Positions 1 through 64,000 of a DNA stretch of 64,000 bases are shown here, in pieces. A program made the translations under genes and the position numbers. The notes under the pieces were generated by a model. It saw only the letters and a program-made list of their open reading frames with translations, searched no databases and was not told the DNA's origin. This DNA is from Marsupella aquatica. Its lineage: Eukaryota; Plantae; Marchantiophyta. The first letter of the stretch is position 1. Each line of letters begins with the position of its first letter. The DNA lies in the NCBI GenBank assembly GCA_973895155.1, contig OZ316897.1:186001-250000 (forward strand), written 5' to 3'.

Positions 1-6
1 CATGAG

Positions 7-345
7 TCATTGAGAATCCTTTGATTCCAAATCATCTGAGGAATTACTAGGATCGCTACTCGACTCCCTATCAGTCTCCTCAGCCAAATCGTCAACATAC
101 TGTGCTACAGTCCTAGCCTCATCATCTATGAATTGAGGGCAGTAAAGGGCTTTCCGAACACCCCTCACTGACCGCAGACCTTTCCCCTCCCAAGTCAAAA
201 CGACGGGCGCTTCATCAACCTCCTTTGCAGTCCTTTCAGCATAGCATTGAAGCGCAAATCCCTTCTCAGGGGTCACAAGAAAATGATCCTCGATTTCTTT
301 CTGAAGACGGAATCTCTCCTCCGAAAACCAATCCGAACGCCTATC
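7..345 (-). CDS. Small ORF or terminal exon of element A, with acidic FIDDEA/YVDDLAEE motifs
   Basis: FLVTPEKGFALQCYAE...TWEGKGLRSVRG...FIDDEA aligns with 48644-48961 (VIITPEKPFVLPSYAE...CWETKGLRLLRG...YIDDEAE) at the same position in element B. Confidence 0.6.
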   Translation of the reverse strand, partial: DRRSDWFSEERFRLQKEIEDHFLVTPEKGFALQCYAERTAKEVDEAPVVLTWEGKGLRSVRGVRKALYCPQFIDDEARTVAQYVDDLAEETDRESSSDPSNSSDDLESKDSQ

Positions 346-447
346 ATTGAAGAAATCACCAGAATCGGATCAATACTACACATCCAAAAATTCTACAAAC
401 AAAAGAAAAACACCAAATAGGGAGTTCTACATCAAAGGCCAAGTGCT

Positions 448-1698
448 TTACTCCAGGTCAAATTCATCCTTCTCGTCTGAAGGTCCTCCCTGATCATCTC
501 CTGGGATGGTGAACTCATCATCCGACCCTTCATCATTGGGATCATCGTTCTTCGCGGCCCCTTTCAACTTTTGGGCATGTCTATCCAACACATTTGCCAA
601 AGTTTTGTGCGCACACAGATGAAGAATGTCTCGATCTTCAACACCCACAACAAATCTCCCAGCGTATTCCCTAGCGGCAAAAGCACTTCCATCTCCAACA
701 GTCCAGTCAATGACAATGTCCTTTGGCAAAGTAAGGATCTCCATTACGGCTTGCATGAACCCAACTGACAATCTATTGGAACCTGCAAAAGCCGCCTTGG
801 GACTGGGATCAAGTTTTGGGTAGCAAACACTCAACATCGATTTATGGCGGGCATCCTCCCAGGAAGTCATTGGAACGTATCCTGTATGTTTTGGGACTTT
901 TGCCGAGAATTCCACCTTGCAGAAGACATCCATAATGAGAGTAACCACCTGAATTGAAAACGAGAATATGTAAGAAATGGGCACTTTTGGTTAGCGAGCT
1001 CGCTAGCAAAAATTGCACAAAAAATATTGAGGATATCTTACCTCGATGTCCATATCTGCCTGATACAAAGGAGGTGAAAGCAAAACCGAATACTGCCGGA
1101 CATGTTTAAATTTGTTCTTCTGCTCGACGGCAGAAAAAATTTGCCTCATATGGTTATAGTCATCGTCGGCAAGCATCGGACGCATGACTCCAAAGAAATA
1201 ATATGGTAATTTCTCACTCCAAACATTCCACTTCGGGACCTCCCGGTCTGTGATGCCCGTTCGATGACCCGTGGGAAGGAATATGAAACCCAAGTGAGCA
1301 CCAATTCCAGCGTAATGTTTTCCGTTGATCATCACGGCGTTTGGGTGTTCGCTCGATTTGCTCATTCCAGACAACCACTAATCCGCATCGCCCATCCAGG
1401 GAGGTCTTACTTTCCTCTGGCTAATTGAGTTTGCAGTTTCCGTGAGATTGCTCTTTGCCAAGAAATGCCTCTCACCGTCCTTCTTAAGACCACACATTCG
1501 TGCTACTCCTTGCGCGACGCATGCTTCCTCCTCATCCGAGTCGGAGAGAATTTGGACATTGCGCTTCCTCTTTAAACGCTTGATTGAACCCAGGTCCACA
1601 GCAGATTTTGTTGTGACCTCAACATCAGGAGACTTGGGTTCTTCCCCATCATCCGCCCCACTCTTCAAACTCCCAGAGGCTGCAGCCTTTCTCTTCTC
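448..1698 (-). pseudogene. 3' exons of element A cargo gene: beta-class N6A/N4C DNA methyltransferase-like domain
   Basis: RLSVGFMQAVMEILTLPKDIVIDWTVGDGSAFAAREYAGRFVVGVE fits the motif X/I/II pattern (T.pgD.VlDpF.GsG....A...gR..iGiE). The upstream motif-IV position reads HLGFIFLPTG. Intron at about 949-1041; in-frame TAG at 1378-1380. Confidence 0.7.
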
Positions 1699-2438
1699 TG
1701 AAAAACATGTTAATGTCAGACAGGTGACTGAGACAAAATTACTCCGAATGAGCACTACAACACTACCTACACCTTTTGCGAACTTGAAAGCATCGCAAAT
1801 AACAAAGGAAATCAAAAAACAAAACTCGTCTTTGCGAAGTATCGCGCATCGCAATAGAATCGCAAACTGCGAAGCCCAAAGGTTCGCATCCGGTCTTTTC
1901 CAAGACCTTCACAACGCCTTCGCAACTTGCGACACTAATAGAATCGCAAAGGACTCACATTTAAGCGACTCTGTGGGCGTCACGAGAGGATTGCGATAAT
2001 AATCAAGCAGTTAAATATTTGCAATCCCAGGAGTTTGGTAATATGTTTGCGATATTAAGTGAATGGTAGTTATGCCATGAAGATTGCTTCGCATTTTTGT
2101 GAACTTATGTGGTTTGCATAATGTTTGCGATACCTTCAATATGGTAAATATGCAATTTGGGTTGTTCGCATAGGTTTTGCAAGATGTCTTGAGGCTAGGG
2201 TTTAGATTTAGAGTTTTGAATTATGGTTGGGGTCTTGTTGTCCAACACGGAGAATGAGGTCTGAATCAAAATTGCTTTATAGAAAATTGATAGGTACACA
2301 AAAATTAGGGTTTCCTAAACCCTAAACCCTAGATGGGTGTCATATGACAAGCTAGGTCCCTATAAGACTACCCATGATATCAAAACTATATACTACACTA
2401 AGTAAATGGGCATCCCATAGGCACTACACCACCAAGCT

Positions 2439-4389
2439 CTAGAATGGGGTCCTCCTACTCCTTGTCGCCGGCCTCTTCCCCTTGTCCCTCTTGCGACGAT
2501 CCGGACGTGGCACAGGAGGTGGTGCTGGCTGCTCCTCCACATCTGGTTCCTCCTCATCCTCTTCCTCCCCCTCCTGCTGGGAAACTCCTACTGGTCCAGA
2601 TCCACTACTCCCTCCTACCTTGGGCCCCTTTGTCGTGGTCCCCTCATTGTTCTCATCGGTGCTGCTGGTATCACTGGCATCCTCATCATCCTGTTTGCAC
2701 AGCACAACGCCAAATTGGTTTAGGTTTACGGAATGAAAAGATAAGTGGATTGGGTGGGAAAAACTGAAGGGGATACATGCACTTACAGTTGCCAACTCTG
2801 CGTCAACCAAGTCAAAGAGATGTTTGGCTCCATGCGCAGCTCCTATCTCCATCTCTTTTGCTGTTATCTTCCTGCGGTACCTCTTATACTACCACAACCA
2901 AACATTCCAAAACCAAAATCGATCGAGGTTAATATGCTATAAACCCAAGAAAAATGCATGGAGGTGCTAATAGGGTGCCCCCTAGAACACAAAAATGGGC
3001 TCAATAACCCTTAGCGGTATTTTTTAAACATAATACACACTTGTGAAACGCCCCACTTCGCAAATTCAAATAAATTGGCTGCTTGCAAAGTAGTTTGCGA
3101 AGCGGGTTAGTTCGCAATAGCTTCGCATCTACAACTTTAAAAAATGCCATGATAGACTTTGCGAAACATTTGCGAAGCAACCCGCATCGCAAAAGCTTCG
3201 CAAACTCTGTTTTTAAAAAATTCTGAGAAATCTCTAAGGCACGCAATGTGTTAGGGTGACCTAAAGTACAAGGCAGGCCGTAAGAAAGAAACAAGAGGTA
3301 TGCAGGGGGGCATTGCAGGTTTGGATAGCAATTGAAAGCAAGGAAACAAAAGCAGGGGAGGAGAGGGCCCACTCACAAAGTGTGCTTTGAGGCCGGGAAG
3401 TCCACCTTGGCCCATCTTGTGCATGGTCTTGGGCCGTTTGCTGACTCGCTCAGCTGCAAGGATGAATTTTTGGGGTGGTGCCCCCACTTCATCCACAATG
3501 TGCTGCATGTGAGACACCTTCTCAGCCATTGCCTTGAGGTCTCGGTCGGACTTCCCGGCCTTCTGTGCCTTGGCTTCCATCTCCTTCCAGAAGAGAAGGT
3601 TCTTGGCAGCTCTCATCTGCACCTCCACTTTGTAAAAGGCATTCCACACGTCCTCAGTGAATTGCAGTGGCCTCCTCACGTTTCTGTACTCCTCCAAGTT
3701 TGCCAGGTAGGCCTTACCTTCTTCCTATCATGGTACCGTGCTTGAGACATTGAATTGGAAATTCTATCTGCAAGCCATTGTTCATCAATCTCTGCTCCAT
3801 TTCGAAATGAATCTTTGATTTGACTCATTACTTTCTTCTGGTCTGCCTTGCTGAGTTTCCCCCACTCAACTTCTCGTGCAAAATTGGAGCGCACCATAAG
3901 CCTGATAGTGCTCTTTGCCCCGGTGTAGGCCAGTTCAGTAGGAATGCCTTCGATCAAGGCAATCATAGGCAGCTTCTTCCTCTCTTCCTCCTTCTTTCGC
4001 TGCTCCTCCCGCTGTGCTCTTATCTCATCTCGTTCCTCTCTCCTCCTCTTCTTTTCTAGGGCAGCAGGTGAGACTACTCCTGCCTTGGCCCTCTCCTCCT
4101 TCTTACGCTTCTTCTCTCTTGCCTTCTGTTGAGCTGCACTCCTTTGCTCCTCCTCCCTTGCAATGTTCCCTGCATCTACTCCCGTTTGCAAGGCTTGCCC
4201 TAGGATTGCACTCAAAGAAGCAATCCCTGCTGGTGTAGTCAAATCTAAGTGGCTCAACTGTGCTGCATTGGGGTGCTCAGCCATCAAATCGGTCCATCGA
4301 TTCCTCTCCTGCTCCCCATTGCCTTCATTCCCATTGCCACTGTCACTCACCCCTGCCCCATCACCTCCATTTGCTCCACTGGAATCCAT
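2439..4389 (-). pseudogene. CACTA second gene (TnpA/Ptta-like), multi-exon, frameshifted near 3705
   Basis: VEWGKLSKADQKKVMSQIKDSF...WLADRISNSMSQARY...RPLQFTEDVWNAF...MHKMGQGGLPGLKAHF resembles plant CACTA TnpA/Ptta-like proteins. Acidic/basic last exon at 2439-2692; transcribed divergently from the transposase. Confidence 0.6.
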
Positions 4390-5670
4390 AGCTAAGCCAC
4401 CCCCCGAGCGCGCGCGAGCTCCCTTCTCCCTCCCTACGCTTGAAATTTGTCAAATGCCGCTGAGTACGCCGCGGACGAGTGCAAAAGTACAAGCGGGAAA
4501 GACTTGTGAAGCAACCCGTTTTGCAAGTTGCGATCCTTCTAGTTTCGCATGTAGTTTCTCAATTTTGCGAAACCATTGCGACGTGAAAGGCTTCGCAACA
4601 CCTTTGCTCTCTCGCAAAAATGCTCTCGGGCTCTGTTTTTCTGAAGGTCGTGCGAAAGCGGCAGCTTCGCAAAACTCAATTCTAATTTGTGACGGTATTT
4701 GCGAAGGAAGCGGCTTCGCAAGACATTGGCAACTCGTCCTGGGGGGAATGTTGGTTTCATTTGAAAGGGTATTTTTCAAAGGTGAAGTGGACCCCTCTAT
4801 ACTCATATTTGGAATGCTTTTTGGCCATGTTTTGGGTGTTAGATAATAGTTGAAGGCGGGTTTGAAGGGTTAGGCAGATTTCAGGTTAATGGGTTATGTA
4901 TGGTGTTGGTTTAGGCTAAGGTTTGGGTTTACATTAGTTTAGAAGAAATAATAAAGGTGTGGGATTTGGTTTACAAGAAATAAGTAAGGTTTGGGTTTAG
5001 GGTTTTAGGGTTTGGGGTTTTTAAATAGAAAGGTCTCTAGGGTTGAAGAAAGGTTTGGGTTTGTGTGTAAGTCAGATTTAGGTTTAATAGGTAGGATGCG
5101 GTTTGGGGTTGAAGGTTTGGATAAGACAAAGCAAGGTTTCATGAGATTTATATTGCAGCCTTTTGGGTTTATGAATCAAAAAGGGATTGGCATGGGTTTT
5201 GCTAACAAAGGAGGGGAATATATGATAGCTTGCAGGGTGCGGCACTTTTTGATGATTTGATACTAATGCATATGCATTGTGAGAGCCCGGGCATCTGAAA
5301 GGTAAACATTGCATGATCGGCTCAAGTGTTCCTTTCATGTACTTAACACTTTTGGTTGCCACTATGTATAAAGGGGACATGTATATAGGGTTTTTTGTTC
5401 TTGTCTGGTCCAGATTATTGTGCTTACATATACATGGAATGGTTGCAGCTTTTCCCTCATACTTTCAGATTGGGTTCATTAATTATCTTAGAGCCACAAG
5501 ACCTATTGGCACTGCTGAGCCCGGGTCTCATAAAGGTACCTTTTTTTATTGCTATGGTCATTTTGGTTTGGGTTTCTTGTCATCATTATTTGGGAACTTT
5601 GATTTATATCATTTTGTGGTATGTTTTGGTCATAACATGCCCATTTTAATTATATCTTGTTACAGGGGAT

Positions 5671-5904
5671 ATGTCTTCATCTTCTGAAATCTCCACCACA
5701 GACTCGTCCTCCTCTGATGAAGATACACCACCTCCACCTCAACATCACACGACCGCACCTCCTCCTCGCGGTCCACCCCGTCAACTTTGTGAATGTTCTA
5801 GATGTGTGGGTCAGGTTTCCCAAAAATCTTACATATGTGCCCAACATATTGAGAGATATGGGCGTTGTGGACGTCATACGGCAGGGGCTTCTTCATCTCA
5901 TATG
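5671..5904 (+). CDS. CACTA exon 1: transposase-associated CxCxxC...H zinc-binding module
   Basis: ATG at 5671; LCECSRCVGQ...CAQHIERYG; followed by phase-0 donor ATG|GTAAGT at 5905. Confidence 0.7.
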
Positions 5905-6484
5905 GTAAGTGTTATGCCTTAGTTTTCCTACCCTATTCCCATTACTCAATGGTTGAAGGTTTTTAATTTCACACCTACTTTTGTTTGTTTTGGTTTTGGT
6001 GGAATAGGTATCCAATAGGCCTAGACCTGCGGCACAAGCACCCTATGTCCCATCACAAGGTGTTCTAGATGCTATAGGCAATGCATTCTCAAAAGCCTTG
6101 GGTCTAGCGGCAAGGCCCACCAGTCCTAGGGAAGTTGGGGTTGAGGCTATTGTCCCAAGAGGGAGAAAGCGTTCCAAGAGGCGGGCCCGAGGGGATACTG
6201 ATTTGTACAAGGCAGTGGTTACGGGCAGGTGGGGTGATTGTGAGTTCACTGGCAGATGTGTCCCTATCATCAAGGACTGGGATCCTGAGACTCTTGGTTT
6301 GCCACAACAGCTTTCCTACGGTGCGGAGGTAGAGGTTGGGGTAAACGTTGGGTTATCAAACCTTCCACACTTGGGGATAGACATGGCTATGGAGTTTTTG
6401 CCTGTGAGGACATCATTGTGGACGCCGAGAGTGGTAGAGGTGGACGCGGCCGAGAGGGGCCTACTTTGTTTCCTTATGGTGGAC

Positions 6485-8328
6485 TGTAGTTTGCTATAGA
6501 GAATCAAAAGAACTCTTTTACGTCTCTAAACTCGGTATTCGTTCCCGTTAAGAACAAGATTGGGTTGGTTTGATGAAATAAACTAAAAATAAAGCCTTAA
6601 GCTCTTGTGTCACACATAGTAATCAATCTTGACTACTTTAATCAGGTACTTTGAAGATCGCTCCACAGCGGTGAGTAGTTTTTGATGATAACTCAACATC
6701 AGATAACCTTCAATTAAGCAAAAGATTGCAATTAACAAAACACAAGGAAAAATCTCTCAGAGTATGCTTAAGGGAGTCTGGAATAGACCAAGGTTACTCC
6801 TTAGACATAAGTAATAATGGAATGACTTTAAAGGGAATCCAAATCCACACGGCTTTTCAGATCTAAACTGCATACTAGAGTATCCTTTTAAAATGCCGGC
6901 AACATGTCTTGACCTTTCTTCCTAAGTGATACTTAGTCAAGATCTAAAAGGATAAATACTTCAGCATTTAGATGGTACTAAGCAACATGAAGGTGGAAAC
7001 ATCATTTCCAATGCAACTTAAACTCAATGAGTTAACTCTAAGAACTTGTGAGATTACAATGTGTCACCAAAGCGGAATCTGACATTATAATTCACGAGAT
7101 TCATAACTGAGGTTTTACTTCAAGTATTTGGGTTCCAAAATACAAGAAGGAGGTAAGTCTCTCCAAATATTAAACCTGATCTCGAACTCATAGATTCATG
7201 ATCAACTAGTTTAACACAAGGGAGAGGCAAAACTGCAAAACTTAACCATCTCTCTACACTAGGGGAAGAGGTATAAATAGTGATGAACTACAGAATAAGA
7301 GGTCACATGGTCGAAGAGACATGCCTCTTCATAACCCTCAAAAAGTCAAAACGACGATTCAATAAGTGGAAAGCCGGAAAAAATGGCTAAGTATGAACTC
7401 TTAAACTCTTAAAAACTTAAACTCTTAAAAACGTAAAAACTTAAACTCTTAAACTCTTAATTTCGGTATACTAAAAATTGAGTAGATTCAACTATTTTTA
7501 ACTTTCTACTCCTGGTTCGGAAAACTCTGAAATTTTTCCAGTAGGGTTTCCTAGGTACAGACTACAGCCTAAAGAAGTCTCATAGCTTTTAAAGCTCTAC
7601 AACACATTTAGAAAAATTGGTAAAAGTACTATACTTTTCAATACTAGCTAAAAAGATAGTCTCCTTCAAGCTTGTTGTCGAATATCATCGGGTTCGAGCA
7701 GCTCCACGTAGGTGACAGTCCGATTCTGTGTTACCTCCATCAGCTCAGTCTGACGTGGTGATCCTCGAGAGTAGGGTAGGCACCTTAGTTGTCTCTCAGG
7801 ATACATCAAAGGCATTCGCTTCATCAAATAACAGGAATCTATACGAAGAGCTTCTCTGTACATCCCGATCACATCATAGTTGTTGCAGGTGGCAGCATAT
7901 ACTTGGGGATAGTGATGCAGAAACTCATCACTATTCATCATCCTGGAATAGAAGGGTCGAAGTCTCCATTTGACATCTCTGAAATACCGGTTGAAGCTGG
8001 GCAGAGTTTGAGAGGTAAGGTGGAAGAGAAGTCAGTAATGAGCGCCTATGTCTTGCATTCCTTCCCTTTCAAGGTGAGCTCTTCATCCGTTGTGGAGTCC
8101 CGTTGAACTAGTTGTAAGATGTCACGATCACAGAGTCGCCAAATCTTAAGGTGTAACTCGTAAAGCAATGAACTAGTAAACTCGTAAACTGAGTTTACTC
8201 GTAACTTAGGAACTTAGTAACTTTGAATGCTGTTTTAGTTACAGTTAGCAATAATTGCAGTCTAAACACCGTAAAAAAATTTAAAATTTTCAGTTTCTTC
8301 ATGCTTTTGGAATTACCCACTACTTACA
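6485..8328. mobile_element. Solo LTR (1844 bp)
   Basis: TGTAG...TTACA termini; 5-bp TSD TGGAC (6480-6484, 8329-8333). Excision restores the SET frame. Shares blocks (AACTCGGTATTCGTTCCC; AGGGAGTCTGGAATAGACCAAGGT) with 19166-20924. Confidence 0.9.
7396..7460 (+). repeat. Short tandem repeat (AACTCTTA-like) inside solo LTR
   Basis: aactcttaaactcttaaaaacttaaactcttaaaaacgtaaaaacttaaactcttaaactcttaa; related AACTCGTAA arrays at about 8155-8220 and 20405-20447. Confidence 0.75.
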
Positions 8329-8845
8329 TGGACCCATCTACAAGAGAAGACATTGGAACATGATCCTTGCACAACACCCTGAGTGGAAGACTTATGCATT
8401 GGACATGGATACTTTTGATGGAAACACTAGAAGGTATAGTGAGCAGCGTGTCATAGATGGGGACCCCATACGGACTGGGAATATTGCTGGTTTCATAAAC
8501 AGTACCATGGGGACTCGCCCTAAGCGTAGGCAAAATTGTGAGTGGGTTTTCATTGAGGGTCCTCCGCCAGCACCTTATGGCCAGACATATCATCATGACC
8601 ATTGCCTAGTTGTAGCGACGAGGACCATTAACTTAGGGGATGAGTTATTTACTCACTATGAGTGGGATTAGGGTTAAGTTAAGGGTCATAGGTGGTATGT
8701 TGCATATCAAAGGACACTACATATGGCCTTTGGCCACATTTTGTATTTGCACCACAACCAATATTATTTCATTTTTGCACACCCCTAGCCCATTTTTGTG
8801 TGTTCTCTTTGCAATATAACTTTCAATTGTTTGCTTTGTTTTTAG

Positions 8846-11800
8846 AATGTGCGACCCTCTCCAAATATGTTACCACGGAGATTGAGAGCAACATATCGAG
8901 AAATGGGTATGCCAGAAGAAGGACATGGATCAGAGTCACACTCCTCATCAAGTGCTAGTGGAAGCAGTAACCCTGATGAAGAGGTACCTCGAACGGATGA
9001 ACAAGTAACTGATGACCAGGATAGAGCCATGGATGACTTCATGGTTGATTGGTTTGGTGCCGACAACCCTGGTGATGACCTTCCCAATGAAGGGCAGGTG
9101 CCCCCCAATGATCCACGACCAAGACATACCCCTGAGGGACAACGCCAATGGGAAGAAGTAGAGGAACATGCCCGAACACCTATCTATGAGGGTGCTCGTT
9201 TGAGTCATCTTTCAGCCATCTTGGGGTTGATGAACCTACAGGCCAAACACAAGGCAAGCAATGCCTTGTTATCTGATATGTTTGCACTTTGCCATGACCT
9301 TATGTTACCCACTGAGAATGTGTTGCCAGCAACTTGGAAGGAGGCAAAGAGTGTTCTCTCATCTATTGACATGGAATATCATATTGTTCATGCATGTGTG
9401 AATGATTGCATGTTATTTCATGGGGCCAATGCAAACATGACACAATGTACAACATGTGATGAGCCTCGCTATGACCCCAACATGCTAACAAAGAAGGTGC
9501 CAAGGAAGGCTGTTCGTTGGTTTCCCATCATTCCTCGGTTGTTGCACATGTATCGGTGTTCTGAATTGGCAGAGTTGATGGTATGGCATAAGACTCATCG
9601 ATCAGAGTCTGGTGTCATGCGGTTGCCAGTTGACTCCCCTGCTCACAAACATATTGAGGCAACATGGCCAGACTTTGCACATGATCCTCGCCATGTGAGG
9701 CTAGGATTGGCATCTGATGGAGTTAGCCCTCATTCACTTGGAGGAAAGGGGCAACCTACATCAGTTTGGCCTGTGGTTGTCATGAATTATAACCTCCCAC
9801 CATGGCTATCCATGAAGAAGGGGTTCCTTTTATTGTCTTTGATTATCCCAGGTCCAAAAAAGGTGAAGAACTTTGACACTTACTTGGCACTATTGGTTGG
9901 AGAACTTCAAAAATTATGGAATGGAGTGTGGGCATATGATGGCAGGAAAATTACAGGAGGTTTTCCACGTGTCTTTCAATTGAGAGGGATCATTTGTTGG
10001 ACAATGCATGACTATCCTGGTAAGATGACTTCCATGCCATTTGCAACCCTTCAATAATGTGTAGTTCCTATTGTTGTTTCTCATGTGACAACCCTAACAT
10101 AAAGTTTGCATGGTTTGATTTCTTCTATGTAAGCAGGGTTTGGTTTTGTCTTTGGATTGCAAACTCAGGGGTACAAAGCTTGCTCTACTTGTGGCCCAAG
10201 CTTAGAGGACATGACCACATATTGTTCATGGATTAGAAAGATTGTTTATATTGGGCATACAAAGTTTCTTCCCATGGGGCATGTGATGAGGTTTGACCCA
10301 CTTCTATTCTCCTCCTTTGACATGCCATTTGGTGATGAGTGTGAAATTCCTGATGCAACAAGTTTTGCACATTGGAAGTCACTAGCTGATAGGGTGGCAG
10401 ACCCAAATGATTCCTTCACCTTTGATAGGACAGGTTTGACCAGGTGGAGTATACTAGCCACTTTGCCCTATTGGTCTGAGTTGAAGATCCGCCATCTTTG
10501 AGACCCTATGCACATAGAGGGAAATGTGGGGAAGGCTTTGATAAAGCATTTTTATGGGGAGAAGGACACTAATTTTAGGGAGGCATGCGAGGAGATGGAA
10601 ATGCATCCAGATGTTTGGGTGACAACTAATCCTATCACAGGTGTGGAGAATCGTCCTTCTGCTCCTTGGGTGTTGAGTGTTGGCCAAAGACGTGAATTTC
10701 GGAACCGTATAGGAGAGATGCGGTTTCCTACAGGCTATGGTGCCAACCTTCGAAAAGCTTTTGGGATGGAGGACAATCACAAGTGGCCATGATATCTGAA
10801 GACACATGACTATCATCGCCTATTGCAGCATATATTGCCAGTGGCAATTATAGGTATAGGGAGTGAAGAAGTGCAAGATGCCATCTGGTCATTGGGTCGT
10901 TTGTTGAGATGGATATGCTCAAAGGAGATATATGTAGAAGAGATCCCTGGGATGGAGGTATTGGCAGCTGAGGTGGTATGCAAGTTGGAGAAAGCCCTTC
11001 CTCCTTCCTTCTTTGATTGTCAGGTTCATTTACTTGTGCATCTTGTGCGGGAGGTTGCCATTGCAGGTCCAGTGCATTGTAGATGGATGTATTGGCTTGA
11101 GCGTTACATGGCGGTGTTGAAGGCTTATGTACATAACCGTGCATGGATGAAGGGAAGCATAGCTACAGGATACTTGGCAGCAGAGAGTATGTTTTATTGT
11201 AGTAACATCTTGGCCACCATTGATCCTACTTGTCCATGTACTTGGATGGAGGAAAGAGAAGAGGAGGAGGACCGTTTAACAGGTGCCACAAAAACACACA
11301 TGTTGACATCAACAGAGTGGTCACAATTGACAACATTTATGTTGAGTAATAGTAATATCATGGAGAAATGGAGAGAGTTTTATGAGAATGCCAAGAGAAC
11401 AAGTCAAAGAGCAAGAATTTTTCCTAAGATGCATGAGTATATGAAGCAAAAGTTGCTTGAGTTGGATGACATGGTGACACAAGGAGGAGATGTGTCCCAC
11501 TTTCCTACCATCATAGATGACATTCGGACCATTGTTCATGGCCCTTTGAGAGTGGTGACATCCAAGACGGCTATGTGGACACAAGGGAGACACTTCAGGT
11601 CCACTAGTACCTAACCTTTCTTCCTCTATTAATTCATGTAGACCTTATTTTGATTAGTTATTTCTATTGTTTAAAAACTTTCTATTATCATTAATGACAT
11701 CCATAACTGTAATGTTGGCTTCTATATTTATGCCATAGGCCATGTGGGTTTTGGCTATTTAGGGATGGGTGTCATATTTTGATGATTATTACATTAATGG

Positions 11801-12333
11801 TATCTTTTGTGTAATAAAAATTTGTGGGTTTTGTTAATTTCAGGGTTTCTTCCCTTGATGAGAAGAGGGGTCGTACTTTTGATTGTGGAGTTCAAGGGGA
11901 ATTTTCTCAAGACTCCAGAAGCAGCCGCCATGACAGGAACATTGTTAGAGATGTTGTGTTACACTATGGGAAGATAGAGGAGATCTTGGTGGTATCATAT
12001 GACAACCATTCAAAGTTTGAGGAATATGTCTTCAAGTGCAAGTGGTTCAAAGTGAACCTTGTTGGTCAAAATTGCACTGTACTTCAAGATGAGAGTGGGT
12101 TTACACGGTTGAAGACAAGTGCCACTAGTGTTCAAGCATCTCATTGGCAAACGTCAGAACCATTTGCTTTCCCATCACACTTGGAGCAATGTTTCTACAT
12201 TCCATACCCCTTAGACACCGAGTGGTCAATTGTCATCACCTATGTGCCACGTTCTCGTTCCATTGTTTCTGAGAAGCCAGATGTTATTGTATCAGACCTA
12301 GATGACCTTGAGGCCGATGAGGATCAAGTGTGA
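8846..12333 (+). pseudogene. CACTA Tnp2-type transposase (Transposase_21 plus DUF4218/DUF4216-like regions)
   Basis: HACVNDCMLF..C..C..PRY, RLGLASDGVSP, WPVVVMNYNLPPW, TMHDYPG, DPMHIEGN, KTHDYH, PPSFFDCQVHLLVHL, GPVHCRWMYWLER, FKCKWF, EPFAFPSHLEQCFY. Introns at about 10020-10136 and 11599-11843; in-frame stops at 10499 and 10790. Confidence 0.92.
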
Positions 12334-13182
12334 GGGACATATTTATATGCACTTGGGTCCAGCCTAGACATTTGTTCATGTTATATTTGATTTGTTCATG
12401 TTTGATGATATAAAAAAAAGTATTGTCTATATTTATATTTGCCATTCACTTTTGAATGAGTCATACTCATGACATATGTATTGTATTGTTTTATTGTGAT
12501 CACTTGTGAATTTTACATGCAACTTTCTATCTAACCTCTATTGCTCAATATAACTTTATTTCCTACTTATTCCATAATTTTCATTCTCACCCTCGTGTTT
12601 CCCTCCTCCGTGGTACGTCTGTCCCTCCTCCTCCCTTCCTCTTTCTCCTCCCTCCTTCCTCTTCCATTGTACTGCCTCCCTTTTCCATCCTTCATTGTAC
12701 CTCCCTCCATCCTCCCTTCCTCTTCCCTCCTGCCCCATCCATATATTGGACCATCCATCCTCTTCATTGTCTCACCTCACAATAATCTTAATTTTTAGTT
12801 TGCGAACAATTTGCGAAGCTCACAAACTCTCACCGGACTTGCAATTTCTATGAAGCTTCTCATTTCTCAATATTTCCATACTATACTCTTCGCAAACTTG
12901 TGATGCAAAATCAATCACAAATTTCATATTCTCACCGTTTCGCAAATCTTCCATCCTCCGACATTCTTAAACTTGTCAAACAACTACTATCGCAAAACAT
13001 TTTCAATCCAACCTTCTTCGCAAATATTTACATGAGTTAGTTTCGGAGTTGGCGAGCAATTTTCCCATCTTCAGAAGGCGCCTTTCCATTCGGCGCGTTT
13101 CGGTAAAATGTGCGAAACCACTTACTTCGCAACGTATTAGCGATATAATGCGCTTCAAGTATTATATTTGCGATAGGGATAG

Positions 13183-13373
13183 ACTCACTCATCTTCCTTG
13201 GAGCCTCCACTCCCTCACATGGGTACATCGAGTACTCTCCATATTTAACGGAGGTTGGATCCTCTTTCACTCCTGCTATCCAAGGCAAGAAGCAAGCAGT
13301 ATAGGACCACCAATATGTTTTGTCAGCAACTTCTCTATCCACAAAAAAATGATACGTATATCTCTTCGCCCTC
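13183..13373 (-). pseudogene. Middle piece of element A ParB-MTase cargo gene
   Basis: RAKRYTYHFFVDREVADKTYWWSY...YSMYPCEGVEAPRKMSE matches element B RAKRYVYRFFMHMEIVKPDYFWAY...YSMYPAEGILPPRKLSE. Confidence 0.8.
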
Positions 13374-13488
13374 TGTGATGCCTAGACAGGAATCACTCGG
13401 CCAGTTAAGTGGGTAAAGCAGGAAGGCACCCTAGAAACACCTTAGTATAGGGACAAAACAAGGAAAATATAAACAATTAGGGGCAACC

Positions 13489-14034
13489 ATGGAACCCGGG
13501 CCGAGGCCGGGGGTAAGGAGCGCTTGCAGGAAATGGTGGCTCATTTGCGAGCACGAACTAGGCAGACGACTACGGGAGGCCAACTACTGTCAGCTGCTTA
13601 GGGAAGCACTCGGGGAGAGAGTAGATACCGACGATCGACCTAAGGAGGTTATGAGCAATGTCAATCAAGCGGCACATTTCTGGGGATGCCTGTTCGAACG
13701 GGCAACTGAGTACATCAAGACTTACGAGGACGAGGAATCAGAAAGGGCAGCTCAAGAACGACAGGAGCTCGCTTGATTGTGGGAGCTGCAGAAGACGGCT
13801 TTCTTAGGAGGTGAACTCATCAAGGACGAGTTCTTGTGGACTCCTACTTCCAATCAACTCGACGATCTTCTGTTTTGCAAAGACAGCGTCGTCGGCATCC
13901 GAGAGGCCATCAAGAACTGCAACGACATACACTGGGAATTAAAGGGTAGCACGGAAAGGTGGACCCAAGCAACGGTGCTAGGAGAAACCTCCACGGCAGC
14001 AAGAGATGAAGAGGAAGGGAGCCGTCAACGATGA
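13489..14034 (+). pseudogene. LTR-internal ORF1 (unknown function), in-frame TGA at 13774
   Basis: Homologous to 43560-44070 (QAAHFWGCLFE/QAAKFWGYLLE; FLWTPTS/FVWIPTS; VVGIREAIKN). Its 3' end overlaps the start of ORF2. Confidence 0.7.
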
Positions 14035-17000
14035 AGCCACCCCGGCAAAAAGAACGAGGTTGGCGGCACCAAAGAAGCCAACCGAGCAGCAGAGCAGGAG
14101 GCAGAGAGAAGCCGAAGAGGAGGAGGTCGATCCCATCAAGGCCATTCCAACCAGGGATGACACCTGGAAGGGCTGGGCGGCAACCCTACCGGTAGAGGTG
14201 CAACTACATTTTGCACGGGAGGAGGATGCATGCTTTACGGCCATGCAAACCAAGAAGTACCAAGGCTTCATGGCCGGATCCGGCTTAGAGGCCTTTGTAA
14301 GATTACCATGGCTGAAGCCGGAGGTACCGGAGTCAGACCTATTAGAATTCGTGGGGTCATGGGAACCCGAGACCAATTGCACGAGGATATATGGGAAGGA
14401 TTTCTATCTTACTCCCAAAGTGATTGCCGAAGTGTTTGGCTTGCCGATAGGCAATAAGACCAAAGTTGATACCAGGAAGACCTTGCCTGACAAGGAGATC
14501 CGGTCGTTCCCCGGGCCATCAACGAAGAATGGCTTCTTCCGGAACACCTGCACCAACCCGCACATAGGAGAGATGATCGACTTCTTGCGGGTGACCATGC
14601 ATTGTAACTTGCCGAGGGCAGAGATCGGCAAGGCACAGGTCTATCTGGCAGAGAGGCCAGACCCAAGCCGGGACTACAACGGGTACCTCCTCAACCAATT
14701 GAAGAAGATCTTAAAGGAGGAGCAGCAGGTAATCGGCATGGGGAGCGTGTCGCGGCTTGGCTATCACATGCCGCTGTTGTGCCGGTATGCCAGAGGTCAG
14801 ACTTTTGCCCCAGTACTTCCCCTGCAGGTAAGGGCACCCGAGGAAGCTCCAGCGCCGAGGCCGTTAGCAGAGAAGCCTCAACCACCTGTTAGCCCTACAA
14901 TCGAGCAAGTGTTTAGGCCAAGGACGGAGGACTTGCCGATGCAGCAACCAGGCATGCAGAGTCTGCTGAAACTACTAGAGAAAGAAAAGAGATCGGCATC
15001 GGCAACGACAACGACAACGGCAACGGCAACAATGCAGGACACTACTACAGAGGTAGGCCTACACCGGCTCACAAGAGAAAACCCCTTTGCTGGAGACAAG
15101 GAGAGAATCAGGCCGGAATTCAAGCCAGGTGTTCGAATGTATGTGGGAGTCTCAAGCTCCGAATCTGAGGCAGAATTGCCTGAAGCTCCTACCGACGAAG
15201 AGGACAGGGAGAAGCTGGACGTCCAAGAAGTAGAGGAGGCAGTGGAGGACTGCAGCCATGATAATTCCGGCTATGGGTCGGACCATCACGTTCCAGGAGT
15301 AAGGACCTGTGGCCGGTTTGTCCCCACACTTCCAAGGGTAGTGCGAGGGGACCCCAACCAGCAGAGTAGCCCTGAGTCTCCCCCACCAGATGTTGCTCCC
15401 CCGAGCTTTGACGGCATAAAACAGACGGTGCAGGAATTTCAAGAGCGAATCAGGCAGGAAGAGGAGGCAGCCCTGGCTAGGGAAAAGGATTTACCAGGAG
15501 GAGATTGGCCGGAGGACATCAGGCGGCTAGCCGAAAAAGGAAGCAAACCTCTAGCCACGATTGAAGAGATCCGCAAGATGGCTTGGGAGCAGAGGCCACG
15601 ATGGGCGATGCCGATCACTTCTACTTACTCCACCTATGCTAAGAATAGAGCCATGGAGTATGGTGAGATGTGTGGGGAACTTGCGCTCGGCATCTTTGGA
15701 GAGGAGTTGGAGGTAGGACCCTTTTTCCATAGGGAGCAGTTGGAGAAGCACCAATTAGAAGAAGCGGTGGCTTTAGAGAGAAGCAAGAAGGACGAGGTCA
15801 TTCGGCGGCTTAGGAGGATGGAAGCCGAGATTGAAGATCTAAGGGCGGCCAAGAAAGCCCAAGATGAACTGCAGATTAAACGGCATGAGCTGAACATCAT
15901 GCAGGGGCAGTTGGACACCGCGCAGGCTGATAATCAGAATATCAAGGATAAACTGACTCAGACGCAGGGAGAGTTGGCCGATACGATCAAAGAGAGAGAA
16001 GTGGAAGCGAGAGCTGAAGAATACAGAGGAGGCCCACATAACAGCCATCAGCCGGGCCATGGCGGAGACCCAAAGAAAGGAATGGGCGTTGAAGGGGGAG
16101 CTCGAGAAAATCCGCGGAGCCCTTGAGCAGAAGGAGGCCGAGTTAGGGAAATCCTATCAAGGGATTATGGCGCTGCAGCAGGAGCTTGCATCCCTGACGG
16201 CCAGCTTCAAGGCCGACCTAAGGGAGAAGGACGAGATGCTCGATCAGACTTACGCCAAGATGAACCAGATGGAGTCTGTCATCATTGCAGAGCTCGACAA
16301 GGAGCTAAGAGCAACCCGGGAGGAGAGGACTACCTTGAAACAAGAACGGGAGGAAGCCCAGAAGGAACTAGAGGAGGCGCGCAAGGACCTAGATGAGACC
16401 CAGGAGGAGTTGGAGGAAATCACGAGGAAGATGGAGAACCTCCAGCGGCGGGCCGACAACCAAACAGAGCGGCTGAAAAAACAAGCCGCAATATTTAAGT
16501 GCTTGTCTTCATCAGGCCCAACTCCAATTGGGGCAACCAAGTTACCAGGAGTGGTACTGGCCGAAGAAAAAGCCGCGCCACCTGCACCAGTGCCGGAAGT
16601 AAGTGGGAAGGGGAAAGGACCAGCTGCCGAACCAGAAAGGAAGAAGAAGCGGAAACCTTCAGGGTCAAGGAGTAATCCGACTCCACAGGCCGTGGTGACC
16701 AAGGAGGTAGACCCAGCACCATCCTCCGGCATGAATATGGCAATAGATTCCGCTATCATCAAGGGTGGGGATGGTGCGGCCCAAGCCGAACTACTCAGTA
16801 ATGAGGCCGGTATCCCAGATCCGCCTCTTGAGCAGGCCGGTGAGACCATAGCCGAGGCTGAGGCCGTAGCCGAGAATGACTCCCGAGCCGATGCCGACGC
16901 CGATGGTGGACCCAGTCAGGCCGATGGAGAGTTGACTCAGTCAAGGGCAGGTAATCTGTCAGAGAATGAACCTACGGCAGTGGCTGAGGAGGAAGCGTTG

Positions 17001-17036
17001 GGGGCGTCCATTAAGGATCCACCACCGGTGTCGTGA
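14006..17036 (+). pseudogene. LTR-internal ORF2: basic NLS-like start, PMD/Transposase_32-like domain and long coiled coil; frameshift at about 16010-16060
   Basis: MKRK...KRTR; GLEAFVRLPW...LLEFVGSWEPETNCTRIYGKDFYLTPKVIAEVFGLP; E/K/Q-rich heptad-like region. Homolog at 40515-43550. Confidence 0.65.
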
Positions 17037-17950
17037 CGGTGCAAGGGCGCCGTTCCTTTTAGGAAGGGCGGACGTGGAGGGAGGAGGCGTGAGTGGGCAG
17101 GGCGGGCGCTGATCTCCAAGTTTAGGATTAGGATCAGGACCAGGAGCGGCCCTGACACTTAGCTTAGTGGGATTGCGGTTCCACTGGTAGGAGCAACACT
17201 TGTGCTCCTGCCTTGCTATACATAGGTAGATCCGGGCAAGTAGATTACTGTTAGGTAGCTTAGGCTTACGCTGCAAAGAATTAGGCGGATCCACTACCAG
17301 GATAAGTACCTGGGCAGCGGGGAGCTCAGGGCATCTTCTTTAGCAAGTTTTTAGTTTGCACCAGCCGGGCTGGGATCAAGTAGTACGAGAAGCTCTCGGT
17401 TAGTCATATAGTGACCCTTGTGTATATTCATGTTTCCTCATGCCTAAGAGCTGAATAGAGTTGGCCTCACGGCTTAGTTCGCAGAGCTTGTGTATGAGAT
17501 GTACTGTTTGTATGGCAAGTGCATGGTATGACTCAGTCAGAATGAGTCATTTTGCTATTTGTGTGTCGCATTAACTTGTGTGAAGAGTGCCCACATCAAC
17601 CAGAAGGAAGGAAAGTAAGCAGGGGAGTGAGAGTTGGATGTGTCGAGCTGAGAGAGGTCTTAGCGGCTTAACCAAGCCTATTGGGGATCATTCCGGCGGT
17701 GGAATCCAAACATACCTAACAAGACGGAGGGGAAGACGAGGGAAGGCCTAGATTAGGCCGGCTACGTATCTCATGACCCGATGAAGGATCTGTCCAGTAT
17801 ATGTGTGTAAAATGTTAATAGTAATAGTAGAAGGTTAGCAGCGTCCCATGCCGCTAAGCCGCGGAAACGGCCTCGCCAAGCGCGAAACCTGCGGGAATCG
17901 GCTTGAGCTGGGGGGTTTCTTGGGTTTAGGGAGCCATGGGACGCACCACA

Positions 17951-20900
17951 CCCTCCTCCAAAAAAGTGAGATGTCAATCTTCTCACTCGACTTTGGTGGC
18001 CAAATCTGTCTGAAAAAACGAGATTTCACTCTCGTTTGGAAATCTTCAAAGTCCTCCTCTATGTCAAGGATCAGCGATGGCTTTGTCTTCTCAGACGAAG
18101 TAAGGATCCTTGCATCTGGAACAGTTGGGATCATCTCTGAAATATCTCAGACATGAGCGAAGAACAAATTGACTCAACCTGCTCCCATACAGCCCATCGG
18201 TGAAGCCAAAGTTTTGTTTCGCTGTCCGAGAATTGACCAGGGTGGAAGTACTTCTTGCGAAGCTCAGGTCTGCATTGTGCCTCGAGGAGTACACATCTGA
18301 GCTGCGGAGTCAACGACGAGACACCCGTAAATAGCCTCGCACGATCAAGACCACATGACACATTACCCCTTCCTTTATCGTTTGTTCGTTGGGCTTCCTT
18401 CCTCTCATGTTTGCAGTAGTTGTGCATCTCAACACACTTCTGGAAAAAGTCACCAAACTCAGGATTCAAGAGAGGTCCAATCTTTGGCACCTTCACATTC
18501 CAATCTGCTAGTTTCTCTTTCATCATGTCTTTCATAGCCATGTCTTGCGCAACTTTTGAAAGAGGTTCTCCTTGCGCTTCTTTCAACTGGAACTTCTTCT
18601 TCAAATCTTCCGTCTGCGCTGCAATATTAGCAACAGACAGAATGTATGTGCAGGCATCGAGTGTCATGTTCTTTGAATACCAAGCCGGTTTCCTGATATT
18701 TGCCATCTTCTGCTGGAAAAGTTTGTAGTTGTCTGCATCAATGATATCTTTGTATACAGAAAGGTCATTACTGAGCACCTTCTGGACTCTCTCTGCTTCA
18801 AGGACCCAAGAATTCTCAACGTGACATTGAGTCAACCTGAACAAAAGAAACAGGTCATCGAGATCGCTAACAAGAGGAACTGAAAGAATTTTATATAAAT
18901 CACTGCTTGAAGGAAAAGAAACAAACCTATTCAGCGCATGCATCGCCGACTCAATCTGAATGAATGAGTTCTTGTCACCCTTGAAAATTCGGCAAACAAC
19001 TCGAGGATGATATTTGACATCATGGGGATTCTCGTCCGCAAGCTGCATCCATGAGTACAGACGATGATTTCCATCAAAAACATAGAACATTTTGTCTTTC
19101 AAAATTTTGAAAGCTTTGTGAGAATCACATTCCCTCTCAAATTCTTCATTCTGAAGAATCCACATTGTAGTATTGCATTAAGGACATAAATCAGCATTTA
19201 ATGCCCAAAACTCGGTATTCGTTCCCATGGAAGAACATGTTGGGAATGGTTTTCTATCAATTAACACTTATGAATGACTAAGGTGTCGAAAACACAAAGG
19301 TGAGCCTTTTACTATGGATGCTCAGCAAGGCATAGATTTAAATGTTTGCTTAACATTATAAATACGATTAACAAAATGGAATTAATTAACAAAACACAAG
19401 AAAATCTTGAGGTATGATGAGGGAGTCTGGAATAGACCAAGGTAACTCCTCAACAACACTTAATTTGTGATGATGTAAGGTGAAAAATCTGCAAGAACAT
19501 TTCTGGAATGAAATACTTTACTAGGATGATTATTAAAATGCCGTCAACATATCTTAACCTTTCCTTCCAAGGTACTCAGTTAGGATTAATAACCAATCAC
19601 TTCAGCATCCAGTCGGTACTCCGAGTCACGAATAATGAACACCATCATCGTCAAACTAAAGTCATAGGTAATTGGTCAATAACATTCTTTGCACCCCGTG
19701 CAAAAGCAATGTCATGCCAAAAACTTATGCATCAAGAACTTAGAAATGTATAGCCTTCACCAATTAAGGAATCTATCTCCATACATTCAAAAGATTTCAC
19801 CATTTCACAAGGTTTTACTTCTCTGGTTTGATCTCCAACATTCAAACACAAGGAAGGGGGAAGAATTCCTTTGTATTAATCACTCATGCAAATACAGAGT
19901 TTCTCTCTACAAAGTGAAGCCTTGTCATGCTGCAAATTTGCAACATAGTGCTTACATAATTCTTTCACATTTCAAATGACATAAATTCTACTTTATATAA
20001 GCTGGTAGAAACCCAAGGAGAGAGAAAATGAAAGGACATGCCCTTTCATGCCTCAAGGGTTCTTGAACTAAAGTAAAAATAACAAAGGTGTGCTACAGTA
20101 GTACCTAAGGGTCACATGAGGGTTCCTGGTATATAAAACTAACCAAAAGGTATTGCAAATGTGAACTAATGTAAAAGTGACATTACGGTAAAACTAATGA
20201 ATAGTGGCTTTGTCCTAATTTTAGTTTCTAAACCAAATATCAGTTTGAGATGAAACGTTCCCAGAGTATTCTCTTAGGTATAGTCTTCATGCTGGTAAAA
20301 TCTCAGACTTTTCTGAGGTGTTTAGGTACTTCAATAAAATACCAAAAAGTACCGGAAATAAAGAACTACCGAAAATCGGAAAAAAATTCTAAGTGTTGAA
20401 GGCATAAACGCGTATACACGTAAAAGCGTAAACTCGTAAAGACGTAATCGCGGTGCAGCAAAAACTTAGCAGATTCAAACATTTTTAACTTCCTAGCTAT
20501 AAGTCGGCTTGAGCTGAAACTTTCAGGGATGATTCTACTGCGTAATGACTACCTCCTGAAAAAGTATGAAACTTTTCTGACCATGAGAACTATTTAACTA
20601 AAATATCAGAGATCGGCTGATCGTGGTAATTGCACACAAAGCTCATTTTTGATGAAGTGCTTTGGAGTCCGGTTCTTGAATCTTCTAGTCTGCATTGCTT
20701 CTCCAATGATGTCCAGTCTTCTTTCTTGGTAGCATGCAAAGAGCAAGGATTTATATGGCGATCCTTGTCCAATAGAGGCAATAGCCTCCGATGAAGCATA
20801 ACATCAGGTAAAGTGTTCAATTGATCTAAATTGCTACAAAAGGTAGCTATATTACACCTTTGAGTTAGAAAAAGTTCAAAATTCATAAATTTTCCATCAT

Positions 20901-21398
20901 TTCCAACTAATCTACTGCATTACACACATGTCATCCCACGACTCCCGAATCACATCCTCGCACATCTGGACAAGGCCATCTTCGCCGGTCATTTGGACGT
21001 AAAATCGAGGCGCATCTTCGATGTATCCCTGCGTCCGAAATTCATTCTTGAGTGTCTCAATCGCAGTCGAGTTTGTTTGCAAGGACCAAACGATCTGCAT
21101 GTTTCGCATTTTGCAAAGGGGAATCCTCGGAGGAGCGAGGGGGAATCCAAATTTGTCATTTCCAAAAGGGAAAAGATGGCGATTGATGACAACAGAATAG
21201 GGTTTTGAAGCTCCAGGTTGAAACATAGGATTCACAACATCTATCTACTTGGTTCACCATCTTGGGCCTCCTCGGTGTTTTCAATCCCGCCTGGAGCGCC
21301 TTCTTGTTCACTGTAGACCTTGTCTCCCTTCGGCTTGACTCGACTGACTTGAACGATCCTATTGATGACAAGCTCTCGGGTGAAGACAATGGCTCCAT
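17951..21398 (-). pseudogene. 5' part of element A cargo gene: ParB/Sulfiredoxin-like domain and helical region
   Basis: IPLCKMRNMQIV..LQ...IETLKNEFRTQGY...ESWDDM|WILQNEEF...KMFYVFDGNHRLYSW contains the ParB/Srx DGxHR motif. Split by solo LTR 19166-20924; intron at about 18838-18927. Confidence 0.8.
19166..20924. mobile_element. Solo LTR (1759 bp), same family as 6485-8328
   Basis: TGTAG...TTACA termini; TSD CACAT (19161-19165, 20925-20929). Excision restores ESWDDMWILQ in frame. Confidence 0.92.
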
Positions 21399-21699
21399 CA
21401 GCGGGTCCGTGAAGTGATAAGGGTATGAACAGGTCAAGGTCGAGGGTGACACGCTTTGCGAACGTAAAGAAACCTGAGAATTGATCTTCCAGTCAAAGAC
21501 AGAATCGTACCCTCGTCTGTTGCTTTCACCTGAATGCAACGCCCGGTCGTGAAAAGAGATATAGATATTCTATACGACTCTCCTCGCAATCATTTTCAGA
21601 CACCGTCAGGTATACATGTACTTCCGGAAATACGAACCACCGAACTCACGACTGAAAGAAAAGTATCTAATGACAAAGAGACAGGTGTCTGGTACTGTA

Positions 21700-21755
21700 C
21701 CGTACCGTTGACATGTAGGTACCCGTTGACCAATTCCAACGGATATAAACGGTCA
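21700..21755. promoter_or_regulatory. AACGG/CCGTT cluster (MSA-like) in the divergent intergenic region of element A
   Basis: Four cores in about 50 bp (21705, 21723, 21738, 21748); similar cores in the element B intergenic region. Confidence 0.35.
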
Positions 21756-22073
21756 TAATGGTCTCTTATGAGAAACTACTTTTGCTAGCGACATCTCTAG
21801 CCAAAAATTGATCACTAAATCCATGAACTCAAGAAGGGTGTTTTGTAAGGGTTTAAACCATTTTACTTGGTTCATTGAACTAGCGATCTCGCTAGCTTTA
21901 TCATTCCGTAAATAGTGTCATATAAGACAAAATAACAGTAAGATAACGGGAATAAGAGGCATTTATTAAATAAATACGTTGAGTCCAACACCTACACAAG
22001 CACGTTTCCTCATATGTATTTGGAGAAAGAAGAGAGCGAAGTATCTCACATTTGAGGATTGTTGTAGACTGTA

Positions 22074-25000
22074 ATGTCCAAAACTGTCAGCATGTCTTCA
22101 TTGGGATCAAAGGTTGTGATCGAGAGAAAGACGATGGGTGATGTTGTTGTTCTGGATGTTCCGGAGAATACTATTATCTCTGTCAAGGAGTCTTTTCTCT
22201 CATCAAGGTTTGGGCTTTTGAAAGATGATTTCATCTGGAAGTTGTTCGTTCTTTACTCTCGGAATGGATCCAGAAGTCACGAGGTGTCGGATAATGGTTC
22301 AGGAATATTGCTAGAGAGAGCTTGGGACCTGAAGTGTGGTTCAGCTGTAGAGCTAGTCTCATGTAAGGATGACATTGCACATATCAATGTTTCCGATCCA
22401 AAATCCCCGACTCGCCCGTCACCTGCAGTACCAGAAATTATCGACATCTCCCCTGAGAGTGTGGGTCGGGATCTCTCTTCTGTGTCGACAAAGTCTTCTG
22501 AGAAAGCCGTTTTTGAAGCAGTGAGTCAAAACGAGTTTCAATCTCAGCCAGTTCTTTATCGAGTTAGTGCATATGATGCCTTCCTCAATATTACTGGGTC
22601 AAGCAAGTTGGCAAATTTCCGCAGGGGAAACGATTGGAAGGAGATTCAAGTGCAGACTTTGCCCACTTCATACAACGGAAACTGCGTTTTTGAGCTTCCT
22701 CCGGTCGAAGGTTAATTTCGTCGAGGATATGGTCTTCAGAAGATGGATAGGGATAATGTCGGCTACCCATGGACGAGACTTCTCACAACTTCAGCTAATC
22801 TCAAACCTCGCAATCACTGGTCTATGTCAAAAGTCAGATGTGCCGGTGTACTTGAATGTCAAAATCTGGTCTGTAGAAAGTTGAAGCACATCGGTTCAAA
22901 AAATGACTCTTCCTTCTGAGGAAAGGGACAATTTACTGAGCCATTTCATCTTGGTGAGCTTGTGGAGGAAGGAGGGTTGGTGTGCGGATTCTGTGAGGAG
23001 AGGCCTCTCTGCATCCGTGAATGTCCGGCTAAACTTTTGTACGTCTATCCTAAGCCGTCTCTTGAGTCAAATGTTGTGAAACATATGTCTCGATTGGTTG
23101 TTCACATGGGTTTCCATGACCACGTTGTTTGGAAAGGGAAATCTCGATTGGCAAAAAAGCAGGCGGAGGAGATAGTTTCTGGTGTTCATAAAGCGAATCC
23201 CGTGTGTACGCCAGGGCGTGTTCTTAACAAGTCTATAGGAAACCTGGTTTCTCTTTTGCATCCAGAGTCTTCTTCAAAACTATCAAAAGAAGAAGAGAGA
23301 GATATAGGAATCGATGAAGGTTGTGTCCACTGTTGAGAAATTCCAGGCCATATTCTGGAGCGTGAAAATGGATAACCCCAAAAAAGGTGAGTTGGATTCT
23401 CTTCGTGAGATGCAAGCACGGAATAATTTTCCTTACGTTCAGAGGTACCTTTTCCCTGGCCAGGGAGCAAGACCGATAGGGCTCATGTCTTCAAAATGAG
23501 TACAAATGGCCCAGGTTCTGGTGTCGATATTCTCAGGCAGATGAAGAGTGGAGGTGAGCTGGAAGGAGCATGGGTCAGTTCTGATGTAATGCGGAGAATA
23601 AGCACTGGGTGGTTGACTTTCAGCGCCCATGTGTACGACCATAATTACAGGTCCCTTTGTACCATCTTCACTTGTGAGCTCCGTGTGGAGGACTCCTTAT
23701 CTCTTGAAACCGCATGGAGATATATGATTGAAGTTCCCTCTGATCATGCATGACCCACTCATTGGAGGATTTATTTCCGATAATGCCGAGGCTGGATGGA
23801 TCGCCATTCGGAATGTTTTTTTTGAGGTGTCCATCACCCACAGAAGGAGCACAGTGACGCCTTTCACTTTGCTCAATCTCTTTGTCGTCACACATTGGAG
23901 GGTATTCGGGAAGATCGCCATCGAGAGGACTATAAACTGTGGGAAAGGCTGAGAACAGCACCAACATATGTTCAGGCCTACCGTGTTGTTGACAAAATCC
24001 ATCATTGGTGGAAGGAAGGAAATTGCTATGCTGGGAAATTGAAGTCTCTCCAAGGATGGTTATCTTGGTGGGTCGCGAGGTGGAGGCAGTGGGGGAACTT
24101 CATCCGCATTGTAAGTGTCCAATTTCATTTCTCTTTGACATCATTGTTTTTGCTAGCGACCTTGCTAGCATATCAGGTCTGACTGGGGACTACTTTTTTG
24201 CAGACGCAAACCGCAATGGAGTCAGCCTTGATGCCAAATTGTACTGGAGCGGAATCAGTCCATGCATCCATGAGATCCTGCCAAATGAAGAAACTAGTGG
24301 GATTGATTGAAGCATGTGAGGTGGACCAGAATCGTGCTGCGGGGAAAATTGTTGCTTTTACTGCCTACAGTGAAGGTGTTCACAGAGGCCAGGGGCCGAC
24401 CATTTTTCAATTAGCATATAGGAACACCAATGCTATGGGATCCATGGATGCTTACGAAAAGGCAGCAAATCTTTTGCTTGAGTCTTCAGCTAAGTATGAA
24501 TTCTATAGAACAGTTCCATTACATGGCGATCTCCGAACAACATCCACGAAGAGGAAAGGGAAAGCTTCAGCTGCAATCCACGAGAATGACTCCCACAGAC
24601 ATGACAAGGTGTCACGCACAATAGCTTCTCCTTCAGGACTAAAAAGGCGTAATCTCTATCCTGAATTTCGCTTCGTCAATGTTTCGAAGACTTCTGCGGA
24701 CCCAGAAATAGCAAATAATACAACTTCGGCAACCCATGTCGGAGGTTGTTCTGCTGGAGTTATCCATATTCAGATGACGATGGTGATGATGCAAGTTGTA
24801 ATGTCAATGATATCGAGAAGATGGGGACTCAACCTTCGTGTGATGTCGGGGATGACCATCGGGATGCCCCCCAAAGGATCCCTTCCATCCGAGAGGTTGA
24901 TGTTCCTTATGGGACCTGGCATCTCAGGCGGAGCGGTAGAGGTGCTGGACCTGTTTGCAACGGGTCGGTTGACCAAAGCATTTTTGGAAGAGATGAATGT

Positions 25001-25780
25001 AGAAATCTCATCAAGGAGACTGGATGTAAGTCCGCGCAAGGGGGAATTGTTGGAGTCGCCATTCACAAGTTGCGATTATCGTCTCCACATTGCCAGTTGT
25101 TGTACTTATGTCCTAACAATAAGTGTCACAAGAGCCGAGGATGCAGAACTCTAGCTCAACTACCCCCCCCCCCACCCGAGTCGCTCAAGGTTCAGCGTGG
25201 GACTTGCCTCTCCCATCCCGAGATAGAGTTTCTGCTGGGATTAGGATTCTAGATCAGTGGACTCTCCTATGTGGATGCAAATCAAGTTGGAGAGTTCCCG
25301 TCCCCCAATCGGGTCAACCTACGAATTGATGTTAACTCATTCCCCAAACGAATCAATCTAACTAATGTGGACCGTGGGTTGAAAACCTGAAATGGTAAGG
25401 GTGCACGACAGCGTTTCAGCAATACTCCAGAGTTGCTCAAGCGCATCGTTTCCGCTACACAAGAATACATGAGAGTTGTCGGAAATGAGAAGGTAACTAC
25501 TAGAAATGGATGGGGTTGGAGATACTTGATCGCCACTCACGAGACTGATTCACAAGTTCCGCACACATATTGGGTGCAAATCTGTTGTTTCCCTTCGTGT
25601 TCTTGTGAAGACTTTTATAAGAGGCATACACAAGGGAAACCATACATGTCTTGTAAACATCTGTTGTGGGTGTATTTAAACAAGTTTTCACTCAACCTGG
25701 AGAAGGACGACCTTGTCAAACAGCCGATTTTGACTGTTGGGGAAGTGAGGAGTTTAATTCCGTTAATGATAGGGGACTAG
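22074..25780 (+). pseudogene. Element A transposase: GCM/WRKY-like zinc domain, MULE DDE core and SWIM finger
   Basis: KVRCAGVLECQN..C...CGFC...CPAK...HMGFHDH; WVSSDVM (D1), GFISDNAEAG (D2), AFHF, CTGAESVH (E); CSCEDF...CKH (SWIM). Intron at 24111-24203; several frameshifts. Confidence 0.8.
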
Positions 25781-26429
25781 TCATTTATTGGAGATGCTAA
25801 TTATAGGGTGGTGGGATGGATTACTCGAGTTTGTGGTTTCACAAATATCAATATGTTTTCACCGAGTGAATCATAATGTTAGCGAGGTCCATAATGGTAA
25901 CTTTTATGGTGTTTGAGTTCATTGTTTATGGCTAGCAATCTCTCTAGTCTTAGGAAGTCTGCTACATCCTAACAGAAACATCCAACTTCCAGCCGTGTTA
26001 ACCTATCGACAAGTATGTATAGAGTTCATGGTTTGATCATTAAAATGATGCCAGTTTTTGCTAGCGAGATCGCTAGTCTGATCAACGGAATTTAGGATGC
26101 AATAAAGTTTACTATAGAGTGATAGGATGTGTTCTTGGGAGGGAAGTGTTCCCTGAAGTTGTTGCAGTAATACTCTGTCGAATTGATTATCTAAGATGAA
26201 CACATCAAAGATTGATCTGAAATGTAGAGGCAGTTCTATACTAGCGATATCGCTAGTCTGGGAAGGGTCCAACTGTGACTCCCAAATAAACATACTATGT
26301 ACAAAATGACATTCCAGAGCAACACATAGAAAGGAAAAGAACACCCAAACTTTACTTCTCATACATATTGAAAGTACATGAGGACATGTGATTCGCTTGT
26401 AACTACGAAAATTTCAGTAAATCCACAAC

Positions 26430-27000
26430 CTGACTCTCCCCTCAGGGGCTGGCCGCCTTCCATGCATCGGAGTCAGTGTCTGACTCATAATCGTAATCCG
26501 AAGAGGCGAGGCGTTCCTCGGTCCAGTAGTCATAGATCTCCCTCTCAATTCAATACTGCTCCTCTTCTGCGAGCCTCTTTCTCTTCGATACAACCTCGCG
26601 CGTTGTCAATCTGCCCCCAAAGTCAAGCTATCTCTGCACCCTTCCCGTCTCGGGCTTGTAATGCCAAAGCCACCTGTGCCTCTCTGTCGGTCACTTAGCT
26701 CCGGGCAATTGTTAGTTATGGACAAAGGGAATGCAACTCAACCTGTGCGGCTGAAGCCTCATTGCGGAACTGGGTGGCCTTGGCACAAAATTGGTCAACC
26801 AGCCTTTCTGCTTTGGCTTGGGGCTGACTTGCGTTTACCACCGCAACCAGTTCTTGTCCAAAGAAGGAGGCTACCTTACAGGCCATAAGTGCCCTTGGTG
26901 CCCGAATGCCTCCATGGAACTCCTTGAGCAAGCAACTTGATGCCTCAGATTGCACCCCAAACGGCCCCTCACATATAAAGCCGCACTTGCTCCCTAACAT
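26430..27000 (-). pseudogene. Degenerate fragment of Gypsy LTR-internal coiled-coil ORF
   Basis: KVASFFGQELVAVVNASQPQAKAE matches KVAYFFSQELVAAVKAGHAQAEA (37686-37913). Confidence 0.6.
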
Positions 27001-27356
27001 GACTATCGCTCAATGGTCCTCACCTCGGTCCTCACTGTTTTGCACAAGCAACCAGACACTCCGGTAAGTAACCCAAAGGATCTAGGCTTCCCAAGTCTAG
27101 CATCCTAACTCAAAGTCAACAGACATGGGTAAGTAGGTCAGCAAATAGGTCCTCCCTGGCGGTTTAGGTGGTTCAAGTTCAAGTTTGCTTTGCTTTATAG
27201 AGATGATGACAAGACACTATTGGCTCGAGGGTGTATCACCAACCCTCACCCTCAAGCATCGATTAACAATGAGAGAGTTGGAGATGATCATGTGGGGATT
27301 AATATTCTCACACTGGCTCTGAAAAACAACATCGCAAAGATGAGGTTCCCATAGAT

Positions 27357-28860
27357 TTGGAGGGAACGCCTTACACAATCAAATGGCCTTTGTGGAGAAC
27401 TTGGATAGAGCCTGGAATGCAATTGTTGAGCAATCTTTTGGATCAAAATGAATTCATCAATCCCAAGCAAGCAATTGTATCATACATTAAACCAAAGCAA
27501 GGCTATAATAATCAATGTCAGAACCCGCAGGATCCTGAGGACAAGGAAAGAAAGAAGATTCATAGAAGGCGTAATAGAAAGAAGACTCGAGAATCCATTG
27601 ATGCTATCTTCCAGGTGGAATGCTGCACAAAGAATTGTTGTAGGAGGCAACAATGGGAAGTTGTCAGTCAGATTAGAGATGAATTTTACCGTCTCTCCCA
27701 TGCCGATCAATAGACATACGTTTTGAACCATCTACACGGGAGGATACAAAAACTATCAAAGCCAAGATGAATATTTTTTGTGGGATTCATGTTTGTAAAG
27801 AAGGGTTTTGGACCATCCATGGTTTCTCCAGGGGAACCTTCTATTCAATATATGGTCGCTATAGAAATGGAGCAAAGGTTGGCGTTCATGGGAACCAAGG
27901 ATTGATGAAAACAAAAGACTATGTCACGCTGTTTGTTGAGTCTATTCAGAGTGTATTCAAGAAATGTGCAGAGCCTATGCCCCATCTCCATAAAATTGAA
28001 GAGTTTGGAAAGTAGGGAGTTGTGTATAGGGTTCCCATAAGCTAGAGAGGAAAGATGTTTATGAAGAGGCTTGCAAGCTTAACAAGAATCTTGGAGCTTT
28101 TTCTCCAGTCATTGCTACGTTTTACAAGATACTTGAGGAAAAGTTTCCCAATTTTCAGTTTTCGGATTGAAGAGACTCTTTGAGGCGAGAAGAGGCAAGA
28201 TGTTGTTCTAGAAATTAAGCTTAAAAGAGATTAAGGCTAGAACAATAGTCCCATAGGAGCATGTGCCGCCAAACTGACAGCAAATCAAGAGCGCGCCATA
28301 GAAGTATCTTTTGGTGATTCATGACAAAATGGATCAAGCAAAATCTGGAATACCCAAAATGACTTCAACTCTTAAAAGTCAAGGGGGTAAATCAATTCCG
28401 TTACCGATGACGTTGACTGGAATGCTCATGCATGGATGGGAGCCCAGAATCTATGCCCATTTTGCATTTGGTGGATTGTGGGCAAGTGATCCTGATTTCA
28501 CAGTGTTGTCTCTTTTGAAGTTGTTTCAAGATCTTGAGTCATTCTCCGGTGATAAGACTGGAGACTTATCGTTGAAGAGCATGGACATGTCCTGATCCTA
28601 TTTTTGTTGCGCTTTTAGATCGCAGAGCTTTTGAGATTGGCTATTTGGAAAGGAAGCATGTGGATTTTGACCAGTTTAAAGGACTCGATAACAAGGCTCC
28701 GCATGAGCCTCGCATGGAACCCTCGTCCTCGAATTCCTTTCGACCCCTTCCACAACATTTGCACCTCAAACTGGACAATTCAAGGAAGGACAATTAGAAT
28801 CAGACCGTGATCGCATTTTGTAGTGCTAGCTCTTCGAGGAATGTTTGAGTTTGTGACACT
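27357..28860 (+). pseudogene. Degenerate DNA transposase, Sola-like (DUF7869-type)
   Basis: CCTKNCC, HVCKEGFWTIHG, HGNQG, LVIHDKMDQAK, LTGMLMHG, LPQHLHLKLDNSRKDN*NQTVIAF (LxLQLDNxxxxNKN-type motif); many stops and frameshifts. Confidence 0.55.
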
Positions 28861-31379
28861 TCTCTTCCAAGTTGCTTCATGATCCCACATGTTTTGTTCA
28901 CATAATCATATGATGGTCATTTAGGACTCGTGCAACACCGGATGCAACAAGGCATATGACCTCGCACATAACTTTGATACAACACTTAAAAATATTTCCA
29001 AGGACTTGTCTCTCATTGAATTTAAGAATCTCTATAGGGAGATGGGGTCCACAAACTAATTTCAGTGCATTCTACATTACTTTTTGTATGAATAGTCATA
29101 AACTTTTGCATTTTTTCCTGGTTATCAAGTTGACCTCATTTATAAGATATTTAGAATTAAAAGTATTCAAGAGTTTTATTTTGAGGTTTGAAATTAATCT
29201 AATTTTAATTCAACTCATTAAGATAGGTTAGCTGTCCTTCTAGAGTACCCTGCTACAAGTCAAACTAACCAGTGATGTTTAGCCAATTAAGAGCTTCGAA
29301 AATACTGGATTGGTATTATGGAACAAAATAGTTTTCAACCACATTTTCCCAAAGAAATAGCTCACGGATCAGGTCCTTGGTTTTAATTGACGAGCTGGAA
29401 AAGCAACGTCCACCTCTGACAGGTCTTTCAGTTACTTCGTAGTTCCCCGTTAAATTTTTGAATGGGTTGCCATGGGGATATCGCCCTCCTTCAATCAATC
29501 TGGTCCTGAAATAATCGGAGAGTCGTGAATTGTGAATGTATTCTCTCAAACGACATCAATTTTGTTGCCACTTGCTTCAACTTGTTGTTCTGAACGAATT
29601 GTCGAGCCTGCCCAATTTGCGGTCTGCACAACACTTGTTCACAAGTTCTTCTTTGAAGAAATGTCGTGAATTCTTCGTTTGGTATGCAGGACACTTCGGT
29701 TGGAAAGGGTTCTTTCTTGGAGGGCGATAAACAAGAGCACTCGCGCCATAGCTTTTCAGAGGGCAATGTGCAGGTATGACGGTGGGTTGCTTTAGGGGTT
29801 TGGATGGAAGATCTTCTCATACTTTTTCTTCTCAAAACTTGTAGTTTGTTCTCAAGTTTTGATGGCAAAGCTGGGATGATTCGTAACAGAGTCCAGCAGG
29901 AGGAATTGATCCTGGAGAAGATACCGCTACTGCTATGCTTCTAGGGCTTCCTCCAACTGTTACGCTGAGCTGAGATTCCTCTGCCCGGGCAAGGTTTCCC
30001 CAACAGAGCCTTCGCGTAATGAATATTCTTTCCTTAGTCCATGGGGAAGGAAAGATGAGACTTGAAATTTGAGGGTTCTGCAAGATTGCACTACTTAGAC
30101 TGATTTGAACCGTTGTCAAACAGGTAAGATCGTATTTCTCAAAACTGTACCATTGAGCTCCGTATTCCCGGCACGGGAACGGAGCTGACTCGATGGAACT
30201 TTTGGGTATGGACCGCTTTAGGCAACAGTCCTCAGCCAGGTATGATTAATTTTGTATGCATGTCATTTTGTTGGATTTGATGTGACCAAACGACCTTGAA
30301 TACATTCTCATCAAAGACGTTTGATTTGCAGAGTTTATCCTTCATCTTCCGGTTTGATTGGTATTGGCATCCGCCATTGTTCTTGTACAAGGCCTTCAGG
30401 TAATGAGACCGTAGAGCGATTTCAACGTTATGCGTACCTACTTTTAAACAGAAACTCTTGTTCCAGCACCACAGTGTGACATTTACAGTTGCGGGAATTT
30501 CCTGCTATGAGGCTTATGTGATCAAGACTTGAGTTGAACTTCAAGTTTGATTCTTTTTTCATGTTAAGAAGCACAGGGTGGGGGGGAGGCTGTTACATTC
30601 ATGTCGCATGTGTCTCTTGACGGATTGTATACGAGCCAAGTTAAAGAATGCTGGATAGCCTTTATTTCTGAATTGTAAGAGAGGGAGGGAAGCGCTTTCA
30701 AGTTCATGTCATCTGTGTCTAATCACGATGGATTCTACAGATGATGGCTAGGCTTTATTTATAAGTAGTCTCTTTTCAGAAACCTGAGATTCTGGTTTGT
30801 GTATAGCACAGAAAGGGCAGTGTAGGCAACTTACAAATAAACGCCTGTCAAGTTGTCCTAAGAGTCTTTCCTGTACACAACCCAAAGATAACATGTGACT
30901 TCTGGCTGAAGTATTCTAGTACCAATTCGATAGGCTCTTGACTCTGTCCTTTCTGTGGGTACAGTGAAATACCGGAGAAGGAACGAGCTTATTGATACCT
31001 GGATATGCCTTTCACAATTATTTCAATATTCTATTCTAAGATCATTGCATTCTTGACAGATAGCCGTTACTCTCAGTTGGAAAGGAGTCATTTAACTTTT
31101 GCAAGTTATCTGTACCAAACATCACAGCAGAGCAAGGGAGACACGAAAATACATCTTTGGACGGAGGTAGGAATGCACCCTAGAACTCGAGAGGCTTACC
31201 GGTCTGCTCTCCATTTCTGAACACTCATTGTAGAAAGATCACTGGAAACATAGTCGTCAAGAAATAACTAAAAATTCATTGCACCTCTGGAATCTCCTGG
31301 ATTTTATCCTGGTAGCAGATCTGATCGTGGGTTGTGGTGCTGACAGAGGAAGCCCAGAGCACCTGAGTTCAATCACAAG

Positions 31380-34300
31380 TTGACAAGACTAGCACTTTGG
31401 GTGGATGTATGGTCAACCCCAGCGTGGGTTAAGGCAAGGGCGAATTTGATTACTCACTGCAGAGTTCCATCTAATGTTAGTTATTGCACGAGAGATCGGT
31501 CTCAAGTCACTGCAAAAGGGATTGGCAGTAGGCATATGCATCCTGGTACCACGGGTCAAACAATTGCTATGTTGAAAGATCGTCTACAGCGAGGCATTAC
31601 TATAGACTCGTACACATATGTTAAAGTTCTGCAAATGTGCTTGCAACAGAAAGACCTTTCAGGAGCCAAGCAAATTCATGATTGCATCATCGAGAGTGGA
31701 ATTCACGAAAATCCATATGTGGCAATGACGCTCTTGAATGTGTATATAAAATGCGGAGGATTGTTAGATGCACGTCGAGTTTTTGATCAACTTGAGAAGA
31801 AGAGTGTTAAAACTTGGAACGCGATGATAGCAGGATATGCTAACAGTGATCATTCTGAATCTGTACCGGAACTTTTTAATCAAATGCGACACGAAGGCGT
31901 GCAGCCTAATGAGATCACATATCTGAGCATCCTGAAAGGATGTGCCAGCCCATTAGCTCTAACACGCGGGAAAGAAATTCATGAGCGTATTCGACATGCC
32001 GGCTTTGAATCAGACGTGCGTGTAGGGACTGCCCTCTTACTGATGTACGCAAAATGTCGGTGCATCACCGAGGCACGGATAGTTTTTGAAAAGTTGACCA
32101 ATCGAAATGTCGTGACATGGAATGTTATGATTGGAGCATATGCAGAACGTGGTGATGGTGTGGAAGCATATCGACTATATCTCCAAATGAGACGTGAAGG
32201 CTTCGAACCAGATGCATTCACTTATGCCAGTATTCTCAAATCGTCTGCAAGCGAAGAGCCTTTGGAGTGGGTGAAGGAAGTTCATGAGCATGCTCGCAAG
32301 GCGGCACTGGATACCAATTTGCGTGTGGGCAGTGCACTCATTCACGTGTATGCAGAGGGTGGCAGTATAGATGACGCCCGACGAGTTTTTGACAGAATGG
32401 AGAAGCGCGATGTAGTCACATGGAATGTAATGATCGGTGGACTTGCACGACATGGATGTGGGCATGAAGCATATCGACTGTTTCTTCAAATGAGACTTGA
32501 AGGCCTTAAACCAAATGCAATCACTTATGTGAGCATCCTCAATGCATCTGCAAGTTCGGATTCTTTGGAGTGGGTGAAGGAGGTTCATAGGCATGCTAGC
32601 AAAGCGGGACTGGAGTCAGATTTGCGTGTGGGCAGTGCACTGGTTCACATGTATGCACAGAGTGGCAGTATAGCTGACGCCCGACTGGTTTTTAACAGAA
32701 TGGAAAAACGCGATGTAGTCACATTTAATGTAATGATTGGTGCACTTGCACAACATGGATGTGGGGATGAAGCATACAGACTGTTTCTCGAAATGAGACG
32801 TCAAGGTTTCGAACCAGATGCAATCACCTATGTGAGCATCCTGAATGCATCTGCAAGTGCCGGGGCTTTGGAGTGGGTGAAGGAGGTTCATGGCCACGCT
32901 AGCAAAGCCGGACTCGAGTCGGATTTGCGTGTGGGCACTGCACTGGTCCACATGTATGCAAAGAGTGGCAATATAGATGACGCCCGACTTGTTTTTGAGA
33001 GAATGGAGAAACACAATGTAGTCACATGGAACGTAATGATCGGGGGACTTGCACAACATGGATGTGGGCATGAAGCATATCGAATGTTTCTTGAAATGAG
33101 ACGCCAAGGCTTCGAACCAAATGAAATCACTTATGTGACCATCCTGAATGCATCTGCAAGTGCGGGGGCTTTGGAGTGGGTGAAGGAGGTTCATGGCCAT
33201 GCTAGCAAAGCCGGACTGGAGTCGGATTTGCGTGTGGGCAGTGCACTCGTTCACATGTATGCGAAGATTGGCAGTATAGATGATGCCCGACTGGTCTTTG
33301 ACAGAATGGAGACACGCGATGTAATCACATGGACTGTAATGATAGGAGGGCTTGCACAACATGGATCTGGGCATGAAGCATATCGGTTGTTTCTCCAAAT
33401 GAGACGGGAAGGCTTTGAACCAGATGCATTCACTTATGCGAGTATTCTGAATGCATCTGCAAGTGCGGGGGCTTTGGAGTGGGTGCAGGAGGTTCATGGC
33501 CACGCTAGCAAAGCCGGACTGGAGTCGGATTTGCGTGTGGGTAATGCACTCGTTCACATTTATGCAGAGAGTGGCAGTATAGCTGACGCCCGACTTGTTT
33601 TTGACAGAATGGAGAAACGCGATGTAGTCACTTGGAACACAATGATCGGGGGACTTGCACAACACGGATATGGGCAGGAAGCCCTGGAACTTTTCAGACA
33701 AATGAATGCAGACCATGTGAAGCCCACCGAGACGTCATTCACAGCTGTGTTGTCAGCCTGTTCTCATGGAGGCCTTGTTGATGATGGCCGTAGAATCTTT
33801 TCTGCTATGACGCAAGATTATGGTATCGAGCGTACTGTTTTTCACTATACCCTCATGGTGGATATTCTTGGGCGGGCGGGACACGTGGAAGAAGCAAAGC
33901 AGGTGATCAGTGAGATGCCGATCGAACCAGATGATGTAACTTGGACAGCCTTGCTTGGGGCTTGTAGAACTTACGGTAACGTGGAGCTGGGTGAACTGGC
34001 CGCTAACGAGCTTTTCAAGTTGGAACCCGGTAAGGCCTCTACATATGTGCTGCTCTCCAATATCTATGCTGCACTTGGGAAGTGGGAGAAGGTGTCATCT
34101 GTGCGCACTATGATGCAAGAGAGAGGTGTTCGGAAGGAGCCAGGACGTAGCTGGATCGAAGTTCATAACAAGATCCATGAATTTGTGGTGGGGGATACAT
34201 CTCACCCAGAAGCGGAGGCGATCTATACTGAGCTGAATAAATTGACTGAAAAACTGAAGGCGGAAGGCTACATTCCGGATACCCAGCTTGTATTGCATGA

Positions 34301-34547
34301 TATCAATGAAGAGGATAAAGAGCTAGCCCTTTGCTCTCATAGTGAGAAGTTGGCTATTGCTTACGGACTTATGCACCTACCTTGGGGGGAACCTATTCGT
34401 GTAAGTAAGAACCTTCGGGTGTGTTCAGATTGCCACTCAGCAACCAAGTATATCTCTAAGGTGACCGGACGCGAGATTATTGCAAGGGATGCAAATCGGT
34501 TCCACCATTTTAAAGATGGAATGTGTTCTTGTGGTGATTACTGGTGA
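31380..34547 (+). CDS. PLS-class PPR protein with E1-E2-DYW deaminase domain (organellar C-to-U RNA-editing factor); first in-frame ATG at 31536, upstream exon possible
   Basis: Intact ORF with about 23 L/S/P motifs, PG box KEPGRSWIEV, HSEKLA, CSDCH and terminal CSCGDYW*. Confidence 0.97.
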   Translation: MTRLALWVDVWSTPAWVKARANLITHCRVPSNVSYCTRDRSQVTAKGIGSRHMHPGTTGQTIAMLKDRLQRGITIDSYTYVKVLQMCLQQKDLSGAKQIHDCIIESGIHENPYVAMTLLNVYIKCGGLLDARRVFDQLEKKSVKTWNAMIAGYANSDHSESVPELFNQMRHEGVQPNEITYLSILKGCASPLALTRGKEIHERIRHAGFESDVRVGTALLLMYAKCRCITEARIVFEKLTNRNVVTWNVMIGAYAERGDGVEAYRLYLQMRREGFEPDAFTYASILKSSASEEPLEWVKEVHEHARKAALDTNLRVGSALIHVYAEGGSIDDARRVFDRMEKRDVVTWNVMIGGLARHGCGHEAYRLFLQMRLEGLKPNAITYVSILNASASSDSLEWVKEVHRHASKAGLESDLRVGSALVHMYAQSGSIADARLVFNRMEKRDVVTFNVMIGALAQHGCGDEAYRLFLEMRRQGFEPDAITYVSILNASASAGALEWVKEVHGHASKAGLESDLRVGTALVHMYAKSGNIDDARLVFERMEKHNVVTWNVMIGGLAQHGCGHEAYRMFLEMRRQGFEPNEITYVTILNASASAGALEWVKEVHGHASKAGLESDLRVGSALVHMYAKIGSIDDARLVFDRMETRDVITWTVMIGGLAQHGSGHEAYRLFLQMRREGFEPDAFTYASILNASASAGALEWVQEVHGHASKAGLESDLRVGNALVHIYAESGSIADARLVFDRMEKRDVVTWNTMIGGLAQHGYGQEALELFRQMNADHVKPTETSFTAVLSACSHGGLVDDGRRIFSAMTQDYGIERTVFHYTLMVDILGRAGHVEEAKQVISEMPIEPDDVTWTALLGACRTYGNVELGELAANELFKLEPGKASTYVLLSNIYAALGKWEKVSSVRTMMQERGVRKEPGRSWIEVHNKIHEFVVGDTSHPEAEAIYTELNKLTEKLKAEGYIPDTQLVLHDINEEDKELALCSHSEKLAIAYGLMHLPWGEPIRVSKNLRVCSDCHSATKYISKVTGREIIARDANRFHHFKDGMCSCGDYW
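32170..33690 (+). repeat. 303-bp (101-aa PLS triplet) tandem array, about 5 units, inside the PPR gene
   Basis: WVKEVH/WVQEVH recurs at about 32268, 32571, 32874, 33177 and 33480 with near-identical DNA. Confidence 0.9.
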
Positions 34548-36342
34548 ACCCAGATTGAAAGCTGTGTTGGGCTGGCTGGAAAGTGACTTCAAATCAGTAG
34601 TCACTGGCACCGCAGATACAATCAGGTTTTGGGTGTCGCAATTCTGTAACATTAATTTTGAGATTCTGCAATTGGGGGTTGTACCTAGCCCTCTTCTGGC
34701 AGAAAGACCATTTCATGTAAGAGAAATGTCACGCAAGTTTCGTTTTGAGTGTCGAAATTATAGGTGCGTGAAATCAAGCTCCTGGCTTGATATGTAGAAA
34801 CCTCTTTTGACATCTTAGTTGAGTATTGTCCTTAGATCAAAAGAAGAGTTTGCATACAGTAGCTGCCTTGCTGTGAACATGGTACTGGAAGGGAACTCAC
34901 ATTGGTGACAGGAGACGAAATCCAAGGGCATAAAGATCAAATGCGCGGATGGCGACCTCCACCAGCAGAAAGCTTCAAGCAATGAGTCTTCGAGTTCATC
35001 GACTTGCAGGAAGCCTTTGGCCGAGACTGCTGGATGTATTCAGATCTTCGAATACATCCATGTCGAAGATTAGATAATTCAATTCTAGTAAAGTGGCCAT
35101 GTTCTTCTGCTTCAAAGGGAGTTGACAGTCTGGATTCGACCAAAACGATATGAAGTTCCATCTGCATCTCAACTGTCTGAGCTTCTCAGATTCGGTCGTG
35201 AAACGTGCTCGAAAGCTTGTTAGCTACTCTGGGGTTAGGGAAGGCGTAAGGGAATAATTCTCAAATGACGCGAGAATGGAATGATGCACTGTACAGTACT
35301 ATCGTGAAGGATTATCGGAAAAGGCAGGAAAGTGGACTGTATTTGCAGTAGAAACTTTGCTACGTTGACGGCATGATTGAATCCGAAAGCTCATAGACCG
35401 TGCGCGTGAACGTAGAAGGGAGCATAGTTCTGCAAGGAATAGTGGAGTAGCATGCGTCTGTTGCTTCTGCTGGGCCCATGCCTACTTCAAGAAAATAGAT
35501 TCATGTGTAGAAGGTCTTGAGAGAGAAGTAATAACAATCAGAGCATTAGGTAAGTATTCAAATGAAGGAGAACACCTTGCTATCATAAAAAACTCCTGCT
35601 GTTACCATAGTAGCTGCGCTTAATCTGTTATCTCTTCTTTTTGGCTTGAATTTGCTTGGGTGAGATGTTGAAGACGTCTGGTGGAAAGACACCATTCTTC
35701 CTTTGAATTAATCCAAAAACAGTCAGGCAGCAATCAACCACTAAATTTAATGTTCTTGACACTGGAATGCCAATCTGGCAGTTGTTTTCCTCAATCCTCG
35801 GCTGTCAATTCAACCAGAAAACAGGAAATTTTGCTAGCGACACTGGAAATTGCTAGCGAGGCGGGCCTGATTGGTTTGGGAAATAAGTCATGATGACCAA
35901 TATCCGATTAATCTTTGACCTCAGTCTGAATAATTCTCATTGCAAATGTGGACCTCCTCCAGATATTTAAAAGCTGTTGTAACCTAAGGTTAAGTCTACT
36001 CCAAATCATGGTGTAACCACTAACCTAAGGTAGTTACTACAACCACCTGAGTAACTACCTCTATGTATATATGTTTCCATACATGAATGAGAAGACTATT
36101 CTATGTAGTACTCAACACGTTATCAGCATGAGTAGGCTCGACATTAAATTTTTTCCTTTAGAAGTGAGAATTAGATGTGGAGGGGTCTCCTTACGAAATT
36201 ATACACAGATCTCTGTAAATTTCTGTCAAAAATTGGCATGGGATTTGGATTGCAAATTAGTCCATTTCCCACATAGGCAATTCCATCCCACCAAACATTC
36301 ACCGCCTAATGATATCGCCAACCAATTTCACCAATCTCCATA

Positions 36343-38574
36343 TGTCACGCCAGAAGATTTGTCCTTACGCGGATTTCGGCTTAGGCTGGCATAAACCCCG
36401 TTAGTATTGAGGTTTCGGGCAAGGAGGGATGTGCAAACGGTACTTTATTCCCCTAACCCAGCGCTAAGCGCGCCTGGTTCTACTTCTTTGAGTACCATAG
36501 GTATGCTTTGTGTTCCGCCACTGGAACGTACCTTAAATCGATAGCTTGATCGACCCCGGCTTAAGGGCTTCTAAGCCTTCGTGCTGTCCGCCTCCGATCT
36601 GGATCTGTTGATGTGGCTCTCAACCCGGGCTCGCAACCACTATCCGCGGCTGCACCCCGTGCACAACCCGCATAATGCATTCGGCCAAGCGTATTTGCAC
36701 ACATACGGGACTGACAACTGCAATACTTCACAACATTCAATCCCGGTTTACATGAAGGAAATGCTGGGGAAAAGACTTTACTTCAGAATCCGGTATATAC
36801 ATTCGTACGGTTGACTTGACTTCTTCTGAACTGTGAGCCCAACAGCGGTAAGCTGTACACTACAATGGAGCCCGGCTCCGCACTCGCCCGACGAGATTAG
36901 TCGCACACTCACCCCTTGGTGCCTCTCTGTTCACGAAGGCCGGGACTCCCCGCACATCCTGTGGATACCCGGTTCTGAACCTAAAATCCCCCCCCCCCGC
37001 CTCTACCGGGGGATGCACTAAATACTAACTAAGAGCCGTGGCCAAGCACGGCCGTGACGCCCAATCTAATCTACACTAAATTCCTCTAACTGTCAGGCCA
37101 AAGAACAACGTGTCTTATTCCAAGATCCTATGCTAAGGGGAGTTGGTCGGATAAGACAGCGCCGCTAACTAGTTTCAGCGCTTACCTCCAACGTCCGACC
37201 GCCCGTCTAAACCTATTTCTACTCTACACCTACTCTGCCGCTAATGTTTGGCACGCTTGCCAGACCCACCCGAGTTGGACTTGGACTGACCATCCCGTTG
37301 TCTTCTCAGCCGGTCTACATCCTGCTTGAGTAGTTGGACTTGATCCAGGAGAGATTTGGTCTCTCGCTTTGTTGTGTCTGTCTCCTCCGCGGCGTCCTTG
37401 CATGCCTCTTCCAACTGCTGGGCATCGCTCATCAGGTGCGCAACCAGTTGGTCCTTCTTGGAGAAGCCATGCCACCTCTGCCTTTAGGGCGTCCACCTCG
37501 GCTGCATCTCTTTGGGCCCAAGTGTCAGCCTCCTCCACGTCTTTCTGCCAGATGACGGCTTGCCCATTCAAGCTGTCAATTTGGGTCCCGAGCCGTGAGA
37601 TCTCGACATCCTTTCTGGCCCCGGCTTGCACGGCCAAGGCTACCTTGGCTTCAGCGTCGGTGACCTGGGTCAAAGCGGTCGCAAGCTAAGGCCAGAGAAG
37701 TTGAAGCTCGATTTCTCGGGCTGAGGCTTCATCTAATAGTTTGGTTGCCCCAACCCAATACTGCTCTATCTTCTTCGCGGCTTCAGCCTGAGCATGCCCT
37801 GCTTTCACCGCCGCAACCAGCTCTTGGCTGAAGAAATAAGCAACCTTGCGGGCCATGAACTCCCCCATATCTCGACGAACTTGTAGGGAGAAGTTGCCAA
37901 GCAACCCATTCAAATATGTGCCCGGTCCAAAGAGTTATGGGTTCACCAGAATGTGCCCACTTGGGTTAGGCAAGGACAGACCTCAACTTGGGTGGAGGCC
38001 GGAGTGGTCACATCCAGATCTGGGGTGACGAGGATAGGGGGAGATGGGTCTTCCGAAGGGGAAGGGAAACCCGCCCGGACGGGTGTGGAGGATACTAGGG
38101 CTTCCTCCGTGATCAAGGCCTCTGGTTCGGGGCCAACTTCAACCAAATTGACCAAGACGGTTGCACAGGCCTGGTTTCATGCGTCCAGGGTCGCGATGAC
38201 TGCTGTATCCGGTACGGAAGAAGGGGCTCCAACAGTTGTCTACGGGGTTGGGATGGGGGTGGACACCACGGGCGCTGGACTCCGGGTTTTGGGTTGGGGC
38301 TGCCTCTCCTAATCTGGAAAGACCCACCTGGCCGGGGTGAGTTTGGGCTCGTTGCACTGAGGAAGGGTTTGGCAATCAAAAGACGGGCATACCACTCTAT
38401 GATAATCTCGATGTGGCTTGCAAGGTATGCCTTCCCCCCAAGGTACAAGATATTCCTTCGTCGTTCCATCTCCTTGTGGAACTTCTTGACAACTTTAGAA
38501 AAAAGCCCACTTCCTAGGCCGGTAGTTCTCGACTTGAATCACCTGGGTGGCATTTATCTCTCCCCGCGGCTCCA
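36343..38574 (-). mobile_element. 3' portion of a Gypsy long coding LTR (minus orientation), interrupted at 38574 by a sibling element
   Basis: Starts TGTCACGCC; colinear with 38575-39621 plus 44251-45404; contains coiled-coil ORF pieces at 37230-38570. Confidence 0.75.
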
Positions 38575-40514
38575 TGTCACGCCGAAAGCTTCATCCTTAT
38601 ACGGATTTTGGCTTAGGCAGTCATAATCTTCATTAGTTTTGAGGGTTTGGGCTAGGAGGGATGTGCAAACTACACCTTACTCTCGCAATATAGTGCTAAG
38701 TGCGCCTATTTTTACCTACGTACATAACATGGGTATGATTTGTGTTCCGCCGCCTGAATGTACCTTAAGTCGATAGCAAGATCAACCCCGGCTTAAGGGC
38801 TTCTAAGCCTTCATACTATCCGCCTTTGATCCGGATCCGATGATATGGGTATCCAATCCGGGCTTGCAACCACTATCTGCAATCGGCACCCCGTGCACGG
38901 CTTGGATAACGCGTTCGGTCAAGCATCCTATACCCGCATACGAGACTCATTCATGCAACGGAACCCACAATCATACAATCTCGGTTTACATGAAGGAAAT
39001 GGTGGGGAAAAGACTTTACTTCAGATTGACTCGACGTCTTTTGAATGGACAGGCCCAACGGCAAGGAGGTGTACACCACAACGGAACCTAGCTCCGCACT
39101 TGCCTAGCAAGCTTAGTCATACCCTCCTTCCTTGGTGCTCTTCTATTCATAAAGGCCGGGACTCCCCGCACATCCTGCGGACACCCGGTTCTGAATCTAA
39201 AATCCCCCTACCTCTACCAAGGGGTGCACTAAATACTAACTAAGAGCCATGGCCCGGAATGGCCATGTGCTCAAATCTATCCTTAGCTAACTGTCAGGCC
39301 GGAAACGGCGTGTCCTATACTAAGATTTTAAGCTAACTCGGAGGTGGTCAGACCAGACAGCGCCGCTAACTAGTTTTGGCGCTTGTCCCTAGTGTCTGAC
39401 TACCTGACTAAACTAACTCTACTCTAAATCTGCTACGCCGCTAACGCCTGGCGCACTTGCCAGACCCACCCGAGTTGGACTTGGAGCGCCATCCCGCTGC
39501 CTCCGCACCCGGTCCAGGTCCTGCTTGAGTAGTTGGACCTGGTCGAGGAGAGATTTGTTTTCTCTCTTCGCCACGTCCGTCTCCTCCGCGGCTTCCTGGC
39601 ATGCCTCTTCCAATTGTTGGGTGTGGCGCATTTTCCAACCCTCTAACCCCAAGAACCATCAGCAACCGGCTATGAACCCCTACTTATGGTCGGCTTATGG
39701 TGGTTTAGCTACCATTCGGCTTGGAAATGCGGTCTACTCTTGATCCACACTATGCTGGACCGATTCTTTCACTGGGCTTGCGAATTGTGTATTGCTGAGA
39801 CTCCTAATTCTCTATTGACTTTGTCGGGTATGTTTGTATTCCGCCCCCGGAATGTACCTCTACGGCTTACTCTATTAAGCTGGCTGAAGGTTTTTCTCAG
39901 ACCGACTCAACCCGCACTTTAACCAACAAAACACTCTCAATCCTCACTTTTCTCTCAGAGTTTGGTTTGGTACTCTCCAATCAAGACAATGCGATTGTAT
40001 AGCTTCGCAGTCACTCTATCTGACTCAAATCGATCAAGCAACAAGTATCACAACACACAATGCCATGATTGCAAGAATCTGCGAACTAGGCAACAAGGCC
40101 AACTCAATTCAAACAATTGCACATAAATGGAATTTGTGGTTTACTGATAATCCGTGATCTAGATTTAGCCGAGAGCTTATGCTAGTAATACTGACTTTAC
40201 ACTAGAGTCTTGACTAAGAAAAAGCCCCCCAAGCCACGCTGCCCAGGTTTTTATCCTTGCAGCGCATCCAGGGGAATCGGCGGAAATCCAAACCACAAAT
40301 CACGGCCTTCCATCGTGATAATCCAGCTAATTAACTAACACCTAACATAATTTGACTAACCCGAAACCTTGTGGGAACCGAGCATCTAATACTACCTAAG
40401 CCGACAAGGCGCTACTTGCCCTGTCCCATCCTACAACAATCGCGCCCTTCTGGCCCAAGCCCTTCTCCTACCGCCACGTCCTCCTTCCAACCGACGACTG
40501 GCCCTCTTTAATTG

Positions 40515-43500
40515 TCAGATGACCGGGGGTAAGCCCGAATCTTCCGACTCTACACCTTCTCCTGCCATCGGCTCCGGCTTGATCCCTTTGGCTTCCTCGA
40601 CTTTGGGTTCTGGTTTATCGGCCCCGGCATCAGCAGCGGCATCTTCCTGGGAAACGGCTTGGATAGCGTTGGCCTTTACTTCCTCAATCCAAGCCTGCTC
40701 TCCAATCCGTTCGGTATGGATCTTCCATGGCTTCACATTCTGGTAGTCCATGGTGGTTGTACCGGTGTTTGAACCTGTTACCGTAGCTCCAAGTTCATCG
40801 GCATTACTTATCTCTACCACGGCTGCCTTCGTAGCAACAGTCCCACAAATGTGAGCGGCCATACTCTCAACCTCCTCTGGAGTGGCCTTGAGAGGCACCC
40901 CAGCAGTACCTGCTGGCCCCATGAATGTTTTGGCCAGATCTGCTACCAACTGCATTGCCTTACCCCCAGTTACTCTTGACAATATAGATGTCGACTTTGG
41001 CACTTCAGTATTCCCGGCTACCACGCCACTAGTGGGAGACCGTCCAGTTGGTGATCCGTGCCCGGCTTCGGCATACTTCCGCAACTTCTCTGTTTGATTA
41101 TCTGCACGCCTCTGCAAGCTGATCATCTTGTCTTTGGCCTCCTCCAGCTCTTGGGATAAATCCTCAACTTCCTCATTAAGCCGATGCGCCTCATCCTTGG
41201 CCGCCTTGAGCTCCTTGTTTAAGATCTGCACGATCTCAAACTCCTTCTTATCCAAAGCGGCTCTCTGGGAATCGTTGATGATTTCCAGCTTTGTGACCTC
41301 ATCCGTCCATGCCTGCTTTGTCCGGGTTATCTCCTCTTGCAGCTCCTTGCGTATCTGTTGGACTTGGCTTAGGTGATCATTGGCCACAGTGAAAATGGCG
41401 TCCTCATGCTTCTCTTGCATGGCCTCCAACCGGTCGAGTAACTTGTTATACTTCCTTTGGGCTTCTACCAAGGCCTTCTCGCTCTGGGTGGCCTGGTCCT
41501 TAGCCGTCTTTTTGAGCCTCTAGACTTGGCGAATTAGACCCTGTACCTCTACTTTTGAATCGGCTAACTCCAGCTCTACCTTCGTCAAATTTTCATTGAT
41601 CTGCTGGTTATCCAATTGGTAGTTATCCAATTGGTTGTTTGCCACCTCCAATTCCTGCTGCTTAGCCAACAGATCCTGCTGAGCTTGTTGATCAAACTTT
41701 GTCTTAGCAACTTCGGCTTCCATGGAGCGAAGCCGAGCGATTACCTCTTCTTTCTTTAATTGCTCCAACGTCATTGCCTCCTCCAACCTTGTTTGGTCAG
41801 CCATTTCCTTTCTAAGAAATGGTCCAGATTCTAACTCATTAATTGCCGAAGATTTCTAAGGCTAGCAGTCCATACATGTCTCCATACTCCCTAGCCCGAT
41901 CCGTCGCATATTTTGACCTGCCAGGTGATACTGGCATCTGCCAACAAGGCCATTTCTCTCAAGCTTTGGCCCGTAATTGATCGGAGTCAGTGAGAGGCTC
42001 AACCTGCTTCTCACTAAGCCATTTTATTTTCTCCGGCCAATCACCGCCTGGTAGCTGTCGTTCCTGTATGTCATTTTGGGCCCTCCACTTGTCAAGTTTC
42101 TCCTTCAGACCTGCCTCAGATTCCTTCATTTGGTCAAATTCCAATGGTGTCACGTCCGGTGGAGGAGACTCTGGGGTTTTCTGATCCTCCGGCTTGCCAA
42201 AAAAGACTGAGGGAAGTCTTCTACAAAACCTTCCCAACGTTCTCACTCCTGGCACCGGTCTCTCCCCATGATCGACATAATCATCATCGTAGTCATCCAC
42301 ATTAACCTGACTACCAAGCATGCCGGCCTCTTCTGCAAAGCCCCCAATCTCCTCCTCTGAGTATTGTTGGGCTGCCACTGGTTGATTTACCTCCAGTGGT
42401 TCCTCCACTTGGGCTCGGCTAGAAGCTCTAAGGACTGGCCTCTCCTGACTACGGCTTCGGCTTCCATCTTTTGACTCCGAATCCATTTGCTCATCTCGTT
42501 TCTTTCTTTCTTCGGCAGTCATCTTCCTCTCTACCAGTTGAATACCTGCATATGAGTTATTACGAGTAGGCCGTCGCAATGGATTTTTCACCACATCATA
42601 TGTTACCACCTCTGGTTCCTTGAGAGGGGGATTCTCCCGTCCCTGGACTGCCTATGTTTCCGGCCTATTCTCCCATCCCTGGACTGCCTGTGTTGCCGGC
42701 CTCTTCTCTTGCCTTGCTTGTTCAGGGGCTGCTCGTCCTCCTCCTCCACACGTGCTGTAATCGGCATCCTCTCCTGTAGTGGTAACACGGGTGCAAAAGA
42801 CTGGCTTCTTGCATATTGGCAAAGTAATTGCAGATGGTACCCTAGTTTGGATACCGCTCCTTCCCCAATACTCTGCTTCTCTTCATTCAATGCCTTCCTT
42901 AACTGCATTAAAAGATAGCCATTGTAGTCTTGGCTTGAATCGATATTCTCCACCAAAAATACCTGGGCTTTGCCGATCTTTGCTCTCGGCAATGTACAGT
43001 GTAGCGTGACTCGTAAGAAATCAATCAACTGCCCCACATGTGGATTAGTGCATTGATTTCTAAAGAATCCATTCTTAGTAGAGGGCCCTAGAAATGATCG
43101 GAATTGGTTATCCGGCAATGTCTTTTGCTGCTCCACCTTAGTTTTATTCCCTTGTGGAAGAGCGAAGATGGCTTCAATTAGTGCTGGCGTTAATTCTACC
43201 ACCTTCCCATACATCAGTGTCGTGTTAGAAGAAGCCTCCCAGCATCCTACAAAGTCTACTAGATCTTCGTCTGGTATGTCAATTAATCGCCATGGTAACC
43301 GAATGAATCCCTCTAAGCCGGTGTCGTTCATGTATCCAGAATACTTGTTATCCTGGATAGCATAGAAGATCTCATCTTCTTCTCGTGCAAACTGTAGTTG
43401 TAAGTCGGCAGGTAGCTTATCCGCCCAACCCGTCATAAACTTATCCTCTACTGCCCTATCATGAACTGGCACGGCTTCAGCCTTGGCCTGCCTCTCCGAT

Positions 43501-43550
43501 CGATTCCGCTTAGCTGGTGTTGCAGACGCCGAACTACCTTTACGCTTCAT
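40515..43550 (-). pseudogene. LTR-internal ORF2 homolog (PMD-like plus coiled coil), broken by stops and frameshifts
   Basis: MKRK...LQFAREED...GLEGFIRLPW...GPSTKNGFFRNQCTNPH...LPGGDWPE...LQRRADNQTE; these blocks match 14006-17036. Confidence 0.75.
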
Positions 43551-43559
43551 CTCTTCAGT

Positions 43560-44070
43560 TCATGAGAACTTTCCAAGAATGGCTTCCTTGGTCCAAGCCA
43601 AAGTGTGACCCTTCAACTCCCACACCGGCTGTCCAGCGTTCTTAATTGCCTCCCGAATTCCAACGACTTGATTCTCTCTGATCAGCAACTCATCAAGCTC
43701 GGCACTGGTGGGAATCCATACAAATTTCTCAAGTACCTCCTCCGTTCCCACAAATGTCGTCTTATGAATTCCGCATAACCGCGCAAGCTCCGCCCGTTCC
43801 CTTGCTGCTTGTTCCGGCTTGACATCTTCGTAAGTTGGTATGAGTTGTCGTGCTTCTTCAAGCAAATAGCCCCAAAACTTGGCTGCTTGATCCACCGAAA
43901 GAAAAAGGAGCTTGAACAATTCCCTAACCACCTCCCCCGAATGATTGGCAGCTGCTTCCACCTTCCTAGGTTGATCGTACAAGCAAATGATCAAGTGTAC
44001 AGAGTGTTGGTCCCCTCCCTGCGAAGCCACCTCCTGATGGCTTGCCTGATCAAACCCGGATTAGGTCATA
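43560..44070 (-). pseudogene. LTR-internal ORF1 homolog
   Basis: Matches 13489-14034. Confidence 0.65.
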
Positions 44071-45800
44071 ACCCTAATCCCGCTCAATCGCGACCATTGG
44101 ATCTTACCATTATCGCAATCCCCCTCATAACACATTGCAATCGACTTTGGTCTTTATTCCTACCTTGTACTATTTAGCCATTATCTTTATTTAGCCATTA
44201 TTTGAGGCTTAACTAAGTACTTTGTGATCTTGGCAAGGCATCACATTGGGCGTCGCTCGTCAACTTGTCCACCAATTGGGCCTGCTTTGTGGCTTCTTCT
44301 TGAAGCCGTGCCACCTCTGCTTTTAGGGTGTCCACCTCAGCTGCATCTTGTTGAGCCCGAGCCTCGGCCTCCTCCACGTCCTTCTGCCAAATGACGGCTT
44401 GCCCCTTCAAGCCATCAATTTGGGTCCGGAGCCGTGAGAATTTGGCGTCCTTTCCGGCTCCAGCTTGCTCGGCCAAGGCTTCTCGGGCCCCGGCTTTGGC
44501 TACTTGGTTCAAAGCGGTCGCCAGCAGAGGTCGGAGAAGTTGAAGCTCGGTTTCTAAGGCTGAGGCTTTGTTCTTCAGGTGGGTCTCCTCAATCTGATAC
44601 CGCTCTATCTTTTGCATGGTCTTGGCTCAGGTATGTCCCGCTTGTACAGCCACAACCAGTTCCTGGTTGAAGAAGTAGGTCACCTTTCGGGCCATGAACT
44701 CCCCCGTATCCTATGCAATCTGTTGGGAGAAGTCACCTAGCAACCCATTCAAAAACGTGCCTGGTGCAAAGAGTTCCGGGCACTCCAGGTTATGCCCACT
44801 CAGGGTAGGGCAAGGACAGACCTTCGCTCGTGCGGGGTCGGAGTGGTGACGTCCAATCCCTGAACAACGAAGATGGAGGGGGCTGGATTCTCTACCAGGG
44901 ACGGGGAATTCTCCTGCACGGTTGTGGAGGGTACCGAGGTGTCCTCCGAAATCATAGTGTCGGGCCCGGGTCCGCCTTCTTCCAACCCGGCTTCGTTGAT
45001 CTTGTGAGCCTGGTTGATCGAGTCCAAGGTCGCAATGACCGCTTCATTTGGTACGGAAGGAGGGGCGGCAGCTGCTAGTGAGGCCGGGGTGGTCACGGTC
45101 ACCACAGGTGCCGGGCTTTGGGCTTCAGGCAGGGGCCGCCTCTCCTGAGCCAAGAAGACCCACCTTGATGGAGTGAGTTTGGGCTCATTAAGCCGCGGAA
45201 GGGTTCATCGGTCAAAATGGGCATACCACTTGATGATAATTTTGATGTGGCTTGCAAGGTACGCTTTCCCGCCCAAGTACAAGGTCTTCCTTCTTTGTTC
45301 CATCTCCTGATGGAATTTCTTTACAAAGAAAGAGGCCCATTTCCTTGGCCGGTAGTTCTTGACCTCGATTATTTGTGTGGCTGATATCTCTCCCCGTGGC
45401 TCCATCATGTGGAGGGCGTATAGTTGAAACTCGAGCCGCTTAGCTATCTCCGGGATGAGGCATGTTCTCATCAAGAAGCCGTTGTCCACGCACCCTCGAC
45501 CGAGAAGCTGGAAGATTGATACTTGGCTCCCTTGCCCCCTAGAGCCCGCGACTCTACCCGATTTACTCCCTCAGGTAAGCCAAAGATCATCTTAAATAAG
45601 CCGTGCCTCGTTTAGGGGACATTACTCGTCCGTGCGCACGGGTCAGCTGGCGGGCCTTGTCAAAGTTCTGGATGAACTCCGTCATGTCCTGCCCGTAGTA
45701 TTTGCAAGTATTCCAAGGGAGAGAGGCGAGGTTCTCGAACCCTTGGGTCTTCCGGTAGCATGCATGCTTGGGGTGAAGTATGTTCAAAAGAAGCGTATTC

Positions 45801-46822
45801 ACTTGTCATCCCAATCCGTTTTGTGCGCGGCTACAATTTTGTTGAGAATCTTCCCGATAATTCTGTTTTCCGTCTCAGTCAGTCCATTGGCTTTTGGATG
45901 GTACGGGGTGGTTTTGCAGTGCTTGACTAGGTACCGTTCTGTAAGGCACTCCACAATCTCGTTAATGAAATGCATTCCCCAATCGCTGACTAACTCCAAG
46001 GGTGGCCCAAAGCAAGTAAAGATTTGTTCATACAGGAACCTTGCGCTGGTAGCGGCATCATCCCTTACCGTAGCCCAAGCCTCCACCCACTTGGTGGAAT
46101 AGTCTATGGCTAGCAGGATGTACCTGCATCTGTGCCTCCGGGTGACTGGGGTAATTGGCCCAATGTAATCAATGCCCCATTTCTCAAAAGGCGCAAGCGG
46201 AAGTACGGAGGTGAGTGGGTGGTGGTGAGATTTCCTTTGGGCGCCAGCCCGCTGGCATAAATCGCATCCTTTAATAAAGCATTGTACGTCCTGATGTAGC
46301 GTAGGCCACCAATACCCCAAATCCAAGATCTTTCGGGCAGTAGTGATGGCCACAAAATGGCCTCCGGCCTCCTCTTCGTGTAGGGTCCGCATCACAATGA
46401 GCGTCTCCTTGTATTCCAGGCAGCAATGTAGCTTACCGTTGACTCCTTCCTTATGTAAGTGGCCCTGTATCATCATATATGGCCCGGCCTTTTGTAAGAA
46501 CATGGCGGCAGCCTCCTGATTAATCCCATCCGGTATGCGGCCCGTGAGGAGGAACGTAATAAGCAGTCCGTACCACGTGGGTGTACCTTCCCCTATGTGG
46601 AATAGTTCCTCGTTTGGGAAGGTATTGTTAATAGGTTGATCGACAAGTACATCGTCCAATCATGAAAAGAAATTGGCGTTGCGATGTGCTTTCCCTGGCC
46701 GAACCCGTACCTCATAATTAAACTCCTGTAAGAGCAATACCCACCTTGCTATCCCGCCCGTGATATTTGCTTTGTTGACCATGTATTTTAAACTATCATG
46801 ATTCGTATGGAAGATGACTTTA
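45801..46822 (-). pseudogene. Gypsy pol fragment: end of RNase H, integrase HHCC and DDE core
   Basis: HTNHDSLKYM...ARWVLLLQEFNYEVRVRPGKAH; HEEEAGGHF...CDLC; WGIDYIG, LVSDWG, YHPKANGLTE. Confidence 0.9.
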
Positions 46823-47549
46823 TATTGGTGGCCTACGCTACATTGGGATGTACAACACTTTATTAAAGGATGCAATTTATGCCAACGGGTTGGCACCCCA
46901 AGGAAATCTCACCACCACCCACTCACCTCCGTACTTTCGCTTGCGCCATTAGAGAAATGGGGCATTGATTACATTGGGCCAATTACCCCAGTCACCCGGA
47001 GGCACAGATCCAGGTACATCTTGCTAGCCATAGACTATTCCACCAAGTGGGTGGAGGCTCGGGCTATGATAAGGGATGATGCCGCTACCTGCGCAAGGTT
47101 CCTGTATGAACAAATCTTTACTCGCTTCGGGCCACCCTTGGAGTTAGTCAGCAATCGGGGAATGCATTTCATTAACAAGACCGTGGAGCGCCTTACGGAA
47201 TGGTACACCTGGTCAAGCACCGCAAAACCACCCCGTACCATCCAAAAGCCAATGGGCTGATTGAGATGGCAAACGGAATTATCGGGAAGATTCTCAACAG
47301 AACTGTAGCCGCACACAAAACGGATTGGGATGACAAGTTATACGCTGCTGTGTACTCGTACAACTTGGCTTACAAAACTACTACCAGTCACAGCCCGTAC
47401 TTCCTCGTGTTTGGACAACACTCGTTAGTACCAGTTGAGTTCAAAATTAACACACCACGGATCAGTGTTCGGGATTGCTTATCCGAAGCCGAAAGTTCTT
47501 CAGATAGAGCTTACCAGATTAAAGTGTTAGAAGAAGCCTGGGTACTAGC
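46823..47549 (+). pseudogene. Gypsy integrase fragment (inverted relative of 45801-46314), interrupted by element B
   Basis: YWWPTLH..C..C..WGIDYIG..YHPKANG..SPYFLVFG..EEAWVLA|; continues at 58452. Confidence 0.9.
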
Positions 47550-47695
47550 AAGGTGTTTACAAAAGGCAGTAAATAGCAAACAGCAAACTATAACAGGAAC
47601 TGGTAACAGCAAAATTTGTTGTTTTGGGTGCACATTTCTCCTAGTATTGTGGCAAAATTAAAAAAAGCGGTTCCTAAAATACTGATAATTATGCG

Positions 47696-47835
47696 ATGCC
47701 GAATACTAGTGCCGGGAGTCTATAGGCAAAACAATCACAAACGCATCATGCCGAATACTAGCGCTGGGTGTTCAAACCCAAAATAATGAAACATTAATCG
47801 CCCAAACATGCCGAATACTAGAGCCGGGCGCTTCT
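47696..47835 (+). repeat. Three subterminal direct repeats ATGCCGAATACTAG followed by a degenerate element-B palindrome
   Basis: Copies at about 47696, 47748 and 47808. Confidence 0.75.
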
Positions 47836-48643
47836 AATGCTTTGTGGAGAAAATCACGAGAATGTAGGATTGATGTTCAGGCTAAGAGCCAAGTAGAAAC
47901 CAAACATTTCCAATAGTCTAAGTTCAATATCAAAGCACAAAAGTAGGACTTAACCAAGGTATCTGAGTCAGAACTTCTAACGGGAAATTGAAAGAAAAGA
48001 AACCCAAGATTTTTTATTTAAGTGAAACATATTGTCCTCGATGTACAAATATTGCTACATAGGAACACTAAAGTTGCCAGTACAATTGTAACTAGCGCCA
48101 AGCGCTAATACTCCCGGTGGGTGCTTCCTCGTACAATGTCCTAGCTCGAAGAGTGACAGTCATTGTCAATCCCAGCGCCCTGACGATCTGGATCTTGGCG
48201 GAAACCATCTAATCGGAAGTTGACATATGCTCTCTTGGGCTGTCGATACACTGGCCTTCCATGGAATTGAGAAGGAGAAAAATGAGAGCAATGGACTTTG
48301 AAAGAAACAATAGTATGTTTATAAGGGACTTGGATTTCCCGTTATTGGCCCTCTTCTCGGTACCAGTTGCCGACTGAAAGCCAAATGACACTAGGGCGGA
48401 AACAACAAAATTCAAACAGAAACTTCCAACGTATTTTTTGGGGAGCGTCGGGCGCTAGTTAAACAAGGAGAGGAACCCACAAAAAGGACGTTACTAAAGA
48501 CCCCATTAACCATTGAATGGAAGGGGCAACCTCCCTCAAACTCAATTCCTATTTAATAAATTCAATAGCGCCCGGCGCTAACAAAAACCAAGGGCATACT
48601 CGTACAGTTGGGCGGAAGTTTGACCTAATAGAGGAGAAAATTG

Positions 48644-48961
48644 CTACCCTTCAGTGTCAAATTTTGAAGTCTCATTCTGGAAGCTATGAGATCTGTCGGT
48701 CGACTCTGCCTCATCATCAATATACTTGCTTCTAGAAACATCATCTACGTAGGGGTTCCTCATGAACTTCCTGTCTACTCCCCTAAGAAGCCTAAGTCCT
48801 TTTGTTTCCCAACAGAGCGTTCTAAATTTCTCTACCTTCCTCGCGACGTTCTCAGCGTATGATGGCAACACAAACGGCTTCTCGGGAGTGATGATTACAT
48901 TTTGAGCCACTTTCCTCCGGAGTTGAAACCGTTTTCTTTGGTTCCATTGTGACCTGCTCAA
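48644..48961 (-). CDS. Small ORF or terminal exon of element B, with YVDDVS/YIDDEAE motifs
   Basis: Homolog of 7-345; candidate acceptor GCAG at about 48954. Confidence 0.6.
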   Translation of the reverse strand: MSRSQWNQRKRFQLRRKVAQNVIITPEKPFVLPSYAENVARKVEKFRTLCWETKGLRLLRGVDRKFMRNPYVDDVSRSKYIDDEAESTDRSHSFQNETSKFDTEG

Positions 48962-49068
48962 AAGAGAAGCGGAAGAGAAAGAGGAAGTAAGTACTTAACC
49001 GATAGAACCGGTGGAATTGAAGGTTAGCCAACAATTGAAAGGATAAAGGAGCTTACGAGAGACGAAAA

Positions 49069-52000
49069 TTACTCGGAAGACTCTTTGCTGTCCTCCGTAG
49101 ACCCATTATGTCGGGTTTCCTCTTTCCCACCGTCATTGACATCCTCAGGAACATCATCTTCTGGCGTCCCATCATCTTCGTCCGAATCAAAGTTGAGGAC
49201 AGATCTAAGTCTATCTTTCTTTTTTCGTCCGGTTATTTGAGGAGGGGGAGGTTGTGTCTCCAAAGGTTTGGGAGAAATGAGATCCAAAAAAATCCTTGAA
49301 GCGGTCTCAACAAACTCTCGATGATTTTCTAACCCGATCTCAAACCCGATGACAAAACGGCCCGAGTAATCCCCAGCAATGAACGTACTACCTAAGCAAC
49401 GGTCCAATCAATTATAATATCCTTAGGTATCGTAAAGAGTTCAAGGACAGTTTGCATAAAACCAACCGGTAGTCGAGAATTCCCAATAAAATGGAGTTCA
49501 GGACAATGATCTTCCTTCAAAGATTGTAGCCCAATAAGGTTCGAGATTGAAGGATCTTCAGTGCTAGATAACGGCTTGAATCTTGGATCCTTTGGGACCT
49601 TTCCTTTAAAAGAAACTCGACAAAATATATCCAGTCTAAGAGTGAAGACCTGCAAAAGTTGACAAACCAACTGGATTTTAAAAATCTCTTATTCATGAGA
49701 GAAGACCTCCTAAGAAAGAAAGAGTAGCGTCGGGCGCTAGTATAGCTATACTCAGAGAGAACATTTACCTGGACATCTGTCTTGTATCTGTACATTGGGA
49801 CAGACATGAAAACATTGTGCGTATTGATGCACATGAACTTCTTGGATTGCTGACGTGCAGAAATGACCTGGGAAATCTGATCGTGGTCATCCGAGTATAA
49901 GATAGCGAGCATGCCGTCATCGGAAAGGAAAGGGTCCATCGCCCGAAAAAATGATTCGGCTGCTGTGTGATCTGTGACATTCCATTTCGGGACCCGACGG
50001 TCAACAATTGTGGGTTTCAAACCAGTTGGGAGATAGATGAAACCCGCATTCACCCCAAATGATCGTTCCTTCCCACCTCGAATGATTCCTTTATCTCTAC
50101 ACCCCGATTTGATCAAATCCTTACCCCACTTCTCAATGTCTGAGACCCAATCTGGCTTCTCTTCCTTACTAAATGCACTATCAATGAATTTTGCCAAGCT
50201 TGATTCGACCATACAGTGTCTTCCAAGTTTGGTCTTGAAATTCCCCACATCCCGTTGGATACCGGCCCAAGAAGCATTATCTCGCGATGATTCCCAGGCA
50301 TCGATGGTCCTTTTCTTCTTCTTCTTTGTGCTTGTAGCATCCACAGGAACTATAACCTTCCCCTTCTCAACGGGGGTGATGGGGTCTGGATTGGCACCAG
50401 TGTTGGCCTCAGAGACTTCTGGTGTTGCATCGACTTTTGTGTCATCCATGGCGGCATCAGATTTTTGCCCACCTACCAAAAAATGGTGTCAAGCACAGAA
50501 AGAGTGTTAGTGCCAGGCGCTGACCAAACACCCACATTAATTTTGGGAAATAAAACATATTAAACTCACGACACATGATAGCAACAGGCGCTACCAAAGA
50601 AGGAAGTCGGAAGAAGGAGGTGTAGCTTACGTTTTTTCCCAGACTTGGCACTAGCACTTGCCACAGGGGCATCGCCTTGGCTTTGGCTCTTGGTTTTTTG
50701 GCTTCTATCAACATGAACCACAGTGGTTTCGCATTTTTTTTGCAACTCAGTCGTTGATGACTTGACGTCCCCCTCAATTCCTTGCTTCATGTCGAAGACA
50801 AATTGTCTCGGAACTTGGGATTTGGACAGTTTATGGAAAGCATCCTTCTCAGTGTCGTCAAAAGGAGAATCCCATCTATCGGTGTCAAGATACCAAGGGC
50901 AGTGAATTCTCTCCCACTCTGACAATTTCCTCGGTGGAAGTATACCCTCAGCGGGATACATCGAATACAGTTTGGCCAAAATATCTCCATCTGCACAGAT
51001 GACCCAATTCTGGAAAGCAGCTGGGTAAGCCCAAAAATAGTCAGGCTTCACAATCTCCATATGCATGAAGAAACGATAGACATATCGTTTTGCTCGCTTT
51101 TGATTCTTGAGTGTGTAGTCTTCCTTGTCCGAGTACTTGGACATTCACATCGTATTGAAAAACTTACCTTTCACTGCATCCCCAAATTTTTTGAAATCAT
51201 TGCACACTATTTCAACGAGTGAGTCATAATACTCACACTTCCATTCCTCCAATCGATTGGAAGGAATTATTTCACTGATTTGCTGGAGGGCAGTCTGCAA
51301 CATACCAATGGCAATTCCCTCCATGCTATTCCAAGTTTTCCAAGTGTGGCACCACTGCTTCATAGGGTCATCACTAACGCTTTGCGGATGAAAGAACTGC
51401 TTCCTGAGCTCTGGCGTGCAATGCGCTACTAACAAAGTGCTCCTCAATTTGGGGTCGAGGGCGGAGACTGCTGTAAATAACCTGGCACGATCCATGGTAC
51501 AGACAACCGCATCCAGTTTCTTCTCGCGTTTGTTCACCTCTGTCATCGGATACATCTCAGCACAAGTTGTCATGAAGTCTTCAAACTCTGGACTCAACAA
51601 GGGAGTGATCTTTGAGACCTTGATCGCCCAATCCTTCGTTGCTTCTTTCATCATGACCGCATGTCGTTTGGATGTCTCTTCTTGAGACCAAGGATTTCCC
51701 TGAGCGGTAGCCGACTCCAGGTCCATCTTGAATTGACGAGAATAGGATTTAATCTTATTCTCGCATAAGATATATAGAAGTGCTTCTTGAGGCATTTTCT
51801 TGGAATACCACGATCCTTTTCGAGTCTTTTGCATCACCTGCCCAAACTTCTTGAAGTTTGCCCCATCGATGATTGATTTGTATATTTTAGATCGTTGGAC
51901 AAAATCCTCTTAATTCGGTTGGCATCAAGTATCCAAGAAGGTTCCACCACGGCCTGTCCAAGTCTACAGAAGAATTTGTCAGTCAATAGCGCCAGGCGCT

Positions 52001-52804
52001 AATAAAAGAAATACTATGAAACATAAGGATAGGTGAAATTCAAAGAGAGACTTACTGGTTCATAGTATGCATAGCCGCCTCAATCTCAATCAAAGATCCC
52101 TTTTCACCCTTGAAAATAGTATATTGCACACGCGGGTGATACTTGCTATCTTCGGGATTTTCTTTCATAACAATCGACCATGCGTAAAGTCGATGGTTAC
52201 CGTAAAAAATGTAAAACATCTTATCTTGTAACACCATGAAGTCTGGATCGGCCGCACATTCAACTTCAAACTTCTTATTCTCGGCCACCCACATCGGGTC
52301 CCAGGTCGCTCGAATTTCTGCAGTACACGTCTGGACATTCCCATTTGAATCTGCCGGCTGGACATAGAACAACATTCCGATTTTTGAGTTATATCCTGTG
52401 CTACAAAAAGAGTCCTTCAACTTTTCAATTGAAGGACTTCCCTTCTGTAAGGCGCGGACAACTTCCATGTGAACCAAGCGGCACATTGGAATCCTTGGGG
52501 GGTCTTTGTCGTGCCCTCAAAAATCCTTGCCAAACACCATAACGTGCTTGGAGATAACGTCGGACATTGTCAACGACATTTCTCCTCGATCTTCCCCAGC
52601 GTATGTGTCGAGATCGTTCATCTTTGCTCTCCTGCTCTTTCGAAATGTGACTACCGCTATTTCGGGAGCTTGGGATGCTGTAGACCGTGTCACTCGACGA
52701 CTGTAAACAGATCCAAAAAATGAGCACTTGGATGTCTGGGAATGGATCTGCTCTCTCTGCCCGTTAGCACTATACCCATGCAAGGTGGTGGGGAGAGGGT
52801 CCAT
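49069..52804 (-). pseudogene. Element B cargo gene: ParB/Srx-like domain, helical region and beta-class DNA MTase-like domain
   Basis: IPMCRLVHMEVVRALQ..IEKLKDSF..GY..FYIFYGNHR; VNAGFIYLPTG..VPKWN..FFRAMDPFLSDDG; RLPVGFMQTVLELFTIPKDIIIDWTVA*..GSTFIAGDYSGRFVIGFE. Introns at about 51964-52054, 50474-50630 and 49650-49768; several stops. Confidence 0.8.
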
Positions 52805-53696
52805 GTTTCGCATACACAAAGTGCTTCACGATCGTGATGAGTACCTCATTCGTACCATACTTCTTCTAGAGAATTCTTGCACGAAGAACCTCCAAAATGG
52901 AACCTAAATACAACGGACAAGGGAGGTGGGGAGAGTATCATCTCTAAACTATCCCCTCGCTACATTGATATCTATTTACGACATTCTCTTGAGCGCCACT
53001 TGTCAATTCTGGATTAGTTGTTGGAATACCGTTGGCATATCTTCAACGTTACGCGACCTAACGTTACCGTTGAATATGACCATTAAAGAATAATTTGGTG
53101 ATTTTAATCTATATTCCTAGGTGAAATCTGATATTGGTCAATAGTAGCACCTGGCGCTACCCAAAACGCTCACTATTTAAACCCTAAGTCAGGACAACAT
53201 TGACCCTGAACTATAAAATAAAAAACAAAATGAATACAATTTTTGAATATTTTTCCTTAAATTAATATCATGATTACCGTTTCAGATTAGCGCTCGGCGC
53301 TAATATTAAATGTCCACATTTTGGTAAAATTTTAGATAATATTTGAAAAATAGCTACAAACATTTAGGATTTATTCTGAAACCCCGGATAAAATATTCCA
53401 GTTTAATAACACAATTTAGGGTGTGGGTTTGAGTAGCGCCTAGCGCTAAACATATATTGCACCATTTTGGGTCCATGTTGGGGTGAGGATGTTTGAGTAG
53501 CGCCCGACGCTACTCAATTACGATGATTTAATAAACATGATTATGGTGTTCAGAAATGGACATCTTAGGCTCATTAGTGTAAATATCGTTGACATAACGA
53601 CAAAAAACATTTATTGTGTCAGATGTGCTTTTGACCGGCAGTGATTCTGTCGTATTCTAACGGCTCTGACAAACGGATTATTCACTATGAATACCA

Positions 53697-56600
53697 TTGT
53701 GTACATTCGAAGACGTCATTCATTATTGTGAACTGAGTGTTTTGGGGTTGGATGATCTTACAATGTCGAGGTCAATCGTTCTGACGCGTCCGTCTACCGG
53801 TGACCTTGTATCCATTCCATTGTCGGCCAATGACGTATACAAGCAAGTTAGTGAGAATTATCTGTGTGGGCACTTTGGTTTAGATTTGAACGACATTGAG
53901 GACATTTTGGAGGAGGGAAACGGAGATGAAGCGTCTAATTTCACTGCTTCTTTTGATGTTGATGACGAGATTTGTTTTTGGCACCTGAATGCAGGAATTC
54001 GGTATTCTATTGTCATTCGAAAACCAGTAGCATCCAATCTCCCATCTTCATCCAAACCCTTTGTTGATGTTGTCTTGCTTTCAGATAGCGACGATGATGG
54101 ACCTTCTGGTTTGCCTGAGTCTAATGCTAAACCCCCTCACACAGTTGTTAAACAGGAGGTTACAGCAGTTTTTACCAAAAATTCCATTGTGTATCGGAGA
54201 AGTGCAATGGATACCATTCTCAAGTCAACTGGTTCCAGTGAAATCTCGAGGTTCATTGCGGCTGGGGACTTCTGCCATGAACAAGTCAACTGTTTGCCAA
54301 AGAAATACAATGGAAATATTGTATTCGAGTTGCCTCCTGTGACAGGAGCTCTTTCAAAGGGGTCACGTCTATGCGACATGGACCGGTCAAAGGATTGCTA
54401 CATCTGGACCAGAATATTTCCTACATCAGCTAATGTTCATCCCAAGAAATATTGGGAATTTGGTAAAGTAACGTGCACTGGTTCCATTGAGTGTAGGAAT
54501 AATACTTGCGACTATTTTTTACGGAAGAAAAGGAGGAACCAGAAGGCCTGGGGTGGAACCCCCAAACTTGGCGGGCAACATCGTGTTGGCTCCTTCATTG
54601 ACGAAGGTGGAGTTGTTTGCCAATTTTGTGATCAAGTTCCGTTTTGTGTCCAATCCTGTCCAGCAAGGTTATTTTACATGTACCCTCAGGTTCTAGTTGA
54701 CTCATAAAGCTGTACTCACATGTCCCGCTTGGCAATTCATATGGGGATCCACAACCATCCTTCAAGAAAGGTGTTTTCTCAGAGCGCAGAGAAGATTGTT
54801 GAGGAGGTTATCAAAAAGAAATTGGAAGGAAATCCAATTTTCAACCCTGCTGGTGTAAAAAATGTTGCGACAGGGTCCTTTGTAAAGTCCTTGTGTGAAA
54901 GTATGGAAGATATTCAAGATATGGAAGAAACAAAGATATTTGAGTCGCTCATGGTAGTTTCCACACCCCAGAAGTTTGTGTCCCTCTTTCGTAGTGTTAG
55001 ACAAGACCAGAAAGGTCGAGGTGAACTAGATTTTCTTGTTCGCTATCAAAGAAATATCAACATGCCTTTCCTCCAAAGGTACCTCCTACCAGGTCAAGGA
55101 TCTCAAGAAGACCGTCCTCACATATTCAAGATGACTTCAATCGGCCATGGATCAGGCGTCTATCTTTTGAGACAAATGCAACCTGGTGGAAGTCTCGAAG
55201 GTGCTTGGGTAAGTTTTGATGTGATGAAATGACTCACAAAAGACTAGGTTACTCTTAGTGCGCATATTTACAATCACAACTATCGCGCTCTATGTACCTT
55301 ATTTACCTGCGAACTAAAAGTAGAGGATACAGAGTCGTTCGAGAAGGCTTGGAGACTAATGATTGAGGTGTCCAAGGAGAATGGATTAGAAAATCCGATT
55401 ATTCATGGATTCATGGCGGACAATGCTCAAGCTGGTTGGCTGGCAGTCCGAAATGTCTTTTTTGGAGGACATCCAAACCCAGAGTGTGAGCGAACTAACG
55501 CATTCCATTTCTACCAAGCCTTCCATCGCCATTTAGTTGAAGGAGTGATTGAAGAGAGTCAAGCAGAGCATCGCAGGCTTTGGGATAAGATGCAAAATGC
55601 CCCCATGTTTGTAGAGGCTTACAGACTTTCAAGGGAGATTGATTTGTGGTGGCAGTCGGGTATCTGTGTCCCCGGGAAGCTCCGGATGCTCCAGAGTTGG
55701 ATTTCATGGTGGGTCGTCAGGTGGAGGCAATGGGGAAATTTTATTCGTTTGGTAAGTTGTTTTACTTTGCTTTCCGCTCTTTAGGTATTGCTTTGCTATA
55801 TTCTCATTACAAAATGTTTGTATCCATATTCAAATATTACAATACCATAGCATCCTTTAATACTAGCGCCTGGCGCTATCATTTATTCAAACTGTCAGAT
55901 GACACAATAGGACGCAATAAGTTATCCCTTAATGTACATTGCCAGTTTTGACTTCTAGGTACCGACTCCACTTCACTAGCGCCCGATGCTAGTGTTTTCT
56001 TGTTGCGTAACAGACAATTTATTCTATGTAATTGCAGAACAAGAGTGTCGAAGAAGGGGCTAAGATTCCTAATTGTACAGGATCAGAGTTCGTGCACGCA
56101 GGTATGAAAGCATGGGTAATGAAGAAAAAGGTTGGCCTCTTTGAGGCATGTGAAATGGACCAAAATCAAGCTATTTCTCAGGTTGCTGCTTACATTGCAT
56201 ATCGGAAAGGGTTGCATAGAGGAAAAGGTCCCACGATTTGGGAACTCGCTTTCCGATCAGCGGACCAGGCAGGCTCCCCCAAGTTGTATGAAGATGCAAT
56301 GAATATGCTACTGTCCAACGCTACCGAGTTTGACTTGGAGAGACGTGCACCTCTCAATGGAGACGTTGTCACCAAATCTTTGAAGAGGAAAGGACATGCA
56401 TCTGGGAGTATCTCGCCACAAGACTCCCATAGGCATGATAAAATCCTTGTCACCTCGCCCAATACTAGATCGATGAAAAGGAAGAATCTTAATCGCACGA
56501 CGTTTGATGCTATCCCTGGCCCCACGCCTCAAGTTAATCCTGTTGTTAATCTGTCTGGAAGTGACATTCCAGGCGGTGGAGAAGATGTCGATTTCAATAC

Positions 56601-57858
56601 CCCTCCTGCTCGAGACCGAACGCTTTCAACGAGGCTTCCCCAGACTGCTCCCTCCGTGCTTCAGCAACCGTTACAAGAGTGTCCTGTCCGTGAGACCGAG
56701 GTTGCTCCAGCTGCATGGCAATTACGTCGAACTTCAAAATTTGGCGCTGGTCCTCAATGCAACGGATCATTTTCCCATAATTTTGAAAGAGACGAGTGTC
56801 GCAATCGCGTGAAAAAAGTTGGATTTCCCTCACCACATGGTGTTATCGCTCGGGGGTTAACTAATTGTATATTTTGGGGTACCACGTGCAATCCTAACCT
56901 AATATAAATAGATCTATTTTATAAAGAAAATGTTCCAAGAATATTCTCCATTTTCAATATTAATAACCTATTTTATTTTATAAAAAGTATATATTAGAGA
57001 ATATTCTATAAACATGAGTTTATAATACCTTCTTTTGCCTCCTACGCTTTTTAAAAATTTAGTTAATTTATATCAAAAATACCTATTTTGGATCGCACGT
57101 GGTTCCTAAGATTTTTGATAGTCAACCCTCCGAGTGTTATCGGCATTGTTGTCAAAGGACAACGCATTTTCAGGGGGGAACCCATAACCAAAATGATTTG
57201 GTTTTGCCCAAACAATACATGTTACAGAAGCCGCCCGCGTCGAGGTGTATTGAACCTGCCCCCTTTCCCTGATGTTCTTCCCATTTTGAAAGGGACAAAT
57301 GTTTCGGAAGACGAGATGCAATATCTTCTTGACAACGGAATGTCCCTAGTGCGCGGAAATGAACGTACAACTAGACCCCCGTCAGATTTTGATCTTCAAA
57401 TCAATGTCAATATCTTTCCAGAAAATATGAATCTTCTCAAACCCAATGTTCGTCTCCGAAGCCGGAATGGGAGGAATACGGTTCCTCGGTCAAATCTTAC
57501 CCAGGGTCACATGAACAGAATTGCGTCTGCAAAAAAAGAGACGTTGTCCATTCAGGGAGAGTGGGATGTTGCGATTGGGAATGCATGGGGAAAGCAGTTT
57601 AAGGTGCAAACACACAAAAATATGCGGACGCCGAATTGTTACTTTGTTCAAATTTGCATTTTCCCCACTTGCTCTTGTGAGGATTTCTACCGGCGACATT
57701 CTCGGAAACATCCATATATGCCTTGCAAACATTTGTATTGGATTTTCCTTACCGTTTTCAAACTAGACGTTGAGGAATCTACATTGACCAGCCAACCAAT
57801 TCTCACTGTTGGAGAGGTTCGTCTCATATTAGAGAGGCAAAATGCTCATGGTTTATAG
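53697..57858 (+). pseudogene. Element B transposase: GCM/WRKY-like, MULE DDE and SWIM
   Basis: KVTCTGSIECRNNTC..CQFC..CPAR..HMGIHNH; WVSFDVM; GFMADNAQAG; NAFHF; CTGSEFVH; CSCEDF..CKH. Intron at 55752-56037; MITE at 56849-57134. Confidence 0.85.
56849..57134. mobile_element. MITE (286 bp) with about 45-bp imperfect TIRs
   Basis: Left end CTCGGGGGTTAACTA..CCACGTGCAATCC versus reverse complement of right end CTCGGAGGGTTGACTA..CCACGTGCGATCC. 8-bp TSD TGTTATCG; AT-rich core; excision restores PHGVIGIVVKG. Confidence 0.88.
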
Positions 57859-58451
57859 CATGAATCATGATGATCTAGGTTGTCCCATCGGTCCAAACGG
57901 TTATATTGATTTTGTCGTATGTCAACGGTATAGTGTTATTTATGTCGCGTCATATTTTGTTAGCGCCAGGCTCTGATAATTTTGTTGTTTAGGCTACACC
58001 GTTAAATATCATCGTGTTGTGCTTGATGTTCTCAACGCCAACTATTTGTTTCCTTAAATATCGGTAAGATAGTGCCAGGCGCTAGTCAAGACGTTGTTCG
58101 CTTTTATTTTGGACCATATAATACCATAAAGTTTTGGGCTGCGTTCATTTTGTATTATTTTCATATATTTTGTTGCCGATTGTGGTGGGAACTACCATTT
58201 TTGTGCGCATTCCTTGACATTTTTATGTATGCATCCCTTTGTTTGTGTTGGGATATGAGGTTCAATTATTATGTGGTTCAGCGATTCATGACAAGGTATC
58301 CTCCCTCACCGCAATGGACTAACTCCAACTTTAACAATTCTAAACTCCTGATAATGTGTTCTTTCCCCTGGTACAAGCTGTTTTTTCCTGCTAACAGCAT
58401 AAAGCAAACAGGAAAAGTATTTCCTATCTCGGTCGCTATACCCGTACTAGC

Positions 58452-58758
58452 TGCTCGACATGCAGCGAAGCAACAGGCAATTTCCAAGAAGCAGCATGAC
58501 AAAGGACTATGGAAGGTCAACGTTGTCACAGGAGATCTTGTCCTTTTGTACGATAGCAGGTACATGCAATTTCCGGGGAAGCTACATACTCGCTGGTTGG
58601 GACCTTCCCTAGTCAATCAGATTTACCCAAATGGGTCTATCAAACTAGCGACGTACGCCGACAATTTACTTCCCACGCGAGTTAGTTATGATCGTGTGAA
58701 GAAGTACCACCATCAAGATGATACGGCAGACAACGATGTTTGCGAGGACGCTTCATAG
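58452..58758 (+). pseudogene. Gypsy integrase C-terminus (GPY/F-type module, no chromodomain seen)
   Basis: GDLVLLYDSR..PGKLHTRWLGP..NGSIKL..VSYDRVKKY. Confidence 0.85.
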
Positions 58759-58760
58759 TT

Positions 58761-58770
58761 AAGTAGGGAG
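58761..58770 (+). promoter_or_regulatory. Polypurine tract preceding the 3' LTR
   Basis: AAGTAGGGAG just after the integrase stop and 3 nt before TGTGATGCC. Confidence 0.65.
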
Positions 58771-60511
58771 CTATGTGATGCCACCAGCACGGTCAGTAAT
58801 GAGTAATACGGTTTAACCCGTGTTACGTACGTATAAGTAGACTTAGTAGCCCGTAGTTGTTAGCATAACAACACGATTTAGCTGGTCATGATATTTAGGC
58901 CAATGTTTAGGATAGCATTTAGTAATAATGGGAATTCATGTTCGGGTTGGCGGTGCAACACCTGAAGTACCGCTGGATTAAGAGCAAGTTACAGAGGTCC
59001 GCGCCGGATCCGTATAACTGAGTCGGGGGCGGCCCACTGGCACGCTTTGACCCGGACCTGAGGAGTGGATAGTACACCTCAGTCGTGAGGAGCTTGGCCT
59101 ATCACAAGAGGGGGGGTCGATCCCTATCGACTCCCCCAAACGAGTATAAAAGGCGAGCTCTTCCCCGTTGTGGGCCACCAGTTCACTCCGCGCACCAGCC
59201 TTGATCCCAGCCTCTCTTGTTCTCCTTGGAGTGATCCTATGCGCTGCGCCTTATGTCTGTCACAGTTATGTCCAGCTTTGCCATTCATTTTTGGTTCCAA
59301 TTCTTACACATCGGGAACCATCTTGCAAAATTGCTAGCTGAACACACCAGCCAGATACAAAGCCAAGAGGGAGTACGAGAGGCTTATCCGTGCGAGCGCG
59401 CACTCGCACTACAACAACAACTTTGGCCTTCCATACAAACTCGAGTACCTACGAGACGAGGAGATTACCGAGCTCTTCTTTGACGGCCCAAAGTACCTTG
59501 GCTTCAAAGAAGCGCTCCTCCCGCTCCTAGACAAAGTCTTCAAGATCCCGGGCATGGTGGATCTACAACAACATCATTTTGACAGAATAGTTGCTCGAGT
59601 TCAGTCTCATCTCAACTCTCAGTTTAACACTACTCCGAGTCCGAGTGGGCCTTCATTGCTGACATCCCTCAGCTTCCCCTCCAAATTTCTCATACCAATG
59701 GCACGACCAATTCACCAGCCTGTGATGGGGTCCCCATCTCGAAAAGTCACCGTTAGGTGTTATTGGCAAGATGCATGTAAATAATAAGCCAATATACACA
59801 AGAGTTTTTTAATGTTTTTTAATTTCTTAAAAGTTAATCATCCCGGTGTGTGTTCATGTTGCTCTGGAGGGCCGGAGCTATTTGAACCCGGGAAGAACTA
59901 TTTTTTAATTGACCCTTTGCTCTCTTGGGTCTTGTCATTGTGGGAGAAGAAAATTGGGCATCGTAAGGGGATACCACCAATTAATATTTGGAGACCTTGA
60001 CAGTTTTTCTTGGCCCCGGTGTAGTAGTAGGGAGCCTGCGAGCCGCGGGGCACCAGGTGGAGGGCCCAGCATAGGGCTGCGTGCCTACAAGTTGGGAGGC
60101 AGCAGGCGCAAGATGGAGGGCCGCCCTGGGAGTAGCGAGCCCCGGCAGGAGGAGGCAAGCGGGAGTAAAAGCTCTCGTGAGTGGGGTAGTAGGCGCAAGG
60201 AGGAGGCCGCGAGCCGGGAGTACCTCACCCAAGTGCCGAAAGCAAATGCATTTTTTCCCCACACCTCATTGCCGAAAGCTCTCGACATATCTCCCCATTT
60301 TTTTTGAAGTATTCCCTTGACGCTTGGCTTGGAGAGCTATGAAATTTGATTGAGATCTTGTGACGATAGCAACAGTGGCAGCATTGGGTGACTTCTGGGA
60401 ATTGAGAGTGGTTCTTGATCGAGTGACAGGAGCCGTTCGGGCCAGGGTTTGAATTTTGCTACCGGATTTTGTGACAAGATTTCATGATCAAGGGATTTTT
60501 CCGGAGTATGG

Positions 60512-62434
60512 ATGCTTGATCAGCCTGAGTTTAGTGCGGCTCGCATTCGTAGGTACAAGGCCGCTTACCGGGACTACATTGCGTCGCAAATTGCTGAAGA
60601 GAGAAAAGGAAGACATACAGCCATGAGTACCGGACCAGATACCCGTAGCGCATCTGTTGAGAGGAGGGTTTTTCGAAGAGTCTACCCCCGAACTTCTGCC
60701 AAGATGATGGAGGAGTGCAAGGAGATTTTTCAGGCCACGGGTCTGACCAATTTCATGCGGGTAGAGATCAGGATTCCCCAAGATAGGACTTGGAACGTGG
60801 AGGCGGGATTAGAGTTCCGTATAGAGGGGATATACTTTCATTGTACACAGAGGTTGATCCCCAACACGGAGCTGGCCAAACTATTGTTCCTGGACAACTA
60901 GGATTTCACTTTTCAGCCAGCGGAGCCACTAGAGATACTTACGTTGGAGAAGCTAGCTGAGGTTGTGAGAGATCCCACCTCCGTAACCACCATTCCCCTT
61001 TCATCATTCAAGGAACCAGCCTTCAAGGGGTTGGTGGCCAAGATATACCAATGGGTGCTTGGCCAGGGGCAATTTGGAGTGGTGAGTGGAGATCAATTGG
61101 CTATGCCAATGACATCAAAGCTCACCCAAGTCACACTTACGGATGGTGGTACTTTGGGCTGAAGAAAGCATTGGCCATGGATCCTAAAAGTGTGAAGTTC
61201 GGAGGGAGCGTTCATTTGATGGTGTCCTTCCTCTTGGCCAGGTCAAAAGGGCTCCTCCCCTCTCCGGGAACTGAAGAATCCGTGCCACCCTTCACCATGG
61301 AAATACGGAGGATTGCAACTACCATCTTGGGGAGTCTCGCGAAGGAACCACCATCTGAACCTATAGCCAAAACCACTACAGAAGAGCGCCCGGATGAGGA
61401 TAGCACGGTGGAGTGGATGGAGTTGCTTGTGGGGAATCCGGAGGAGCCCCTTGATTACAATGTGCTCGAGGTGTATTTGGCTGAATTACGTGATTTTTGC
61501 GATGGAGTGCATGAGGGGCTGAAGTTGTGCCAAAATTTGAGAGAGGCCCTCAACCAAGCCAATGCCAGGGTAGAAACCTGGCAGGCAAGCAACCAGGCCT
61601 TGAAAGAGGTGATAAGGCTAGGGAGGTAGTGATCCAAGAGCAAGGTGGATCACTTACGGAGGCACAAGTTCAGATTTCTCAGTTGCACGGAGCCTTGTCT
61701 ACCAAGGCTAAGGAAGCGTTGGAGGTGGGAGTCTTGAGGGAGGAATTGGCCAAGCTCAAGCAGAGCACCGGTGAGATAGAGAGGCTGAAGCGACAAATTG
61801 TGGAGTTACGGGGCCAGGTTGGGCTCCTTGAGACCAGGGCCAAGAGAAACGATATGTTGAGGTTGGGGAAGAGGAAAAGCTCATCCTCACCTAGCCCTAC
61901 TCTCCCCCTGACTTGGTCTCTAAGGCTATAGAGATGGTGGTAACGGAGGTAACTCAGAAGTACGGACCAATGTTGGATTCAGCAAAGAAAAACAAGGAGA
62001 AGTGTAAGATACTGGAAAAGAAGCTACGGGAGTCCCGTAAGTCATTACGGGAGACCCAAGGGAGTCACGGAGCCACCGTGTCCCCATCATTATGGGCGGA
62101 GATCTCACCTAGTCATGGAATAGCGGGGATGTTGGATATGCCACCCAGGACCGCAAACCCAGGAACCCCTTTGGCTATCGGTTAGGTCTTACCCTTGGAA
62201 TTGCAGGGAGGGGAGGAGGCCGCTCTATGGAAGGACACGATCAGCCAGGGTTATGTTAGGGCCTGGCAAGCTTTGGCGGCATTGAGGAGACGGGGAGCCT
62301 CTGGCCAGACCCCGGGAAGGACTCCCCCGGCAAGGAGAATAGTAGGTGTTACACCCACATCAGCGGAGGGCGCCGGCAGTGAGGATTCCCGGGGGTGGAG
62401 TCCCGGTTCCGTGAGTGAGTCCAGGGAAGACTAG
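60512..62434 (+). pseudogene. Fragmented LTR-internal ORF with coiled-coil C-terminal half
   Basis: Consecutive same-strand ORF pieces 60512-60901, 60944-61629 and 61630-62434, with heptad-like E/K/L richness. Confidence 0.55.
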
Positions 62435-62692
62435 TGAGGCATACGGACGTTGGTCGTACGGATTTTGAATTATTCAACACCTTGGATGAGGAGAATCACG
62501 GGCTTGTTGGAAGAAGCTCGAGGAGCTAATTCCGGCAAGGTGTGGCACGCCTGGAACGGAGTCAGGATGAAGAAGTTATGAGCTCGGGCGTATTATGGAT
62601 TCAAACATCCGTAACTTGGTCGTCCGGGATCCGTTTTGAGTGCTGCTTACGGATTTGTGTTTGGGAGGAGCAGAGCTACCCAGGGCTGGGGG

Positions 62693-62713
62693 TTTAGGGT
62701 TTAGGGTTTAGGG
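62693..62713 (+). repeat. (TTTAGGG)3 plant telomere-type repeat
   Basis: Seen directly; further single copies at about 62730 and 62830. Confidence 0.8.
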
Positions 62714-63091
62714 GAGTAGTTCAAAATGGTTTAGGGTTTCGACCTTGAGTGGCCCCCTCACTTCCCCGTGACTACCAAGTGCGGTTGGCACCGTCGAAGG
62801 CACCGATGGTCCCATAGTTAGATTAGGGTTTTAGGAGCATGTGTGTGCCGCATGTTTTAGGTTAGGGATTCCTTGTGGAAGGTTTTTGCAGCGCCGCTAG
62901 GGTAGCCGCCATCCTTGTGACCCCGTGAGGGGTGCTTTGGTGTGTTTGTTTTGAGTATTTAGGGGGAAGCCCCGTAGTAGTGGGGGGGGGGAACTCAGCG
63001 TAGTGCTTTGATGCTTTTGAGTAGCTTTTGTGAGTAGGGCACCGATTAGGAGAAGTTCAAGCCAGAGTAGTGAGGTGGAGAACGTAGCACT

Positions 63092-63346
63092 TGTCCCCGA
63101 GAGGCAGGAGTTGGGCAGACGGCAGGAGGCCGGGTTGTCCTTGCATGTGTTACGGGAAAACCAAAAGATATGGATTTGGCTTGAGGTTCCAATATTTTGT
63201 GTGTCACTTGTTGTTGCTTGTGTTGTTTATTTTTCTCCCCTAGTGCATGTGGTCGGTTTCGTTGTGGAAACATTTGCCCTTATCACTAGTGTTCAAATCT
63301 TATTGTAAACGTTTGTATGCTTGCCCATGAGAGGGGGGTGGTGACA
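63092..63346. mobile_element. Possible small solo LTR (255 bp)
   Basis: TGTC...GACA flanked by GCACT on both sides; could be chance. Confidence 0.35.
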
Positions 63347-64000
63347 GCACTCACCCGATGGGCATGAGTTGTAGATGGTAGGACCAGTCCCTTGGACTTG
63401 ATCAAAAACGGAGAGACCAGTCGGTAGACTTGATCAAAAAGTACACTCATGGGAGCAGAATCAAACATACTCATCCTTAGGTGTGGAAATTCTCCAAATA
63501 GCGTCCCTTCACGACCCCGTAATACAATACCAACGGTTTAAACGAAGGAAAGTAAGGTTTGCACGTATTAATCATTGGATAGGCAAGTGACACAGCCGCA
63601 CCCTCAGCTTGGGTACGGTCTGTGGTAAATGTGGTCAACCTTAGCTCGGAGGACGAAGGAGCCCCTCCCCTTAATCGCAACCCACCGGGTACTTATAGTG
63701 CAAGGCCGGGTACAGCCCAGGTGGACAACATAGTGACGGTAGCGGCTCCGGCGCCAGTACTCACGATGGTAGCCCTACCACGGCCGGATAGGGAAGATGG
63801 GGAGGTGTCCCCCTCCACGAGCCACCCCTGGAACCAGTCTCAGGGGAGGAAGAGGAAGGAGCCGGCTGCAGTATCCGGGTTACCTTTGGCACTACCGTGG
63901 CCAAGCTAACCATGCATCGCATGGGGGAGAATGTTCATAAGAGCATTCTTCGTGCCCTAAGCATGCATGCTACCTGAAGACCCAAGGGTTCGAGAACCTC

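Follow-up and report, generated by a model that had tools for sequence, protein, structure and literature searches.

A 64-kb stretch of the Marsupella aquatica genome (64,000 nucleotides; hereafter the window) carries two insertions of about 4.6 kb, E1 and E2, and raises the question of whether the LTR of a plant retrotransposon can itself be a protein-coding gene. Plant LTRs are usually regarded as non-coding, and solo-LTR formation as the deletion of retrotransposons by the host. We consider E1 and E2 to be most likely solo LTRs of a liverwort Ty3/gypsy lineage (probability roughly 0.7), each containing a broken gene of ~1,130 codons. The core of its protein has a predicted VANC/PMD-like fold and may well act against host silencing by binding DNA of the element that encodes it.

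Table 1. Features of the window, with positions counted from its first letter
Feature	Position	Strand	Remark
E1, solo-LTR-like unit	13374..17950	+	TG..CA, 4577 bp; empty site, sharp family ends
E1 left target-site duplication	13369..13373	+	CCCTC
E1 right target-site duplication	17951..17955	+	CCCTC
E1 TATA-like box (putative)	13468..13473	+	183 nt upstream of probable start codon
E1 accessory gene, ~1,130 codons	13651..17036	+	broken: stop near 13775, frame changes near 14.0 and 16.0 kb
E1 N-terminal domain ('ORF1' of the earlier note)	13651..13974	+	no Pfam family
E1 conserved core domain X	14144..14833	+	predicted VANC/PMD-like fold
E1 predicted coiled coil	15700..16490	+	period ~3.56
E1 non-coding 3' tail	17037..17950	+	four TAAGCC/GGCTTA sites
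E2, second unit	39622..44245	-	4624 bp, TSD TTGGG; inserted in family-B LTR copy B1
E2 copy of the gene	~43907-40515	-	more breaks than E1 copy
E3, third TG..CA unit	59721..63592	+	3872 bp, TSD CAGCC; decayed frames, coiled-coil-like part
B2, 3' 2.2 kb of another family-B LTR	36343..38574	-	ends CA
B1, 5'-truncated family-B LTR	38575..45790	-	domain X, linker, coiled coil, tail, ends CA; hosts E2
Integrase copy fused to B1	46824-45802	-
Ty3/gypsy integrase core (PF00665, PF17921)	46823..47549	+
~10.9-kb insertion splitting integrase	47550..58443	.	8-bp duplication at 47542 and 58444
Integrase C-terminus and stop codon	58452..58758	+
Polypurine tract (PPT)	58759..58773	+	directly after integrase stop
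Family-B 3' LTR	58774..64000	+	interrupted by E3, cut by window end
Family-B 3' LTR TATA-like box (putative)	59145
Family-B 3' LTR N-domain	59347-59613
Family-B 3' LTR linker	63628-63894
Family-B 3' LTR, first codons of domain X	63955-64000

Ends and coding content of the 4.6-kb units

An earlier note on this DNA had described E1 and E2 as insertions of ~4.6 kb with TG..CA ends and perfect 5-bp target-site duplications (TSDs), and its coordinates and both duplications (CCCTC and TTGGG, respectively) proved right. Ends and duplications of this kind were found in all three units of the window, E3 included, with a chance of p ~0.001 per unit for one such 5-bp match. The units were also said to lack gag/pol and internal repeats; no gag/pol domain was detected by Pfam across 12 frames scanned from E1, E2 and E3, and none of the three has terminal direct repeats. 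Non-autonomous LTR elements of the LARD and TRIM types share the TG..CA ends, the 5-bp TSD and the lack of gag/pol, but they are bounded by two terminal direct repeats that enclose a PBS and a PPT, and we rejected this identity because the required repeats are absent from E1 and E2. A Ginger-type DNA transposon was likewise rejected, as the long terminal inverted repeats and own integrase that we take to define such elements were not found.

E1 is a high-copy insertion with fixed ends. Thirteen of 15 public sequencing runs contained part of E1, and five of those 13 were examined; none of the holders listed was an RNA run, which has no bearing on whether E1 is expressed. Summed depth was high across all 4.6 kb of E1 and dropped at both ends, and contigs departed exactly at 17950 into dissimilar DNA in four runs (41 contigs in X2, 21 in X3, 3 in X5 and 4 in X6). 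The empty site, a joint 13368>17951 with five shared letters, was present in three of four runs (X1, X2 and X5), and run X3 had loose ends at the left flank. These empty sites may be paralogous, because the flank of E1 is itself a repeat, E1 lying inside a copy of the element found at ~48-58 kb. The insertion site of E2 is intact and uninterrupted in the paralogous copy B2. No E1-type unit was found in metagenome scans.

The earlier note had assigned about three quarters of each unit to two homologous, conserved ORFs. The proportion stands, with 74% of E1 being coding, but the two ORFs are one broken gene, which lies in four coding pieces in E1 and in at least five in E2. At both frame changes of E1, E2 holds the two sides in one frame, and near 14.0 kb many contigs differ in length from E1. 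Four related proteins (P0008, P0021, P0038 and P0039) have the N-domain and the core in a single chain, and the chains of P0038 and P0039 extend further into the coiled coil. Since the E2 frames and the single-chain relatives bridge the breaks in E1, we draw the E1 gene without interruption, as in Table 1.

The protein blocks had also been called conserved, and a comparison of substitution ratios between the copies bears this out. With dS saturated between E1 and E2, we give pN/pS and codon-position identity instead. The core (226 codons, 63% amino-acid identity) has codon-position identities of 0.75/0.78/0.34 and a pN/pS of 0.27 (bootstrap 0.22-0.33), and the ratio is 0.40-0.42 in the N-domain pieces, 0.43-0.50 in the middle pieces and 0.71 in the coiled coil. 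Between B1 and B2, dN/dS for three segments was 0.35, 0.29 and 1.19, the last value resting on 36 codons. As the genes of E1 and E2 are both broken now, the selection signal is best attributed to their active ancestors, not to the solo copies. Upstream of the gene, both E1 and the family-B LTR have a putative TATA-like box; no such box was found within 600 nt of the start of E2 or E3, or within 1.2 kb of the end of E1, E2 or E3.

A profile of the E1/E2 core retrieved 31 relatives among 1.84 billion proteins (HMMER library search); word-index protein searches with the core gave no matches, and the N-domain matched no named family. P0006 was rejected as a relative, as it looks like a repeat-driven false match, and alignment A3 leaves out P0006, P0021, P0022 and P0028. 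Three of the 10 relatives looked up are named Calypogeia fissa and are annotated as 'unnamed protein products', an example of how E1-type units are prone to annotation as host genes.

E3 had been presented as a third case from another family. Its layout, ends and TSD agree with that claim, but no homology to E1 or E2 was detected, as none of 39 proteins matched and hhalign gave E3 a probability no higher than 3.5%, two B1 frames reaching 97-99%. We therefore keep E3 as a candidate only, by its layout. The atlas matches of E3 were bacterial ligases and were rejected, and its single-sequence model was unusable (pLDDT 33). Telobox-like GGGTTTA repeats occur in the E3 tail (62690-62870; p 0.02-0.04 uncorrected) and at 4918-5021, and one GGGTTTA-like motif lies near the 3' end of E1.

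A related LTR directly downstream of an integrase gene

The sequence from 58774 is the 3' LTR of a Ty3/gypsy element, here called family B. The integrase upstream of it is split by the ~10.9-kb insertion; P0040 spans the split gene (aa 49-286 before the insertion and aa 286-375 after it), and 46 of 120 integrase relatives match both sides. Relatives of the integrase have RNase H before the integrase, e.g. P0042 (PF17919/PF17917, PF17921, PF00665), and the named ones belong to Calypogeia, Riccia and Marchantia. In its motif, the integrase tail may resemble that of Athila. The purine tract abuts the integrase stop, and TGTGATGCC follows at once at 58774, with no 3' untranslated region.

The gene was traced in this LTR by protein homology. 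P0039 maps to the N-domain (aa 29-117, E 1e-11) and, past E3, to the linker (aa 211-327, E 0.005). An N-domain profile built from E1, E2, P0008 and P0038 matches 59446-59574 (i-E 0.0019), its only non-self match in six frames of the 64 kb; comparing the family-B N-domain by BLASTP with E1 or with E2 singly gave nothing significant, and the profile was needed. The core begins in the final 46 nt of the window, which hold its first codons and agree with B1 at 44 of 46 positions. B1 runs through the core, the linker, the coiled coil and a ~0.85-kb tail to its CA at 38575, and is joined to an inverted, 92%-identical integrase copy, to which aa 31-370 of P0042 map; because of this joint, B1 is probably a duplicate of the LTR at 58774 with a deletion. 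Pieced from these two copies, the family-B LTR sums to ~3.9 kb, and the order is integrase stop, PPT, TG, gene, ~0.9-kb tail and CA.

These data support the proposal of the earlier note that a Gypsy lineage places accessory genes inside its LTR, save for the plural: the family-B LTR that follows integrase and PPT encodes the N-domain and the first core codons of one gene only. That note had tied all three units to the sequence after the PPT by an identical start. The tie holds for E1 and E2, which share the 9-nt TGTGATGCC with it, but not for E3, which starts with TGTGATGGG, and it is now backed by protein homology beyond nine nucleotides. Another TGTGATGCC, at 1249 within a DNA-transposon-like coding region, was dismissed as a chance occurrence. 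Since the 9-nt start, the gene order and the size class are common to E1, E2 and the PPT-preceded LTR of family B, the most fitting reading of E1 and E2 is that they are sister-family solo LTRs; the homologous unit directly after pol and PPT that a solo LTR calls for is found in related family B at 58774, and not in the family of E1 itself. That the gene resides in the LTR is very probable, and we lean towards its location in U3 rather than in R.

Alternatively, E1 and E2 are LTR-less, non-autonomous units with integrase-type ends that are moved whole in trans, and a true LTR with this layout persists in family B alone. Many independent flanks meet the exact E1 end, and its outer ends form imperfect inverted repeats (7/8), as such units would. 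A test for a PBS past the E1 end, in which unique flanks dominate and short overlaps were possibly missed, yielded mixed flanks (agreement 0.37-0.63) and no TGG-type consensus in four runs, and no pol of the E1 family is present in the 64-kb window, which would also suit this alternative. The window holds no tRNA gene. Nevertheless, units of this kind would not be expected to share start, gene order and a similar size (~3.9 kb as estimated from pieces) with a PPT-preceded LTR; they have no known route through reverse transcription without terminal direct repeats, and neither long inverted repeats nor a transposase was found. We regard this alternative as unlikely.

Less credible still is an origin of the units from ordinary elements, with short LTRs and the extra ORF inside, by internal deletion or as chimeras. 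Internal ORFs with PMD and coiled coil are a known pattern in plants, to go by the available parts of PMC4408406 and PMC7264820, and deletion junctions do occur in the window (B1 at ~45790). However, such derivatives should display two LTR copies or a chimeric joint, neither of which was seen, and E1 and E2 are colinear from the N-domain through the tail despite the saturated dS. Short LTRs with internal ORFs, which the earlier note had named as the layout that would contradict its proposal, do not fit family B either, in which the gene begins ~480 nt downstream of the PPT.

The region is rich in further insertions and rearrangements. The stretch 45802-47349 is an inverted integrase duplication with 92%-identical arms and a 508-nt spacer, each arm leading outward into a family-B LTR. 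The element at 47550-58443 with its 8-bp duplication carries two divergent multi-frame genes without a Pfam match and is possibly an undescribed DNA transposon. By eye, one of these genes seems to contain a SWIM-like zinc motif (near 57.6 kb) and its partner a ParB-like motif (near 52.2 kb). A second copy of this element lies in pieces (~73-1377, 13184-13373 and 17956-25759), with E1 inserted there. E2 and E3 are both inserted in gene-carrying family-B LTRs (36343-45790 and 58774-64000), and contigs connect the E1 end to inner parts of E1-family copies; E1, E2, E3 and family-B elements may tend to insert into one another. An old family-B-like gene fragment without clear ends is found at 26500-26950 on the minus strand (tblastn E 3e-13 to B2). 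Remains of a CACTA transposase (PF02992, PF13960, PF13952) at 8285-12333 are closely preceded by a frame with a SET domain (PF00856, E 2e-5), and the sequence may represent a CACTA element carrying its own histone methyltransferase. An intact gene for a 1067-aa PPR-E-E+-DYW RNA-editing protein occupies 31344-34547, with an internal tandem expansion of 5 x 303 bp.

Predicted fold of the core and candidate functions

The predicted model of core X matches VANC21 (PDB 9LNJ/9LNK) with moderate scores and 8-11% identity. By sequence, we found no match to DUF1985 (PF09331) in the core and its 31 relatives (atlas lead 0.89), and none by Pfam to PMD PF10536 in the core and relatives (atlas cluster with 14% PMD at 0.88). 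A sequence-profile search of the PDB gave only weak, unrelated SMAD matches, and a viral fold library gave no match at E<=0.001.

Judging from the model, the gene product could be a chromatin-binding, coiled-coil anti-silencing factor, to which we give slightly less than an even chance, and another nuclear role for the protein comes close behind. If the latter is the case, the LTR architecture would be right and the protein would serve in chromatin tethering of integration, in nuclear import or in regulating the transcription of the family. This is a serious possibility that falls somewhat short of even odds. The same fold is that of PMD/MAIN proteins in the accessible portion of bioRxiv 2024.09.27.615353, plant extra ORFs of unknown function are described in that of PMC7264820, and dense tandem arrays of a short target motif were not found in E1, E2 or B1. 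On the other hand, VANC21 is the only solved structure matching the core model, and it too is predicted to dimerise via a coiled coil; moreover, the tails of E1, E2 and B1 share a dispersed, recurring 6-mer, to an extent reached in 2 of 300 shuffles.

Known systems, a possible origin and its meaning

Genes in retroviral LTRs are already known, as are PMD-type extra ORFs inside plant Gypsy elements, according to the source texts available. Among the entries listed by full-text literature searches, none reported a plant LTR with a gene of this kind; cases may exist in subscription papers or in the supplementary tables of PMC6317226. In MMTV-type betaretroviruses the sag gene lies in U3 and most copies are solo LTRs (490 of 527 contigs; PMC4667437, in the part available). 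There, as we propose for E1, a protein gene inside the LTR survives in solo LTRs, but the host element is an animal retrovirus and the protein is unrelated and immune-acting, whereas E1 belongs to plant Ty3/gypsy elements and its gene fills most of a 4.6-kb LTR.

Among plant elements, excerpts of PMC6317226, PMC4408406 and PMC7264820 describe extra ORFs in OTA non-chromoviruses (Ogre with PMD PF10536, Retand with Transposase_28 PF04195 and Athila with PF03078), with PMD and coiled-coil ORFs often in the internal region. These Ty3/gypsy elements resemble E1 in the accessory PMD-type domain and coiled coil, in LTRs of up to ~5 kb and in the 5-bp TSD. Their ORFs are nevertheless internal in the cases described there, lying either on the 5' side of gag or in the interval from pol to the 3' LTR, whereas the family-B gene lies downstream of the PPT, and the Pfam families of those ORFs have no match in the E1-type gene. 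Moss Tat-like elements are reported without extra ORFs in the available text of PMC4408406, and whether Athila-type ORFs shape the methylation of their own element is still open according to that of PMC12844716.

VANC21 (DUF1985) is a protein of VANDAL21 Mutator-like transposons (PMC5735166, excerpt), a transposon protein that undoes host silencing and whose fold core X is predicted to share. VANC is described as dicot-specific; the E1 gene, in contrast, sits in a liverwort retrotransposon LTR, in which tandem target arrays were not found. The PMD proteins MAIN and MAIL1 would fall in the same fold class through the published VANC-MAIN structural homology, and PMD-A members are retrotransposon-encoded, both in the accessible sections of bioRxiv 2024.09.27.615353 and PMC13547354. 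MAIN and MAIL1 are, however, host genes, and the likeness of the E1-type gene, which has no PF10536 match, is indirect through VANC.

We propose that an extra ORF of the Athila/Tat type, once located between pol and PPT, became part of the LTR through relocation of the plus-strand priming site to the integrase stop. Priming from upstream of the ORF would suffice, in a single step, to make the ORF part of U3, a giant R being the alternative placement, and reverse transcription would then copy the gene to both ends of the element. LTR-LTR recombination would remove gag-pol and leave a 4-4.6-kb repeat with the gene and a single TSD. With the gene in U3 or R alike, the solo LTR could be a whole transcription unit, and the protein would act as a coiled-coil oligomer on chromatin. 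In its boldest form, which we think doubtful, an old liverwort Ty3/gypsy lineage would have made its LTR a complete gene (promoter, ~1,130-codon VANC-fold ORF and terminator), and LTR-LTR recombination by the host, as a rule fatal to an element, would scatter working anti-silencing cassettes that derepress the family in trans via the LTR-tail motif. If this is true, the VANC/PMD counter-defence fold served retrotransposons long before the eudicot VANDAL elements.

On the solo-LTR reading, most of an E1-type LTR is a selected gene that would outlast LTR-LTR deletion, and each leftover repeat of the E1 family would retain a possible counter-defence gene. If its protein is VANC-like, an LTR retrotransposon would encode a candidate for sequence-specific anti-silencing, and the PMD/coiled-coil extra ORFs, long without an explanation, would gain a function that can be tested. 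The proposed dicot origin of VANC from MAIN would be affected as well.
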